59,503 nt of DNA. It comes from Eubacteriales bacterium (GTDB taxonomy: Bacteria > Bacillota > Clostridia > Oscillospirales > CAG-272). The notes beneath the pieces were generated by a model, which saw nothing but the letters and a program-made list of their open reading frames with translations, did not search any database and had not been told where the DNA came from. Below, in pieces: positions 1 through 59,503 of this stretch. The stretch lies in assembly GCA_045535205.1 (NCBI GenBank), contig JAZSLF010000141.1:1-59503 (forward strand), written 5' to 3'. A program made the translations under genes and the position numbers. Numbering within the stretch: position 1 is the stretch's first letter; every line of letters begins with the position of its first letter.

Positions 1-508
1 TTACGTTATAGTCGGACTGTCTTTCGATCTTGTCAAGGTTGTGACCGCTGTAGATCGAACCCATTACGGAAATCACTCTCGCCTTTTCGGCAATGCGAGG
101 CTCACGCCTCAAGGCTTCGGCAATATTCGTAAGAGGTGCCATGCAAAGAAGAAGAACTTCTTCGTCAGATGCCATAATAGTGTCTATCATAGCCTGAACG
201 CCGTCTTCGTAAAAACCGCCTTCGTACTTTGAAAGATCGTAATTCTTGCCCCAACCGCCGAGATCATCAAGATAATCCACGGAAGCAATGCCTGCACCGA
301 CAGCAATTCCCTTGTATCCGGATTCTTCGATCTGCTTTGCGGTTATCTGTGCTCTTGCCAAAGGAGCCTGTCTGCTCTCAAGAGCAGTAACAACAAGCTT
401 CACGTCAAATTCGGGACAGCGAAGCAAAAAACCAAGCGCCCAAGTATCATCAATATCTCCCGCAATATCAGTATCAAGAATTACGGGTATCTTCTTTTTC
501 ATTTCCAT
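1..508 (-). CDS. Nucleoside hydrolase (inosine/uridine-preferring family), 3' end cut by window edge
   Basis: Absent from the ORF track because it runs off the edge. My reverse-strand translation from ATG 508-506 reads MEMKKKIPVILDTDIAGDIDDTWALGFLLRCPEFDVKLVVTALESRQAPL... The DTDxxxDD aspartate cluster is the nucleoside-hydrolase fingerprint. RBS GGAGAAGG is the reverse complement of 511-518. Confidence 0.75.
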   Translation of the reverse strand, partial: MEMKKKIPVILDTDIAGDIDDTWALGFLLRCPEFDVKLVVTALESRQAPLARAQITAKQIEESGYKGIAVGAGIASVDYLDDLGGWGKNYDLSKYEGGFYEDGVQAMIDTIMASDEEVLLLCMAPLTNIAEALRREPRIAEKARVISVMGSIYSGHNLDKIERQSDYNV

Positions 509-640
509 AGCCTTCTCCAAATTCATTTAAGAATATTCTATATAAATTATATAGGAGAGAGCACTTTCTGTCAAGAGCGATAAAAGAGAACTTTCCAAAA
601 CCATACTGCCAACAGCATAAATCTTTTTATTAAAAATCAG

Positions 641-669
641 TTGACTAACATATAAATTTGTGTTATACT
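641..669 (+). promoter_or_regulatory. Candidate sigma-A promoter upstream of tRNA-Pro
   Basis: TTGACT (641-646), 17-nt spacer, TATACT (664-669). A TGT directly 5' of the -10 gives an extended -10. It lies about 95 nt upstream of the tRNA. Confidence 0.45.
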
Positions 670-765
670 TCAATGTACATCAAATATTGGAAGGGTGCAG
701 TTTCGGAGAAACTGGCGCTTTGTGTTTTCATAGCGAGTGCAAAATTTAATATTCAACTATTATTT

Positions 766-841
766 CGAGGTGTAGCGCAGTTGGTAGCGCGCCAGTTTCG
801 GGTACTGGAGGCCGCGAGTTCGAGTCTCGCCACTTCGACCA
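766..841 (+). tRNA. tRNA-Pro (anticodon CGG), CCA encoded
   Basis: Manual cloverleaf. Acceptor CGAGGTG/CACTTCG (one G-T pair). D arm GCGC-AGTTGGTA-GCGC. Anticodon arm CCAGT-TTCGGGT-ACTGG. T arm GCGAG-TTCGAGT-CTCGC. Ends in A-CCA. Total 76 nt. Confidence 0.9.
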
Positions 842-873
842 GCTCTCAAGCGTTTTGCTTGGGAGTATTTTTT
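807..873 (+). repeat. Direct repeat copy 1: 3' third of tRNA-Pro plus its trailer hairpin and T-run
   Basis: GGAGGCCGCGAGTT (807-820) and the 51-nt block 823-873 recur at 1035-1048 and 1094-1144. The trailer CTCAAGC-GTTTT-GCTTGGG plus T6 looks like the tRNA terminator. Confidence 0.9.
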
Positions 874-1034
874 CATCTTATCCAGTACACGAAACTGGGT
901 ACCAGTTTTGGGGCAAAGTACCCGACCGCCGCCTGTGGCGGATAAAGGGAGGGTTCTTTGGGTGCAGCGGTCGAAATTCTGCGAAGTCTTGACGAGCAAA
1001 GAATTTCGGGCACCGCAAACGGCGGCGTAGCCGG

Positions 1035-1144
1035 GGAGGCCGCGAGTTTGAATTCTCCTGTGGGAGAATTCAAAGTTTATACTCGCATGGGTAAGTCTCG
1101 CCACTTCGACCAGCTCTCAAGCGTTTTGCTTGGGAGTATTTTTT
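1035..1144 (+). repeat. Direct repeat copy 2: tRNA-Pro 3' fragment with a 45-nt insertion in the T-loop, plus the same trailer/terminator
   Basis: 1035-1048 is identical to 807-820, and 1094-1144 is identical to 823-873. The 2 nt CG of the T-loop are replaced by 45 nt (1049-1093) containing the hairpin TGAATTCTCC-TGTG-GGAGAATTCA. No matching 5' tRNA half lies upstream. Confidence 0.85.
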
Positions 1145-1193
1145 TGAAAGAGTCCTCAAGCAGACTTGTCTGTTTGAAATTCTCTTTGGTATA

Positions 1194-1231
1194 TAAAAAA
1201 ACCGACAAGTTGAAGCTTGTCGGTTTTTTAT
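1194..1231. terminator. Bidirectional rho-independent terminator (end of the island operon; also closes the tRNA region)
   Basis: A7, then ACCGACAAG-TTGAAG-CTTGTCGGT (1201-1224), then T6. The A-run and T-run allow it to work on both strands. Confidence 0.8.
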
Positions 1232-1368
1232 TTTATCTGTCTCAAAAACAGAGGGCATTATTTTTGACCCGATGAAGATACGCTAAGCACTTTTTAAGAG
1301 TACCAAGAGTTATCCTCCAAAGCGATCTGACGGGTAAAACTCAATTCGTTAAAACATGGTATAGATTA

Positions 1369-2505
1369 TTACTGAATAATGGGCAGGATTATGATCTGAC
1401 CCACAAATATTGAATCAGGATCGCTGATACCGTTGAGTGCAAGAATGATATTAACGGTTCCATGATAATCTATTCCGTAATCGTTGCAGATTTTAAGCAA
1501 GGAGTCGCCTGCCTCAACTGTATGAGAAACAAAGCCGACAAGCTTATCCTCTCCTTCAACGGAAACGTCACCTATAAGGTTTTTGACCTGCTGTATTACT
1601 TCTTCATGTGCTTCAATTGACGCTTCATTGTTTTCGACACGGCCAACGAGCCCCTCTACGTTTGTGCCCGAAGTATCAACGGGCTCATCGGTAAGAAGAC
1701 TCTGCAGATCTTTAATCGTACTGCTTTGCTCGTCAATGATCTCCGCTTGTTCCTGAAGCTTGAGGATCGCAGCCTGCTGCTGTTTCATTTGCTCGTTATA
1801 TTTTTTGTTTATATTGATAACGAAGCCGCTGAGAACAATGGTTGCAACACATAGGAACGACACAAGTGCCGTAATCAGCCTGCCGGGTGCCGCAGCGGTG
1901 CTTTTTTTAGGAGAATCAACTCTCTTTTGCTCGATCTTTATGACCTTGCCAACCTCATCGTATATATAATAACCTTTAAGCTTTTCGGTTTTTCCGTTTT
2001 TCCATTGGAAAAAGCCTCTGAGATTTTGAATGGGGTCAATGACGTAGGCCACCTGAAAAGGCATATTGAAAAAGTTGTCCTGAATGAAAAGGTCGTAGTT
2101 TGAAAGAAAAATGCCGTAGTTGGGATGAGTATGCTGCCAGCCGATGATCTTTTTATTGGGATAAAGAATATCGTGCTGTTTATGTACGTAGTCCCACGTT
2201 TCATGAGTGAAGGTCAACGTAGAAGCAGAAGCGTCAGTATATTTTGCTTCAATATAATCGGAAATAACAACGTGTGTTTTTCCAAGCTGCTCACAATAAT
2301 CGCCTATCAGAATAGTACCCAGCTCTTTTGATGTGTTTGAAACGGCATATTTTTCAAGAGCTCTGTATACGTCTTGCTTAATATAAACCTTCACGTCATC
2401 GGGTTCAAACTCACCAAAAGAAAGAAAATTGAGAGGTAACTGTACGCTTCCTCCTTCAGTTTTTGTTTCTTCGACTGAAAATTCTATATCAAAATCTTTT
2501 TCCAC
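1369..2505 (-). CDS. JAB/MPN (JAMM) metallopeptidase - TM - coiled coil - LysM protein (JAB-B)
   Basis: The JAMM motif HTHPNYGIFLSNYD fits HxHx7Sx2D. One hydrophobic helix is present (LITALVSFLCVATIVLSGFVI), followed by a Q/E-rich coiled coil. The C-terminus is LysM-like (HTVEAGDSLLKICNDYGIDY...NGISDPDSIFVGQIIILP). I prefer the GTG start at 2505, which is preceded by AAAGGAGAG directly after the upstream stop. The ORF-track start at 2556 would overlap the upstream gene by 37 nt. Confidence 0.85.
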   Translation of the reverse strand: MEKDFDIEFSVEETKTEGGSVQLPLNFLSFGEFEPDDVKVYIKQDVYRALEKYAVSNTSKELGTILIGDYCEQLGKTHVVISDYIEAKYTDASASTLTFTHETWDYVHKQHDILYPNKKIIGWQHTHPNYGIFLSNYDLFIQDNFFNMPFQVAYVIDPIQNLRGFFQWKNGKTEKLKGYYIYDEVGKVIKIEQKRVDSPKKSTAAAPGRLITALVSFLCVATIVLSGFVININKKYNEQMKQQQAAILKLQEQAEIIDEQSSTIKDLQSLLTDEPVDTSGTNVEGLVGRVENNEASIEAHEEVIQQVKNLIGDVSVEGEDKLVGFVSHTVEAGDSLLKICNDYGIDYHGTVNIILALNGISDPDSIFVGQIIILPIIQ

Positions 2506-2519
2506 CTGTATCTCTCCTT

Positions 2520-3437
2520 TTAGATATTCGAAATAATCGTTATCGTCACAATCCAAGCAACGATAGCAATAACAAGTGCGACAGTATTAACTCCGCCGTT
2601 TTTCTGAACGTACTGAGTTCTGTAGGGCTCACTCATTGTCTTTAGCTGATTTGCGTGTTTTTCAAGCCACTTCATGTATATATAGTTGCTGAATATACCC
2701 GCAACGATATATCCGCCCAAAGCCAACACCGATAAGAATGGAACACCGATCAAAGAAATTAAAAATAAACCGCCGAACATCCCGCATCCGTAGCCATACA
2801 TTTTACGGTATATAAACCAGAAGGGTGTAACCAAAAATGCCGCTGTGTTCCACGTGTTCTTTTTATTTTGCGATTTCATCTCTTGAAATTTTGATACATA
2901 ATAGTCCTTGTTAGCACCGATCAACACCTCTACGTCGGGATCAATGACGGTACTCGCTTGTTGACTGTAAGCATTATGATCGTATGAGCTCGTATTCTGC
3001 TGATACTGCGTTGTATTCTGCTGATACTGCGGAGTGTATGCCGACTGAGAGGTGCCGTTTTGCTGAGTATAAGCGTAAGGATCCGTATTAGCAGGGTTTG
3101 ATTGAGTACAAACGGGAGCAGCCGAGGGCTCTTTCAACCGATTGCCGCATCGACTGCAGAACGCAGAATCACCCGAGTACTTTGTACCGCATTTGCTGCA
3201 ATAAATTACTGAAGCCGCAGAATCATCCTCGTAGATAAGCTCCGTGGCGGTAACAGTATCGGAAACACCGCCCGCAGCCTTTATGGTTCCGGTACAGCCG
3301 AAGGTGGTACAGCCTTGATTTTCTACCCAACAGTCCTTATGATGAGGCATATCACAGTTGCTGCATACAACAATGTCATCATTTTCTTTAAATTCAGTTT
3401 TGCAAAAAGGACATATCTTTCCAAAATATATGCTCAT
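2520..3437 (-). CDS. RING-like (prokaryotic RING/treble-clef) + zinc-ribbon + multi-TM protein (RING-1)
   Basis: The N-terminus CPFCKTEFKENDDIVVCSNCDMPHHKDCWVENQGCTTFGC has C-x2-C...C-x2-C..HH..C...C..C cross-brace spacing. A zinc ribbon CSKCG...FCSRCG follows, then a Q/Y/T-rich linker. The C-terminus has 3 hydrophobic helices and looks DUF2628-like (FWFIYRKMYGYG). Confidence 0.8.
   Translation of the reverse strand: MSIYFGKICPFCKTEFKENDDIVVCSNCDMPHHKDCWVENQGCTTFGCTGTIKAAGGVSDTVTATELIYEDDSAASVIYCSKCGTKYSGDSAFCSRCGNRLKEPSAAPVCTQSNPANTDPYAYTQQNGTSQSAYTPQYQQNTTQYQQNTSSYDHNAYSQQASTVIDPDVEVLIGANKDYYVSKFQEMKSQNKKNTWNTAAFLVTPFWFIYRKMYGYGCGMFGGLFLISLIGVPFLSVLALGGYIVAGIFSNYIYMKWLEKHANQLKTMSEPYRTQYVQKNGGVNTVALVIAIVAWIVTITIISNI
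2992..3031. repeat. Tandem 21-bp repeat x2 inside the RING-1 linker
   Basis: GTATTCTGCTGATACTGCG occurs at 2992-3010 and 3013-3031. It encodes the QYQQNT duplication in the low-complexity linker. Confidence 0.85.
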
Positions 3438-3438
3438 T

Positions 3439-4578
3439 TCAGTTATCCTCGCCGTTTGTGTTATCGGAAGGCTCTCCGTTATCGAAATCGCCGTTGTTTA
3501 CCTTGTTATCATCTTTCTGATTGCTGTCGGCATCGTCAGCATTACCGTCTGAAGCGCCGTCAATATTTGAATTACCGCTTTCATCTGCGTTTTGATCCGT
3601 ATTGCCGGTGTTTGTGTTAGTTCCCTGATTGGTGACTTCAGCTGTAGGATCTCCGTTTACGTTTTCGCCGTCGTTTGCCGCTTCGTTTGAAGAAGCATCG
3701 ATCTCGCCGAGGCTTTCGTCAGTTGATTCTTGGAGCTCTTTGAGGGAGTTTTCAGCCTGTTCAAGCTCATTTTCAAGCGCTGAGACCTTGGTCTGCAGAT
3801 TTGTCACCCTTTTATCAAGATTAGTGAAATTCTGATTAGCGGCTTCGATAAAAAGCTTTTGCTGCTGTTCAAGATTTTCGATCTTATTATGCTGACTTAT
3901 ATTCAAAACGGATAAAACGACTATCGAAACAACAAGAATTGCAATAATAAAGCTCTTTAAATTCAGCGAAGATTCGCTTGTTACCGAGCCGGCGTCGTCA
4001 GCCTCAACCTCTCCTTTGATCTTAGCACCCGTTTTATCAAACTTGAAAAAGCCTTTGCATCTTTCTATTTTACCGTTTATCCAGAAGTAAAAGCCTTCTA
4101 TATTTTGAATGGGGTCAACAACGTAAGCTATCTGATATTCTTCTTTGAAGAAGTTTTCCTGAATAAACTTATCGTATTCGGAAAGAAAGATGCCGAAGTT
4201 GGGGTGAGTATGGATCCAACCGACGATCTTCTGACCGGGATACTTTCTATCCATTTCCTTATGAACAAAGTCCCACGTTTCATGGGTGAATTTCAATGTG
4301 GTGGGAGTTGCTTCACAATATTTAGCTTCGATAAAACCCTTTATTATAATATTGGTTTTACCAAATTCTTCGATAACACTGCCGATAAGCATACCGCCGC
4401 TTTCGTTCGTGGTCTTATTTTGAGTAAACTTATGTATCTCGTTATACACCGGCTGAGATATATAAATATTTTTATTCTCCTCAACACGCTCTCCTATCGA
4501 CAGAATATTCTGAGGAAGAACGTTTTCGTTTGTCGGTACATTTTTTACACTCTTTTTTGAACTTTTTTTCTTTGCCAT
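3439..4578 (-). CDS. JAB/MPN (JAMM) metallopeptidase - TM - coiled coil - acidic low-complexity tail (JAB-A)
   Basis: The JAMM motif is HTHPNFGIFLSEYD. It is a close paralog of JAB-B (FTHETWDFVHKE.../FTHETWDYVHKQ...). A TM helix (FIIAILVVSIVVLSVLNI), a coiled coil and a D/N/G/E-rich tail follow. The ATG at 4578 (MAKKKSS) has a GGAG 8 nt upstream. The ORF-track GTG at 4587 overlaps the protease stop. Confidence 0.85.
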   Translation of the reverse strand: MAKKKSSKKSVKNVPTNENVLPQNILSIGERVEENKNIYISQPVYNEIHKFTQNKTTNESGGMLIGSVIEEFGKTNIIIKGFIEAKYCEATPTTLKFTHETWDFVHKEMDRKYPGQKIVGWIHTHPNFGIFLSEYDKFIQENFFKEEYQIAYVVDPIQNIEGFYFWINGKIERCKGFFKFDKTGAKIKGEVEADDAGSVTSESSLNLKSFIIAILVVSIVVLSVLNISQHNKIENLEQQQKLFIEAANQNFTNLDKRVTNLQTKVSALENELEQAENSLKELQESTDESLGEIDASSNEAANDGENVNGDPTAEVTNQGTNTNTGNTDQNADESGNSNIDGASDGNADDADSNQKDDNKVNNGDFDNGEPSDNTNGEDN

Positions 4579-4583
4579 ATTTA

Positions 4584-5507
4584 TCACTCCAATATATCAA
4601 TATCAAAATCCGTTCTTTCTCTCGGATCATATTTCAAGTTCAAATTTTTTCTTTTTTGAAACACCAGCATTATTATCAGAATAACGTTTATTGTTACAGA
4701 TCCGCACAATGCAACGATAAGGATCAGTTCCATTAACGGCATGGATTTCAAAACGTTCCAAACGTCTGTATAGGTTTCGTTGACGTCTTTGTCAAAAAAC
4801 TCGGCGGTATCTTCCGTTTCCGACTCGTACTCCTCCCCTGCACCGTCACGTGATAATACTTCGCAAACGTTACCGTTGGCATCGAGCTCTATGCCGAGTG
4901 ACTGAACGAACTCGCACACCGCTGTCATCGGTATAGCAAGACCTATACCCTCGCTGTCAGACATTTTAAGAGTATTTATGCCGATAACGTTACCCTCGTC
5001 ATTAAGAAGCGGACCGCCGCTGTTACCCTCGTTGACTGCGGCATCTGTCTGAATGTATTTGTATTTACCCACTTCTCTTTCCTTGGCGGAAATAACACCC
5101 TTTGTAAGAGTATATGCCATGCTGTTGGGAGCACCGACGGCATATACGTCGTCACCTGTATTCAGAGCGTCGGGATCCGCAACGGTGAGTGTTGGGAAAG
5201 AAGCATCCGCAACACCCAGAACAGCTATATCCTTATCGGCGTCATAACCGACCGTATAGGCAGGAAAGCTTTCTCCCGAATAAGCCGTCAGCACAACGTT
5301 ATCAACATCGTCTATCACGTGTGCATTCGTAACAACACAGTTTTCTCCAATGGCAAAGCCGCTGCCGAGTGAGAGTCCTGACGTTACGATAAAAACAGAA
5401 CTGTATTTTTCTTCCGCATTAAAACCGATTGCGCTTGAAGACAGCGGAAGGGCGAATAATACCGCCACCGCACAGATTATAGATATTACTGCTCTTTGCA
5501 GCTTCAC
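4584..5507 (-). CDS. Secreted trypsin-like (S1/HtrA-type core, no PDZ) serine protease with C-terminal TM anchor
   Basis: A signal peptide is present (MKLQRAVISIICAVAVLFALPLSSSA). The triad contexts are VTNAHVI, DKDIAVL and GNSGGPLL. The C-terminal helix is LMELILIVALCGSVTINVILIIMLVF. The start codon is GTG. Confidence 0.85.
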   Translation of the reverse strand: MKLQRAVISIICAVAVLFALPLSSSAIGFNAEEKYSSVFIVTSGLSLGSGFAIGENCVVTNAHVIDDVDNVVLTAYSGESFPAYTVGYDADKDIAVLGVADASFPTLTVADPDALNTGDDVYAVGAPNSMAYTLTKGVISAKEREVGKYKYIQTDAAVNEGNSGGPLLNDEGNVIGINTLKMSDSEGIGLAIPMTAVCEFVQSLGIELDANGNVCEVLSRDGAGEEYESETEDTAEFFDKDVNETYTDVWNVLKSMPLMELILIVALCGSVTINVILIIMLVFQKRKNLNLKYDPRERTDFDIDILE

Positions 5508-5538
5508 GATATTACTCGCCCCCTAATTATTATTTATT

Positions 5539-7437
5539 TTATTTTGTATTGAAAACCAGCACGGAGTTACCGATAGCAATAGCATCTCCCTGACGGAGAA
5601 TGTGTCTTGCGGTTCTCATGCCGTTAACAACGGTTCCCATCGGTGTTCCGCAGTCGTGGAGCACGTATTTGCTTCCTTCAAGTACAATGTCACAGTGGTG
5701 AGGTCCGACAAGCTTGTCCTTGAAAAGAACGATGGTGTTCTTGCCGTTATTACCGATACTTGTAGTTCCGGCAAATACAAGGTATTCCTTGCCTTCAAAC
5801 TCACCTCTGATAACCTTGAGCCAAGCCTGTTTTGCAAACTGTTCAAGAAGTCCTACACCAAGACCGATCAAGAGTCCCATGATGACGATCGCAACACCTC
5901 TGGCCACTACGTCGTTAGGAATAATGTCGCATATATAGTTGAACAGGAAGCCGCCGAGGAAGCCGCCTGCCAAGCCGCCGAGAGCACAGTAAAGCATTCT
6001 TTTCTTTTCGGGCTTAATAAGACCTACGGCAACACCGATGCCGAGACCCATGATCGCCCAGCCGAGACCACGGATAAACGCAGCCGCAAAATCGGAGGGA
6101 TCGTCGCCGAGCATCGACGCATACATCCATTGTGCCAAATATCCGCTGATAAAACCAAGACCGAGCGAGACACCCGCACCTATTGCGGCATATTTGATCG
6201 CCTTTTCCTTTGAACCGTAGAAGATACCTTCACCTAATCCGAGGAACAGTCCGATAAAGAGTGCAAGTACGCCGGACCACAACGCAGTGCTTAAACGTGT
6301 AACGTTAGCCAAAGCATCTTTCAGAGCCGAGTCACTCTCATGATATTCATATTGATATGAATTATAGAGAGCTTCGCTTGATCTGTCATCATAATCTGAA
6401 TAATCATCCAGATAACCCTTTGCTTCCGCTGTTGCATATTCGGTATACCAAAGCTCAAAAGCTGAGGAATTATCGGGATCATATTTATTCTTCTTGCAGA
6501 AATCTTCGTAAATATCGTATGCTTTATCAAAGGCTTTGTCTGCCTTGTTTTCATAGTCATAATAATCAGCCAGATAAGACTTGCCCATAAGATTTGCTAT
6601 AAATACGCTATTCACGTCACTTCCGCCGGTCATTTCGGTTATTGCAAAGCCAAGAATAGCGCCGATAAGCGCCCAAAGCAAACCTTTTACGAGAATGGTC
6701 TTAAAGTTGATCTTTCCGCCCTTGACCGTACCGCCGCTTGATACTGTCTGCATTCTTTGAGCAGTAGGAACGAACTCAATTCCCGCAAGTTCCTCGGCAG
6801 TTATTTCAAAATCGTTCTCCTCGGGCTTGTTTTCCGTTATAACAGGAGCAGGGGCATTAATTACTGACTCTGTACTGACAAGGGTCTCAGCCGCTTCTGC
6901 AGGCTGTTCTTCGGCGATAACTGCACCGTCGTCATCAAACAGATCTATTTCAACGGTATCCTTTGCAGAAGCATAGTCAGCAATATAAAGCTCTGCGTTG
7001 CCTACGGGGAAAAGATGCTTATTTTCCATAGCCCACTGTGCCGCTTCTGCAGAAAGAGGACTGTAGGAGTTCCATGACTTATACTGGATCATATCGCCGA
7101 TATTAATGATAATATCGCTCAAGGATTCACCTGCACCCCAAATATCACCGATACAGATCTGTCCGTCTCTGAAGTTCGGATGCCAGATAGGTGTAAGTAT
7201 TTTGCAGATCGGTTTATATCTCGGATATTCAGCATGAAGCGTGATCTCAACCTCATGCCGAGCAAGTGTTTCTATTCTTCCGTCGGGCAAAAGATAAATA
7301 CCGTTTACGAAATATGTAACGTGATATTTTTCGGGCGGTTCCTCTCCGATCGGAGTAACAATGATATTTCTATGACCTGTAAAATCTTTTCTGACCTGTT
7401 CCCAGTCAGAAGCAAGACGTCTCATTCTTGCTGTCAT
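5539..7437 (-). CDS. UBC-like E2 domain - 6 TM helices - FHA domain fusion protein
   Basis: The N-terminus is RRLASDWEQVRKDF...YPRYKPICKILTPIWHPNFRDGQICIGDIW. HPN at aa 86-88 and Cys95 match E2 active-site geometry. Six Gly-rich hydrophobic helices span about aa 245-525. The C-terminus is FHA-like (GNNGKNTIVLFKDKLVGPHHCDIVLEGSKYVLHDCGTPMGTVVNG...LRQGDAIAIGNSVLVF). The start ATG is 1 nt after the E1 stop, with RBS GAGGAGGG. Confidence 0.85.
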   Translation of the reverse strand: MTARMRRLASDWEQVRKDFTGHRNIIVTPIGEEPPEKYHVTYFVNGIYLLPDGRIETLARHEVEITLHAEYPRYKPICKILTPIWHPNFRDGQICIGDIWGAGESLSDIIINIGDMIQYKSWNSYSPLSAEAAQWAMENKHLFPVGNAELYIADYASAKDTVEIDLFDDDGAVIAEEQPAEAAETLVSTESVINAPAPVITENKPEENDFEITAEELAGIEFVPTAQRMQTVSSGGTVKGGKINFKTILVKGLLWALIGAILGFAITEMTGGSDVNSVFIANLMGKSYLADYYDYENKADKAFDKAYDIYEDFCKKNKYDPDNSSAFELWYTEYATAEAKGYLDDYSDYDDRSSEALYNSYQYEYHESDSALKDALANVTRLSTALWSGVLALFIGLFLGLGEGIFYGSKEKAIKYAAIGAGVSLGLGFISGYLAQWMYASMLGDDPSDFAAAFIRGLGWAIMGLGIGVAVGLIKPEKKRMLYCALGGLAGGFLGGFLFNYICDIIPNDVVARGVAIVIMGLLIGLGVGLLEQFAKQAWLKVIRGEFEGKEYLVFAGTTSIGNNGKNTIVLFKDKLVGPHHCDIVLEGSKYVLHDCGTPMGTVVNGMRTARHILRQGDAIAIGNSVLVFNTK

Positions 7438-7438
7438 T

Positions 7439-8629
7439 TCAATCCCTCCTCAATTCTTCAAATACTTCCGGCTCATCACCGGCAAATTCATAATAGATCG
7501 TATTCATTCCAACACGAACTCCGACAATGTGCAACAAAGGAATACCGATCTCAAACAGCGTTTTATCAAGAAAATCCTCAGTTCCGTTTACGGAGTGGAA
7601 GCTGTCAAAGGACATCTGATTTCCGCATTTTTCACAAGTGAGCATTTCGCCTTTAAGCTTATGCACAGGCATATAAAGCTCTTTATGTTCGCCGCAAGTA
7701 CATTTTCCGACAGCGGCAATATCTCTGTCAAACTCAACGACAGCCTTCTCGCCCAGCTCCGAACGGCCGACGCTGAGAAGCTCGGCAAGGGTCATGGTTC
7801 TGACAGACCAATCCTTTTCCACTATGTTAGTATAGGTGTCGTGACTCATGCAGTCTGCCTTCTCCTGATACTCTACAACGTAGGAATCGTGGGTCAGACC
7901 GTTAAATACGTAGCCCTTTCCTGCTAACGTAGGAAGCTCTCTGTCACTGTGAAGCAGCTTCAGCATCTCCTGCACCTGAATACCCGCAATAACAGATGAC
8001 GATGTGGGAGTTGTCGGTATCTTGCCCTCTGCCATCTGTTCATGTGTAAGCAGAGCGCAGGATTTTCTCTTGTTAATCAATCTCCAGTCTGTTTCCGTCA
8101 TGGTGCATTCATAGCACGCACCCTGACCGGGTATAAACACACGGGCAAATCCGTTTAAGGCTTCAATTGCTCCGTCTATCCAAGGCTTGTCCACCTTATA
8201 GCAGGACTGATTGATCGCAAGACGAGCCTCTCTGTTGTCAAGTCCGCCGAGAACTACGCTCATTCTGCGAAACACACCCAAACCGACATCGTCAATTATG
8301 TTTGCAATAAAAGCCTTAGCCTTGACGTCGGGATTGATCTCCATCGCCCTTTCAGATGCCACCTCGGCTTTGTATCTGCCTACGTCTTTTGCACGATATA
8401 AGACAGAACGTGTGAGGTTGGTATTTTCAATACCGTCCATATCAAATATAAGAATTTTTCCTATTCCAAGCAAGGCAAGGTTTTTTATAAGCTCATTACC
8501 GATCGCTCCTGCGCCCACGACCATGACCGTGGCATTGTTCAGGCGATCCTGATCCCACCACGGTATAAGTCTAAGCCTACTGTATCGGTCTTCTTCAAAA
8601 TCAGAATTGTTTAATTCAATGTTTTCCAT
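7439..8629 (-). CDS. E1-like ubiquitin-activating enzyme (ThiF/MoeB/UBA superfamily)
   Basis: The nucleotide loop is VMVVGAGAIGNE. Other superfamily motifs are FDMDGIENTNLTRS and GLDNREAR. The CYEC ... CEKCG zinc site is present. The candidate catalytic Cys sits in NKRKSCALL. An extra C-terminal domain of about 120 aa is in the UFD position. Confidence 0.85.
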   Translation of the reverse strand: MENIELNNSDFEEDRYSRLRLIPWWDQDRLNNATVMVVGAGAIGNELIKNLALLGIGKILIFDMDGIENTNLTRSVLYRAKDVGRYKAEVASERAMEINPDVKAKAFIANIIDDVGLGVFRRMSVVLGGLDNREARLAINQSCYKVDKPWIDGAIEALNGFARVFIPGQGACYECTMTETDWRLINKRKSCALLTHEQMAEGKIPTTPTSSSVIAGIQVQEMLKLLHSDRELPTLAGKGYVFNGLTHDSYVVEYQEKADCMSHDTYTNIVEKDWSVRTMTLAELLSVGRSELGEKAVVEFDRDIAAVGKCTCGEHKELYMPVHKLKGEMLTCEKCGNQMSFDSFHSVNGTEDFLDKTLFEIGIPLLHIVGVRVGMNTIYYEFAGDEPEVFEELRRD

Positions 8630-8640
8630 CGCATCACCTA

Positions 8641-9372
8641 TTATTTGGCATTAGACAAGCTTCTCATTTTTACGATAAAATAGAATAAGAAGATAAGACC
8701 GATTGCGATAAGTAAATTTCCAAAGCCTGCAGCTACGATCTCAGCTAAAGCTCTGACGTTGTTGGCAGTCTGAGCCGCAGCATTCTGAATACCCGTATAT
8801 GCATCGCCGCCGTACGAACTTGCAGATTCATAAGCACCCGTATACTTTGAAAGAGTCGAAAAGCCTAAAATCATTGACACAATACTTGCGAGCATTCCGA
8901 ATATGCAGGGAATTCTGCCTTTGATTTTTTTCTTGGCTTTTTGGGGACTTTCGTCGGGAGCAACTGTGTATTTAGGGCCTGTGCTGTACGAGGGCGCCGC
9001 ATTATAATTGGGAGCGCTTGTCTGAGGAGCTGTCAGAGACGCACCGCACTTGCTGCAGAATAATTCTCCGTCATTTTCCGCATTTCCGCACTGTGAACAA
9101 ACTGCGCCTGCGGTGATCTCGGGCTGAAGACGAAGAACGTCGCCGTCTTTGATACCCGCTTCGCCGAGCGTCTGAGCTTCAAGAAGCTGACGGCCCGTTA
9201 CCTTATGTATGAATTTATAGCTGATGGGGTTGCCGTCGGGGCCAACTGAGGGAAGCTTGATCTTCTCAACAAGCTTTACCATGATAATCCCGCATTTAAT
9301 ATCGTCAGGCAAACCAACCTTCTGCTCTTTATTACCTGTTGCATCTACGATAACTACATTAACTTTTCCCAT
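8641..9372 (-). CDS. Ubiquitin-like beta-grasp domain - zinc ribbon - 2 TM protein (Ubl precursor candidate)
   Basis: Aa 1-89, KVNVVIVDATGNKEQKVGLPDD...TLGEAGIKDGDVLRLQPEITAG, shows a Ub/YukD-like pattern and ends in LRL...AG (Gly89 = 9106-9108). CSQCG...FCSKCG follows. Two hydrophobic helices are IPCIFGMLASIVSMILGF and LAEIVAAGFGNLLIAIGLIFLFYFIV. RBS AGGAGAAAC. Confidence 0.75.
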   Translation of the reverse strand: MGKVNVVIVDATGNKEQKVGLPDDIKCGIIMVKLVEKIKLPSVGPDGNPISYKFIHKVTGRQLLEAQTLGEAGIKDGDVLRLQPEITAGAVCSQCGNAENDGELFCSKCGASLTAPQTSAPNYNAAPSYSTGPKYTVAPDESPQKAKKKIKGRIPCIFGMLASIVSMILGFSTLSKYTGAYESASSYGGDAYTGIQNAAAQTANNVRALAEIVAAGFGNLLIAIGLIFLFYFIVKMRSLSNAK

Positions 9373-9525
9373 TTTGTTTCTCCTGCTTTTTTAATAGATT
9401 TTATAATAGTACATTCCTTAATGAATGTTATGTTTGAAAAATAATAAGTTCAAGAGGAACCCAAAGCGCCGCATTTTCCAAGCGGTGCCCGTAAACTGAG
9501 TTCTGTTTTTAATATTTCATTGAAA

Positions 9526-9864
9526 TTAAATTTTTTGTCCGCACTTTGAACAAAAAGCCTGACCGCTTCGCAGCGCCGCACCGCATCTAGAGCAGAATTT
9601 CGGTGCTGAGTTCTTAGGACTGCCGCATTTTGCGCAGAATAACTCTCCTGCACCAAAAACGTAACCGCATCTGACACAAACGTCTGAAGTGCCACTTTCA
9701 GCTTCATGATCTCGTTCCAGACAGCCAAAGGTCGTACACCCGTCATTTTCACGCCAACAGTCTATATGATGCGGAATATTACAAGCGGGACATACTTTGA
9801 TTTCTTCATCCTCTTTTATCGGGGTTTTACAAAAAGGACAAATCTTTCCAACATAATTTTCCAT
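9526..9864 (-). CDS. Soluble RING-like (prokaryotic RING/treble-clef) protein with two zinc ribbons (RING-2)
   Basis: CPFCKTPIKEDEEIKVCPACNIPHHIDCWRENDGCTTFGC is a paralog of the RING-1 N-terminus. CVRCG..FCAKCG and FCSRCG..FCSKCG follow. No TM segment. RBS GGAGG. Confidence 0.8.
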   Translation of the reverse strand: MENYVGKICPFCKTPIKEDEEIKVCPACNIPHHIDCWRENDGCTTFGCLERDHEAESGTSDVCVRCGYVFGAGELFCAKCGSPKNSAPKFCSRCGAALRSGQAFCSKCGQKI

Positions 9865-9875
9865 ATAAACCTCCG

Positions 9876-10916
9876 TTAGTTGATTACGGGAAGACCGCTG
9901 ACAATGCTTTCCACGCTGTCACTTGCATCTGAAACCAACGTAGCCATCTCGCTTATCGTATCAAGCGCATCGTTTACACTTTTAGAAGAATAATATCCCG
10001 TACCGTAATAAAGATCACCCAATTCTGTTTCTATAGTTGAAAGTGCAGAGATATATTTTACACACAATTCGTCACCGGTAGAGACTTCCTTTGCGGCAGC
10101 TACGGCATTTTCAGCACTCGTATGTGCGTATCCTGCGTACAGCTTTGTAACGTAATAGGATGATGACTTTGCAGCACTTGTTACATTTTCAATACACTCC
10201 GAACAATCGCTCATCGAATTGAGAACGCATCTACTGACACCGTTGTACTTTACATAGTCGGAAAGCTCTAATACTTGCGATATGTAACGCCTGACGTTTG
10301 TACCATCAGAGGAGTTTATTCTCAACAATCCACCGATAACGTCGTACATTTCATACTTCTCAAGAAGCTCCGTATTAACAAGCCAACCCGACAGCTCGAC
10401 ATACTGGTTATCGGAAACCTCGTCTACGAACGCATCTATGATCTTGTCTCTGAATAACATCTGCCCGATGGGAGTCAACGAATTATAATTCGATTCAATG
10501 ATCGTATATGACGGATCTGAAGATTTTATTTCATCAATTATGCTTTCTGCCATTCCGTTTAAATGAACATATCCGCCGATGGCAGCTGCCGCAAGAATTC
10601 CGACAATTATTAATATTACGACAAGTGCCTTTGATTTTGACTTTTTCTTCTTTTCTTGTTGTACGATGTTTTGATTGAATTGTGAAATAGCATCAGACAC
10701 CTGAGGAGAGTTCGGCTGCGGTGAATAGGTCTCTCCCTTCTTGTGACCGCAATTAGTACAAAACACCTTGTTTTCCGTCAATTCAGTTCCGCAAAATGCG
10801 CATACAACGATGCCATTTCCGTTGCTTTCGGGTGCTGACTGATTATCAGCTGTCTGAGATACAGCATCTGACACCTCAGAGGTTTGATCCATTACCAAAT
10901 TTTTTTCGTCATTCAT
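9876..10916 (-). CDS. Zinc-ribbon - TM - extracytoplasmic domain protein (unknown function)
   Basis: The N-terminal ribbon is CAFCGTEL..FCTNCGHK. The TM helix is ALVVILIIVGILAAAAIGGYV. I do not recognise the ectodomain of about 220 aa. RBS AAGGAGA. Confidence 0.7.
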   Translation of the reverse strand: MNDEKNLVMDQTSEVSDAVSQTADNQSAPESNGNGIVVCAFCGTELTENKVFCTNCGHKKGETYSPQPNSPQVSDAISQFNQNIVQQEKKKKSKSKALVVILIIVGILAAAAIGGYVHLNGMAESIIDEIKSSDPSYTIIESNYNSLTPIGQMLFRDKIIDAFVDEVSDNQYVELSGWLVNTELLEKYEMYDVIGGLLRINSSDGTNVRRYISQVLELSDYVKYNGVSRCVLNSMSDCSECIENVTSAAKSSSYYVTKLYAGYAHTSAENAVAAAKEVSTGDELCVKYISALSTIETELGDLYYGTGYYSSKSVNDALDTISEMATLVSDASDSVESIVSGLPVIN

Positions 10917-10933
10917 ATTTTCTCCTTATTCTT

Positions 10934-11599
10934 TTATCCTTGAGGCAAACACGTGCCGCAAGGTTCATATTCTCCTGTTTCAAATTGTTCTACGGTTAAT
11001 CTGCTTGTATTACTTTTGTTTTTTACGTGAATACAGTCTGCCTGATGATACTTGTTACCGGTCTCGGTAATCACGTAATCCCCATAGTATTCCTTATCCC
11101 TTGTAAGCCATCCGACTCCGATCAGCCCAGCAATAAGAATCAGGCACACTGCGCTCAGCCAAACTTTATTTTTATTAACGAAAAACGCTCCTTTGTCAAT
11201 TATTGACGGATTAGTCAAGCTGTAGACAAACTCGTTTGACTCAGCCTCTTGCTGAACGTCACGTCCCAGATAGGTGTTTTCCTCGATATGTCCGCAAAAA
11301 ATATGACCTTCCTCATGAAGCAAGACATTAAACTTTTCATCTGCCGACAGATCCTCATGCACAAAAACAAGTCTGTTTTTAGCGTCTGCATAAGTGAAAC
11401 CCTTTCTCTCCGAAACGAGACGGTCTAAGTTTAACCGTTCAATAATCAACGCCACATCTTCATCGTTAAATATGGAGTTGAATTCAATTATCGTATAACC
11501 TTGAGATGCGATAATTCTTTTCAGTCTTTCCGCAGTCGGACAGATAAGACCGTACTTTTTTCTGAAAGCTTTAGCGGCTTTTTTTCCCGATACACTCAT
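10934..11599 (-). CDS. ImmA/IrrE-family zinc metallopeptidase with TM helix and C-terminal H/C metal-binding motif
   Basis: HEXXH lies in LLHEEGHIFCGH. The TM helix is VWLSAVCLILIAGLIGVGWL. The C-terminal motif is YHQADCIHV...YEPCGTC. The start overlaps the XRE stop (ATGA). Confidence 0.75.
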   Translation of the reverse strand: MSVSGKKAAKAFRKKYGLICPTAERLKRIIASQGYTIIEFNSIFNDEDVALIIERLNLDRLVSERKGFTYADAKNRLVFVHEDLSADEKFNVLLHEEGHIFCGHIEENTYLGRDVQQEAESNEFVYSLTNPSIIDKGAFFVNKNKVWLSAVCLILIAGLIGVGWLTRDKEYYGDYVITETGNKYHQADCIHVKNKSNTSRLTVEQFETGEYEPCGTCLPQG

Positions 11600-12207
11600 A
11601 ATTTACCGTTCCCGCTTCCCTTAACATTTTTCAGCGCCCGCTTCACAGCCTCGTCATCCTTGGTTATACCCTTGCTAAACGATCTGCCGTCGAAAGACTT
11701 TATCACAGCCTCACCCGGAAGATTACTGCACCGTGCATACTCCACCATTATCAACGTGCGTATTGCGTGAATGGCTTGTTCGTCGAGAATATCTTTTATG
11801 TTTTCGATTGAAATTCCGACAAGCCGTTCAAAGCTCGTAAAGTCTTCGCTTTCGTTTATACGATCTACCAGCTCTGAGGGAAATGCCGATATGGCTCTGA
11901 TCATTTTGTGTGTCGATTGATTGTAATCGAAAAAAAAGATCAAGGAAAGATACGTATTCCACGACATTTTTCTGTCTTTACGCTCGATCCAACCATAGTT
12001 TTGTCTTGAAATACCTATTATCTTTGCGAGTGCTTCTTGAGATATGTCAGCCTTCGCTCTCAACATCGGTAATTCGTCTGTAAGAATGTCTATGTATCTG
12101 TCTTTTTCTTCGGGTGTGATCTGCCATCTTTCTTTACTGTCCAAGATTTTCATCTCCTTCCCCGTTTTTTCGTAGAGTATTTTACTATACGAAAATGTTT
12201 GTTTCAT
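11596..12207 (-). CDS. XRE-family helix-turn-helix regulator
   Basis: The HTH is ISQEALAKIIGISRQNYGWIERKDRKMSW. The ATG at 12207 overlaps the recombinase stop (ATGA) and reads through IR-L. An alternative start is ATG 12153 (MKILDSKERW), preceded by GGGGAAGGAG. Confidence 0.8.
   Translation of the reverse strand: MKQTFSYSKILYEKTGKEMKILDSKERWQITPEEKDRYIDILTDELPMLRAKADISQEALAKIIGISRQNYGWIERKDRKMSWNTYLSLIFFFDYNQSTHKMIRAISAFPSELVDRINESEDFTSFERLVGISIENIKDILDEQAIHAIRTLIMVEYARCSNLPGEAVIKSFDGRSFSKGITKDDEAVKRALKNVKGSGNGKL
12167..12201. repeat. IR-L: 35-bp perfect inverted repeat flanking the recombinase gene (candidate recombination core site)
   Basis: TTTTCGTAGAGTATTTTACTATACGAAAATGTTTG is the exact reverse complement of 13301-13335. 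It contains an internal dyad, TTTTCGTAGAGTA / TACTATACGAAAA (13-nt arms, 1 mismatch), like the paired arms of tyrosine-recombinase core sites. Confidence 0.9.
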
Positions 12208-13157
12208 TCGTAATTCAGTTTTTTCAGATTTTGCCGTTTCATCTCAAAAGAGGAATGTACGTATCTGTTAAGAGTTATATTTACGTTTGAATGTCCGAGC
12301 GTTTCACTTAATGTTTTTACGTCAACACCAACCTCTACACACCGTGTTGCAAACGTATGCCGCAAGGTGTGAAAGCTAACGTTTTCTATTGAAAGCTTTT
12401 GCATTATCTTATTAAATCTGTTTTCCATTGTTCTCGGTTCGATAAATCTGTCGGCATCTCCCGTTAAAATATATGCTCCCTTTCTGTATTCTGCTGCCGC
12501 CAGTCTCTCCATTATAAAATCCTGTATAGGAATTTCTCTCACAGAGCTTTTGCTTTTGGGCGCTGTTATTGAAATATATGTTTTGTTGTTATCGTTGTCC
12601 CGCTTATGCTGAAGTCTCTGCATTGTTTTTGTTATGGTTACTTTTTTCGTCTCCATATCAAAATCCTCTATATTCAGAGCACACAGTTCCCCTATTCTTA
12701 TACCCGTATAGAAGGCAATAAGTATTCCAAGCTCAGTAAAACCCGTTTGCGTCATCAGATATTGATTTACAATAGCTTGTTCTTTGTGCGAAAGCACCTT
12801 TAATTTAACGTCAGGCTGTTTTACGGATAACAAGGTTGGGTTACAAGAAAGAGAATATCCGAGTGTTTCTGCATAATGTAGAATTGCTTTTATTATGATC
12901 GCTATGTCGCAAACGGTTTTTTGTGACAGTCCTCCGCTGTAATCGAGCCGTCCGTCTGTGGAAAAACCGATTATTGTTTCTTCTAATTTTAATAACGTTA
13001 AATCTTCTATCAGCTCGTTGCCAAGCTTTGCTTCAATATGATTTTTTAACAAATTATAATAATGAATATAGGTTGATCTTTTGGTGGTTGTTTCTTTCTT
13101 TTTGATCCATAGCTCAGCTACGTTTCTGAAATATATTTGATTATTTGAAAATACCAT
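12204..13157 (-). CDS. Tyrosine site-specific recombinase (phage-integrase family, short form without arm-binding domain)
   Basis: An N-terminal SAM-like core-binding region is present. The catalytic contexts are TGIRIGELCAL (Arg), HTLRHTFAT (HxxR) and GHSNVNITLNRYVH (His/Tyr). 317 aa. RBS AGGAGG. Confidence 0.9.
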   Translation of the reverse strand: MVFSNNQIYFRNVAELWIKKKETTTKRSTYIHYYNLLKNHIEAKLGNELIEDLTLLKLEETIIGFSTDGRLDYSGGLSQKTVCDIAIIIKAILHYAETLGYSLSCNPTLLSVKQPDVKLKVLSHKEQAIVNQYLMTQTGFTELGILIAFYTGIRIGELCALNIEDFDMETKKVTITKTMQRLQHKRDNDNNKTYISITAPKSKSSVREIPIQDFIMERLAAAEYRKGAYILTGDADRFIEPRTMENRFNKIMQKLSIENVSFHTLRHTFATRCVEVGVDVKTLSETLGHSNVNITLNRYVHSSFEMKRQNLKKLNYE

Positions 13158-13256
13158 ATAAACCTCCTGTAAAGCATATCTGATTTTGAATAATGATTTT
13201 ATTTTCCAACGATTTCGTCAAAAAAATTTAAAATTCAACATAATATCGAAAAAACA

Positions 13257-13285
13257 TTGACAAATATGATACCATTTTGTATAAT
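13257..13285 (+). promoter_or_regulatory. Consensus sigma-A promoter inside the IR-bounded segment, facing outward (away from the operon in this orientation)
   Basis: TTGACA (13257-13262), exactly 17 nt, TATAAT (13280-13285). The predicted transcription start is near 13292, so the transcript begins just before IR-R. Confidence 0.7.
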
Positions 13286-13300
13286 AATTGAGTAACAACG

Positions 13301-13335
13301 CAAACATTTTCGTATAGTAAAATACTCTACGAAAA
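13301..13335. repeat. IR-R: 35-bp perfect inverted repeat partner
   Basis: CAAACATTTTCGTATAGTAAAATACTCTACGAAAA is the reverse complement of 12167-12201. Confidence 0.9.
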
Positions 13336-13336
13336 T

Positions 13337-13375
13337 AACCCCAGGCTATCGAAAACAGCTTGAGGTTATTTTTTT
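13337..13375 (+). terminator. Rho-independent terminator-like hairpin directly after IR-R
   Basis: AACCCCAGG-13 nt-CTTGAGGTT gives 8 of 9 pairs including one G-U, followed by A and T7. Confidence 0.55.
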
Positions 13376-13385
13376 GCAAAAAAAT

Positions 13386-13424
13386 AAGCGATATGCTTCA
13401 AAAACCGAGCATATCGCTTTTTTA
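13386..13424. terminator. Bidirectional terminator (ends the yugP-like gene on the minus strand)
   Basis: AAGCGATATGCT-10 nt-AGCATATCGCTT is a 12-bp perfect stem flanked by an A-run and a T-run. Confidence 0.85.
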
Positions 13425-13466
13425 AAACTTATCCGTTCAAAAATTTTGAGGGTATTAGGGGAACTT

Positions 13467-14171
13467 TTACCTTCTTCGTCTGTTTACCAACAGGAGAAGT
13501 CTGAGGAGCTGAGCGAGGGAGACCGCAAGTGCCGCAACGTAGGTCATGGCGGCGGCAGATAAAACCTTTTTCATTTGTCCCAGCTCTTCGCTGTCGAGAA
13601 CATTATAGGTCTCCACCGCTTCGAGAGCACGGCGGCTTGCATTGAACTCCGTCGGCAGAGTCACAAGCTGAAAAATTGTTGAAAGAGAGAATGCAATTAC
13701 TCCAAGATAAGAAATGGCAAGGAACTGCTCTCCGTAATATGACAAAAAGAAGCCTAAAATAATGAGGGGGACAGCAAGGCGTGAGCCGATATTTGTAACA
13801 GGGATGATGGCAGCTCTCACCTTAATGGGAAAATAATTTGTCGCATGCTGAACGGCGTGGCCTGCTTCGTGGGCGGCAACACCGATGGCGGCGGCTGAAA
13901 TGCTGTCGTGAGTAGCCTCTGAAAGACGGATAACGTTGCTCTTGGGGTCATAATGGTCTGTGAGCTTACCCGACACTCTTTCAATTCTTACGTTGTGAAG
14001 TCCGTTGGCATCAAGGACACGGCGGGCAGCCGCAGCTCCCGTAAAGCCTCTCTTTGACGGGATCTTAGAATACTTGTTGAATACCGAATTAACTCTCGCC
14101 TGAGCTATAAGTGCAAGAATTACGGCAGGCAGCACAAGTACGAAATAAGACATATCTGTATACCAGAACAT
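13467..14171 (-). CDS. YugP-like putative neutral zinc metallopeptidase (membrane)
   Basis: HEAGHAVQH (HEXXH), an N-terminal TM helix and C-terminal TM helices. 234 aa, typical of the family. Confidence 0.8.
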   Translation of the reverse strand: MFWYTDMSYFVLVLPAVILALIAQARVNSVFNKYSKIPSKRGFTGAAAARRVLDANGLHNVRIERVSGKLTDHYDPKSNVIRLSEATHDSISAAAIGVAAHEAGHAVQHATNYFPIKVRAAIIPVTNIGSRLAVPLIILGFFLSYYGEQFLAISYLGVIAFSLSTIFQLVTLPTEFNASRRALEAVETYNVLDSEELGQMKKVLSAAAMTYVAALAVSLAQLLRLLLLVNRRRR

Positions 14172-14250
14172 AATAATATTCCTTTCGCAATACTGTTTGT
14201 CAAAAAAAATGTTTGTTTATATTATTAATGCCCAAAAAAATTTTTTTCGC

Positions 14251-14775
14251 TCAATCAATGATAACAAAATTATCTTTTCTCGGCTTTGCCGCCGGGTAAT
14301 CTCCGTCTGCATAACCTAAAATACAGTTGCCGATACCAGCGTAGTTTGAATCAAGCCCCCATTTCTCAAGAAGCGCTTTACCCTCTTCCGTCTCGAAGGT
14401 CTCTCTTGCACGGTGTATCCAGCAGGAAGCAACACCGATGGAATGTGCCGCATTCATAAGATTTCCCATCACAAGACTTCCGTCTTCAATATATGTATGT
14501 ACTCTTTTGTCAGCAAGGACAACTACTACGGTAGGTGCACCGTAAAAGGGATCGGCCGCACCCGGCTGAACCTTAGCGGCACTGTTGAGCCTTCTCAGTA
14601 TTTCAAAGGTCTCACCCTGCTGTACGACTACCATCACGGTACTTTGTCTGTTCATTCCCGAAGGGGCATATTTACCCGCTTCAAGTATTATGTCAAGCTC
14701 TTCCTTCGTTATCTGCTTTTGGCTGTAGGAACGAACACTTCTTCTTTCGCACATATTCTTTATTATGTCGTTCAT
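14251..14775 (-). CDS. Nitroreductase-family oxidoreductase
   Basis: The N-terminus is RRSVRSYSQKQITKEELDIILEAGKYAPSGMNRQS, and the length is 174 aa. Confidence 0.8.
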   Translation of the reverse strand: MNDIIKNMCERRSVRSYSQKQITKEELDIILEAGKYAPSGMNRQSTVMVVVQQGETFEILRRLNSAAKVQPGAADPFYGAPTVVVVLADKRVHTYIEDGSLVMGNLMNAAHSIGVASCWIHRARETFETEEGKALLEKWGLDSNYAGIGNCILGYADGDYPAAKPRKDNFVIID

Positions 14776-14853
14776 ATTGTATCCTCCGTAACGTTTTCTA
14801 TTATTTTACCATATAATATGAACTTTTACAATAGATATGCAAAAGAGAAAAGA

Positions 14854-15528
14854 TCAACCTATAAAGCTCACAAGTGTTTTTTCGATAAGCTCATGTCCCG
14901 CCTGGGTCGGATGGATGCCGTCGACACAAAGAAGGCGGGGAAAATCGTGTCTCAAAAGAAAATCCCTTCTGAGATCAATAAATTCACAGCCAAGCTCACG
15001 TGCAAGGTTTTCAACTAAATGGCTGTAGTATTCCTGCCAGCGAAACAGCATACTTTCGTCACCGAGCCATCCTAAAATATTTTCGTAGCTTAGATTTCTG
15101 CTTATCCAGTTCATGTATTTTCTGCAGTCGATGGGAACGAGTGAGGTCATGGCAACAGTTGCACCCTTTTTCAAGGCACTCTTTACCGCTTCGCTGTAGG
15201 TTGCGATAAATTTTTCGGGTTCAATATGAGGAAGGTGCTTTTCGCTTGGAGCCTCCGAAATATTCTTCCACTCATAATCACAGTCGTTCCCGCCGAATTC
15301 AAGAATAACGAGAGTTGATCTGTCACAGCTTTCAAGCTTTCTCTCAAGAGCACTTTTACCCTTTTCGATGGTTGCTCCTATTCTTGAATTGTTTCTCACT
15401 TCAATTCCTTTTTCTTTCAGCTTTTCAAAGCCGTAGCCCTCTCTCAGCTTGTAAGTATTCGTTTCCTCGTCATACATGACTCCTCGAAGAACGGAGTCCC
15501 CGTATATGTCTATTTTTTTAAAGTCCAT
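14854..15528 (-). CDS. SGNH/GDSL-family hydrolase
   Basis: Block I is IYGDSVLRG, block III is EFGGNDCD, and block V is DGIHPT. Confidence 0.8.
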   Translation of the reverse strand: MDFKKIDIYGDSVLRGVMYDEETNTYKLREGYGFEKLKEKGIEVRNNSRIGATIEKGKSALERKLESCDRSTLVILEFGGNDCDYEWKNISEAPSEKHLPHIEPEKFIATYSEAVKSALKKGATVAMTSLVPIDCRKYMNWISRNLSYENILGWLGDESMLFRWQEYYSHLVENLARELGCEFIDLRRDFLLRHDFPRLLCVDGIHPTQAGHELIEKTLVSFIG

Positions 15529-15828
15529 GTTTTTCTCCTTGTCCTGAAGGATCTCTTCCTGTTTAGTACCGCATATAGAAATTAAACGGCTTGTGTTAAG
15601 AGTTTACAAAAAATACCTTTATAATTCAACCTACAGGTGATGTTCTTATATAGAATAACAGTATTCAGCGAAGTAGAGCCGTTTTTGTCCGCATCAATCG
15701 GCGGTAGAGAGAGGTAAACCGACAGTAGAGAGGTCGGAAAATACCGATAAATAAAGAAAACTTTCTATTGTAATTTTTATTTTTTTATGATAAAATAAAA
15801 CACACGTAAAAAAGAAGGGAGTGTCAGC

Positions 15829-16512
15829 ATGGAAGAAATGAAGAAGACCGTAGCCGCTAATATAGCTGAGCTGCGTCGGTTAAACCGCATGACTCAGGCA
15901 GAGCTTGCTGACAAACTCTGCTACTCGGATAAAGCCATTTCAAAATGGGAGCGTGGAGAGTCTATTCCCGACGTTTTTACCTTAAAGCAGGTAGCCGATC
16001 TTTTCTCGGTAACTGTCGATTATCTTCTTGAAAGTCACGACGGCGAAAAAATCACTCTGAGCGATGCTGCAAAAAACAAAAACAGAAATCATATTCTTAT
16101 CTCCTGCATATCAGCCGGGCTTGTGTGGCTGATAGCTACAATGGTATACGTTGTTTTGGGTGTTGTTCCGGCCAGCCTTTCAAATCTTTGGATGATATTC
16201 ATTTACAGCGTTCCCGTAACTCTTATCGTAGTTCTCGTATTCAACTCCATATGGGGCAGACGGCGTTTCAATTACCTTATCATTTCACTTCTTATGTGGT
16301 CTGTTCTGGTTACAATATGTCTCCAGCTGTTTCTTGTATATCCTGTTTACAAGGTGTGGCTTATTTCAACCATCGGTGTCCCCGGTCAGTTCATCATCGG
16401 ACTTTGGTCGGGAATAAAGGTGGTTAAGGTAAAGGACTTTGCCGCAGGCCTCGTTTCAAAAAAAGAAAAGAAAAAAGAAGCTGTGGAGAAACAAAAAACA
16501 CACCATCAATAA
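15829..16512 (+). CDS. XRE-family HTH protein fused to a 4-TM membrane domain
   Basis: The HTH is MTQAELADKLCYSDKAISKWERGESIPD. Four hydrophobic helices follow. The C-terminal tail is K/E-rich. Confidence 0.75.
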   Translation: MEEMKKTVAANIAELRRLNRMTQAELADKLCYSDKAISKWERGESIPDVFTLKQVADLFSVTVDYLLESHDGEKITLSDAAKNKNRNHILISCISAGLVWLIATMVYVVLGVVPASLSNLWMIFIYSVPVTLIVVLVFNSIWGRRRFNYLIISLLMWSVLVTICLQLFLVYPVYKVWLISTIGVPGQFIIGLWSGIKVVKVKDFAAGLVSKKEKKKEAVEKQKTHHQ

Positions 16513-16721
16513 AAGGCTTGGCCGTTTCGGTCAAGCCTTTCAATTATTCTTTATTATTTTTTCTTTATTATTTATTCTTTAAAAGGTAAAATAATGTGAA
16601 AAAGATAAAAGATAATAGATAAGAATTATTAAAATGGTGTTATTAATCGGAACCTTATTGTTTCATAATATAAAAAGCTGCAGAGCACGTGCCCTACAGC
16701 TTTCTTTTTTATTTCTTTAAA

Positions 16722-17294
16722 TTACTTGATGATCTCGCCGTAAACTTCACCAAACGCACAAGCAGCATTGGATTCATCAGTATCAATGTGCATAGCTGCT
16801 GCGAAGTTGGGGTTTACACGAACAACAACATCGCCGAAAACTGTGCTTCTGCCGTTGCTGTCGATCTTTACGGAAACGATCTGTTTATCTTCAACGCCGA
16901 ATTCTTCAGCATCTGCAGGTGTAAGGTGAATGTGACGCTTTGCAGCGATAACGCCTTCAGCAAGCTCAACCTCACCGCAAGGACCTACGAGCTTGCAAGC
17001 GCCGCTTCCTGCGATGTCACCGGATTCACGAACGGGAGCTGCAACGCCGAGAGTTCTTGCATCTGTAAGGGATACTTCTACCTGAGAAGCAGGTCTTGCA
17101 GGACCGAGAATGATTACGTTGGGAATAGACTTCTTGGGGCCTACAACTGTAACTCTTTCTTCACAAGCGAACTGACCGGGCTGGCTCAGATCCTTCTTGT
17201 GTGTAAGTGTTGCACCTTCACCGAAAAGAGTGTTGATGTCTGCCGCAGAAAGATGTACGTGTCTTGCGGATGTTTCTACAAGTACTTTTGCCAT
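16722..17294 (-). CDS. pduL: Phosphate propanoyl/acetyl-transferase PduL
   Basis: The duplicated PduL signature is present (SARHVHLS... and AAKRHIHLTPADAE...). 190 aa. RBS AAGGAGA. Confidence 0.85.
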   Translation of the reverse strand: MAKVLVETSARHVHLSAADINTLFGEGATLTHKKDLSQPGQFACEERVTVVGPKKSIPNVIILGPARPASQVEVSLTDARTLGVAAPVRESGDIAGSGACKLVGPCGEVELAEGVIAAKRHIHLTPADAEEFGVEDKQIVSVKIDSNGRSTVFGDVVVRVNPNFAAAMHIDTDESNAACAFGEVYGEIIK

Positions 17295-17421
17295 TATGTA
17301 TTTCTCCTTGAAATAAGTAGTAATTTGTTGCTTTTATAAGTATACCACCTATATTTTGTTTTGTAAAGTCAAATTATGTAAAAATATATAATAAGGGGTG
17401 CCCGAAGACACCCCTTGTTAT

Positions 17422-20400
17422 TTAGTTGTTTGTGAAATAGTAGTTAAGTCTGCCGTGAGGCATTGTGTCACCGTCGGTGTACATTTCTTCCATTGTGTCG
17501 ATAACGCTTTCGCTGTCCGCCCACTTGAATGAGAAGGAAATATCGTTATAGTCGGTGATACCGAGAGCAGAGAGAGGTACCTTTACCATCATCATCTTGC
17601 CTTCAATTCTGTAGGAGATGTTGGAGTCTACTACGGAATAGCTGTAGCTTGAGGAGGATGTGCTCTTTGCAACAGATGTCTTTGTGCTGCTTGAGGGTGA
17701 GTAGTTTACAATGTAATCGTAGCCGTACCAGCCTGTTGACTTTTCGGAGTCGATGTCAATGTAAAGCTTCATCCAGGAAGCGTTCTTGTTGTAAGAGGAG
17801 ATAGCACCGTTTGCTTCTACGTAGAAGTAAGCGTATTCTGTGTCACATACTACCTTGGTGCTCTTGAGGTCATTCTTGAAGCTGCTGTTTACGTATGCGA
17901 TGCCGCCGAAGCCGCCTGCATTTCTGTCGTAGGTCTCACCTGTTGCATCACGGTAGGAGAGTGTGATGTCATTCCACTGGTCGAAGGAACCGGAAATGTC
18001 GATACGCTTTCTTGAGTTCTGAACAAGTGTGGGAGCTGCACCCTTATAGCGTCTGACGTTGTAGATAAGCTGCATATAGTAGTTATCGAAATAATAACCT
18101 CTGATCATTTCGATGTCACGGGAGAAGTCAACAGTTGCAGTATCTACAAAGAGAGCCATGTTGTGATTGTTTGCATCACGGAGTGTTCCCGTTGTATCGA
18201 TCTTACCTGCTGCCCATTCGTTCCAGCCTGTTACGAGAACTACGGGAATGTCGGGATAACTTTCATGAACTGTATCCCACTGTTCCTGGAAGTTGTAGCC
18301 GTACTTATAAGCACCTGTTGATGTGTCGTTTGCACCGTTGTGCCAGTTTCTGCCGTGGTTGAGCTTGGAGGTGAAGATGACCTTGCTGGGAACGATGTTG
18401 TAGCCGTAGATACCGGAGTCACCGAATGCGATGGTTCCCATGTGCTGTGCTACGGATACGTTGATAGCTTCGATCTTGCCTGTTGAAGCATTATAGTTGG
18501 GCTTTGCAGGATCTGTGAAGTCCATCCATGACCATGCGTTCGTCTTCTTTGCTTCTTCGTCGGGCCACTGGCTCTGTCTGAAGGTGAAGAAGCTCTGTGC
18601 TGCTGCGGGAAGGGCATTGAACTCTGTCTGCTTACCGATGATCACAGGCTTGCCTTCATAGCAGAACCATGTATCAGGCAGATAGTTTGCAGCATAAATG
18701 TTGTTGTAGAGATACTGAAGTATTGAAATGTTGCCTGTATATGAGCTGTGAGAATTGTTAGCGTAGAATACAACCTTGGGAGGCTCGTAGCCCATCATGT
18801 TGAATTCATGAACAACGTTCATTACCTTCTTTGCAGTATCAATATAGGGAACGCCGTTTGTTACATCGAAGAAGATGAAGTCAACGTCAGCGTTGGTCAG
18901 TTCTTCTATGTGCTTTCTGATTACCCATTCATCGTTGCTGAAGTAGTAGCCGAAGAGAGGCTCGGAGAAGAAGTGGTGCTCGTTCATGGGGCCCCAAACA
19001 CTTGAGTTGCCGGGGATATTGCCTACACCGTACTGTTCAACAAGCTTCTGAATGTCGTAAGGACCGCCTGTACCGTGTGCACCGAGCCAGAGGAAGTAGA
19101 ATACACCTACGTTCTTATCTGTGAAGTCGTAAGTTCCCACTACGCTGTCTGATGTTGTGTAAAGGTCACGGTTTACGTCGTCGGTAGCAACCGTGATACC
19201 GCTTGTGTAGTTGACCTTGTAGGGATATGTCTGACCGTCGGCGGTCATCGTTGTACCGTCAGAGGATACCTTGTATGCGTTTTCACCCTTAACATTGTTG
19301 AGGGTATCTGTTTCCTTATCAACTACGGCTTCCTTGAGTGTGAAGGTGATGTCGGTAACGACAGCACCGTCGCCTGTTGCCATATAGAAGGACATATAGA
19401 GAGGTCCTACGTATGTGCTGTTTATAGGTGTGCTTACGGTTCTTGTGGATACCCAGCTTGAAGAACCGCTTGCAACGGGTGTTGTTGTTGCAACGGAAAC
19501 GTGGAGGTTTGTCGCATTCTTATTGCCCTGCTGACCGAAAGCGGTGGGCTCTGAGAAGAAGCCGAATTCAGAGGTGTATGCCTTATAGGAAGCATCTGTT
19601 CCGTAAGTAATGGTTACTGCTGAATACTTGGAAAGGTCGATGCAGTCAGCAACCTTGATGTAGTTATCGTAGCTTAGGAAGCCGAGAAGTGTTCCTGTGC
19701 TTCTTGCAGCCGTATAGCCTGCTGCGGGCCATGTTGTTGTGAAGGGCTGAAGTGTGCCGTTTATTGTGGGACCGATGTTGTTGTATGTACCTGTGGTATT
19801 TATCATACCGAGAGTTTCAGCGGAAATATCAAGGGTGTACTTATCAGTAAACGTATAGCCGTTTGCATAAGCTTCCTTGTAATCGCCGATTGCAGTTGCA
19901 ACACCTGATGTTTCAGCAAGAGCTACAGAGTAAAGGTTCATTGTGTCGCCGCTTACTGCAGAATTGAAGAAGTTGAACTTGAAGCCGGAAATGTCACCTG
20001 TCCACGTTGCATCATCGGTCATGTCGATAACAACGCTGTGATACATTCCGTCATTATTTACGGTAAAGGTGTGAGCTGTTTCACTCTGAACGCCGTCACA
20101 ATTGCCGTAAACGGAGGCTGTTCCCGCCTTCGTTGTCATATATGTAAGCACGATGTACTTGTACTGACCTGCGGGAAGCTCTGCTGTGTCGGAGCTGTAA
20201 TCGAAGGTTACGTAAGGCTCTGAGCACTGAGCTGTAAGAACAGCCTTTTCATTGAAGGTAACCTTAGCTATGCCGCCTGCTGTTCCGCCTGAGGGAAGAA
20301 GTCCGAGAACCATTTTCTTGAGCTTGAGCGAGTCCTTAACGGTAACCTTTCCGTCGCCGTCAATGTCGGCCGCCGCTACGTCAAGCTCAACGTCCATACA

Positions 20401-21174
20401 AGCGAGATACTTTTTGATAATGAGCACGTCTCTTGAGTCAACTGTGCCTTCACCGGTAAGATCGCCGAGTGTACCGCTTCCCGCTTCACTCTTGAGGTAG
20501 GTGGTGTAGTTGGAAGCTGTAAGCTCAACAGTATGGGACATATCATCAGTAAGGCCGTTTGCCTTATTTGAACGGTATGTTGCGATACTGCTTGCTTCAG
20601 ATGCCGTTTTTGCAAGAATAATGGAGTCAACGTACATTACGTTACCCACACTTGCACTTGTGAAGGGGTCAAGGCGGAGTCCGTAAATTCTTCCGGTCCA
20701 TGCAGAAACAGAGCTCATGTCAATGATCTGTGAGTGGTATACACCGTCTCTTGTAAGTGCAACATCCACGGAGTGACCGCCTGTGGGAACGGTAATATTA
20801 CCTGCACAGTAGAAGATCTGTGCTTTGTCAGTTCCGTGATTTGCATCGGGTACTTTATAAGTAAGAACGATGTACTTATAAGTATTTGCACTCAGACTTG
20901 AAAGACCGAGCTTTGAATAGCTGAGCATAGCATAGGGGTCCGAGCCTGTGCCGGAAACTGTAAGCTGTGCCGCATTCTGAGAGGGAGCATAAGAAATGCT
21001 CAGGCTGTTTACCTGTCCGCTTTTATCAAAGTAGGAGACAGTATTTGCATTGTTGAATACTGCCGCACCGTCGCTTATATCATAAGATGCCTTAGCTGCA
21101 AGTACAACAACTGCCGCACCCAGACAAATGATAAGCGCTAAAAGAAGACAGGTCAGTTTTTTGATTTTTTTCAT
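17422..21174 (-). CDS. Large secreted dockerin-containing protein with duplicated N-terminal modules and a putative glycoside-hydrolase-like region
   Basis: A signal peptide is present. The internal type-I dockerin is GDLTGEGTVDSRDVLIIKKYL...ADIDGDGKVTVKDSLKLKKMV (about 20275-20470). Two homologous modules of about 190 aa flank it (...YKYIVLTY...WTG...). A central region with VTGWNEWAAG resembles GH99/WbsX-type barrels, but that assignment is weak. Confidence 0.7.
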   Translation of the reverse strand: MKKIKKLTCLLLALIICLGAAVVVLAAKASYDISDGAAVFNNANTVSYFDKSGQVNSLSISYAPSQNAAQLTVSGTGSDPYAMLSYSKLGLSSLSANTYKYIVLTYKVPDANHGTDKAQIFYCAGNITVPTGGHSVDVALTRDGVYHSQIIDMSSVSAWTGRIYGLRLDPFTSASVGNVMYVDSIILAKTASEASSIATYRSNKANGLTDDMSHTVELTASNYTTYLKSEAGSGTLGDLTGEGTVDSRDVLIIKKYLACMDVELDVAAADIDGDGKVTVKDSLKLKKMVLGLLPSGGTAGGIAKVTFNEKAVLTAQCSEPYVTFDYSSDTAELPAGQYKYIVLTYMTTKAGTASVYGNCDGVQSETAHTFTVNNDGMYHSVVIDMTDDATWTGDISGFKFNFFNSAVSGDTMNLYSVALAETSGVATAIGDYKEAYANGYTFTDKYTLDISAETLGMINTTGTYNNIGPTINGTLQPFTTTWPAAGYTAARSTGTLLGFLSYDNYIKVADCIDLSKYSAVTITYGTDASYKAYTSEFGFFSEPTAFGQQGNKNATNLHVSVATTTPVASGSSSWVSTRTVSTPINSTYVGPLYMSFYMATGDGAVVTDITFTLKEAVVDKETDTLNNVKGENAYKVSSDGTTMTADGQTYPYKVNYTSGITVATDDVNRDLYTTSDSVVGTYDFTDKNVGVFYFLWLGAHGTGGPYDIQKLVEQYGVGNIPGNSSVWGPMNEHHFFSEPLFGYYFSNDEWVIRKHIEELTNADVDFIFFDVTNGVPYIDTAKKVMNVVHEFNMMGYEPPKVVFYANNSHSSYTGNISILQYLYNNIYAANYLPDTWFCYEGKPVIIGKQTEFNALPAAAQSFFTFRQSQWPDEEAKKTNAWSWMDFTDPAKPNYNASTGKIEAINVSVAQHMGTIAFGDSGIYGYNIVPSKVIFTSKLNHGRNWHNGANDTSTGAYKYGYNFQEQWDTVHESYPDIPVVLVTGWNEWAAGKIDTTGTLRDANNHNMALFVDTATVDFSRDIEMIRGYYFDNYYMQLIYNVRRYKGAAPTLVQNSRKRIDISGSFDQWNDITLSYRDATGETYDRNAGGFGGIAYVNSSFKNDLKSTKVVCDTEYAYFYVEANGAISSYNKNASWMKLYIDIDSEKSTGWYGYDYIVNYSPSSSTKTSVAKSTSSSSYSYSVVDSNISYRIEGKMMMVKVPLSALGITDYNDISFSFKWADSESVIDTMEEMYTDGDTMPHGRLNYYFTNN

Positions 21175-21262
21175 ATTTGACCTCCGTTAAAATTTTTCAA
21201 ATTAATGTTCCTGAGAGGTTAGTTTACTCCTGAGTCCATGCATGATGACAAATATCAATTAT

Positions 21263-22801
21263 TTAAAGCTCTCCTCTGAAGGCGTTTTCGCCGAGAAGTG
21301 TTTCAAGCTTCTTTTTCACAGCCTTATATGCTGTGCCGAAGCTTTCGTCAGAATGGAAGTTCGTTTCCTCCCAGAGCTTTTCGGATACTGCCGCAAGTCT
21401 CGGAATTACCGTCTTGAATTCAAGCTGACAGGCAAGCCTGCTGCTTTCATATCCCATGAGATAATCGCCCCACGCACAGAGTGCACCGCCGTCGCAGGCA
21501 GCATCTTTTGACAGATGAATTCTGTTTTCGTGAGCAGGTGAGCCTTCCCACCAATGATCCCATATGTATTTATCCCACGTGAGAATTTCCTCAGGCGACC
21601 ACTTTCTCCACGGAGCAACTATATACACCGGCTGCCAGGAAGCGTTGAGAACGGTAAAGCCTGCCTCTGCAAGCTCCGGTGCAAGCTGATAATAGCTTTC
21701 AAATACCATGACAAGTGTTTCTTTTGGAACATTGTCATTTGACTCCTTGTGAAAGCCCTCCCACGCTATCGGTGTTTTACCCGCCGAAAGAACTGTTCTG
21801 CACACCCTTCCGACGTAATGGCCGTAAAGCTGTACAAAATCGGCAATTCCCTCTTTTTTCATATAGTCAAGAGTTCTTTCGGAGTCGCCCCATCTGCCGA
21901 GCACGGCTTCATCACCGCCGACATGGATAAAGTCGGAATAGCAGAAAAGCTGTGCCGCCTCTCTGTATATCTTATCAAGGGCATCAAATGCCTCATCGGT
22001 TGCGTCCATTATGCCGCAGGTTCCGAATATTTCGGGGTACTCCGCTTGGAAGCGGGCAGAATGACCGGGCATATCTATTTCGGGAATTATCATTACGCCC
22101 TTGCTGTGAGCATATTCACAGAGTGCCTTTATCTGCAGAGCCGTATAGTGTCTGCTCATTGTGGGAAGCTTAGGAAAGCTCTCGCAGGGCAGAGTGTAGC
22201 TCTGGTCGTCTGTAAAATGAATTATAAATCTGTTGATCTTAAGTAGTGAGCACAGATCAACATATTTGTAGAGATAATCGACGGGGTGCCATCTTCTTGC
22301 CACGTCAAGCATAAGACAACGGAACGTGCTGTCCGGTCTGTCCTCGATCTCACACATGGGAAGCTTTATGTATTTATCGCAGGTCCTCTCGCCGAGCTGA
22401 AGCACCGTTGCAAGAGCAGAGCAAAGGCCCTCTCTGTCCGATACCTCGATAATGCAGGCATATTCCGTTTTAAGTCTGTACGCTCCCTTTTCCATATCGG
22501 GACAAAGACGAACGGCAATACCCTTGTCACACCTTGTCTCACAGGGCAGAGCCATCAGATTTACGCTCTCTGCCTTTTCAAATTCAAGCTGTGTTTCCGT
22601 GAGAGGAGTCATCAGACTTTCGTCTGTCACAGGTATATCAAGAGGCGTAAATTCTATGCCCCAGAGCTTATCGGCTGTTTCCGAGAAGCTTTTCATTATA
22701 TCGTCAAAGTCGGCACAGCTGCAGGAATATACGGGTTTTATACATAGATAACCGTCTTTTTCCTTATAGCTTTTGGGAGAAGGAATTAATCTGATACTCA
22801 T
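21263..22801 (-). CDS. Beta-N-acetylhexosaminidase (GH20)
   Basis: Motifs MLDVARRWH, IPEIDMPGH and HVGGDE. The start is moved to ATG 22801 (MSIRLIP), which has RBS AGAGGAAAA. The ORF-track N-terminal extension lacks an RBS. Confidence 0.8.
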   Translation of the reverse strand: MSIRLIPSPKSYKEKDGYLCIKPVYSCSCADFDDIMKSFSETADKLWGIEFTPLDIPVTDESLMTPLTETQLEFEKAESVNLMALPCETRCDKGIAVRLCPDMEKGAYRLKTEYACIIEVSDREGLCSALATVLQLGERTCDKYIKLPMCEIEDRPDSTFRCLMLDVARRWHPVDYLYKYVDLCSLLKINRFIIHFTDDQSYTLPCESFPKLPTMSRHYTALQIKALCEYAHSKGVMIIPEIDMPGHSARFQAEYPEIFGTCGIMDATDEAFDALDKIYREAAQLFCYSDFIHVGGDEAVLGRWGDSERTLDYMKKEGIADFVQLYGHYVGRVCRTVLSAGKTPIAWEGFHKESNDNVPKETLVMVFESYYQLAPELAEAGFTVLNASWQPVYIVAPWRKWSPEEILTWDKYIWDHWWEGSPAHENRIHLSKDAACDGGALCAWGDYLMGYESSRLACQLEFKTVIPRLAAVSEKLWEETNFHSDESFGTAYKAVKKKLETLLGENAFRGEL

Positions 22802-23028
22802 TCGTTTTCCTCTGTATCTAAAGTTATACAGTACAATTGTAACATATATTATAATCAATTTCAAGGGATACAGACCCATTAAACTTTATTTCTGCGTATT
22901 TTTTAACTTCTGTTTTACCCTGTATACGTCATAGTAACTAATATTTTTGTTTTTTACTTGATTTTAGAACAGAATTATAGTACAATATATAATGATTTAT
23001 ATTTTAATGGTATTCCAAAGAGGTTTAT

Positions 23029-24678
23029 ATGCATAAAATTATAAAAAACAAGTTTATACTTGTGATACTCGCAATTGCCGTATTTATTCCCACGTTAGTT
23101 GCTGTTCTCAATTACAATCATGAAAAGGACGGCCCTGTTGACACAAGAAGCGTTGTGTCCATGTCCCTTTCCGACCTTTTCGGCAACGAATACACCTTCA
23201 ACAAGGATACTGAGGATGAAAAAAACGTTATTCAGATGTTCGTCGATATGAATTCTGCTTCCTCCTCCGTCTCTCAGCTTCCCGAGCCTCTTTTTGACAA
23301 GCCCTTCTATCTTGTGGTGATGTCAAACGGCTCAATGGAATCGACCTACAAATATTATTTCAGTCCCTCCTCTCTTGAAGCATACTACCTTGACGGAGAC
23401 GGCAAGGCCTTCAAGCTCACAGAGGGAGATACCGAGAAATTCCTCAAAACAGAATGGGCTGCAAGTGTTTACTCCGACTCAAAAATTCCTTCCATGACAG
23501 TTTCCGGCTCTGACAATACTGTTTCCCCCGCAAATGCATCATGGTTCTACAAGGATTATTCCGGCGAATACACACCCCTTGACTGCTCCTCTTTTATCAT
23601 AAACGAAAAAGCTGTTTATTCCATTGAAGGCGGCATCGTCATGGATTTTGACGTAGCTCCCGATTACTTCCACGTTACAGTTGAAAATGCTTCCGACGGC
23701 AAGGTACTCTTTGATGACCTCTACGAAAACATTTCCAACCTCAAGTTTGACGGTGCAGCTCAGGTAAACGTCAACGTTACTGCAAAATGGTACGAGGACA
23801 GCACACGCAATTACCACGGTGAGCTCTCCTATACCTTCGGTGCTGATATTGCAGCTCCCGCCGCATTCTATCTCGGCATGAACGAGATCAATCTCGGTGA
23901 ATTCGTTTCCGTCACGGGCACAAACGTAAAGGATCCCTCCAAGGTCACATTTGAAAGTGAGCCTTCTCTCGACTACACTCCCACCTTCTACGCAGACGGT
24001 GACTGTGTATATTCCTACATTCCCGTTCACATTGACAAAAATGCCGGCACATACAAGTTCACGTTCAAATACGGCGGTGTTTCACAGGAAGTAAACCTTG
24101 TTGTAAACAATAAGACGTACCGCGCAAGCACCTACAAGGTTGACGGTGACGTTGCGGCACTTTATTCCGACACAACGAAAAATGCCGCAAAGGATGCTCT
24201 TTCCTCCGTATTTGCTTCGGGCAGCGCAACAAGATACATCGACAGCTCCGATTTCTCAAAGGTATTTGAAGATAATTTCATAAACAGATATTTCGGCAGG
24301 CTCTACACCGTAAACTCCTCTGACACGGTATTCCGTCAGGTAGGTGTTGAATACGTATCTCCCGAAGGCACTGACGTTAAGGCCACCGCAAGAGGTGAGG
24401 TAGTGTACGTAGGTGAGACCGACGTTACCGGTAAGCTGGTTATCATCGAACACGGTTACGGTCTCAAGACCATTTACGGCCACCTGGCCGAAGCTTCCGT
24501 AAACGTTGGTGACATCGTTGAAAAGGACGGTGTTGTCGGCTCCTGCGGTAAAACAGGCTTTACAAACGTTTCGGGCGTATACTTCGGTATGTACGTCGGC
24601 GACGTTGCGGTCTGTCCTTACGCAACATGGCATGACGGCGACTGGAAGGGAATTATCTTCTATCAGCCCGAAAGCTGA
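23029..24678 (+). CDS. M23/LytM-family peptidase with N-terminal TM anchor
   Basis: The TM helix is FILVILAIAVFIPTLVAVL. The C-terminus is IEHGYGLKTIYGHL...GSCGKTGFTNVSGVYFGMY. Confidence 0.75.
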   Translation: MHKIIKNKFILVILAIAVFIPTLVAVLNYNHEKDGPVDTRSVVSMSLSDLFGNEYTFNKDTEDEKNVIQMFVDMNSASSSVSQLPEPLFDKPFYLVVMSNGSMESTYKYYFSPSSLEAYYLDGDGKAFKLTEGDTEKFLKTEWAASVYSDSKIPSMTVSGSDNTVSPANASWFYKDYSGEYTPLDCSSFIINEKAVYSIEGGIVMDFDVAPDYFHVTVENASDGKVLFDDLYENISNLKFDGAAQVNVNVTAKWYEDSTRNYHGELSYTFGADIAAPAAFYLGMNEINLGEFVSVTGTNVKDPSKVTFESEPSLDYTPTFYADGDCVYSYIPVHIDKNAGTYKFTFKYGGVSQEVNLVVNNKTYRASTYKVDGDVAALYSDTTKNAAKDALSSVFASGSATRYIDSSDFSKVFEDNFINRYFGRLYTVNSSDTVFRQVGVEYVSPEGTDVKATARGEVVYVGETDVTGKLVIIEHGYGLKTIYGHLAEASVNVGDIVEKDGVVGSCGKTGFTNVSGVYFGMYVGDVAVCPYATWHDGDWKGIIFYQPES

Positions 24679-24733
24679 TAATTCAGATATAAATATTACA
24701 CCCCGATGCACATTCGGGGTGTTTTTATCATAT

Positions 24734-25834
24734 TCAGCTTATAATCCCAAGTCCTTTGGCAATAATGGTGATAAAGTCCTGAACGTTGGTTACTATACCG
24801 ATTGCCGAAAGGCTTCCTCTGTCAGCAAGCTTATTGACCGCAAATTCAGCGGCATCAACGCAGTAAAGGAACACAGGGCGAACCTCGCCGTCATCACCGA
24901 CCGTAAAAGAGGGGGTCATATTGCCTGTTGCTATGGTATGAAGCATTGTGGCAAGGCATATAACTGTTGTCGCCTTCTTAACAAGACACCTCATTTTATT
25001 CTGACCCTCATAAGCATCCCCTATTACCTCGGGGAGAGGTCCGTCATCACGGATAGAGCCTGTCAGAACGAAGGGAACGTTGTTTTTTACAACGCTGTAC
25101 ATAATACCGTTATCAATACCGTAATCGTCAATAAACTGAGGGATAGAGCCGCTGTTTCTCACTTTATTTATGACGTCAAGGTGATTGTAGTGGCCGTTGC
25201 GGTGAGGCTTCTGAGTGTAAATGTCCTGACCGAGTGCAGTATGGAGCAGAGCACCCTCAAGATCGTGAGTGGCAAGGGCGTTGCCTGCCATTATCCCGTG
25301 AGCGTAACCGCTGTTTACAATGGCCTCCATGGCATGACGTGCATCATGGTCAAAGGAAAAGGCAGGTCCCATGACCCAAAGGATATTTCCGTGCTCTTTT
25401 TCGTATCTGAGAAGCTCTATGAGCTTATCGTAATCCTTGGTGAACGCAGTTTCACGGCTTCTTCCACGTCTGAACACAAATCTGTCGTCAATATCCTCAC
25501 AAGGCTCCAAAAAGCCGCAGGCGTGAACGTAAATTCCGTCCTCGCAGTTTTCGGTTCTTCCGACTATGACCTTATCGCCTTTTTTAATATTTCTGTTTTC
25601 CACCACGTAAAGCTTGTCCATCTCACCTATAACAACGGAGGAGTCCATTCTGCTCTCGGCGGCAAGAATCCACTTCCCGTTTATTTTAAAATATTCGGGA
25701 AACATGGAGGTGCTGTGGAAGTTTTCGGGAGCAACTCCGTCTTTTTCGGCAATTTCATAGGAAACATCGGGTGCATTTACAAAAATCTCTCCGCTGAAAT
25801 CGGGAGCGTGATATTTAGGTATACTGAAATGCAT
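24734..25834 (-). CDS. LOR/SDH-like (TIGR00300-type) family protein, possible archaeal-type ornithine cyclodeaminase
   Basis: The assignment rests on the pattern ...GNILWVMGPAFSFDHDAR...GYAHGIMAGNALATHDLE...TALGQDIYT, which I recall from that family. The start is ATG 25834 with RBS GGAGGAG. Confidence 0.45.
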   Translation of the reverse strand: MHFSIPKYHAPDFSGEIFVNAPDVSYEIAEKDGVAPENFHSTSMFPEYFKINGKWILAAESRMDSSVVIGEMDKLYVVENRNIKKGDKVIVGRTENCEDGIYVHACGFLEPCEDIDDRFVFRRGRSRETAFTKDYDKLIELLRYEKEHGNILWVMGPAFSFDHDARHAMEAIVNSGYAHGIMAGNALATHDLEGALLHTALGQDIYTQKPHRNGHYNHLDVINKVRNSGSIPQFIDDYGIDNGIMYSVVKNNVPFVLTGSIRDDGPLPEVIGDAYEGQNKMRCLVKKATTVICLATMLHTIATGNMTPSFTVGDDGEVRPVFLYCVDAAEFAVNKLADRGSLSAIGIVTNVQDFITIIAKGLGIIS

Positions 25835-25848
25835 ATGTCTCCTCCGCC

Positions 25849-26664
25849 TCAACGATACAGATAGCTCTTTGCCGAAAGCTTTTCAACCTGTCCGTCAACG
25901 GTCACCCAAAGGTCAATGTCGGTGGGATTACAGACCGTTTCACCGTCTTCGGATATTTCAAGCTTTTCAAGGGCGGTAAGGTAATCGAGAATTTCGATGT
26001 TTGTGGCATACCACGTGTCTTCCCTTCCCGAAATTTCAGAAAGAAAAGCTTCAAGCTTCTGCCATTTTTCTTCCTCGTTGAACTCGTAGCTGTGTCCCCA
26101 CACGTAGAGAAGCTTCATTTGGTCTGTGCTTTCAATAAAGCTCTTTGCCAGAACGCCGTCAGCTTCCACGTGATGACAGGTGGGGTGCCACATCATAAAG
26201 CTTTTGGGAAGCGTGAATGCGTGAGTATCCGCAACAGTTCTGGAATACTCCATTCCTTCGCTTTTGCACAGCTCAATTACTCTGTCATCAAAGCTTCCGA
26301 AGGGATATGACATACCTCTCACTTTATATCCGCAAAGTGCTTCAAGGAAATCCTTGTTTTCCTTTATTTCTTTTTTTACCGTTTCATCGTCAAGCTCACA
26401 AAGGAAAGGATGATGCTTGGAATGGCATGAAATTTCATGCCCCTCATAGAGTGTTTTATACGTTTCGGGATCAACTATTTCAACGCCCTCAAGAAAACCG
26501 AAGCAGTTTAAAAAATCGGGGTTGCACAGGTGAAAGGTTCCCTTTACACCGTATTTATTGAATGTTTCTGCAAGACGGATATCTTCAATTCTTCCGTCAT
26601 CGTAGCTGAAGGTGACGGCACCTGTTTTACCGCCGTACCACAAGTTTTTTTCTATATTTTTCAT
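25849..26664 (-). CDS. Polysaccharide deacetylase (CE4) family protein
   Basis: The motifs are TFSYDDG ... HSKHHP ... typical of NodB-type enzymes. 271 aa. Confidence 0.7.
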   Translation of the reverse strand: MKNIEKNLWYGGKTGAVTFSYDDGRIEDIRLAETFNKYGVKGTFHLCNPDFLNCFGFLEGVEIVDPETYKTLYEGHEISCHSKHHPFLCELDDETVKKEIKENKDFLEALCGYKVRGMSYPFGSFDDRVIELCKSEGMEYSRTVADTHAFTLPKSFMMWHPTCHHVEADGVLAKSFIESTDQMKLLYVWGHSYEFNEEEKWQKLEAFLSEISGREDTWYATNIEILDYLTALEKLEISEDGETVCNPTDIDLWVTVDGQVEKLSAKSYLYR

Positions 26665-26672
26665 GGGCTTTA

Positions 26673-27767
26673 TTATGTTTCTTCATTATAAATCGAGTAA
26701 AAGGGCATTTTGGAGGAATAAAGGAAATTTCCGTCATCGTCCTTTTCACTTTTGTAATCCGTTCTGGGTGTAAGGAAAGAAATATTTCTTCCGTTGAGGG
26801 AGAACATTTCAACCCTGTCTGTAATTTCTTTTTCGGAAGACCCGTCAAGAAGGATATTTATTCGGTAAGCACTGAGACTTCCGCTGAAATTATTTCTGAA
26901 GGTGTCTACCGCATTGTCGCTGTAGGTATCGCTGTCGGAAAAGTCCACGGAGAAAAAGTCGATATATCTGAACATAAGCTCAAGGGTAGGCGTAAGCTCC
27001 GCATTTTCAAAAACAGCCGGTTTAAGAACTATTCCGAAATATGCATCGGGTGCCGCATTCCTCAGCGTTTCAAAATATTTGTAGAAGGAATTTACCGCAT
27101 CGGAGGTAAATTCAACATCCCCGCTGAACACACCGTCAAGGATAAATCTGTCAAAGCCGAGCTCATACAGCTCTCCCACAACGGCTCTGTCTAAGGTTCT
27201 TGCAACGGTAGCTTCATCGCTGTCCTCAAACACCTTTGTAAGCTCCAAGTAAGCACATCTTTTCATTCCGTCATTCTCGGCGGTGGATACAGCTGTGGCA
27301 AGAAGCTCGTTTGTCGTTTCGCTTCCGACAGCCGCCGTTGATGTAAGTGCGGTCACCGCAGGAGAATTATACGTCAGTATGCCGTTTTCGTTTTTTACCC
27401 TGTAGATTATGCCTGTATAGCCTGCTTTTTTCAAAGCCTGAACAAATGCCGTTGCATTTTTCGTATCGGGACAGTCCATCAGGTCAAGATACGCCCCGGT
27501 AAATGCAAGCTCGTCAAAGGGTGCTTCTCTTTTCAAAACAGGCTGAACGTCATCCTCAACGCTTTCTTCCTTTTCGGGAATAATATTTTCTATGGGCTCA
27601 TCGGATATTACAGCATTGTCAAGCTTATTTTTAAGATGATTTCCCAGAACAAGACCGAAAGCTACAGAACCTGCTATGGCAAAAACTATAATAAGCACAC
27701 GTATTATGACCGTTCTTTTGTTGGAACGGTGTTTGCTTTTTTTACCGCTGTAGCCGTAGTAGTTCAT
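26673..27767 (-). CDS. Membrane-anchored hypothetical protein (possible glycoside-hydrolase-like ectodomain)
   Basis: The N-terminal TM helix is VIIRVLIIVFAIAGSVAFGLVL. No diagnostic motif was recognised. ATG 27767 has RBS AGAGGAAAG. Confidence 0.55.
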   Translation of the reverse strand: MNYYGYSGKKSKHRSNKRTVIIRVLIIVFAIAGSVAFGLVLGNHLKNKLDNAVISDEPIENIIPEKEESVEDDVQPVLKREAPFDELAFTGAYLDLMDCPDTKNATAFVQALKKAGYTGIIYRVKNENGILTYNSPAVTALTSTAAVGSETTNELLATAVSTAENDGMKRCAYLELTKVFEDSDEATVARTLDRAVVGELYELGFDRFILDGVFSGDVEFTSDAVNSFYKYFETLRNAAPDAYFGIVLKPAVFENAELTPTLELMFRYIDFFSVDFSDSDTYSDNAVDTFRNNFSGSLSAYRINILLDGSSEKEITDRVEMFSLNGRNISFLTPRTDYKSEKDDDGNFLYSSKMPFYSIYNEET

Positions 27768-27784
27768 CACTTTCTTTCCTCTCT

Positions 27785-29317
27785 TTATTTCTGAATTCTT
27801 CTGAGCTCTGAGAAGGTATCCTTCAGATCGCAGTAGAGCTTTCCGTAAATTCTATAATATTCATTGTAAGCTTCGCATTCAGAAGCATCGGGCGTTTCGC
27901 TGAGTGCTGCCTCTCCCGTCATTACACGGCAGGCTTCTTCAACGGTCGGATATATACCTGCACCGACAGCCGCAAGAATGGCAACGCCCAAAGCAGGCCC
28001 CTCGGCTGCTTTTATCTGTTTTATGGGAAGCTCAAAGGCGGAGCATATTATCTTTCTCCAAAGAGGACTCTTTGCACCGCCGCCGCAAAGAAGCATTCCG
28101 TCAGGTGCAATATCCATGCTGTGAAGAATTCCGAGACAGTCCTTGAGAGAGAATGCAACACCCTCCATTACCGCACGGATAAAGTGTGCTCTCGTATGCA
28201 TCGCCGAAATACCGAAAAATACTCCTCGGCAATCGGGATCAAGGTGAGGTGTTCTCTCACCCATTAGATAAGGAAGGTACAGAAGTCCGTCACTTCCCAC
28301 ACCTATTTTCGCCGCTTCGCTATCTGTTATTTTATAAACATCTTCGCCTGTCTTTTCTGCTTCAACGGTCTCAGCCGCACAGAACTGATTTTTGAACCAT
28401 TGCATTGAAAGACCTGCACCCTGAGTAACTCCCATTACGTGCCAACAGCCGGGAACTGCACAGCAGAAGGTATGAACTCTGCCCTCGGGGTCGATAACGG
28501 GACCGTCTGTATGTGCATAAACGACACCTGACGTACCGACGGTTGTGAATGCACTTCCGGCTTTTACAACACCCATACCGACAGCCGCCGCCGCATTGTC
28601 ACCTGCACCGCCGACAACAAGGGTGCTCACGGAAAGGCCTGTCACCTTTGCCGCTTCTTCGCTTATATGTCCCGTAACCTCCGGAGACTCGTATACCTTG
28701 GGAAGCCATGAGGCAGGAATGCCCATGGCATTTATAACTGTTTCGGACCAGCATCTGCCCGGCACATCAAGAAGCTGCATTCCCGATGCATCGGAAACCT
28801 CAGTTGCAAAATCGCCCGTCAGCTTATAACGCAGATAGTCTTTTGGAAGAAGAATATGCTCACATTTTGCAAAGTTTTCCGGCTCATTGTTTTTGACCCA
28901 AAGTATCTTGGAAGCGGTAAAGCCTGTGAGTGCAGGGTTTGCCGTTATCTCAATGAGCTTTTCTTTACCCAGCATTTCGGTTAGCTGTTCGCATTCCTTG
29001 CCTGTTCTCTGGTCGCACCAGAGAATTGCAGGTCTTATTACCTCACAGCCTTCGTCAAGCATGACAAGGCCGTGCATCTGTCCGGAAATACCGAGAGAGA
29101 CTATATCCGCTTTATCAACACCGCTTTTTTTGATAACTTCAGAAATCGTTTCAACTGCCGCATTATACCAATCCGAAGGATTCTGCTCCGCCCAGCCGTT
29201 GTGGGGCTGATACAAAGGATACTCAACAGACGCAGAAGCTGTTTCCGAACCCTTCTCATCAAAAAGAACAGTTTTCGTAGCAGAAGTTCCCAGATCTATT
29301 CCTATAACGTATTTCAT
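27785..29317 (-). CDS. xylB: Xylulokinase (FGGY family)
   Basis: The N-terminus is MKYVIGIDLGTSATKTVLFD, with GGGAKSPLWRKI later in the protein. It lies directly downstream of xylA. Confidence 0.9.
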   Translation of the reverse strand: MKYVIGIDLGTSATKTVLFDEKGSETASASVEYPLYQPHNGWAEQNPSDWYNAAVETISEVIKKSGVDKADIVSLGISGQMHGLVMLDEGCEVIRPAILWCDQRTGKECEQLTEMLGKEKLIEITANPALTGFTASKILWVKNNEPENFAKCEHILLPKDYLRYKLTGDFATEVSDASGMQLLDVPGRCWSETVINAMGIPASWLPKVYESPEVTGHISEEAAKVTGLSVSTLVVGGAGDNAAAAVGMGVVKAGSAFTTVGTSGVVYAHTDGPVIDPEGRVHTFCCAVPGCWHVMGVTQGAGLSMQWFKNQFCAAETVEAEKTGEDVYKITDSEAAKIGVGSDGLLYLPYLMGERTPHLDPDCRGVFFGISAMHTRAHFIRAVMEGVAFSLKDCLGILHSMDIAPDGMLLCGGGAKSPLWRKIICSAFELPIKQIKAAEGPALGVAILAAVGAGIYPTVEEACRVMTGEAALSETPDASECEAYNEYYRIYGKLYCDLKDTFSELRRIQK

Positions 29318-29321
29318 TATC

Positions 29322-30638
29322 TTATTCTCCGAAAAGTATGGAATTTACAACAGACTGAAGCATTTCCTGTCTGCCGGAGGATGCTCCCTCGCACTTGCCG
29401 AGAGAAAGTGCGTGAGCTGAAAGCTCCTCAAGTGTAGCCTCTCCGCTTACTATTTTTGCTCCTATTCCTTCCTTGAAGCTTGCATAACGCTCATCGATAA
29501 ACGCATCAATTCTGCCGTCTTCAATAATTGCCGCCGCCTTGAGAAGACCGAGAGCAAAGGTATCCATGCCGAGAATGAAGGCGTGTACCATATCTTCCTT
29601 CGTATTGGAGGGACGTCTGTTCTTCGCATCGAAGTTAAAGCCGCCGTTCTTCATACCGCCTGCTTTAAGAACCTCATACATACACATCGTTGTTTCGTAT
29701 ACGTTGAAGGGAAATTCGTCGGTATCCCAGCCGAGAAGCAGATCCCCCTGGTTTGCATCTATGCTTCCGAGCATACCGTTTGCCGCAGAAATTCTCAGCT
29801 CATGCTGGAATGAATGTCCCGCAAGTGTGGCATGGTTTGCTTCGATATTCATTTTGAAATCCTTGTCAAGACCGTACTTGCGAAGGAAACCGATAGACGT
29901 TGCCGCATCAAAGTCATACTGATGCTTCATGGGTTCCTTGGGCTTGGGTTCGATGAAGAAATCTCCGTCGAAGCCGATGCTTCTGCCGTATGCAACAGCC
30001 ATCTTCATAAGACGTGCAATATTCTCTTCTTCAAACTTAACATCAGTATTGAGAAGGCTTTCATAGCCCTCTCTGCCGCCCCAGAAAACATAACCCTTTC
30101 CGCCGAGCTTTACTGTAAGGTCAAGTGCCTTCTTGATCTGAGCAGCCGCAAAGCAGTAAACCTCTGCACTGTTTGTACTTCCCGCACCATTCATGAAACG
30201 GGGATTTGAGAACATATTTGCTGTTCCCCAAAGACATTTGATACCTGTCTCGTTCATTTTTTCGAGAATATAATCTGTTATTTCATCAAGACGTGCATTT
30301 GTCTCATTGATGTCCTCTGCTTCGGGAACAAGGTCAACATCGTGGAAGCAGAAATATTCGATGCCGAGCTTCGACATAAACTCAAAGCCTGCATCAACCT
30401 TTGCCTTAGCATGAGCCATCGTGCCGGGCTCTGCACCGAAGGACTTGTCAGCAGTTCCTCTGCCGAACATATCGGAGCCTTCTGCACAAAGATTGTGCCA
30501 CCAAGCCATAGCAAAAGGCAGATGCTCCTTCATGGTCTTTCCCAAAACCACCTTTTCCGCATCGTAATATTTGAATGCAAAAGGCTCTGTGCTTTTTGCA
30601 CCTTCAAATTTAATCTTTTCAATAAAATCAAAATACAT
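29322..30638 (-). CDS. xylA: Xylose isomerase
   Basis: Motifs [16 protein letters not shown]..., [13 protein letters not shown] and IEPKPKEP. The start is ATG 30638 (MYFDFIEKI) with RBS AGAGGAAG. Confidence 0.92.
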
Positions 30639-30853
30639 AATGCTTCCTCTTTCTGCATCTTTCCGATGCACAAATATTATTTTAATAAAAGATATAATAA
30701 CCCTATATTACTCTATATATTATTTTAAGGATTATTTTTATAATGTCAACGGCTTTTGGCAAAAAATAATAGACAAACACATATATTTTACATCTGAGAG
30801 GTACACCCTCCGTTTACCTTTATCGGCACAGCGAATTTATTTATTCAAAAAAC

Positions 30854-30882
30854 TTGACACAAGCACTTGTGTGTGTTATAAT
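30854..30882 (+). promoter_or_regulatory. Consensus promoter of tRNA-Gln
   Basis: TTGACA (30854-30859), 17 nt, TATAAT (30877-30882), with a TG at -15/-14. The tRNA begins about 6 nt after the predicted transcription start. Confidence 0.7.
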
Positions 30883-30894
30883 TTCTAAGCATAA

Positions 30895-30968
30895 TGGGAT
30901 ATGGTGTAGAGGTAACACACAAGACTTTGACTCTTGCTTCGTAGGTTCGATCCCTGCTATCCCAGCCA
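30895..30968 (+). tRNA. tRNA-Gln (anticodon TTG), CCA encoded
   Basis: Acceptor TGGGATA/TATCCCA. Anticodon arm CAAGA-CTTTGAC-TCTTG. T arm GTAGG-TTCGATC-CCTGC. 74 nt. Confidence 0.9.
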
Positions 30969-30970
30969 AA

Positions 30971-31014
30971 AAGAAACGACAATTTTTCAAAAGAAAGATT
31001 GTCGTTTCTTTTTG
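30971..31014 (+). terminator. Rho-independent terminator after tRNA-Gln
   Basis: AAGAAACGACAAT ... ATTGTCGTTTCTT is a 13-bp stem followed by a T-run. Confidence 0.8.
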
Positions 31015-31305
31015 TTCTCTTATCTCTTATCTCTTCTCTTTTCTCTCTTCTCTAAAAATTGTCGTTTCCGGATAAAAGATAAATTCTAATAATATAATGA
31101 AAGAAACAAAACAAATCCGAACGATAGTATTGATTATTTCGATACCGTATGCTATAATTTAATATGAAATATTAGTATATAAAGGCACATTTTAGCTCAC
31201 GTAATACCATTAATTCATATACCTATACTCATCATACACGGGAATATCCTCTGTATATTTACCGTATAGTTCCGAAATATATACAGTTGATGAAAGGAAG
31301 AATCT

Positions 31306-32181
31306 ATGACAAAGAATAATATGTCATCATTTAAAACAGTATCTACTTCCGAGCATAAACTATTTGATCTGCATCTGAAGGAGACTTTCGGATACCGTGA
31401 TTTAATTATGCTTTTCGTTAAGCGAAACTTTATAGCTGATTACAAACAAACGATCCTTGGACCGCTTTGGGCAATAATAAACCCTTTGTTCAACACATTT
31501 GTTTTTGCATTCATTTTCGGCAGTCTGGCAGGACTTACAACTTCAGATGTACCCGGAGATTATATCATTCCTTCGTTTCTTTTCTATCTGTCCGGTAACA
31601 TCTGCTGGAGTTATTTCTCATCCACTTTGAATGCAACGTCAAACACATTTATACAAAACAGTAGTACTATGGGCAAGGTATACTATCCCCGTCTTGTTGC
31701 ACCGGTATCTACGGCAATCAGCGGACTGATCTCACTCGGCATCCAATTCGTAATGTTCTTCATGCTGTGGGGTTTTTATCTTATCGCAGGAGATACGAGT
31801 ATCATCGTAACACCCAAGCTTTTGCTGCTGCCGCTGTGCGTGCTGCAGATGATGATACTCTCCACCGGACTTGGTATCATTGTTTCCTCGCTTACAACAA
31901 AATACCGAGACCTCGTAAAGCTGGTATCTCTCCTCTTATCTGTGTGGAGATACTTTTCTCCCGTCGCATACGGTCTTCAGCTTGTTCCGGAAAAGTATCA
32001 GTTTTTGTATATGCTGAATCCTTTTTCATCCATAGTCACCTCATTCCGTTACTTCACTTTCGGTTTTGGTTATTTCAATATTACAAGTTACCTTATAAGC
32101 TGGGGTGTAAGCTTTGTACTGTTCTTCATCAGTTTGATCCTGTTCAGTAGGATCGAAAGAACCTTCATGGACACTATTTAA
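31306..32181 (+). CDS. ABC-2 type polysaccharide/teichoic-acid export permease (Wzm/TagG-like)
   Basis: Six hydrophobic helices, 291 aa, immediately upstream of the Wzt/TagH-type ATPase. Confidence 0.85.
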   Translation: MTKNNMSSFKTVSTSEHKLFDLHLKETFGYRDLIMLFVKRNFIADYKQTILGPLWAIINPLFNTFVFAFIFGSLAGLTTSDVPGDYIIPSFLFYLSGNICWSYFSSTLNATSNTFIQNSSTMGKVYYPRLVAPVSTAISGLISLGIQFVMFFMLWGFYLIAGDTSIIVTPKLLLLPLCVLQMMILSTGLGIIVSSLTTKYRDLVKLVSLLLSVWRYFSPVAYGLQLVPEKYQFLYMLNPFSSIVTSFRYFTFGFGYFNITSYLISWGVSFVLFFISLILFSRIERTFMDTI

Positions 32182-32196
32182 GGGGAAGCAATTGTT

Positions 32197-33486
32197 ATGA
32201 ATGAATTGATGATAAAAATTGTTGATTTAAAAAAGCGATATAAGCTTGGACAGATCGGCGGAACAACGCTTCGTGACGAGCTTCAGAGAAAAATTGCAAA
32301 AGCTCGCGGCAAAGAAGATCCGACATCCAAGATCGGATCAAAGCAATATGCACAGGGTGAAATATTTTGGGCTCTGAACGGCATCTCTTTCGAGGTTAAA
32401 AAGGGAGAACGTATTGGTATTATCGGTCACAACGGTGCCGGAAAATCAACCCTTTTAAAGCTGATATCACGCATAACTGCACCAACCGAAGGTGCTATAG
32501 GTCTCAATGGCAGAATAACTTCTATGCTTGAGGTCGGAACAGGCTTCCACGGGGAGCTTACAGGACGTGAAAACATATACATGAACGGTGCTATCCTCGG
32601 AATGACAAAAAAAGAGATCGATAAAAAGATGGAGGACATCATCGAATTTTCCGAAGTCAGACAGTTTATCGACACTCCCGTTAAGCGTTATTCTTCCGGT
32701 ATGTATGTAAAGCTCGCCTTTTCGGTTGCAGCTCATCTTGATTCCGAGATCATGATAATGGATGAAGTACTCGCAGTCGGTGACGTAGCTTTTCAAAATA
32801 AGTGCATCGACAAGATGAACGAAGTCTCCCGCTCAGAAGACAGAACCATACTTTATGTGTCACACAACATGAACACTGTTCGTAAGCTTTGTGACCGTGT
32901 CATCGTTCTCGACCATGGCAAAGTTGTATTCGACGGCCCTACCGAAGCGGGAATCAAGGTCTATCTGAACGATATTCAGGCTCTTGACCAACCGTATATC
33001 GATCTGTCAAAAAAAGAACGTCCGAAATATTCTACAAACGAAATCAGAATGGATTATATCAAAATGCTTGGCAAGGATAACGTTACCTTTGAAAGCGGAG
33101 AACCTATTCATTTTGAACTCGGATGGACATGCTTAAAGGATCTTAAGGATCTGAGAATTCAGCTGATTTTCGGTTATAATTTTGAACGGTCTGTCGGCTC
33201 ATCCTTCTCGATTCCGTTTACTGATGCAAACAACGGTGAAAAGCACGTTTCAAGGTTTGATATTGATACGGGCATATTCCCCAAGGGCAAGTACACCATT
33301 ACTATCGCTCTTCATCATTTGGACCCTTCAACAGGACAGCAATACCATCATGATTTTATCGTGAGAGCTTGTTCGTTCCAGGTCGTTCCCCGTCAGGACG
33401 ATGATAAGAACGTAACGTGGTATCACGAAGGTTGGGGATCTGTAAAACTTCCCGAAATCAAAGTGGAAAACAGATTGGAGAAGTGA
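32197..33486 (+). CDS. ABC polysaccharide export ATPase (Wzt/TagH-like) with C-terminal extension (putative glycan-binding domain)
   Basis: Walker A is GHNGAGKST, the signature is YSSGM and Walker B is IMIMDE. About 170 extra C-terminal residues follow. Confidence 0.85.
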   Translation: MNELMIKIVDLKKRYKLGQIGGTTLRDELQRKIAKARGKEDPTSKIGSKQYAQGEIFWALNGISFEVKKGERIGIIGHNGAGKSTLLKLISRITAPTEGAIGLNGRITSMLEVGTGFHGELTGRENIYMNGAILGMTKKEIDKKMEDIIEFSEVRQFIDTPVKRYSSGMYVKLAFSVAAHLDSEIMIMDEVLAVGDVAFQNKCIDKMNEVSRSEDRTILYVSHNMNTVRKLCDRVIVLDHGKVVFDGPTEAGIKVYLNDIQALDQPYIDLSKKERPKYSTNEIRMDYIKMLGKDNVTFESGEPIHFELGWTCLKDLKDLRIQLIFGYNFERSVGSSFSIPFTDANNGEKHVSRFDIDTGIFPKGKYTITIALHHLDPSTGQQYHHDFIVRACSFQVVPRQDDDKNVTWYHEGWGSVKLPEIKVENRLEK

Positions 33487-33490
33487 TCTA

Positions 33491-34486
33491 ATGTCTAATA
33501 ATGTACAGGTCAGCATTATTTGTACCGCATATAATCATGAGAAGTACATCAGACAATGTCTTGATGGGTTTGTGATGCAAAAAGATGTCACATTTGAGAT
33601 CATTATTCACGATGATGCCTCGACCGACAAGACCGCTGAAATAATACGTGAATATGAAAAGAACTTTCCGGACTTGTTTAAGCCGATTTATCAAACGGAA
33701 AATCAGCATTCGAAACATATTGATCTTATAAAAGAACATATGATCCCGCTTGTTACCGGCAAGTATGTTGCTTTATGCGAAAGTGATGACTATTGGACAG
33801 ATCCGTACAAACTCAAAAAACAGTTTGATGCTCTTGAATCAAATCCGGATTGCTTTTTGTGCGTTCATAAAGTAAATGTAATAAACGAAAACGGAACGGA
33901 AATAGGATATACTTGTCCCAGAGAGGACATTCAAACATCCGTGCTTCCGCTGGGATATATTTGCACGAATTATCCTAACGCAAAATATATACATACAAGC
34001 AGCTTTTTCTTAAAAGCGGATAATTACAAGGATTTTCGTTTGAATCCACCACGATTCAGAAAAGTTGCGCCTGTCGGTGATATCCCTACTCTTTTATATT
34101 TTACTTCTCTTGGAAAAGCTTACTATCTCAACGAAACCATGTCTCATTACCGTTTTATGAGCTTGGGAAGCTGGTCTTTCAGAAATCAAAATGACGCAGA
34201 GAAAGAAAAAAGACACCGTGAAATAAATATAAAAATGAAAAATATGTTCGTTGAATATTGTGCTTTTGCCAAAGAGAACAATCTGAGCTTTTCCTTAGGA
34301 AAAATCGAACAGGAAATTGCCGATCTCAAATTAAGCGAGTATTGGTATTGCAGAGAAAATAATGATTACGCATCTATATTCAATGAATTTACTGTAAAAG
34401 AACTCAAAGAATTCGGTCTGAATACAAAAGCATTGATCAGAATGAAATTGCATATGATGTTTCCAAAAATGTTCAAATCCAAATAA
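33491..34486 (+). CDS. Family 2 glycosyltransferase
   Basis: VSIICTAYNHEKYIRQCLDG...IIIHDDASTDKT... and CESDDYW (DxD-like). Confidence 0.85.
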   Translation: MSNNVQVSIICTAYNHEKYIRQCLDGFVMQKDVTFEIIIHDDASTDKTAEIIREYEKNFPDLFKPIYQTENQHSKHIDLIKEHMIPLVTGKYVALCESDDYWTDPYKLKKQFDALESNPDCFLCVHKVNVINENGTEIGYTCPREDIQTSVLPLGYICTNYPNAKYIHTSSFFLKADNYKDFRLNPPRFRKVAPVGDIPTLLYFTSLGKAYYLNETMSHYRFMSLGSWSFRNQNDAEKEKRHREINIKMKNMFVEYCAFAKENNLSFSLGKIEQEIADLKLSEYWYCRENNDYASIFNEFTVKELKEFGLNTKALIRMKLHMMFPKMFKSK

Positions 34487-34600
34487 ATTCAAACATCTAA
34501 TTTATAAAAACTACCGAGTGAATATCATAAAAATGTTTATTATTCATTCTTTGGCTTTCATTCTGTATTATTCAAAAATTCAACTAAAGAGAGAAATGAT

Positions 34601-35866
34601 ATGCAAAATTTCCAAGATAAAAAAATTCTTGTATTAGGCGGAGCATCCTTTCATTTAAAGCTGATAAATGCGGCTCATGAAATGGAAGCATATGTCATTG
34701 TAACTGACAATTTGCCGTACGAAAAATCACCGGGAAAACAAATTGCAGATGAATTTTGGGATATCAACATTTATGATATTCAAGGAATTGTTAATAAAGC
34801 CAAAGAGGTAGGAGTGGAGGCAGTCATTTCCGGATGGCTCGATCCCTGTCAGAGACCCTATGCCGAAATATGCAAAAAACTTGATCTGCCTTGTTACGGG
34901 ACACCAGAACAATTCTTTAATATGACTGATAAGCACGCTTTTAAAGAAATGTGCCGTCAATACGGAGTTGATACTATTTCCGAGTATACTGTTGAAAACA
35001 TCCTGGAAGACCGTGCTGAGTATCCTTTATTTGTAAAGCCGGTTGACAGCAGAGGCTCCCGAGGTCAGTCGGTATGCCGGAACAAAGAGGATGCAATAAA
35101 AGCAATAGATTTTGCAAAAAGCGAATCATCAAACGGTGATATTTTAATAGAAAAGTATATTCGTGGCAGTCAGGAGTTTCACGTTACCTATTTTTTCATT
35201 GATGGAGAACCTCATCTGCTGAGAACAAGCGATAACTATTGCGGATCAGAGGAAATGCACATGGAAAAAGTGGTATCATGCGCCGTCATGCCTTCGAGCT
35301 ATACCGATAAGTATCTGAAAGAAGCACACCCGAAGGTCGTAGAAATGTTTAAAAAGCTTGGCATAAAGTACGGTCCTATATTTATGCAGGGCTTCTACGA
35401 TGACGGTAAGTTTAAATTTTTCGATCCCGGATTGCGTTTCCCCGGGGTTGATTATGAACTGATATATAAAAAAGTATTTGGTGCAGATTTGATGAAGGCA
35501 ATGGTGCAGATCGCATTTACAGGAAAATGTGACACCGTAATTCCGCAGGAAGGCGTTTGGTTGAAAGGAAATAGAGCCTCAGTATTATATTTAACAGTTA
35601 AAGCCGGCCGCATTTCAAAAATATTTGGCGAAGACTACATTAAATCGAGTGCAAACGTCATTTCATACTTGCCCCGTTGTAAAGAAGGCGATACGATCGA
35701 ATGGAATTACAACGTAAATCAAAGACTTGCCGAAATTGATCTTTTAGCACAGTCAACTGAAGAATTGATCGAAGTAATAGACTTTGTAAATAACTCTGTT
35801 ACCGCTTTAGACGATAATGGAAACGATTTGATCTTTTCAAGATTTGATACAAGCAGAGTAAAATGA
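34601..35866 (+). CDS. ATP-grasp domain ligase
   Basis: KILVLGGASFHLKLINAAHEM..., PLFVKPVDSRGSRGQSV and LIEKYIRGSQEFHV fit the ATP-grasp fold pattern. Confidence 0.7.
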   Translation: MQNFQDKKILVLGGASFHLKLINAAHEMEAYVIVTDNLPYEKSPGKQIADEFWDINIYDIQGIVNKAKEVGVEAVISGWLDPCQRPYAEICKKLDLPCYGTPEQFFNMTDKHAFKEMCRQYGVDTISEYTVENILEDRAEYPLFVKPVDSRGSRGQSVCRNKEDAIKAIDFAKSESSNGDILIEKYIRGSQEFHVTYFFIDGEPHLLRTSDNYCGSEEMHMEKVVSCAVMPSSYTDKYLKEAHPKVVEMFKKLGIKYGPIFMQGFYDDGKFKFFDPGLRFPGVDYELIYKKVFGADLMKAMVQIAFTGKCDTVIPQEGVWLKGNRASVLYLTVKAGRISKIFGEDYIKSSANVISYLPRCKEGDTIEWNYNVNQRLAEIDLLAQSTEELIEVIDFVNNSVTALDDNGNDLIFSRFDTSRVK

Positions 35867-35914
35867 ATATTTTCTTGAGAATCTAATTTTAAATATATTA
35901 TTTGGGAAAGAAAT

Positions 35915-37027
35915 ATGGAACTTAAAATTACAGACAATGTACATGAAATGATTGATATTGGCAAACAAATAATTGCTGATAAATCAGATATTTATACGCC
36001 TTTAATGCTGGCGACTCTGGATGCTTCTATTAAACACTATAATACCGACAAAGAGTTTTCAAATGAAGAACTTCTGTACAAATCAGTCTATGATTACTGG
36101 GTATACGGTAACAGCTGTGATGAAGAGTTCTACTATGATTTTGTTCACAAATCCCATTTGGAAAAGTCGGAATATATGACATTCCGATTAAGAGAACGTT
36201 ATTGCCGCCGTATCAATCGCAAAGAAGATGCAGAGTTATTTGTTGATAAATATAAGTCCTTCCTTCGTTTCCAAAAATACTATAAACGAGATGTTATTCA
36301 AATAAACGACAACAAGGACTATGACACTTTTGTTGAATTTGTCAAAAAGCACCCGTCGTTTGTTGTAAAGCCTAAGGATATGGCTTTTGGTGTTGGCGTA
36401 TATCTGGTGAAAGAAACAGAATATTCAGATTACCGAACTCTATTTGACGGTATCAGAAAAAAAGGACAAATGACTCAAAAAGAGGTTGTGTGGGCAAAGT
36501 CTGATTCTATCGTTTTGGAAGAAGTAATCGAACAAGATGAAGCATTTGCACGCTTTCATCCGTATTCAGTAAACGGTGTGCGGGTTACAACGCTAAAAGT
36601 AAATGGAGAAGTTATAATATACCATCCGTGGTTAAAGGTTGGAGCAAACCGACAGTTTGTCACAAGTGCTGTTTTTGGAACGATGGATGCCGGAATAGAT
36701 CCCAAAAGCGGTATTGTCGAAACAAATGGATTCAAAGAAAACGGTGAAAATTATGAATTTCATCCCGACACCGGTATAAAGATTCCCGGATTTGTAGTTC
36801 CCAAATGGAATGAGCTTGTCGAAATGGCGACAGAAGTAGCAATGTCCCTTGATACAACTAACTATGTAGGATGGGATTTTGTACTGACACCGAACGGTTG
36901 GTGTATCATGGAAGCTAATTTCGACGGGGATTTCATGTGGCAATTGTTTTATCAAAAAGGTATGAAGAAAGAATTTGAGAATCTTATTGGATGGAAATAC
37001 GATAAGCAATTTTGGTGGGAAAAATAA
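35915..37027 (+). CDS. TupA-like (sugar-transfer-associated) ATP-grasp protein
   Basis: SFVVKPKDMAFGVGVYLV..., LEEVIEQDE and GWDFVLTPNGWCIMEAN fit the pattern of the TupA-like ATP-grasp family. Confidence 0.6.
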   Translation: MELKITDNVHEMIDIGKQIIADKSDIYTPLMLATLDASIKHYNTDKEFSNEELLYKSVYDYWVYGNSCDEEFYYDFVHKSHLEKSEYMTFRLRERYCRRINRKEDAELFVDKYKSFLRFQKYYKRDVIQINDNKDYDTFVEFVKKHPSFVVKPKDMAFGVGVYLVKETEYSDYRTLFDGIRKKGQMTQKEVVWAKSDSIVLEEVIEQDEAFARFHPYSVNGVRVTTLKVNGEVIIYHPWLKVGANRQFVTSAVFGTMDAGIDPKSGIVETNGFKENGENYEFHPDTGIKIPGFVVPKWNELVEMATEVAMSLDTTNYVGWDFVLTPNGWCIMEANFDGDFMWQLFYQKGMKKEFENLIGWKYDKQFWWEK

Positions 37028-37041
37028 GGAGACAAGTGAAA

Positions 37042-38181
37042 ATGACTGGTAGAATCGATTTCCTATATTTAAACGAAAAAGACATGATCTATGCAGGGGT
37101 TACTGATATGCCTCGCTGTGTTATAGCTATGGAAGATATGTTTGCCCTTTTATATAAAGGAGACTACCGCATGGGCGGAGATGATGCTAATGAACACGGT
37201 GTTAGAGTATCATTTCCTAAAGCATCGGATATAGAAGGGATGCCCCTTCATGCCCCTGACTACAGATTTATGGCAATGCCGGCGTACCTTGGAGGGCGTT
37301 TTCACATGTTCGGAATAAAATCATATGGTTCTCACCATACCAACAAAGATAAAGGACTTCCCCGTTCTATTCTAATGATGTCCTTAATGGATATTGATAC
37401 AGGTGCCCCTATTGCTTATATGTCGGCAAATTTACTCAGCGCAATGCGTACTGCGGCAACTGCAGGAGTCGGAACTAAATATTTAAGCAATAAAAATCCT
37501 AAAGTGCTCGGTATAATAGGTCCTGGAGTTATGTCTACATATACTCTTGATGCAATAATGGTTACTCAGCCCGGAATCACAACTCTCAAAGTAAAGGGAC
37601 GAGGAAAAGCAAGTCTTGATAAGTTTGTAGATAATGCGAAAAAGAAGTATCCTACTATTGAGAATATCATCGTATGCGATTCCATCGAAGATACTTGCCG
37701 CAATTCCGATATAATTTATTTCGGCACTACGAATGCAGCCAAATTTGAAGATAACCCACGCATTGAACAAGAGTGGGTCAAAAAAGGTGCTCTCGTAATA
37801 AGTGCATCATCTTTGCTGATATCGACCGATTTCCTTTCCGCCCCCGGAGTAAAGCTCGTAGCCGACAATTATCTTATGTATGAGGGATGGGGTGCGGGAC
37901 GTCCTTTCCCGACACAGAAAAACGTATCAACTCTTCTTGGCATGGGCTTTTATGATGCCGTATGCGAAAAAAAGATCGACCGAGCTCAGATAGCCGATAT
38001 GGGCGGCATACTGCTTGGCGTACAGTCCGGAAGAGAAAACGAAGAACAGATAATTGTTTATGCCGTCGGCGGAATGCCTGTAGAAGACGTTGCATGGGCA
38101 TACGATGTATACCAAAATGCCATTGAAAAAGGAATAGGCACACAGCTTAATCTTTGGAACGAACCCGAGTTAATGAAGTAA
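37042..38181 (+). CDS. Ornithine cyclodeaminase / mu-crystallin family enzyme
   Basis: SAMRTAATAGVGTKYLS... and the Rossmann motif LGIIGPGVMS. The start is ATG 37042, preceded by AAGGAGA. The ORF-track start at 37012 overlaps the upstream gene. Confidence 0.7.
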   Translation: MTGRIDFLYLNEKDMIYAGVTDMPRCVIAMEDMFALLYKGDYRMGGDDANEHGVRVSFPKASDIEGMPLHAPDYRFMAMPAYLGGRFHMFGIKSYGSHHTNKDKGLPRSILMMSLMDIDTGAPIAYMSANLLSAMRTAATAGVGTKYLSNKNPKVLGIIGPGVMSTYTLDAIMVTQPGITTLKVKGRGKASLDKFVDNAKKKYPTIENIIVCDSIEDTCRNSDIIYFGTTNAAKFEDNPRIEQEWVKKGALVISASSLLISTDFLSAPGVKLVADNYLMYEGWGAGRPFPTQKNVSTLLGMGFYDAVCEKKIDRAQIADMGGILLGVQSGRENEEQIIVYAVGGMPVEDVAWAYDVYQNAIEKGIGTQLNLWNEPELMK

Positions 38182-38255
38182 TTATACATCTATGTATTTT
38201 AACTGTATTATAAAAAATGTCCTATTGATATCTGATTGACAAAAAGGAAAAAGAT

Positions 38256-39668
38256 ATGTCAAAAAAGAACAGTTTCAACAAAGTAATGAATTCGCTTGAT
38301 GTCTTAGTGCTTGCCTTCGGAGCAATGATCGGTTGGGGGTGGGTAGTATCATCGGGCAGATGGATACAAAACGCCGGTGTTATCGGTACGGTAATTGGCT
38401 TTATTATCGGCGGCATAATGATATATTTTGTCGGTATGACATATGCTGAGCTGACCCCCGCAATGCCCAACGTCGGAGGAGAACACGTCTTCAGCTACAG
38501 AGCTTTCGGCAGCACCGGATCTTTTATATGCACATGGGCTTTGATCCTCAGTTATATAGGTGTTGTTTGCTTTGAAGCAGCTTCTCTGCCAGCTATAATA
38601 CAGTATATATTTCCGTCATTTTCCAAGGTTTATTTATATACGATCTCGGGATCCGATGTATATCTTACAGGAATACTTCTCTCTTCTGTATTTACGATTA
38701 GCATTATTATTATAAATATTCTTGGGATCAAGGCTGCATCAATTTTTCAAACTATTCTCACAGTTATAATTGCAGTTGTCGGAATCGTTTTGGTAATTAC
38801 TTCAGCATTAAACGGTTCAAGGACTAATCTTAATGATCAGGTTATAATCGGCGAGGGTATCGAATCAATTAAAAATATTCTTTCTGTTGCAGTTGTGGCA
38901 CCGTTTTTTCTGCTCGGATTTGATGTTATTCCACAGGTGGCAGAAGAGATCAATATTCCTCTGAAAAAGATTGCAAAGATCTTGTTGCTTTCTATCATTT
39001 GTGCCGTTGTTTTCTACGGATTAGTCGTATTTGCGATCGGATATGCACTAAATGCAGAAGAAATAGCAAATTCCATGAACGAGTCCGGTCTAGCAGCAGC
39101 CTCCGCAATGGAAAAAGTGTTCAACAGCACGGTAATGGCAAAGATACTTATTATCGGTGGTCTTTGCGGCGTGGTCACAAGCTGGAATTCTTTTCTGATA
39201 GGCGGAAGCAGAGCGATTTTTTCTATGGCAGAAGCCAAAATGATACCGGGGAGGTTTTCCAATCTTCAGAGTAAATACAAAACTCCTGTTAATGCTTTGC
39301 TTTTAATCGGTGTTCTTTCATTTGCGGCTCCGTTCTTCGGAAAAACTGTGCTTGTCTGGATATCCGATGCAGCTGCCTTTGCATGTTGTCTCGCATATTG
39401 TATGGTTTCAATGTCATTCCTTATACTAAGAAAAAAAGATCCTAAAATGGCAAGACCTTTCAAAGTAAAGCATTATAGATTTGTGGGAATTAGTGCAACA
39501 GTTTTATCGGGACTTATGGTTCTCCTGTTTCTGATACCCGGCACAGGCAGCACGCTTACATATCAAGAATGGATAATAGTCGGCGGTTGGACTATTCTCG
39601 GAATAATTTTTTATGTAATATGTAAAAAGCACTACAAAAAAGATTTCGGCAAAATAAAGCTCGATTGA
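38256..39668 (+). CDS. APC-superfamily amino-acid permease
   Basis: About 12 hydrophobic helices, 470 aa. The N-terminus is LDVLVLAFGAMIGWGWVV. Confidence 0.8.
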   Translation: MSKKNSFNKVMNSLDVLVLAFGAMIGWGWVVSSGRWIQNAGVIGTVIGFIIGGIMIYFVGMTYAELTPAMPNVGGEHVFSYRAFGSTGSFICTWALILSYIGVVCFEAASLPAIIQYIFPSFSKVYLYTISGSDVYLTGILLSSVFTISIIIINILGIKAASIFQTILTVIIAVVGIVLVITSALNGSRTNLNDQVIIGEGIESIKNILSVAVVAPFFLLGFDVIPQVAEEINIPLKKIAKILLLSIICAVVFYGLVVFAIGYALNAEEIANSMNESGLAAASAMEKVFNSTVMAKILIIGGLCGVVTSWNSFLIGGSRAIFSMAEAKMIPGRFSNLQSKYKTPVNALLLIGVLSFAAPFFGKTVLVWISDAAAFACCLAYCMVSMSFLILRKKDPKMARPFKVKHYRFVGISATVLSGLMVLLFLIPGTGSTLTYQEWIIVGGWTILGIIFYVICKKHYKKDFGKIKLD

Positions 39669-39773
39669 CATTTTGACCGTTGCAACGAATAACATTCTGC
39701 AAAAGATGTGTTGCAACGATAAAAAACGTAACAATTCAAAAATTCAGGTTAGTATTTATCAAAAATAAAAATT

Positions 39774-40880
39774 ATGGAAAAAATCATCCAAGTTACACGT
39801 TCTTCAATGCCTTCTTATGAAGAATACTGCGAAGAGATTAAAAAATTATGGGACAGCCGTTGGCTGACAAATTCAGGAGTGGAACATAAGCAATTGCAGA
39901 CAGATCTGGAGAAATTTCTCGGCTGTCCAAACGTTGTTTTATATACCAACGGGCATCTTGCACTTGAAAATATATTAAGTGCATTTGCTTTTCCTACAGG
40001 AAGCGAAGTGATCACAACTCCGTTTACATTTGCGTCAACAACTCATTCAATAGTCAGATGCGGTCTGACACCGGTTTTCTGCGATGTTCGTGAAGATGAT
40101 TATACTATTGATGCAGACAAGCTCGAAGAGCTGATCACCGAAAAGACGGTAGCTATCGTCCCCGTTCACGTTTACGGAAATATCTGTGACGTTGAGAAAA
40201 TAAAGAATATAGCTGACAAGCATAACCTTAAGGTTATCTATGATGCTGCACATGCTTTTGCAGTCAAATATAATGGGGTATCTTCCGCTAATTTCGGCGA
40301 CGCTTCAATGTTTTCATTCCACGCAACGAAGGTTTTCAATACTATAGAAGGCGGTGCAATTTGTTTAAAAGACTCTTCTCTTGTTGATACATTGAACAGC
40401 CTGAAAAACTTCGGAATAACCAGTCCCGATGACGTAGCTTTTGTCGGCGGCAATGCAAAGATGAACGAGTTCCAGGCGGCAATGGGAATATGTAATCTTC
40501 GTCACATTAATGAAGAAATTGCAAAAAGAAAAGCTGTCGTTGAACGTTATCGGGAACACTTAGACGGAGTGAACGGTATAAAGCTTTCTCCTATTCAAAA
40601 GGGCGTTGAATCAAACTTCGCATATTTCCCGGTCGTTTTTGACAACTTCAAATATTCCCGTGATGATATATTTGAAAAGCTGAAAAAAGAAAACATTTTT
40701 GCAAGAAAGTATTTTTATCCGCTGACAAACAGCTTTGAATGTTACAAAAATTTAAGTATGGCAGGAGCGAATAAAACTCCCGTAGCAAAGTACATTGCAG
40801 AACGTGTTCTTACTCTTCCGTTGTATGCTGATCTTACTCTCGAAGAGGTTGAACTGATTTGCAACACTGTTTTATATTAG
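39774..40880 (+). CDS. DegT/DnrJ/EryC1/StrS-family sugar aminotransferase (PLP-dependent)
   Basis: ...NGHLALENIL..., DAAHAF and FSFHATKVFNTIEGGA (PLP-lysine context). Confidence 0.85.
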   Translation: MEKIIQVTRSSMPSYEEYCEEIKKLWDSRWLTNSGVEHKQLQTDLEKFLGCPNVVLYTNGHLALENILSAFAFPTGSEVITTPFTFASTTHSIVRCGLTPVFCDVREDDYTIDADKLEELITEKTVAIVPVHVYGNICDVEKIKNIADKHNLKVIYDAAHAFAVKYNGVSSANFGDASMFSFHATKVFNTIEGGAICLKDSSLVDTLNSLKNFGITSPDDVAFVGGNAKMNEFQAAMGICNLRHINEEIAKRKAVVERYREHLDGVNGIKLSPIQKGVESNFAYFPVVFDNFKYSRDDIFEKLKKENIFARKYFYPLTNSFECYKNLSMAGANKTPVAKYIAERVLTLPLYADLTLEEVELICNTVLY

Positions 40881-40924
40881 TTATCCACTGTCTATGATTA
40901 TTATTCGGAGGTTAAAAACTAAAT

Positions 40925-41785
40925 ATGAAAGGCATTATTCTTGCAGGCGGTAAAGGAACCCGCCTTTATCCCATCACAAAAGCGGTTTCAAAGCAGTTGC
41001 TCCCTATCTACGACAAACCGATGATCTATTATCCTTTATCAATACTTCTTTTGGCTAAAATAAGGGATATTTTGATCATTTCTACCCCTGAAGACACTCC
41101 GATATATGAGCAACTTCTCGGCGACGGAAAACGTATCGGTATAAACATTTCATACAAGGTTCAAGAAACTCCGAGAGGTCTTGCAGATGCGTTTATTCTG
41201 GGAGAAGAGTTTATCGGCGACGACAGTGTGTGCCTGATTCTCGGAGACAATATATTCTATGGAACCGATATGACGAAATTGCTTAACAAATCAATATCGG
41301 AAAATGTCGGAGCTACTATATTCGGTTATCCTGTCAACAATCCCCATGCATTCGGAATTGTAGAATTTGATAAAAACAATAACGTTATATCTATTGAAGA
41401 AAAGCCTGAGCATCCAAAATCCAATTATGCTGTTCCGGGACTGTATTTCTACAATAATGATGTCGTTGAAATTGCAAAGAATGTTAAACCAAGTGCAAGA
41501 GGAGAAATTGAAATAACTGCTGTTAACAACGAGTATCTGAAACGTGGACAACTTAAAGTCACTCTTCTGCCGCGCGGAACAGCCTGGCTTGATACCGGTA
41601 CTCCATACGGTATGCTGAAAGCCGGAGAATTCGTTGAAGTTGTTCAAGAACGACAGGGATTTTATATTTCTTGCATTGAGGAGATAGCCTACCGTCGAGG
41701 ATTTATCACACTCGAAGAGCTTCATGCTCTCGGTGAGGAGATTAAAATGACCGATTACGGAAAGTATCTGCTCTCATTAAGCTGA
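40925..41785 (+). CDS. rfbA: Glucose-1-phosphate thymidylyltransferase
   Basis: [39 protein letters not shown] is the canonical RmlA N-terminus. Confidence 0.92.
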
Positions 41786-41824
41786 TATGATCAATTAACA
41801 CAAATACGTATTAGAGGAAAAATT

Positions 41825-42844
41825 ATGAAAATTCTTGTAACCGGCGGTGCCGGATTTATCGGAAGCAATTTTGCTTATTATATGCTTGACAAATATCCGG
41901 ATTACGAAATAACCGTACTGGACAAGCTGACATATGCGGGAAATCTTCATACGCTGTCGGAAGCTATGAAAAATCCAAAGTTTTCTTTTGTGAAGGGCGA
42001 TATTACGGACAGAGAATTTGTCTTTGGCCTTTTTGAAGAAAAAAACTTTGATATTGTTGTGAACTTTGCGGCTGAGAGTCATGTGGACCGTTCAATTCTT
42101 GAGCCGGAAGTATTTCTAAAAACAAATATTTTAGGAACACAGGTGCTTCTTGATGCTTCAAGAAAATACGGTGTTAAAAGATACCATCAGGTTTCCACCG
42201 ATGAAGTTTACGGGGATCTTCCTCTTGACAGAACAGACCTGTTTTTCACGGAAGAAACACCTATACATACGTCAAGCCCCTATTCTGCAAGTAAGGCTTC
42301 CGCTGACCTTTTGGTGCTTGCATACCACCGCACCTACGGAACGCCCGTAACCATATCCCGTTGTTCAAACAATTACGGACCTTATCATTTTCCCGAAAAG
42401 CTTATTCCCCTTATGATAATCAACGCAGTTCACGATAAGGCTCTGCCTGTTTACGGAGAAGGCATTAACGTCCGTGACTGGCTGTATGTTGAAGACCATT
42501 GTTCCGCTATAGATCTTATCATCCACAACGGAAAAGAAGGGGAGATATACAATGTCGGCGGTCACAATGAAATGAGAAACATTGACGTTGTAAAGCTTAT
42601 AATTGAAGCTCTCGGCAAAAGTGAAGATCTTATCACCTTTGTAAAAGACCGTGCAGGGCACGATTTAAGGTATGCTATAGATCCCACAAAGATACATAAC
42701 GAGCTTGGATGGCTCCCTGCCACTCCCTTTAAAGAAGGCATTAAAAAAACTATCGATTGGTATCTCGGTAACAGAGATTGGTGGCAAAGCATCATAAGCG
42801 GCGAGTATCAGGATTATTACGATACAATGTATAAGGATAGATAA
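41825..42844 (+). CDS. rfbB: dTDP-glucose 4,6-dehydratase
   Basis: MKILVTGGAGFIGSNF..., STDEVYG and YSASKASADLL (YxxxK). Confidence 0.92.
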   Translation: MKILVTGGAGFIGSNFAYYMLDKYPDYEITVLDKLTYAGNLHTLSEAMKNPKFSFVKGDITDREFVFGLFEEKNFDIVVNFAAESHVDRSILEPEVFLKTNILGTQVLLDASRKYGVKRYHQVSTDEVYGDLPLDRTDLFFTEETPIHTSSPYSASKASADLLVLAYHRTYGTPVTISRCSNNYGPYHFPEKLIPLMIINAVHDKALPVYGEGINVRDWLYVEDHCSAIDLIIHNGKEGEIYNVGGHNEMRNIDVVKLIIEALGKSEDLITFVKDRAGHDLRYAIDPTKIHNELGWLPATPFKEGIKKTIDWYLGNRDWWQSIISGEYQDYYDTMYKDR

Positions 42845-42855
42845 AAACGGCCATT

Positions 42856-42985
42856 TGCGTCGCAGACGCAACTTCATTGGCGAAGCCACTTCATTTTGTG
42901 TCCGCAAGCGGACAATGATGTTCGAGCTGAAGCTCGAAATGAAGTTGACCGCTTGCGGTCAAACGAGGTTGTGTCCTGCGGACAC
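42856..42985. repeat. Cluster of five to six short GC-rich hairpins with interspersed ACTTCATT/AATGAAGT words (REP-like element)
   Basis: The hairpins are TGCGTC-GCA-GACGCA, GGC-GAA-GCC, TGTCCGC-AA-GCGGACA, TTCGAGC-TGA-AGCTCGAA, TGACCGC-TT-GCGGTCA and GTGTCC-TGC-GGACAC. ACTTCATT occurs twice and its complement once. Confidence 0.6.
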
Positions 42986-43000
42986 AAACACAAAAAATAA

Positions 43001-43030
43001 GGGACTGTCGGAACAGTCCCTTTATTTTTT
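43001..43030 (+). terminator. Rho-independent terminator of the rfbB operon
   Basis: GGGACTG-TCGGAA-CAGTCCC followed by TTTATTTTTT. Confidence 0.85.
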
Positions 43031-43105
43031 GGAGCTACTACCGGGATTCGGACCCGGGACCTCGTCATTACCAATGACGTGCTCTGCCAACTGAGCCATA
43101 GTAGC
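43030..43105 (-). tRNA. tRNA-Thr (anticodon GGT), CCA encoded
   Basis: The reverse complement is GCTACTA-TG-GCTC-AGTTGGC-AGAGC-A-CGTCA-TTGGTAA-TGACG-AGGTC-CCGGG-TCCGAAT-CCCGG-TAGTAGC-T-CCA. 76 nt. Confidence 0.9.
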
Positions 43106-43139
43106 ACTTTTACAGTATGCTAATTATAGCAAACTTTCA

Positions 43140-43655
43140 CTATGTTGTCAAGTCGTTTTTCTGCAAAATAATGTCGGTGAGAAAAAAAGTTCTTTCACCC
43201 TCGTAGGCTATGGAAACAGGCATGGCATCTTTGTTTACGGAAACGGTGTATGCTCCGTTTTCTGCTGTTACCGTATAGACTGTATTTGAGCTTTCGTCTT
43301 TTGTCATTGACACTATGCTTTCGGGGGAAAGTCTGAAGGCATCGAAGACGGGGTCAAGTCTTGAGGAAAGGCTTGGAGACAAGGGAATTCTTACGCTGTC
43401 GGAAACGGCGAAGACAGAGTCCCCTTCTTCGCAAAAGCATATTCCCGCTATGCTTTCGGGCTCCTTTATCTCAATGACAGCTCCCGTTTCACCGTAACGT
43501 ATTTCAATTCCAAACACACCTTCGGATGCTTCAAACAGAGCTGAGACGGACGAAAGCTCATTCTGATAATCGAAAAGAACCCTGCTGCTGTCGGCACAGC
43601 CGCCAATTAACGCACATATTATAATTAATGCTGAAAAAAAACATATCTTTTTCAT
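43140..43655 (-). CDS. Lipoprotein, unknown function
   Basis: A signal peptide with lipobox LIGGC is present. 171 aa. Confidence 0.65.
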   Translation of the reverse strand: MKKICFFSALIIICALIGGCADSSRVLFDYQNELSSVSALFEASEGVFGIEIRYGETGAVIEIKEPESIAGICFCEEGDSVFAVSDSVRIPLSPSLSSRLDPVFDAFRLSPESIVSMTKDESSNTVYTVTAENGAYTVSVNKDAMPVSIAYEGERTFFLTDIILQKNDLTT

Positions 43656-43787
43656 GAATTCTCCGTTTTATGTTTTATTTGCGATACACGAGAACCTCAG
43701 ACAGACGAGTCTGTTTGGAGATCCCTTAAAAAAACACCGCCGCACTAATAATTATGCGACGGTGATTCTTTTTATTCTCAGGATAAG

Positions 43788-45308
43788 TCAATTCTTGCCG
43801 TAGGCTTCGATATCCTCGCCCGAAAGAACTCGGTAGGTATCGTTGATTATTTTCTGAACAAGGTCTGCGTGAACGTAAAATTCGGCGTTGCCGTTGACCT
43901 TTACGGCACTTCTTCTTGTCGTATATCTGTAAAACTCGTAGGTGGTCACTTCTCCTTTAAGATTTTTATAGGAGAATTTAAGGTTTCGCCTTGAGTCATC
44001 TGAGATAATGTCCTCAAGGGCTTCACCTGTTTCATCCACAGTCTCGGGAAGATAGTCCTGAACGTCAAGGGACAGAAGTGCTTTATAATACTGTCTGAAA
44101 TTGTCAATATCGTCTGCACTTGTGAGCATTACGTTCGTGTCAGTTGCAACGGTGAGCGTATCCTTGCCGTCGGCATCCTTGCCGTGATTGAGATAGAAGG
44201 CGACCTGAGAGTCACCCGTTTCTACGGTTATCTCGGAAACGGAGGTGATATAGTATTGGAAGATATACGTGGATATCCAGTCCATCATACCGTATTCAAG
44301 ATAATCGAGAGTTTCGGCGGGAACCTTTGTTACGATGTCGCTGTACATACTTGAAACGACGTAATAGTAGCCGTCTTCTGTCTTTTCACTTGCGAAAAAG
44401 AAGAAGTTTTTGCCGCCGTAGTCGAATGAAACGGTATGTGCGGGGTTATCGAGGCCGCATTCGACAAGGGTATCGTTATCGGCACCCAGCTTATAGGTGG
44501 ACTCGCCCGTAAGCCCCGTAAATGACATATATATCTCATAAAGAACGGTGGAGTTGGGCGTATAGGGTGCAGGATAGGTGAGCACGTTTTCAACAAGTGC
44601 CTCTGTGTTGACCATATCCTCTTTATCGACCATTCCGACCGTGAGCATTTTTTCATCGCCGTGGTACACGGTAAAGTTGTCGATGGTATAGTAATCGTCG
44701 GAGGATACTCCGAAGATAACGTAAGGAGTGATGAAGTCCTCAATGGGAGCAAGGATAGTTTCCTCAACGGTTATATCAAGAACGTAAACGCTGTCACGTC
44801 CTGCAAACCTGCAATAATATCCGCCGCCGGTCAGGAGCTTTCTGCCCACGTAGGCTTTATACTGTCTGTCGTTATTATCGGTAACTATCCAATAAGCCTG
44901 CGGGTCTGAAAGTCCGTATTCCTCAAGGTCTTCTTCGGTTGCGTTATCCATTACCTTTGCTTTTGAAAGGGTGGAGCCGCAGGTGGTAACGAGATAGGAG
45001 ACCTTTGTGGCATCGGTGCCGATACCTTCAAAGCCTTCAACGGTGAGCTCACCGTCTGAGGTCTTTATAAATTTGTAGCCGCCATGCTCGTTTGATACTT
45101 CGATGGACTTTATCTGAGTTCTGTCAAGATAGTCGTACATATAGTATCTGTTTGAGGTGCCGAGACTCTCTCCTTCGAGAGTTTCAGGCGTTTCCTCGAC
45201 GGGTATTCTTGACATAACGTAGGGACGCACCACCGCAAAATAACAAACTACGGTTGCAACAATAAGAACGGCTGACAGAATAATAAGTGTTATCTGCTTC
45301 TTTATCAT
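43788..45308 (-). CDS. DUF4340-like membrane-anchored protein of the GldG-type ABC exporter cluster
   Basis: Start ATG 45308 (MIKKQITLIILSAVLIV) overlaps the upstream stop as ATGA. It occupies the usual fourth position in gldA/F/G-like clusters. Confidence 0.6.
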   Translation of the reverse strand: MIKKQITLIILSAVLIVATVVCYFAVVRPYVMSRIPVEETPETLEGESLGTSNRYYMYDYLDRTQIKSIEVSNEHGGYKFIKTSDGELTVEGFEGIGTDATKVSYLVTTCGSTLSKAKVMDNATEEDLEEYGLSDPQAYWIVTDNNDRQYKAYVGRKLLTGGGYYCRFAGRDSVYVLDITVEETILAPIEDFITPYVIFGVSSDDYYTIDNFTVYHGDEKMLTVGMVDKEDMVNTEALVENVLTYPAPYTPNSTVLYEIYMSFTGLTGESTYKLGADNDTLVECGLDNPAHTVSFDYGGKNFFFFASEKTEDGYYYVVSSMYSDIVTKVPAETLDYLEYGMMDWISTYIFQYYITSVSEITVETGDSQVAFYLNHGKDADGKDTLTVATDTNVMLTSADDIDNFRQYYKALLSLDVQDYLPETVDETGEALEDIISDDSRRNLKFSYKNLKGEVTTYEFYRYTTRRSAVKVNGNAEFYVHADLVQKIINDTYRVLSGEDIEAYGKN

Positions 45309-46798
45309 GTGCGCCGTCTCCTCAGACAAACATAAATTCCGAAAGCGGCAACTATTACGGGAATAACGGTCACCATGGCAACGCTCCAACGGTTAGCCTG
45401 AAGGGTCGTGATATCAAGCTCTGTTTCGTCAAGCACCTTTGGGTCGATGTCGGCAATTATCTTTTCTCTGCCCGTAAGTCTTACGGTATTGAGAAGAATG
45501 TCACCGTTTGCATAAGACGTGCTCTTGAGGTATTCGTCGGAAGCGTATTCGGGAGAGCCGCATACCAAAACGTAGGTGTAGAAATAATCGTTCTGTTTAA
45601 TGCGTTCTTCACGGGAGACTACCATTACGGGAACAGAGCCCTCCTCAACAGTCTCACCGTCTTTTACAGTCGTTGACGAGTCCCCTGAATAGAGAACGGG
45701 ACTTGTCATAATGGAGCCCATGAGCTTATCGTCCTTTTCAAAGAGTATCTCAAGGGGCATTGAGTTTCTGAAAATGGTTTTGGGAGGATTTGACATATCG
45801 GCAATATCTCTGTAGAGACTTCTGCCCATGGTATCCTCTGTTTCGTACTTGGCTACTATTGATTTTCCGTCTCTTGTAACGGAATTTGACTCATCGCTTA
45901 CTACCTCGCCGCTTCTGAATGCAATTCCCCATTCAGCCAAAAGCTCGGAGAGATTTTTCAGATTTTTACTTCTTTCGGAGTCGGCAAAGACCATGAGACA
46001 GCCGTGTCCGTCAAGGAATGCATCGATCTTGTCGATCTCGTTCCCATCATCGCCGCCTTCAATGCCTGCGAAATCGTATACGGGGTCGTTTATTACAAGT
46101 ATTCTGCCGTCTTCATCGATGTTTTCTTTTGTAAGGTCAATGGCACGCACCTCAAAGCCTGCCGTTTCATAGAGAGACCAAAGCTCAGAGCATTCATCGG
46201 AGAGCTTTTCTCCGTGTCCTGTTGAGAAGTAGACGATGGGCATTTCGGCAGCCGTCACCTGAAGTATTGCCGCAGCAAGCTTCGCTTCGCCGTTATAGCC
46301 CCAGATATACGTATAATCCTCGTCCCATACGAAGAAGGTATCTGCCGCCTGAAGTCTGAATTCACCGCCGCTTTCGATAATAACGGTGGTGGATTTGATG
46401 TCTGTCGCCGCAGTATTGTAGTAATATTCAAAAAACGAGGGATGCTTTATTATATCGACACATTCCACGTTGATGTTGGAAAACTCCTTCTGAAGCTGGA
46501 GAGCTGTTGTATAGATATACTTCATATACTGATTGGAGTCTTCTCCGCTCATCAGCTTATCTCCCTCCTGAGTAAAGTAGATATTTACCTCTGCTTCAAC
46601 GTCGGAAAGAACCTCTTTTACTTCCTCGGAAAGAGTGAACACGCTGTCACCCGTCATATCGACATACCAGAGCATAGAGCTTGCGAGAACACCGAAGACG
46701 GCATTGAATATAATGACTGCCGCTACAAAAAGAACTGTAAAGGTGAGGGAAGCGGCACCTATCTTTCTGCCTCTTGACTTTGAATTTTTCTTATACAT
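45305..46798 (-). CDS. GldG-like ABC-transporter auxiliary protein
   Basis: N- and C-terminal TM anchors flank a large extracytoplasmic domain. It lies downstream of the ABC-2 permease. RBS AAGGAGGGG. Confidence 0.65.
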   Translation of the reverse strand: MYKKNSKSRGRKIGAASLTFTVLFVAAVIIFNAVFGVLASSMLWYVDMTGDSVFTLSEEVKEVLSDVEAEVNIYFTQEGDKLMSGEDSNQYMKYIYTTALQLQKEFSNINVECVDIIKHPSFFEYYYNTAATDIKSTTVIIESGGEFRLQAADTFFVWDEDYTYIWGYNGEAKLAAAILQVTAAEMPIVYFSTGHGEKLSDECSELWSLYETAGFEVRAIDLTKENIDEDGRILVINDPVYDFAGIEGGDDGNEIDKIDAFLDGHGCLMVFADSERSKNLKNLSELLAEWGIAFRSGEVVSDESNSVTRDGKSIVAKYETEDTMGRSLYRDIADMSNPPKTIFRNSMPLEILFEKDDKLMGSIMTSPVLYSGDSSTTVKDGETVEEGSVPVMVVSREERIKQNDYFYTYVLVCGSPEYASDEYLKSTSYANGDILLNTVRLTGREKIIADIDPKVLDETELDITTLQANRWSVAMVTVIPVIVAAFGIYVCLRRRRT

Positions 46799-46811
46799 TC
46801 AAGTCCCCTCC

Positions 46812-47516
46812 TTACGCATAACGGCGCTTTTCGTAGATACGCACCGTAAAGAACAAAAATACGGCACATACGGAAATATAGTATACCGCTGCCGCAATAT
46901 CAAATATTCCGTAGGTGAAGTTTGCAAAACGTGAATATATCGAGAGCCATCCGATAACGGCGGAGATCACGGCGTTATTTATATATGAATCAAGAACACC
47001 GAGCACCACAAGAAGTGCAAGAAGACCTATTGTTCCCATAGCCGCAACGAACTGATTTTCGGTGAGGGAGGATACAAAAAGACCGATTGCAATAAAGCAT
47101 GAAGCAATAAGTATCATTCCGATAAGACATCCGAGAATTTTTCCTCCGTTGGGCTCTCCGTAAATTCCGAGAGGAATGAAGAATACACAGGAGAGAGCTA
47201 TTGTGATAACAAACATGGTGAAAGCCGCTGCAAACTTCGCAAGAACCATGCTCCAGAGACTTACGGGAGAGGTGAGGAGAAGCTGTTCGGTTCCCTGCTT
47301 TCTTTCCTCGGCAAAGCTCTTCATTGTCAGGAGAGGAATTATTATAACGTATGCAAACATAAGCAGCTGATAATAGCTTGACACATCACAGGTCTGTGCC
47401 TGCAGGGTGGAAAGTGAGCAGAGAAAGCCTGCCGCACAGAGAAATATACCCATAAAGATATATCCTGCAGGTGTTTTAAAATAAGCTCTTACATCTCTTT
47501 TATAAATAGCAAGCAT
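46812..47516 (-). CDS. ABC-2 family permease (GldF-like)
   Basis: Six hydrophobic helices, 234 aa, adjacent to the ATPase. Confidence 0.75.
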   Translation of the reverse strand: MLAIYKRDVRAYFKTPAGYIFMGIFLCAAGFLCSLSTLQAQTCDVSSYYQLLMFAYVIIIPLLTMKSFAEERKQGTEQLLLTSPVSLWSMVLAKFAAAFTMFVITIALSCVFFIPLGIYGEPNGGKILGCLIGMILIASCFIAIGLFVSSLTENQFVAAMGTIGLLALLVVLGVLDSYINNAVISAVIGWLSIYSRFANFTYGIFDIAAAVYYISVCAVFLFFTVRIYEKRRYA

Positions 47517-47518
47517 TC

Positions 47519-48469
47519 TTATACTCCTTTCTTTCCGTTTTTATCTTCTGTAAGACGGATGAAAACATCTTCAAGGGACATTCCCGCCGCCTCAAAGCCG
47601 ATGATGGCAAAATCTCTTTCGGCACAAAGTCTGAAAAGCTGTTTTCTGATGTCAAGACCCTTTTTGCTTTCCACAAGGTAGCCGTGGGCATCGCCGTCAC
47701 GCTCGCCTGTTATCTGAACGCTTTCAACTCCGTCGAAGCCGCCGAGTGCCGAAAGGACCTCTCTTGAATTGCCGCATATTTTAAGGCTGTAGCGTCTGTT
47801 CTGATTTACCGCCGAGGATATATCGTCTGTCTTTTCATCGGCAACGATCTTTCCGCTTTCAATAATAACGACTCTGTCACAAACGGCTTGTACCTCAGAG
47901 AGAATATGAGTTGACAGAATTACCGTATGATTTCTGCCGAGACGTCTGATAAGGCTTCTTATTTCGATTATCTGCTTGGGGTCAAGACCTACAGTTGGCT
48001 CGTCGAGGATTATGACCTTGGGGTCACCCACAAGAGCCTGTGCAATACCGACTCTCTGACGGTAGCCCTTTGAAAGATTTGCTATGAGACGTCCCTGCAC
48101 CTCGGCAGTTTTAGTCACCTTTGCGATCTCCTCAAGATGAGGCTTTCTGGGCAGGTCACAGCCCTTTAGCTCATAAACGAAATTCATGTACTCGGAAACT
48201 GTCATATCGGGATAGAGGGGCGGAATTTCGGGAAGGTAGCCGATGAGCTTTTTGACCTTATCGGGTTCATCGAGAATATCCATGCCGCCTATCTCCACCT
48301 TTCCGCTGTCGGAGGAAAGGTACCCTGTTATAATATTCATCGTAGTGGACTTGCCTGCACCGTTGGGACCGAGAAAGCCTACTATCTCTCCCTGTCCTAC
48401 GCTGAAGGAAATGCCGCTTAAAGCATATTTATTACCGTAGCTTTTTACAAGATCTTCAATCTTTATCAT
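47519..48469 (-). CDS. ABC transporter ATP-binding protein (GldA-like)
   Basis: Walker A is GPNGAGKST, the signature is LSKGYRQR and Walker B is VIILDEP. Confidence 0.88.
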   Translation of the reverse strand: MIKIEDLVKSYGNKYALSGISFSVGQGEIVGFLGPNGAGKSTTMNIITGYLSSDSGKVEIGGMDILDEPDKVKKLIGYLPEIPPLYPDMTVSEYMNFVYELKGCDLPRKPHLEEIAKVTKTAEVQGRLIANLSKGYRQRVGIAQALVGDPKVIILDEPTVGLDPKQIIEIRSLIRRLGRNHTVILSTHILSEVQAVCDRVVIIESGKIVADEKTDDISSAVNQNRRYSLKICGNSREVLSALGGFDGVESVQITGERDGDAHGYLVESKKGLDIRKQLFRLCAERDFAIIGFEAAGMSLEDVFIRLTEDKNGKKGV

Positions 48470-48584
48470 GTCTTTTTCCCTTTTGCTTTCGATTGTGCTC
48501 TCTTTAAAGCATCTCCGCTTATGAGCACACTATTCTAACATAGCATTATATCATAATATTATTAATATTTCCATAGTTTGACTT

Positions 48585-48624
48585 AAAAAAGCCTCGACTT
48601 CTTTGAGAAATTGAGGCTTTCAGA
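48585..48624. repeat. Palindromic terminator-like repeat, copy A
   Basis: AAAAAAGCCTCGACTTCTTTGAGAAATTGAGGCTTT has a near-identical copy at 48851-48890 with 2 substitutions that keep the pairing. The A6 on the plus strand gives a T-run on the minus strand. Confidence 0.75.
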
Positions 48625-48850
48625 CCGAAGACAAACTTGGTATAACGCAGATGTGAGAAGAAAAGCTTGTATAAAACAAATATTTCTTGATAGAATTTTC
48701 TGACATAGAAAAGGCGGGCAAAAGCCCGCTACATCTGCTTTTAGAGCATTTTTCCCTCTACCGTAGGAAACTACGCCTACGAGGAAAAAAGCTCTAAATC
48801 TACCTGCGTTTCTCTCAGTCTGTCTCAGAGTGTAGACTTTGTCTACACTC

Positions 48851-48890
48851 TGAAAGCCTCAACTTCTTTAAGAAATTGAGGCTTTTAATA
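48851..48890. repeat. Palindromic terminator-like repeat, copy B (immediately after the blaR1-like stop)
   Basis: TGAAAGCCTCAACTTCTTTAAGAAATTGAGGCTTTTAATA. Confidence 0.75.
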
Positions 48891-51410
48891 TTACTCTTCT
48901 ATTTCAGGCTCATAGGGTAGAGCCAATTCAAAGACAGCTCCGTCGGGAATTTCCGCCATGTGAAGCTCTTTTGAGGAAGCTTTTGCATTAAAAATCACAG
49001 AGCTTTCTTCTATTCTGAAAACGTAGGTGTACTGTCCGTCATCGGTACACAGAATGAGGTGTTCTCCCTGCACCGTATAATATCCGAAGGCAAGGTAGCT
49101 TGAAAGAGGTGAAAAATTCATCTGAAATTCGCCGTTTCTGTGAAGCATCACCGAAGGCTTTGAAAGGTCATCGGCACTGTCGGTGTACACATAAGCGGCA
49201 GTTACGTCGGAAACCTTATCATCTCCGTCGATTATTTTAATAATGCGAGAATCTGTTCTTTCAATATCTGCCAGATCAGCTTTCGGTACGGAAACACACA
49301 TAAGCCAACCGAAAGCTCCTGTGTTCATGGAACCGTAAACAGTCTCACTCAGGGATATACCCAGCGTTCCTTCGCATTTTGTAACTGAATCGACGGTATA
49401 TCTTTCCTCTGCCGCTGAGCAGATATACAGAAGAAACAGAGTGTTTTCGGAGAAAAACTCCTCGCCGTAAAGCTCCTTGGTATCATAGAAGGAATTTGTC
49501 ACAAAATTGTCCTTATCCGGAAAAGAGCTGTTGAAATCCATGCAGCCTTTCATGTTATTTATGAAGCTGTCAAGCTCTTCTTTGCTCTCAAGCCTTGCGG
49601 CAGGAAGTGTTCTGATACTGCTTACGGCGGCATCTTTCGGTATTCCGTAAAGCTTTATAAATTCAGCATAAACGTCTTCCCTCGCTCCTACGGGACAAAG
49701 CTGCCAGCCTGCAGACAGGTGCTGTACAAGAGGCAGATCTTTCTGCTCTTCAATAAATTCCTCAACACCGCCGTATCTTATATCGATGGAGCTGTTTGCG
49801 GTGGTATTGGCGGAAAGATACATGTAGAAAACTTCTTCCATATCCGGATTAAGATAACCGATATTCAAAGAAAACTTTTCGTCAATGGGGTAACATTCGA
49901 TATACAGCCCCGAACCTGTTTCGTAGTGGTAAAAACCTTTAAAGTCTCTTCGAGTCAGCTTTTCCCCTTTTTCGGAAAGCTTTACGAGCTTTTCAAGGGT
50001 CAGCTTTTTTGAATTTGACACCACTATGTCGGTAGGGCCGTCAGCACCGCCGATGACAGCGATCGCAGGAGAAAAATACTCCCTCGCTTTTTCAAGACAT
50101 CTTTTATTCTGTTTTTTGAAATATCTCTCTGAGTCAAGAGCTTTAAAGTACAGTCTTAGAGGGACTTTTGCTCTTATATCGTCAACGTAATACGAGCCGT
50201 CTCTCGGGGTAAAATAATCCACAAGCTTATAGGTATCCCCGTCTTTTTTTACGGTAATTGCAGTAAAGATATGGCTTCCGCTTTCTTCATTGGGGTTTGT
50301 TCCGTCAAAGCTGTATTCCTGAGAAAGCACCCACATATAAAGGGTTTTATAGTTTGCCTTGTTCTGTATGCCGATTATTTCATAATCAATTGCAATATAA
50401 TTATTTTCTTTGGGTTCACCGCACCTTGCAGACAGCTCCTTTTCAATAAAGGTATCGAGAGGAGTTCCTCTGCTGTATAAAGGGTCAGTCAAAAAGCATA
50501 CTGCAAGAACCGTACAGATAAGAACGGAAAGAACAATTACCGCAAGTGCGGGCTTTTTATAGCGAAGAACGTTTTTGATACGGGCTTTTACACCTGTCTC
50601 ACCGAAGGCTAAAGGACAGGCGGCAATTCTCCTTGAGGGTGCAGAGCAGTTGACGAGAGCTTCCGAGTAAGGCTTTTTTACCTCCTCGCCCATGCTTTTC
50701 ACAACCTTTTCGTCGCAGGCAAGCTCAATATCACGACAAAGAAGCACGTATGCCGCCCACATCAGCGGATTGAACCAATAGAGAGAAAGAAGAAGAAAAG
50801 CAAAAGGCTTTATAAGATGGTCTCCCCTTTTGATATGTGCTCTTTCGTGAGCGATAACATACTCTTTGTCTTCGTCTGAAAGAGTTACCGGAAGATATAT
50901 TTTCGGTCTTATAATTCCCAAAATAAAAGGAGTTTTGACACCGTCGCCCTGCCAGATGCCTTTTTCAAGGATAAAGGCTTCTCTGACCTTCCTTTTTACA
51001 AGAAAGAAGCTTACCGCCGTATAGATAAGCATCGAAACAGCACCGAGTATCCATACGTTTGCGGCAAGTATCATTATCACCTGCATGGGATTTACGCTGT
51101 TTGCCATGCTCGGTGCAAATGAATTTGAAATAACGGGGTTTATCACGCTGTTGAAGGCGGAAATACCGCTGTGAATTTCCGGATTCTGAGCATATAAGAT
51201 CCCTTCGGGAACAGTTTCCGAGCTGGGTATAAGGCTGAAAACACTTTTGAAGGAAAACGGACAAACAAGCCTTATTCCAACAAGTGCCCACATGGTGACG
51301 TTTGCCCATTTGGGAACTCTTTTAAAAAGAAATCTGAAAAGCATCACCGCAAGAACCAGCCAGCCTGCACTGACGCTCATATTGAGAAGCTTTATAAAAA
51401 CAGTCTCCAT
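48891..51410 (-). CDS. BlaR1/MecR1-like M56 peptidase sensor with large non-PBP C-terminal domain
   Basis: The M56 region has HERAHIKRGDH (HEXXH) after 3-4 TM helices. I saw no SxxK/KTG penicillin-binding motifs in the 520-aa C-terminal region. It follows the blaI-like gene directly. Confidence 0.8.
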   Translation of the reverse strand: METVFIKLLNMSVSAGWLVLAVMLFRFLFKRVPKWANVTMWALVGIRLVCPFSFKSVFSLIPSSETVPEGILYAQNPEIHSGISAFNSVINPVISNSFAPSMANSVNPMQVIMILAANVWILGAVSMLIYTAVSFFLVKRKVREAFILEKGIWQGDGVKTPFILGIIRPKIYLPVTLSDEDKEYVIAHERAHIKRGDHLIKPFAFLLLSLYWFNPLMWAAYVLLCRDIELACDEKVVKSMGEEVKKPYSEALVNCSAPSRRIAACPLAFGETGVKARIKNVLRYKKPALAVIVLSVLICTVLAVCFLTDPLYSRGTPLDTFIEKELSARCGEPKENNYIAIDYEIIGIQNKANYKTLYMWVLSQEYSFDGTNPNEESGSHIFTAITVKKDGDTYKLVDYFTPRDGSYYVDDIRAKVPLRLYFKALDSERYFKKQNKRCLEKAREYFSPAIAVIGGADGPTDIVVSNSKKLTLEKLVKLSEKGEKLTRRDFKGFYHYETGSGLYIECYPIDEKFSLNIGYLNPDMEEVFYMYLSANTTANSSIDIRYGGVEEFIEEQKDLPLVQHLSAGWQLCPVGAREDVYAEFIKLYGIPKDAAVSSIRTLPAARLESKEELDSFINNMKGCMDFNSSFPDKDNFVTNSFYDTKELYGEEFFSENTLFLLYICSAAEERYTVDSVTKCEGTLGISLSETVYGSMNTGAFGWLMCVSVPKADLADIERTDSRIIKIIDGDDKVSDVTAAYVYTDSADDLSKPSVMLHRNGEFQMNFSPLSSYLAFGYYTVQGEHLILCTDDGQYTYVFRIEESSVIFNAKASSKELHMAEIPDGAVFELALPYEPEIEE

Positions 51411-51412
51411 TA

Positions 51413-51775
51413 TTATCCCTCCCCGTATTCATTGATAATGCTTTTAAGCTCTGCAACCTCCTCAGCCGTAAGGCTTTTAGCAGAGGTGAAGGCGGCAAGA
51501 AACGCAGGGAGAGAGCCGCCGAAGGTGTTCTCCACAAACTGTTTGCTCTGCATGGAATAAAACCTTTCCTTTGATACAAGTGAGGTTACTGTACCGTTAT
51601 CGTTCATAAAAATACCCTTTTCGGCAAGTCTTTTGAGAACTGTATAGGTGGTTGACTTTTTCCAACCCAAAATCTCTGCACTTTTCTTTGCAAGCTCCGT
51701 TGAAGATATGGGCTCATTTTCCCATATCATGTCTGCAAATCGGGACTCCGCCGCCCCAAGCTGATATACGTTCAT
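51413..51775 (-). CDS. BlaI/MecI/CopY-family winged-helix repressor
   Basis: 120 aa, with ISSTELAKKSAEILGWKKSTTYTVLKRLAEKG. RBS GGAGG. Confidence 0.88.
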   Translation of the reverse strand: MNVYQLGAAESRFADMIWENEPISSTELAKKSAEILGWKKSTTYTVLKRLAEKGIFMNDNGTVTSLVSKERFYSMQSKQFVENTFGGSLPAFLAAFTSAKSLTAEEVAELKSIINEYGEG

Positions 51776-51787
51776 AGATCAAACCTC

Positions 51788-51832
51788 CATTCTACACTTT
51801 GTAGACCAATATCATTCTACACCATGTAGACC
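51788..51832. promoter_or_regulatory. Twin BlaI-type operators
   Basis: TCTACA-CTT-TGTAGA (51791-51805) and TCTACA-CCA-TGTAGA (51816-51830). Each sits inside a 20-nt direct repeat CATTCTACACnnTGTAGACC, and the two are 25 bp apart, just upstream of the blaI RBS. TACA/TGTA dyads are the known BlaI/MecI operator core. Confidence 0.75.
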
Positions 51833-51895
51833 GATTTGTCAATAGAAAAAAGGACTTTTTCCGTTTTTGAAAAAAGTCCTTAAATCAACGTATGA

Positions 51896-52441
51896 TTAAT
51901 GGTTGAAGGTTTCCTTCTTTACTGCTGCCTTGTTGTAGTAGTAAAGCTGCTTCATTGCGTTTTCGCAGTTTTCAAAGATAACGAGAGTTTTCTTGCCGTT
52001 GTCGCTGAAAATTACGTAGTAACCGTCGGGAGTCTTAGCTGTACCTCTGAAATCGTATGTAGCTGCAATATCGGATGCCTTTGTTGCATCAAGGTATTCA
52101 CCTTCGTAGGGAGCGATAGCTTCCATGTCCTTGACCTTTGCCTGACATACGAGCTTATCTCTCTTGCCGTAGTTCTTATAGAACTTCATGTCGCCTGATT
52201 CAATAACGTACTTGTAATCAGGAAGGATAAAACGCTTTGTAAAGAATACGAGAGCGATGCCGACAACGAGGAAGATAAATCCGAATACCGCGAACATATC
52301 CTTAAAGATCGCATAAGCACCTCCGAGCATACCGCCGATAACAACGATATAGCCGAGAATAAAGAGAAGTCTCTTTGTTGCGAATTTGCCTTCTGCCTTC
52401 TGGCTGGTGGCATATTCAGCATAGTGTGTTCCTGAATTCAT
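51896..52441 (-). CDS. Hypothetical membrane protein (2 TM)
   Basis: An ORF with two hydrophobic helices. No strong RBS and no recognisable family. Confidence 0.55.
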   Translation of the reverse strand: MNSGTHYAEYATSQKAEGKFATKRLLFILGYIVVIGGMLGGAYAIFKDMFAVFGFIFLVVGIALVFFTKRFILPDYKYVIESGDMKFYKNYGKRDKLVCQAKVKDMEAIAPYEGEYLDATKASDIAATYDFRGTAKTPDGYYVIFSDNGKKTLVIFENCENAMKQLYYYNKAAVKKETFNH

Positions 52442-52664
52442 AGTTTCAAATCACAGATAACTGTGTCCTCCATATAATTTTACTAAATCAGTATACCATA
52501 AAACTTTTTTTATTTCAAGGTATTTGTGAAAATAGTTACACATGGCGAAAAACACGGCTTTTTAAAGCTTTTAGTTCTGCTTTGACGGTAAATTTTTCTT
52601 GTAAAAAAATCTATAGTATGTTATACTATATTGAATTTTACTGTGTTTTTAAGGAGATATACCT

Positions 52665-53105
52665 TTGAAAAACGTTGATATTTATACAGACGGCTCATGT
52701 AAGTTCAATCCCGGTCCGGGCGGCTGGGGTGCCGTTCTCGTTTATAACGGCAGAGAAAAAGAGCTTTGCGGAGGCGAAAAGGAGACCACCAACAACAGAA
52801 TGGAGCTCACCGCCGCCGTCATGGCACTTTCAGCTTTAAAGGAGCCTTGTCACGTGACACTTTGCTCCGACTCCAAATACCTTATCGACGGTCTTGAAAA
52901 GGGCTGGGCTAAGGGCTGGAGAGCTAAGGGCTGGAAAAAGGCGGACAAGTCACCTGCCCTCAACCCTGACCTTTGGGAAAAGCTGCTTGAGCTTACAGAT
53001 ATTCACAACGTGGAATACGTATGGATAAAGGGACACGCAGGACATCCTTACAATGAACGCTGTGACACAATGGCACAGAACGAAGCTGACAAATACAAGG
53101 AGTAA
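52665..53105 (+). CDS. rnhA: Ribonuclease HI
   Basis: DIYTDGSC...NNRMELTA...DSKY...[11 protein letters not shown] contains the DEDD catalytic residues. The start is TTG, 7 nt after AAGGAGA. Confidence 0.9.
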
Positions 53106-53110
53106 AACAA

Positions 53111-53413
53111 ATGGACGAGCTTATAAACATTCCGCTTCTTGCGACTTATCTGAAATATTTTCTTCTTGCATACGTTGCCGTTGTTTCGGTCATTTCCGTT
53201 ATCGTTTGCGTTTTCGATAAAAAACGTGCAAAAAAACAGGGACGCAGAGTTTCAGAGGCTGATCTGCTTTTGCTCTCAGCACTCGGCGGCTCTCTTTCCA
53301 TGTTTATTACGATGCTCATTATACGTCATAAGACAAAGCATATCAAATTTATGGCAGGTATTCCCGCCATTATGCTTTTGCAGGCTGTCATCGTTTTTCT
53401 TATTATCGTCTGA
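53111..53413 (+). CDS. DUF1294-family small membrane protein
   Basis: FDKKRAKKQGRRVSEADLLLLSALGG is the typical DUF1294 core. 100 aa. Confidence 0.7.
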   Translation: MDELINIPLLATYLKYFLLAYVAVVSVISVIVCVFDKKRAKKQGRRVSEADLLLLSALGGSLSMFITMLIIRHKTKHIKFMAGIPAIMLLQAVIVFLIIV

Positions 53414-53701
53414 TCAGGGCAAAAGGTCGTAGACTACCTCATGGAGATTTATGGGCTCCACCTCGCCCTCTGATATTTTTCTGTACATTTCTGCGGCAAA
53501 CTCCGCATTGACAGAAACATCGGGAGCTGTTGACTGACATACCTTTTCACCGTTTACGTATTTGATACATTGAATGGAATAGCTTTCTCCGTATGGGGTA
53601 TCCTCTGCATATAATACATATTTCAGCACAGGTCCGTGCGACGTATGTCTTATTTCCTCACAAACGGTTCTTTCTGATGATGCTTCTGTCAAATTATTCA
53701 T
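53414..53701 (-). CDS. Hypothetical small protein
   Basis: An ORF convergent with DUF1294; the two stops form the palindrome TGATCA. ATG 53701 is preferred over the upstream TTG at 53719. No family recognised. Confidence 0.45.
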   Translation of the reverse strand: MNNLTEASSERTVCEEIRHTSHGPVLKYVLYAEDTPYGESYSIQCIKYVNGEKVCQSTAPDVSVNAEFAAEMYRKISEGEVEPINLHEVVYDLLP

Positions 53702-54038
53702 GGCTTTCTTCACTTTCAAAATTGATTTGTGTCATGATTGTAACATCGGTCTGCAGTTGAAAAATGTCACAATTTCCCTTTCGGAATGCTTTTTTCGTCA
53801 TTTGGTAAAAAATTACTTTAAATCCCCACATATTGTACAATGTCGGGTCCATCACAACGCAGGACTCGGTTTTTCGGAAATACCGAAGCGGTAAAAAATT
53901 AACGAAATATGTCCGAAAAACGTGGTTTTTGTCCCCAAAAGACATGACAAAAACCCCAGAAAGCCTTTATTTGCAAGGAATTTCGGCTTCAAGCTGAAAT
54001 TTTCAAAAAAATATAAAATAAACAAGGAGGGTATAAAA

Positions 54039-55775
54039 GTGAATATAAATTCCGCAGGCTCGGTATTCTCTCTTTTCAGAAGTCTGACCGACACGAAAAG
54101 TATTACGGGTGCTCCCGTTGAATACGCAACGGAAAAGCCGCCCTTTGACCCTCATAAAAAGGGTACGTCTCTGCCCCGTGCAACTCCCGAATCCCAAGGC
54201 GTTCCCTCCTCGCTTCTTTTATACTTTGCAAAGATGCTTCGCACGGACAAAACAATTGAGACCCATAACGTCATGGTTTTAAGACACGGAAAAATAATAT
54301 TTGAAGCCTCCTTCGACGACGGAAGCATCGGCCTTTGGAAGCAGACCTTTTCCGCCTGCAAGAGTATAGTTTCTCTCGCTGTCGGATTTGCCGTTGATGA
54401 CGGTCTTTTGGAGCTTGACACTCTGCTGTGCGATATATTTCCCGATGAAGTGTCGGCTGTTTCAAAAAGAGCTCTCAAGGAGGTTACGGTAAGACATCTG
54501 CTTACTATGACGACCTCGGTGTCATTTTCGGAGGCTGACTCTGTCATTTCGGAAAGCTGGATAAGAGGATATATGACGTCTTCTCCCAAGGAAGCTGTCG
54601 GCGAAGTCTTCTCCTACAATTCCATGAATACCTATATGCTTGCCGCCGCAGTCTCAAAGCTGTCGGGTAAAAGTCTTACCGATTATCTCGGCGAAAAGCT
54701 TTTTGCACCTCTCGGTATAGAAAACGTGTACTGGGAAAAAAGTCCCGACGGAATTGAAAAAGGCGGTTGGGGTCTTTACATCGCCCCGGAGGATATGGCG
54801 AAGATCGGTCTTTTGGTTCTTGGCGGCGGTGTCTACGGCGGAAGGCGGCTTATTTCTGCGGAATATATTTCGGAAATGACAAGAACGCAGATAAAAACTC
54901 CCGAGCATTTCGGAAGGTTTGATTACGGCTATCAGACCTGGTGCGGCAGAGATACAAACAGCTTTCTGTTCAGCGGTATGCTTGACCAGAACGTTCTCGG
55001 CTTCAAAGACAAAAATATTTTAGTTCTTGTAAATTCCGGAAACAACAGCCTGTTTCAGCAAAGTGCATTTTTCACTTATGCCTTTGAATGCTTCGGGGAT
55101 ATGCTCCGTGAACCACTCTCAAATGAAGTGCTCCCCGAAAATACCGCCGCCGCAAAAGAGCTTGAGGCTTATCTTGACTCATGCAGAATTAAGGGTGCGG
55201 TCTTTGAAGGGCTCCCTGAGGAATGTGAGCTTCTTTGCGGAAAGAGGTTTGAGCCGATAAGTGCAGACTCGGCTTCTACCGGTCTGCTTCCCGTAGCTCT
55301 GCAGATGCTCTACAACAACTATACGTCGGGTCTTAAAAGCATTTCCTTTGAGATAAAAGACGGAAAGTTTTACGTATACTACAGAGAAAACGATGCACTA
55401 CACCGCTTCCCCATAGGCTTTTCAAAGCCGGCGGCTGTGAACATGAAGTTCAGAAAGACAGTTTTCCGTGTTGCCGTAAGCGGTGAATTTGCAAAAAATG
55501 AAGACGGTATCTCCGTTTTAAAGCTCCGTCTTGCCTTTTCGGAGACTCCGTGTGTGAGATATATAAAATTCTTTTTCGAGGACGGCGAGGCTCTCGCTTA
55601 TCACAGAGAAACACCGGGCATGGCATTTGCCTCCGACGGTATTATGAACGTGAAGCGTTCGCTTGAAGAAAAAAAGCTTATCAGAGGTGCTGTCGGAATG
55701 GTTGATGAAGACTATATCGAATACAAGATAAAGAAGACCTTTGCACCGAAAATAATTATGAAAAAAATAAATTAA
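54039..55775 (+). CDS. Serine hydrolase, beta-lactamase/transpeptidase-like (class C fold) family
   Basis: The SxxK motif lies in FSACKSIVS, with YSNMNTYML-type context (YNSMNTYML). The GTG start at 54039 is preceded by AAGGAGGG. The ORF-track upstream extension has no RBS. Confidence 0.75.
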   Translation: MNINSAGSVFSLFRSLTDTKSITGAPVEYATEKPPFDPHKKGTSLPRATPESQGVPSSLLLYFAKMLRTDKTIETHNVMVLRHGKIIFEASFDDGSIGLWKQTFSACKSIVSLAVGFAVDDGLLELDTLLCDIFPDEVSAVSKRALKEVTVRHLLTMTTSVSFSEADSVISESWIRGYMTSSPKEAVGEVFSYNSMNTYMLAAAVSKLSGKSLTDYLGEKLFAPLGIENVYWEKSPDGIEKGGWGLYIAPEDMAKIGLLVLGGGVYGGRRLISAEYISEMTRTQIKTPEHFGRFDYGYQTWCGRDTNSFLFSGMLDQNVLGFKDKNILVLVNSGNNSLFQQSAFFTYAFECFGDMLREPLSNEVLPENTAAAKELEAYLDSCRIKGAVFEGLPEECELLCGKRFEPISADSASTGLLPVALQMLYNNYTSGLKSISFEIKDGKFYVYYRENDALHRFPIGFSKPAAVNMKFRKTVFRVAVSGEFAKNEDGISVLKLRLAFSETPCVRYIKFFFEDGEALAYHRETPGMAFASDGIMNVKRSLEEKKLIRGAVGMVDEDYIEYKIKKTFAPKIIMKKIN

Positions 55776-55792
55776 ATATAAGGAAAAAAGAC

Positions 55793-57016
55793 ATGAAAAA
55801 AACAACACTCAGAAAATACGCAAAGCTTATTGCAACAAAAGGCGCTGCCCTCAAAAAAGGCGACACCGCCGTTATCAGAGCAGAGCTTGACCAGCCCGAA
55901 TTTATAAAGATGCTCGTTGAAGAATGCTACAAGGCGGGTGCCGCCAAGGTAGAGGTTGAATGGAGCTACGGCCCTCTCACAAAGATCCATGTGAGAAACA
56001 GAAGCCTTAAAACTCTCTGTACCGTTGAAGACTGGGAAGAGGTTAAGCTCAGACACAGAGCAGAAACTCTCCCTGCCATGATCTACATTCTCAGCGAAGA
56101 CCCCGACGGTCAGAAGGGCATGAACCAGGAGAAGAATGCCAAGGCCATGGCGGCTCGCTCCAAGGTGATAAAGCCTATCCGTGACACAATGGAAAACAAG
56201 TACAAGTGGTGTATCGCCGCAGTTCCCGGCAAGGCATGGGCAAAAAAGATGTTCCCCGGACTTCCTGTGGGCAAGGCCATTGAAAAACTTTGGGAAGCAA
56301 TTCTCTTTACCTCCCGTGTTGACGACGATCCCGTTGCCGCTTGGGACAACCACAACGCAGACCTTCAGAGCCGCTGTGACACTCTCAACTCCATGGGTCT
56401 CGTTTCTCTTGAATACAAGAGTGCAAACGGTACGGATCTCACCGTAGGTCTCATTGAAAACGCTCTCTTTATCGGAGGCGGTGAATACACTCTGGGCGGC
56501 GAATACTACAACCCCAACATTCCCACAGAAGAAGTTTTCGTTTCCCCCAAGGCAGGTGCGGCTGAGGGTATAGTTTACTCCTCAAAGCCCCTCTCCTATC
56601 AGGGTGAGCTTATCGACAACTTCTTTATCAGATTTAAAGACGGCAGAGCTGTTGAGTGGGGTGCAGAAAAGGGCGAAGACCTTCTCGGAAAGCTCATAAA
56701 CATGGACAACGGTGCGGCTATGCTGGGCGAATGTGCTCTTGTTCCTCAGAAATCTCCCATCTGTGAGTCGGGTCTTACCTTCTACAACACTCTCTTTGAT
56801 GAAAATGCCGCTTGCCACCTTGCTCTCGGCATGGGCTTTTCCAACTGCATCAAGGACTATGACAAGTATACTCTCGAAGAATGTCGTGAAATGGGTATAA
56901 ACGATTCCTTCGTTCATGAGGACTTTATGATAGGTACTGACGATCTTTCCATCGTAGGTATCAAAAAAAACGGCGAAAGAGTTCAGATATTCAAGGACGG
57001 TAACTGGGCGTTCTGA
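55793..57016 (+). CDS. Aminopeptidase, M29 (AmpS/PepS) family
   Basis: The N-terminus LRKYAKLIATKGAALKKGD..., together with EGIVYS...ECALV...NAACHLALG, is typical of M29. 407 aa. Confidence 0.85.
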   Translation: MKKTTLRKYAKLIATKGAALKKGDTAVIRAELDQPEFIKMLVEECYKAGAAKVEVEWSYGPLTKIHVRNRSLKTLCTVEDWEEVKLRHRAETLPAMIYILSEDPDGQKGMNQEKNAKAMAARSKVIKPIRDTMENKYKWCIAAVPGKAWAKKMFPGLPVGKAIEKLWEAILFTSRVDDDPVAAWDNHNADLQSRCDTLNSMGLVSLEYKSANGTDLTVGLIENALFIGGGEYTLGGEYYNPNIPTEEVFVSPKAGAAEGIVYSSKPLSYQGELIDNFFIRFKDGRAVEWGAEKGEDLLGKLINMDNGAAMLGECALVPQKSPICESGLTFYNTLFDENAACHLALGMGFSNCIKDYDKYTLEECREMGINDSFVHEDFMIGTDDLSIVGIKKNGERVQIFKDGNWAF

Positions 57017-57058
57017 TACACCTTTATTCCATTATTTTATTGAAAGGCTTAAAATAAT

Positions 57059-57952
57059 ATGCTCAGTGCTTACTGTATGTGCTGTCTTGTAAAAAGACAG
57101 CTTCGTATGCTCAACAAATTTGACGATGAAGAAAAAAAGGCTCTCTATATGAGAGACGTGCTTGAAATTCTTCGGAACATGGAAAAGGGCGAGGCGGCAC
57201 CTGTTGCCGTTCGCAAAATGGACTCCCTCTTTGCAGAACGCTTCGGCGAGGTCCACAGCTTTGAAGAGCTCAAAGAAAAGTACAATATTCTTATTCTTGA
57301 AAAGGAAGAAGAAATTATGTCCATCGTAAACAAAAGCGAGGACAGACTGCTCACGGCCCTCAAGTTTGCAAGAGTGGGCAACTACATAGATTTCGGAGCT
57401 CTCAACACCGTTGAGGACGAAAAGCTCTCGGAGCTGATAGCGAATGCTCCGAGTGAAGAAATTGACCCTGTTGAATATGCAAACTTCAAGAGGGAGATAG
57501 AAGGTGCAGAGCGTATGGTCTACCTTCCCGACAACTGCGGAGAGGTGGTTTTCGATAAAATTCTTATCCGCATAATAAGAGAGCTTTATCCCGACCTTCA
57601 GCTCAGCATTATTGTAAGAGGTGCTCCCGTTCTCAACGATGCCACCGTCAAGGATGCCCTCTTTGTAGGGCTTGACAGGTACGCTCCCGTTATCAGCAAC
57701 GGAAACGGTATTGCGGGCACCTACCTTCCCGAAGTCTCAGAGGAAGCTCTCTCTCTCATAAACTCAGCCGACCTTATTTTAGCTAAAGGACAGGGCAATT
57801 TTGAGACCCTGTTCGGCTGCGGCAAGAACGTATACTACGCCTTTCTGTGCAAGTGCGAATGGTTCGTTCGCCGCTTCGGCATGACTCGCCTCCAAGGCGT
57901 GTTCACCAACGAACTCCGCCAGAAATTCGATGTAGACGGAGCTACTTTGTGA
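57059..57952 (+). CDS. DUF89 / ARMT1-like damage-control phosphatase
   Basis: PDNCGEVVFD (DNxGE) and AKGQGNFETL (KGxxNFE) motifs. Confidence 0.8.
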   Translation: MLSAYCMCCLVKRQLRMLNKFDDEEKKALYMRDVLEILRNMEKGEAAPVAVRKMDSLFAERFGEVHSFEELKEKYNILILEKEEEIMSIVNKSEDRLLTALKFARVGNYIDFGALNTVEDEKLSELIANAPSEEIDPVEYANFKREIEGAERMVYLPDNCGEVVFDKILIRIIRELYPDLQLSIIVRGAPVLNDATVKDALFVGLDRYAPVISNGNGIAGTYLPEVSEEALSLINSADLILAKGQGNFETLFGCGKNVYYAFLCKCEWFVRRFGMTRLQGVFTNELRQKFDVDGATL

Positions 57953-57963
57953 GAGGATAATGC

Positions 57964-58032
57964 GGGGGAATTTGAAAATTCCCCCTGCACCCCCAAACTT
58001 TGTTATGCCCCCTGTCTGCTTGACAGGGGGCA
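57964..58032. terminator. Two hairpins between convergent genes
   Basis: GGGGGAATTT-GA-AAATTCCCCC (57964-57985) and TGCCCCCTGTC-TGCTT-GACAGGGGGCA (58006-58032). Confidence 0.6.
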
Positions 58033-58083
58033 CATTATATCAATCATCATACCGCCGTTCTGTTTTTTAATGCTTTTCTTCTC

Positions 58084-58350
58084 TCAATCTCCGAATTGTT
58101 CTTTGATTCTCTCGTTCACCCTTGCATCCATACCGTTCGGAAGCAGAATAAGGTCTTCTTCTTTAATCGATATCGTTGCAATATTGTCTTTTTCACCGTA
58201 TTGGGGAAAACAGACAAGCCAAGTTCCATGAGAATTATTATCGTAACAAATCCAGCCTTGCATTCCTTTGTGAACGCCTTCTTTAGCATAGCTGTCTTTT
58301 TCAACAATTACTTCTACTGTGTCCATTTCTTTCATTTCAATGACCTCCAT
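58084..58350 (-). CDS. DUF4926-like small protein (partner of the upstream DUF6883-like gene)
   Basis: MEVIEMKEMDTVEVIVEKDSYAKEGVHKGMQGWI... ATG 58350 overlaps the upstream TGA. RBS GGAGAT. Confidence 0.6.
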   Translation of the reverse strand: MEVIEMKEMDTVEVIVEKDSYAKEGVHKGMQGWICYDNNSHGTWLVCFPQYGEKDNIATISIKEEDLILLPNGMDARVNERIKEQFGD

Positions 58351-58907
58351 CAATTATCTCCATAAGGTGTAACTAATCTTATATGCCCGTCAGACTCAAC
58401 CATCCAACCTGTAATGAATGACACTGTACCGAGTTTATCTTTTCGTGGTATTTCAATTCTTATGTTAATTCGTTGACCTTTACTATCTAACTTGTTAAGA
58501 ACATAATCACTGTTTATGTATTTTTCCAAGCCTTGTTTTTGTATTTCGTTTTGCAGCCAACTCGAATCTGCTATAGAGTAACCCCAACTTTCAAGCATTT
58601 TGCTTTTTCCGTGTTTATAGAAATTTTCGGGATCGAATAAATACGGATCAAACTTTGAATAATGGCAATCTGCAGAAGCGTTATACATAACGTTAACGTA
58701 TGGAATTTTCTCCAAAATACAATGGCAAAACTCATGGTGCGGCCATTTTGGTGTAAGTCATTTGCCTAACCAACATTCGTGAAGCTTTAAACATACTTCG
58801 CAGTGGGTCTTGCCTTCGTTTTTGTGAAGCCACTTGTTCCACTCAGGCTCCGGCGGAATTACGTTTCCTCTTTTTGCTGCATTTACTACTTGTGATAAAT
58901 ACTCCAA
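58350..58907 (-). pseudogene. MuF/SPP1-gp7-type zinc motif + DUF6883-like domain gene interrupted by an in-frame TGA (58758-58760)
   Basis: My translation from TTG 58907 (RBS AGGAGAAAG) reads EYLSQVVNAAKRGNVIPPEPEWNKWLHKNEGKTHCEVCLKLHECWLGK*LTPKWPHHEFCHCILEKIPYV... It continues in the same frame into the 121-aa ORF (FDPENFYKHGKSKMLESWGY...HIRLVTPYG). Confidence 0.55.
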
Positions 58908-59340
58908 ATACTTTCTCCTCTCTTAATATATCACAAATTAAAACAAATGTAAATCCCCAAAGAGAACATTTGTTCGCGTATATGATACCATATTTGATGA
59001 AAAAATATCAAGAGTAAAAATGGCACATAGAAACATAATAAAATATAATCAATCAAGTGGCGGAACGCCTCCCCTACAGTTTGGGGTAATTTTATCGTTT
59101 ACCGTAGGGGAGGGGTCTCCCCTCCCGTTAGGATCCCCACCTCTGTCATTCTGAACCGCAGGTGAAGAATCTTTGCCGTAAGGCAACTTAAGGTTCGCTC
59201 ACAGAAGGGGTCTTCATTTCCCTTACATTAAAAGACGGCACACAGATTACAGCCATGTAACCTACGTGCCGCCTTTTTCGCAAAGGGGTCCTCAAGTTGC
59301 CTTCCGCGACTTGGGGTTCTCTTGCGTGTATTATATTTTA

Positions 59341-59503
59341 TTATTTTTCTGCGGGAAATTCGGTGATGATACCTGCGATGTATTTTCTGACAAGAAGAAC
59401 ATCGGTAATAGTAACTCTGCCGTCACCGTTTACATCTGCCGCATCAGCATTTAATCCATTGTCGATAATTATACCCGCAATATACTTTCTGATAAGAAGT
59501 ACG
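59341..59503 (-). CDS. C-terminal type-I dockerin of a gene whose 5' part lies beyond the window
   Basis: The reverse-strand translation is ...VLLIRKYIAGIIIDNGLNADAADVNGDGRVTITDVLLVRKYIAGIITEFPAEK*. It contains two dockerin repeat segments. Confidence 0.8.
   Translation of the reverse strand, partial: VLLIRKYIAGIIIDNGLNADAADVNGDGRVTITDVLLVRKYIAGIITEFPAEK

Follow-up and report, generated by a model that had tools for sequence, protein, structure and literature searches.

A probable self-contained promoter inverton with its own tyrosine recombinase upstream of a Ubl operon in Clostridia

In the Hin/hix system of Salmonella flagella, and in its Gin, Cin and Pin relatives, a recombinase gene and an outward promoter lie together in a segment of about 1 kb with short inverted sites at its ends. 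Hin itself, a serine recombinase, makes a 2-bp crossover and requires a Fis-bound enhancer. Promoter inversion also underlies ON/OFF phase variation in fimS of E. coli (FimB/FimE), in Bacteroides (Tsr/Mpi) and in Clostridioides difficile (RecV), where FimB/E, Tsr and RecV are tyrosine recombinases. The locus described here, positions 12167-13335 of a 59,503-nt contig from a Clostridia bacterium (the whole stretch analysed, hereafter the window), resembles Hin/hix in its layout, in which one orientation would drive the adjacent operon and the other would not. Its enzyme differs from Hin in being a tyrosine recombinase, and its sites consist of 9-11-nt arms with a 7-nt centre; it is thus Hin-like in layout but not a member of the serine invertases. 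From the fimS, Bacteroides and RecV systems it is set apart by the position of the recombinase gene, which lies inside the segment whereas theirs lies outside an invertible element of 0.2-0.3 kb, and by a cargo other than fimbriae, capsule or flagella. We estimate at roughly 85% the probability that 12167-13335 is a self-contained promoter inverton upstream of an operon for bacterial protein tagging of the ubiquitin-like (Ubl) kind. Most likely this 1.17-kb segment acts as a flip switch that turns the operon up or down.

The segment is bounded by two perfect inverted repeats of 35 nt, IR-L (12167-12201, adjoining the operon) and IR-R (13301-13335, distal), neither of which is assigned to a strand. 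They are 100% complementary, as the sequence-only reading had stated, with 1099 nt in between. Only about 1e-12 such repeats would be expected by chance in 59.5 kb (our own arithmetic), and a search of the window for the 29-nt core with up to three mismatches finds just these two copies, against none in 100 shuffles. IR-L consists of the outer arm TTTTCGTAGAG (12167-12177), the centre TATTTTA (12178-12184, with the variable core TTTT at 12180-12183) and the inner arm CTATACGAAAA (12185-12195), after which the identity extends for another 6 nt (TGTTTG). IR-R consists of the inner arm TTTTCGTATAG (13307-13317), the centre TAAAATA (13318-13324) and the outer arm CTCTACGAAAA (13325-13335). The two centres are asymmetric and stand in inverted orientation. 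Each copy had been described earlier as holding two 13-nt inverted arms; paired arms are indeed present, but they differ at one position within a copy (GTAGAG vs GTATAG), and the family as a whole is described better by 9-11-nt arms around a 7-nt TA-NNNN-A centre than by arms of 13 nt separated by 3 nt.

The assignment of both repeats as recombination sites draws, besides their perfect match and the shuffles, on a comparison of 18 IR pairs. Across these the arms are kept as TTCGTAGAG / CTATACGAA. The central 4 nt are the same within the pair in 17 of the 18, and 13 distinct 4-mers are found between loci. Such variation between loci, together with matching within pairs, is what is expected of crossover spacers. 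A mismatched pair at one related locus (L022; related loci and contigs are referred to by L numbers) was judged a false pairing, since the GGCA partner is located at the end of L010, another contig of the same MAG. As the exact 29-mer had no match in representative genomes, these were searched with a degenerate site pattern; the site was absent from the viral contigs searched.

The only real gene between the repeats, as already noted from the sequence, encodes a short-form tyrosine recombinase of 317 aa (12204-13157, minus strand; Pfam PF00589 and alignment A2). The match to PF00589 (Phage_integrase) is strong (5.7e-26, 91.8 bits against a cut-off of 27.1), and a SAM-like N-domain is matched as well. 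The catalytic residues R154, K201, H263, R266, H289 and Y299 are all present and fall in invariant columns of alignment A2, and the set aligns to the motifs of Tn1549 Int. The reading frame is full-length and preceded by the ribosome-binding site AGGAGG 7 nt upstream. Pfam and NCBIfam gave only tyrosine-recombinase families, which argues against a serine invertase, and by sequence the enzyme is not of the FimB/E type either: the invertase models of NCBIfam match faintly (NF007371 with 4.5e-7 and 29.6 bits against a cut-off of 222, NF007370 with 27.2 bits against 221).

Among solved structures, Tn1549 Int (6EN0) comes closest, with E = 7e-18 over residues 144-314. With Tn1549/Tn916-type integrases (PDB 6EN0, 6EMY, 6EMZ) the recombinase shares the catalytic domain and the active-site motifs. 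In those integrases, which possess an N-terminal arm-binding domain, the element that is inserted and excised has directly oriented ends, whereas the sites in the window are inverted and would give inversion. Relatives of 376 aa carry an N-terminal extension of about 60 residues that the 317-aa protein does not have. This extension may be an arm-binding domain, by its resemblance to Tn916 Int; it gave no credible Pfam match. The earlier statement that the recombinase has no arm-binding domain consequently holds for the missing extension, the identity of that domain being putative. A clade of 319-aa homologues with 71-76% identity is in every case linked to the Ubl operon, and the closest relatives for which inversion is demonstrated share only 72% recombinase identity. 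Plasmid homologues reach at most 34% identity, which, together with the viral contigs lacking the site, leaves a phage or plasmid origin without support. Exact-product look-ups for the recombinase, for the M78 gene of the operon and for the Zn-peptidase gene on the far side of IR-R returned no identical gene product on record.

Inside the segment, 15 nt from IR-R, an outward consensus promoter of the sigma-70 type (TTGACA-17-TATAAT, 12/12 match) is located at 13257-13285 on the plus strand, exactly as read earlier. Its block CATTGACAAAT.T.A.ACCATTTTGTATAATA is invariant in 8 lineages, against a mean column identity of 82% (alignment A3), and an outward near-consensus promoter is present in 15/15 IR-bounded segments examined. 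Back to back with it stands a weak promoter-like site on the minus strand (TTGACG-17-AATCAT, 13193-13221, matching the consensus at only 9/12 positions), which could drive the recombinase gene, its conservation being too low to call. RNA folding reveals two terminator-like hairpins with a U-run behind each at 13333-13425 on the plus strand (~13333-13378 and ~13382-13425; -42.7 kcal/mol, z = -9.3). A simple terminator scan had missed them, but they bear out the proposal that the promoter at present reads into two terminators. The hairpins are predicted to stop transcription from the outward promoter in this orientation and to insulate the segment from the convergent Zn-peptidase gene. An Rfam search over 10500-15000 gave only a sub-threshold sRNA match on the terminators (23.8 bits against 100), which was rejected.

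Inversion would place the promoter on the minus strand at 12245-12217, some 64 nt ahead of ATG 12153, and the coordinates calculated earlier for this state (12217-12245) are correct. The distance from IR-L to that start codon is only 13 nt, too short to house another promoter for the operon; operon transcription therefore crosses the site, while internal promoters may exist deeper in the 10.8-kb operon. No terminator was found from the recombinase stop to the XRE start, and the present orientation may therefore correspond to low read-through expression rather than to a strict OFF state. The ON/OFF switch of the sequence-only reading is thus borne out in that both orientations occur in orthologues (see below), whereas its "OFF" may be a "low" if transcripts of the recombinase gene run on into the operon. 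The activities of promoter and recombinase are themselves predicted from sequence.

The first gene outside IR-L encodes an XRE-type HTH protein of 185 aa (11596-12153, minus strand; ATG 12153, ribosome-binding site GGAAGGAG), with its start codon 13 nt from the repeat. Matches to HTH_31 and HTH_3 are slightly under the curated cut-offs (HTH_31 25.0 bits against 27). A related inverton with other cargo is followed by an HTH gene whose product shares 49% identity with the protein (E = 2e-25). It had been proposed that the XRE N-terminus differs between the orientations, with a start at ATG 12207 in the present one. The ATGA overlap of the recombinase stop with this codon does exist, but homologues start at the equivalent of ATG 12153, and L003, L044 and L060 have an in-frame stop inside the IR; the 18-residue extension is therefore window-specific and probably an artefact of ORF calling.

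The XRE stop is overlapped by the gene for an M78/ImmA-IrrE-like metallopeptidase with an HEEGH motif (10934-11599, minus strand; Peptidase_M78 1.6e-4, 21.9 bits against a cut-off of 22), of which orthologues with 75-77% identity occupy the same position. The two probably form an XRE/protease regulator pair, with putative cleavage of the XRE protein. In combining an HTH protein with an HExxH M78-like peptidase in overlapping reading frames, the pair resembles ImmR/ImmA, DdrO/IrrE and CapH/CapP, at Pfam matches that are sub-cut-off. CapH/CapP pairs head immune operons and respond to DNA damage (bioRxiv 10.1101/2022.04.27.489752; PMC13228613). Unlike in those systems, a probably invertible promoter precedes the pair in the window and would put a stochastic layer on top.

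The cargo operon follows at 1369-10916 (minus strand), as assigned by Pfam matches, and L001, L003 and L056 carry the same gene set. Its order is a Zn-ribbon protein, a Prok-RING protein, a YukD-type Ubl (with a Zn-ribbon and a hydrophobic C-terminal tail), a ThiF-type E1, a UQ_con E2 fused to FHA, an HtrA-like serine protease, a JAB protein, a second Prok-RING protein and a JAB + LysM protein. Neighbourhoods with Prok-RING, YukD, E1, E2 and JAB were predicted by Iyer, Burroughs and Aravind (PMC1779556). With these, and with the Bil/Bub systems of the Corbett and Sorek laboratories, the operon has Ubl, ThiF-type E1, UQ_con E2, JAB and Prok-RING in common, and YukD, RING and FHA go unmentioned in the Bub/Bil Ubl paper. 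PADLOC, run on ten operon proteins, gave no system match; there were domain-level matches for E1, JAB and protease, and the XRE protein was matched as 'control protein'. By this measure the Ubl operon does not appear to be a catalogued defence system. Our literature search found no report of phase-variable control of a Ubl operon, and the site motif appeared in no paper found.

Both orientations are found among orthologous Ubl loci, and pairs of recombination sites are present in the relatives as well. In the ON-like loci (L001/L002, L059 and L056/57) the consensus promoter faces the XRE gene across the IR, and the recombinase gene runs divergently from it; a promoter reading into XRE is seen in L001, L059, L056 and L034. 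The OFF-like orientation of the window recurs in L003/4, L044, L060/61, L062 and L041. Whatever the other flank, the position of the cassette relative to the XRE start is the same in all lineages. Decay is also observed: in L056/57 the recombinase is truncated and the distal IR is gone, L034 no longer carries a recombinase, and L050-55 combine a 265-aa recombinase with a single site.

One strain background is represented in both states. L044 comes from run SRR27608078, and L045-L048 come from other samples of the same study (runs SRR27608106, -057, -069 and -064). These four contigs are 100.000% identical to L044 after its inversion in silico between the TATTTAA centres (over 3075, 1601, 1600 and 1270 nt), whereas against the real L044 their alignment breaks into two pieces, with a strand switch at the IR; they cover one of the two new junctions. 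An outer-arm polymorphism (GATTAG vs GTAGAG) remains with the flank, as a crossover in the site centre predicts. The exact stretch shared by the two IR copies of this series is 19 nt, shorter than the assembler k-mer (which we take to be k = 31 for the Logan assemblies), so the inverted junction is not an artefact of graph collapse. Contigs comprising the interior only have been recovered too. L005 (1170 nt; ERZ15610584) is 100% identical to L003 7817-8986 with both ends just inside the arm mismatch, and L058 (1187 nt; SRR17418338) starts and ends in a perfect 27-nt IR; these are the expected signature of mixed orientation within one sample. Related loci and perfectly matching inverted contigs hence support the invertible promoter cassette that had been suggested for the Ubl operon.

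The following mechanism would account for these observations. The enclosed tyrosine recombinase would bind the conserved arms of both inverted core sites, and strand exchange in the short central region (TATTTTA) would flip the 1.1-kb interior. In the present orientation the strong promoter would fire away from the operon into the two terminators, giving an OFF or low state in which the Ubl operon is reached solely via read-through of the recombinase gene. In the flipped state the promoter, ~64 nt upstream of the XRE start codon, would read via IR-L into the whole operon (ON), and the recombinase gene would point outward. The locus combines inverted sites around a short segment (35 nt, 1099 nt apart), a predicted internal promoter that faces the neighbour in one orientation only, and a crossover region that is matched within the pair and framed by conserved arms, whereas both orientations in one strain were seen for a relative (L044 vs L045-48 at 100% identity). 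From this we infer that the copy in the window still flips, that the enclosed recombinase is probably the responsible enzyme, and that orientation would set the expression level of the Ubl operon.

It might be argued that the switch is a fossil, having inverted in the past of the lineage and now being fixed with the promoter facing away. The decayed relatives (L056/57, L034 and L050-55) show that such a fate occurs, and the other orientation was seen in relatives only. Against this, the two 35-nt copies show no mismatch, the promoter agrees with the consensus at every position, and the recombinase frame is full-length with all catalytic residues and a good ribosome-binding site, so that we regard a fossil as unlikely. 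A purely transcriptional explanation, in which the palindromic 29-nt cores are XRE operators, control is exerted by XRE and M78, and the recombinase is an unrelated integrase remnant, is in our opinion very unlikely. Inversions were observed with junctions at the site centres, and these sites also bound invertons that lack an adjacent HTH gene (L018, L042 and mini-invertons beside NusG paralogues). Moreover, a centre that varies between loci yet is matched within the pair is a signature of recombination and not of an operator. What speaks for operators is the near-palindromic site 13 nt from the XRE start, the HTH gene that is first outside the IR also in loci with unrelated cargo, and the established role of XRE + M78 pairs as regulators of immune operons (bioRxiv 10.1101/2022.04.27.489752; PMC13228613). 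Dual use of the site, as operator and as crossover, is possible.

Alternatively, the segment could be a small mobile element with terminal IRs or att-like ends, the two orientations being independent insertions. The cassette is AT-rich (34% GC vs 43% in the flanks), related cassettes precede very different cargo genes, the closest solved relative of the recombinase is the integrase of a conjugative transposon, and conjugation genes are found beside the locus in some lineages. Nonetheless, independent insertion is hard to reconcile with a position relative to the XRE start that is identical in every lineage, or with opposite-orientation contigs that are 100% identical in flank and interior; the viral contigs are without the site and plasmid homologues stay below 34% identity. 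An IS or transposon with terminal IRs is not indicated, given the single IR pair in the window, the fixed position before XRE and the lack of a target-site duplication (the flanks end in CCCCGTT on one side and begin with TAACCCC on the other). Neither is an element bounded by attL and attR, as the asymmetric centres are inverted and the product in relatives is an inversion. We consider independent insertion highly improbable. A mobile origin of the cassette is plausible, but bears on its history rather than on its present function.

The preferred reading, a promoter inverton, adds the segment to the known invertons, among which a complete E1/E2/RING/JAB/Ubl cargo is unusual. A survey of hCom2 (PMC11892184) reports an inverton 'group 139' of ~255 nt, almost all from class Clostridia, that lies near a tyrosine recombinase of 'invertase group 35' and for which orientation changes were measured in culture. 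By size alone, it agrees with the 163-262-nt invertons without recombinase in the site family of the window; the survey describes no recombinase inside the inverton and no Ubl operon cargo. The Clostridia family to which the window's site belongs comes in two formats, with and without an internal recombinase. The data provide a junction-level record of this widespread family and of its site, TTCGTAGAG-TANNNNA-CTATACGAA, a definition that can help to annotate phase-variable loci in metagenomes. The finding also accounts for the fragmentation of assemblies into 1.2-1.5-kb pieces at such loci.

A Ubl operon behind a flip switch would be expressed bistably in the population and is likely costly or under fluctuating selection. 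To our knowledge, full Ubl/E1/E2/RING/JAB operons are known mostly from computational surveys, and functions have been assigned to few types only (Bil, Bub and CBASS-linked). The related loci offer comparable natural alleles, some locked ON (L056/57 and L034) and others with the promoter facing away. More tentatively, and at slightly less than even odds, the IR-promoter-recombinase-IR cassette and its following HTH gene may be a portable plug-in module for phase variation that gut and rumen Clostridia have placed before many cargo operons. Here it would lay stochastic ON/OFF control, on top of an XRE/M78 damage-type regulator, over a complete Ubl/E1/E2/RING/JAB cascade of eukaryote-like ubiquitination. 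The module is possibly derived from conjugative-transposon-type integrases, Tn1549 Int being the closest solved relative. If this holds, the function of the Ubl system would be costly and subject to fluctuating selection, as might be the case for phage defence or envelope remodelling, and the natural locked-ON and locked-OFF alleles would help to find it.

We put the probability that positions 12167-13335 form an invertible promoter, flipped by a recombinase, that switches the ubiquitin-like (Ubl) operon at roughly 0.85. The two bracketing copies proposed by the sequence-only reading (IR-L, 12167-12201, on the operon side and IR-R, 13301-13335, on the distal side) indeed form an inverted repeat of 35 nt that is 100% complementary, with 1099 nt between them. 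A search of the 59.5-kb window for its 29-nt core, with up to 3 mismatches permitted, returns these two copies and no others (0 occurrences in 100 shuffles). Each copy is a near-palindrome, TTTTCGTAGAG-TATTTTA-CTATACGAAAA, with arms unlike at one position; the 13-nt arms described earlier are literally present in the window, but the wider site family favours shorter arms and a 7-nt TA-NNNN-A centre. The arms (12169-12193, 13309-13333) contain an octamer, TTCGTATA / TATACGAA, which we take to be shared with the 13-bp arms of loxP. This likeness is probably a coincidence, because Cre is absent from the PDB matches of the recombinase.

The sole credible gene between the repeats encodes, as had been stated, a tyrosine recombinase (12204-13157, minus strand; 317 aa; Phage_integrase 5.7e-26, SAM-like N-domain). 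Residues R154, K201, H263, R266, H289 and Y299 are invariant among its short and long relatives in the protein alignment (A2), and the best solved relative is the integrase of the conjugative transposon Tn1549 (6EN0, E = 7e-18). The Xer, integron and FimB/E-type invertase models of NCBIfam all match far below their cut-offs; judged by its sequence, the enzyme is a tyrosine recombinase outside these subfamilies. Relatives of 376 aa carry an N-terminal extension of ~60 residues that the window recombinase lacks (A2). This extension has no Pfam match and presumably resembles the arm-binding motif of Tn916 Int.

The outward promoter reported inside the segment (TTGACA-17-TATAAT, 13257-13285, plus strand, 15 nt from IR-R) matches the consensus at 12/12 positions. 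A simple terminator scan detected no terminator downstream of it; RNA folding showed two strong hairpins, each with a U-run behind it (-42.7 kcal/mol, z = -9.3), so the statement that this promoter presently reads only into two terminators holds. Beyond the terminators on this far side lies a convergent Zn-peptidase gene. At the other end the XRE start codon (ATG 12153, minus strand) is just 13 nt beyond IR-L, which is too short for a promoter, so that every transcript entering the operon has to pass through IR-L. From the recombinase stop to the XRE start, folding yields the IR hairpin alone, without a subsequent U-run. The operon would thus be reachable by read-through from the recombinase gene only, and given this possible read-through the present state is termed OFF or low. 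At a locus with 53% recombinase identity (L041 380-500), a terminator-like hairpin and T-run lie between recombinase stop and IR and would, when the promoter faces away, shield the operon from such read-through; no hairpin of this type is present in the window. In the Ubl-linked clade the promoter block CATTGACAAAT.T.A.ACCATTTTGTATAATA is invariant across 8 lineages in the DNA alignment of promoter regions (A3; mean column identity 82%), and all 15 IR-bounded segments examined have a near-consensus outward promoter close to one IR.

In the mechanism that we propose, the recombinase would bind the arms of both sites, and strand exchange in the TATTTTA centre would flip 12178-13324. In the present orientation the promoter would fire into the terminators; in the flipped one it would occupy 12245-12217 (minus strand) with ATG 12153 lying 64 nt downstream, a distance comparable to the 77 nt seen in an observed ON allele (contig L001).

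A protein search yields a tight clade of 319-aa recombinases with 71-76% identity to that of the window. The same Ubl operon adjoins every full-length member fetched with flanks, and the opposite flank varies by lineage. Comparison of these orthologous loci shows that both orientations are present. The contigs L003/L004, L044, L060/61, L062 and the more distant L041 are arranged like the window (recombinase co-directional with the operon, promoter pointing away); in L001/L002, L059 and L056/57 the recombinase is divergent and TTGACA-17-TATAAT faces the XRE start codon across the IR, which is exactly the inverted allele that had been predicted. From these orthologues and the anatomy of the locus we infer that the window copy would flip likewise and that its orientation would set operon expression.

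The surroundings of these loci differ. On the far side of L001 (9057-16960) and L044 (1-3694) an Endonuclease_NS_2 gene is followed by genes for a MobL relaxase, a VirD4/TraG-like coupling protein and Toprim proteins, and in these lineages the operon and switch appear, from gene content, to be carried by an integrative element of conjugative or mobilisable type. The far side in the window holds ordinary chromosomal genes (Zn-peptidase, nitroreductase, GDSL lipase). L056 5626-6741/L057 is 99.1% identical to inverted L044 until recombinase codon ~235 and divergent beyond; the recombinase is truncated, the distal IR is lost and the promoter is locked ON. At L034 1861-2023 the promoter reads into XRE, one good and one degenerate site lie 163 nt apart and the recombinase is deleted, and in L050-L055 the recombinase is truncated to 265 aa with one site at most.

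Inversion junctions are found in one strain background, in which an identical recombinase (P0009) occurs on six contigs of one run series. The 8.2-kb contig L044 has the window-like orientation. When it is inverted in silico between its two TATTTAA centres, four contigs, each from another run, match it at 100.000% along their whole length: L045 (3075 nt), L046 (1601 nt), L047 (1600 nt) and L048 (1270 nt). Aligned with L044 as assembled, each falls into two pieces with a strand change at the IR. The outer arms of this lineage are unlike (TTTCGATTAG on the endonuclease flank, TTTCGTAGAG on the XRE side) and in the inverted contigs each remains with its own flank, which locates the exchange to the central or inner portion of the site. 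Exact identity between both IR copies extends over 19 nt at most, shorter than the 31-mer with which the Logan assemblies were presumably made, and therefore the junction is not a graph-collapse artefact. Of the two junctions that inversion creates, the four contigs span one; the second (promoter to XRE) is found in sister lineages. Their starts all lie within 3 nt, inside the promoter -10 region rather than the IR, likely a graph branch at an invariant 32-nt promoter block common to other cassettes in the same metagenomes.

Other contigs contain the interior only. L005 (1170 nt) is 100% identical to L003 7817-8986, with both ends just inside the single arm mismatch, and L058 (1187 nt), source of the closest relative of the window recombinase (76%), is bounded exactly by perfect 27-nt IRs on both sides. 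Such contigs are expected of a de Bruijn graph if either end of the interior connects to two alternative continuations, which is the case where both orientations coexist in a sample. They lend support but do not decide the matter, as a pair of strains that differ in their flanks would have the same effect. For ~25 of ~105 clusters of the 376-aa relatives (P0015-P0120) the longest contig measures 1.31-1.49 kb, equal to the distance from IR to IR in their cassettes. This suggests that the effect is widespread and that assembly breaks at these invertons are routine.

The degenerate site pattern TTCGTANAGTANNNNACTATACGAA matches 22 stretches of representative genomes and 16 of metagenome contigs. 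Every one of these genomes is a MAG or isolate from Clostridia, with Oscillospiraceae, Lachnospiraceae, Acutalibacteraceae and Ruminococcus among them. Paired sites either lie 1.42-1.50 kb apart and enclose a 376-aa recombinase homologue, or lie 163-262 nt apart and enclose no gene. Over 18 non-redundant pairs the arms are constant (TTCGTAGAG / CTATACGAA); the four central bases come in 13 versions among loci, yet are equal within 17 of the pairs. The exception with unmatched centres (L022) is probably no true pair, because the matching site terminates a different contig of that MAG. Conserved arms around a variable but pair-matched centre fit what strand-exchange homology predicts for a tyrosine-recombinase core site.

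Cassettes of 1.42-1.46 kb with the 376-aa homologue and an outward consensus promoter (L027 1496-2955, L018 4686-6119, L042 2790-4208, L037 8700-10148, L013 3351-4784) precede surface or secreted proteins, among them SLH and cohesin (L027), BspA-type LRR (L018), CsgG/LpoB-like lipoprotein (L042) and transglutaminase-like (L037) cargo. Gene-less segments of 200-260 nt with a promoter-like site (L021 7003-7246, L026 1512-1765, L031 244-496, L014 2780-2980, L015 813-1014) have the GAG arm inward, a polarity opposite to that of the recombinase-carrying class. In three Lachnospiraceae loci a NusG paralogue neighbours such a mini-inverton (Pfam NusG, 7.7e-8 to 2.9e-6), recalling the UpxY/LoaP-type regulators that head polysaccharide operons. 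In a defined gut community surveyed in 2025, one inverton group of ~255 nt was dominated by Clostridia and linked to a group of tyrosine recombinases (PMC11892184); it may be the recombinase-less class of the present site family.

It might be argued that the palindromes serve as an operator only. This is contradicted by the inversions observed in relatives, by the presence of the same sites at loci without an HTH neighbour and by the spacer covariation, since a pair-matched variable centre is not expected of a repressor operator; a dual use as operator and crossover site is possible. That the segment is a mobile element with terminal repeats is likewise contradicted: its position beside the XRE start is fixed in all lineages, there is no target duplication, it is single-copy in the window, and flanks are 100% identical around opposite orientations. 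Nonetheless, its low GC content (34% for 12167-13335, against 43% in the operon and 45% in the right flank) and the transposon type of its integrase suggest mobile ancestry. We consider it improbable that the window copy is a fossil that has lost flipping, as its IRs and promoter are perfect and its enzyme intact, whereas truly decayed relatives (L056/57, L034, L050-L055) look different.

As in Hin/hix, the segment that flips itself carries both the recombinase and an outward promoter, though the window enzyme is a tyrosine recombinase. The promoter invertons of FimB/E, Tsr and RecV use the same chemistry, but these enzymes are encoded outside their element and are not close relatives of the window recombinase. 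Our literature search found no paper containing the site motif, and no report of an invertible promoter ahead of a ubiquitin-like operon.

The cargo operon comprises 11 minus-strand genes and begins 13 nt past IR-L. An XRE-type HTH protein (11596-12153, RBS GGAAGGAG) and an M78/ImmA-like metallopeptidase are followed by a Zn-ribbon protein, a Prok-RING protein, a YukD-type Ubl with Zn-ribbon and hydrophobic C-terminal tail, a ThiF-type E1, a UQ_con E2 fused to FHA, an HtrA-like protease, a JAB peptidase, a second Prok-RING protein and a JAB + LysM protein. PADLOC gives no system-level match for this operon. The alternative XRE N-terminus from ATG 12207, suggested earlier, is window-specific: homologues start at the equivalent of 12153, and L003, L044 and L060 have an in-frame stop inside the IR. 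Identity to L001/L003 is 92% for the E1 (window 7439-8629), 71-72% for the recombinase and 47-50% for XRE; the regulatory end of the locus would thus either evolve much faster than the enzymatic core or have been exchanged. The Pfam matches of XRE and M78 are both slightly under cut-offs. This pair resembles ImmR/ImmA, DdrO/IrrE and CapH/CapP modules (10.1101/2022.04.27.489752; PMC13228613), and by analogy may add a second, signal-responsive control layer at the operon head.

An HTH gene is the first gene outside the IR despite unrelated cargo (window 11596-12153, L027 3027-3317, L013 3012-3305). Behind the related inverton with SLH/cohesin cargo, it is 49% identical to the XRE N-domain (79 residues, E = 2e-25). 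This makes it possible that the HTH protein is part of the switch and not of its cargo, as a conserved component such as a regulator of orientation. The cargo of the switch itself, a ubiquitin-like operon, is unusual and informative.
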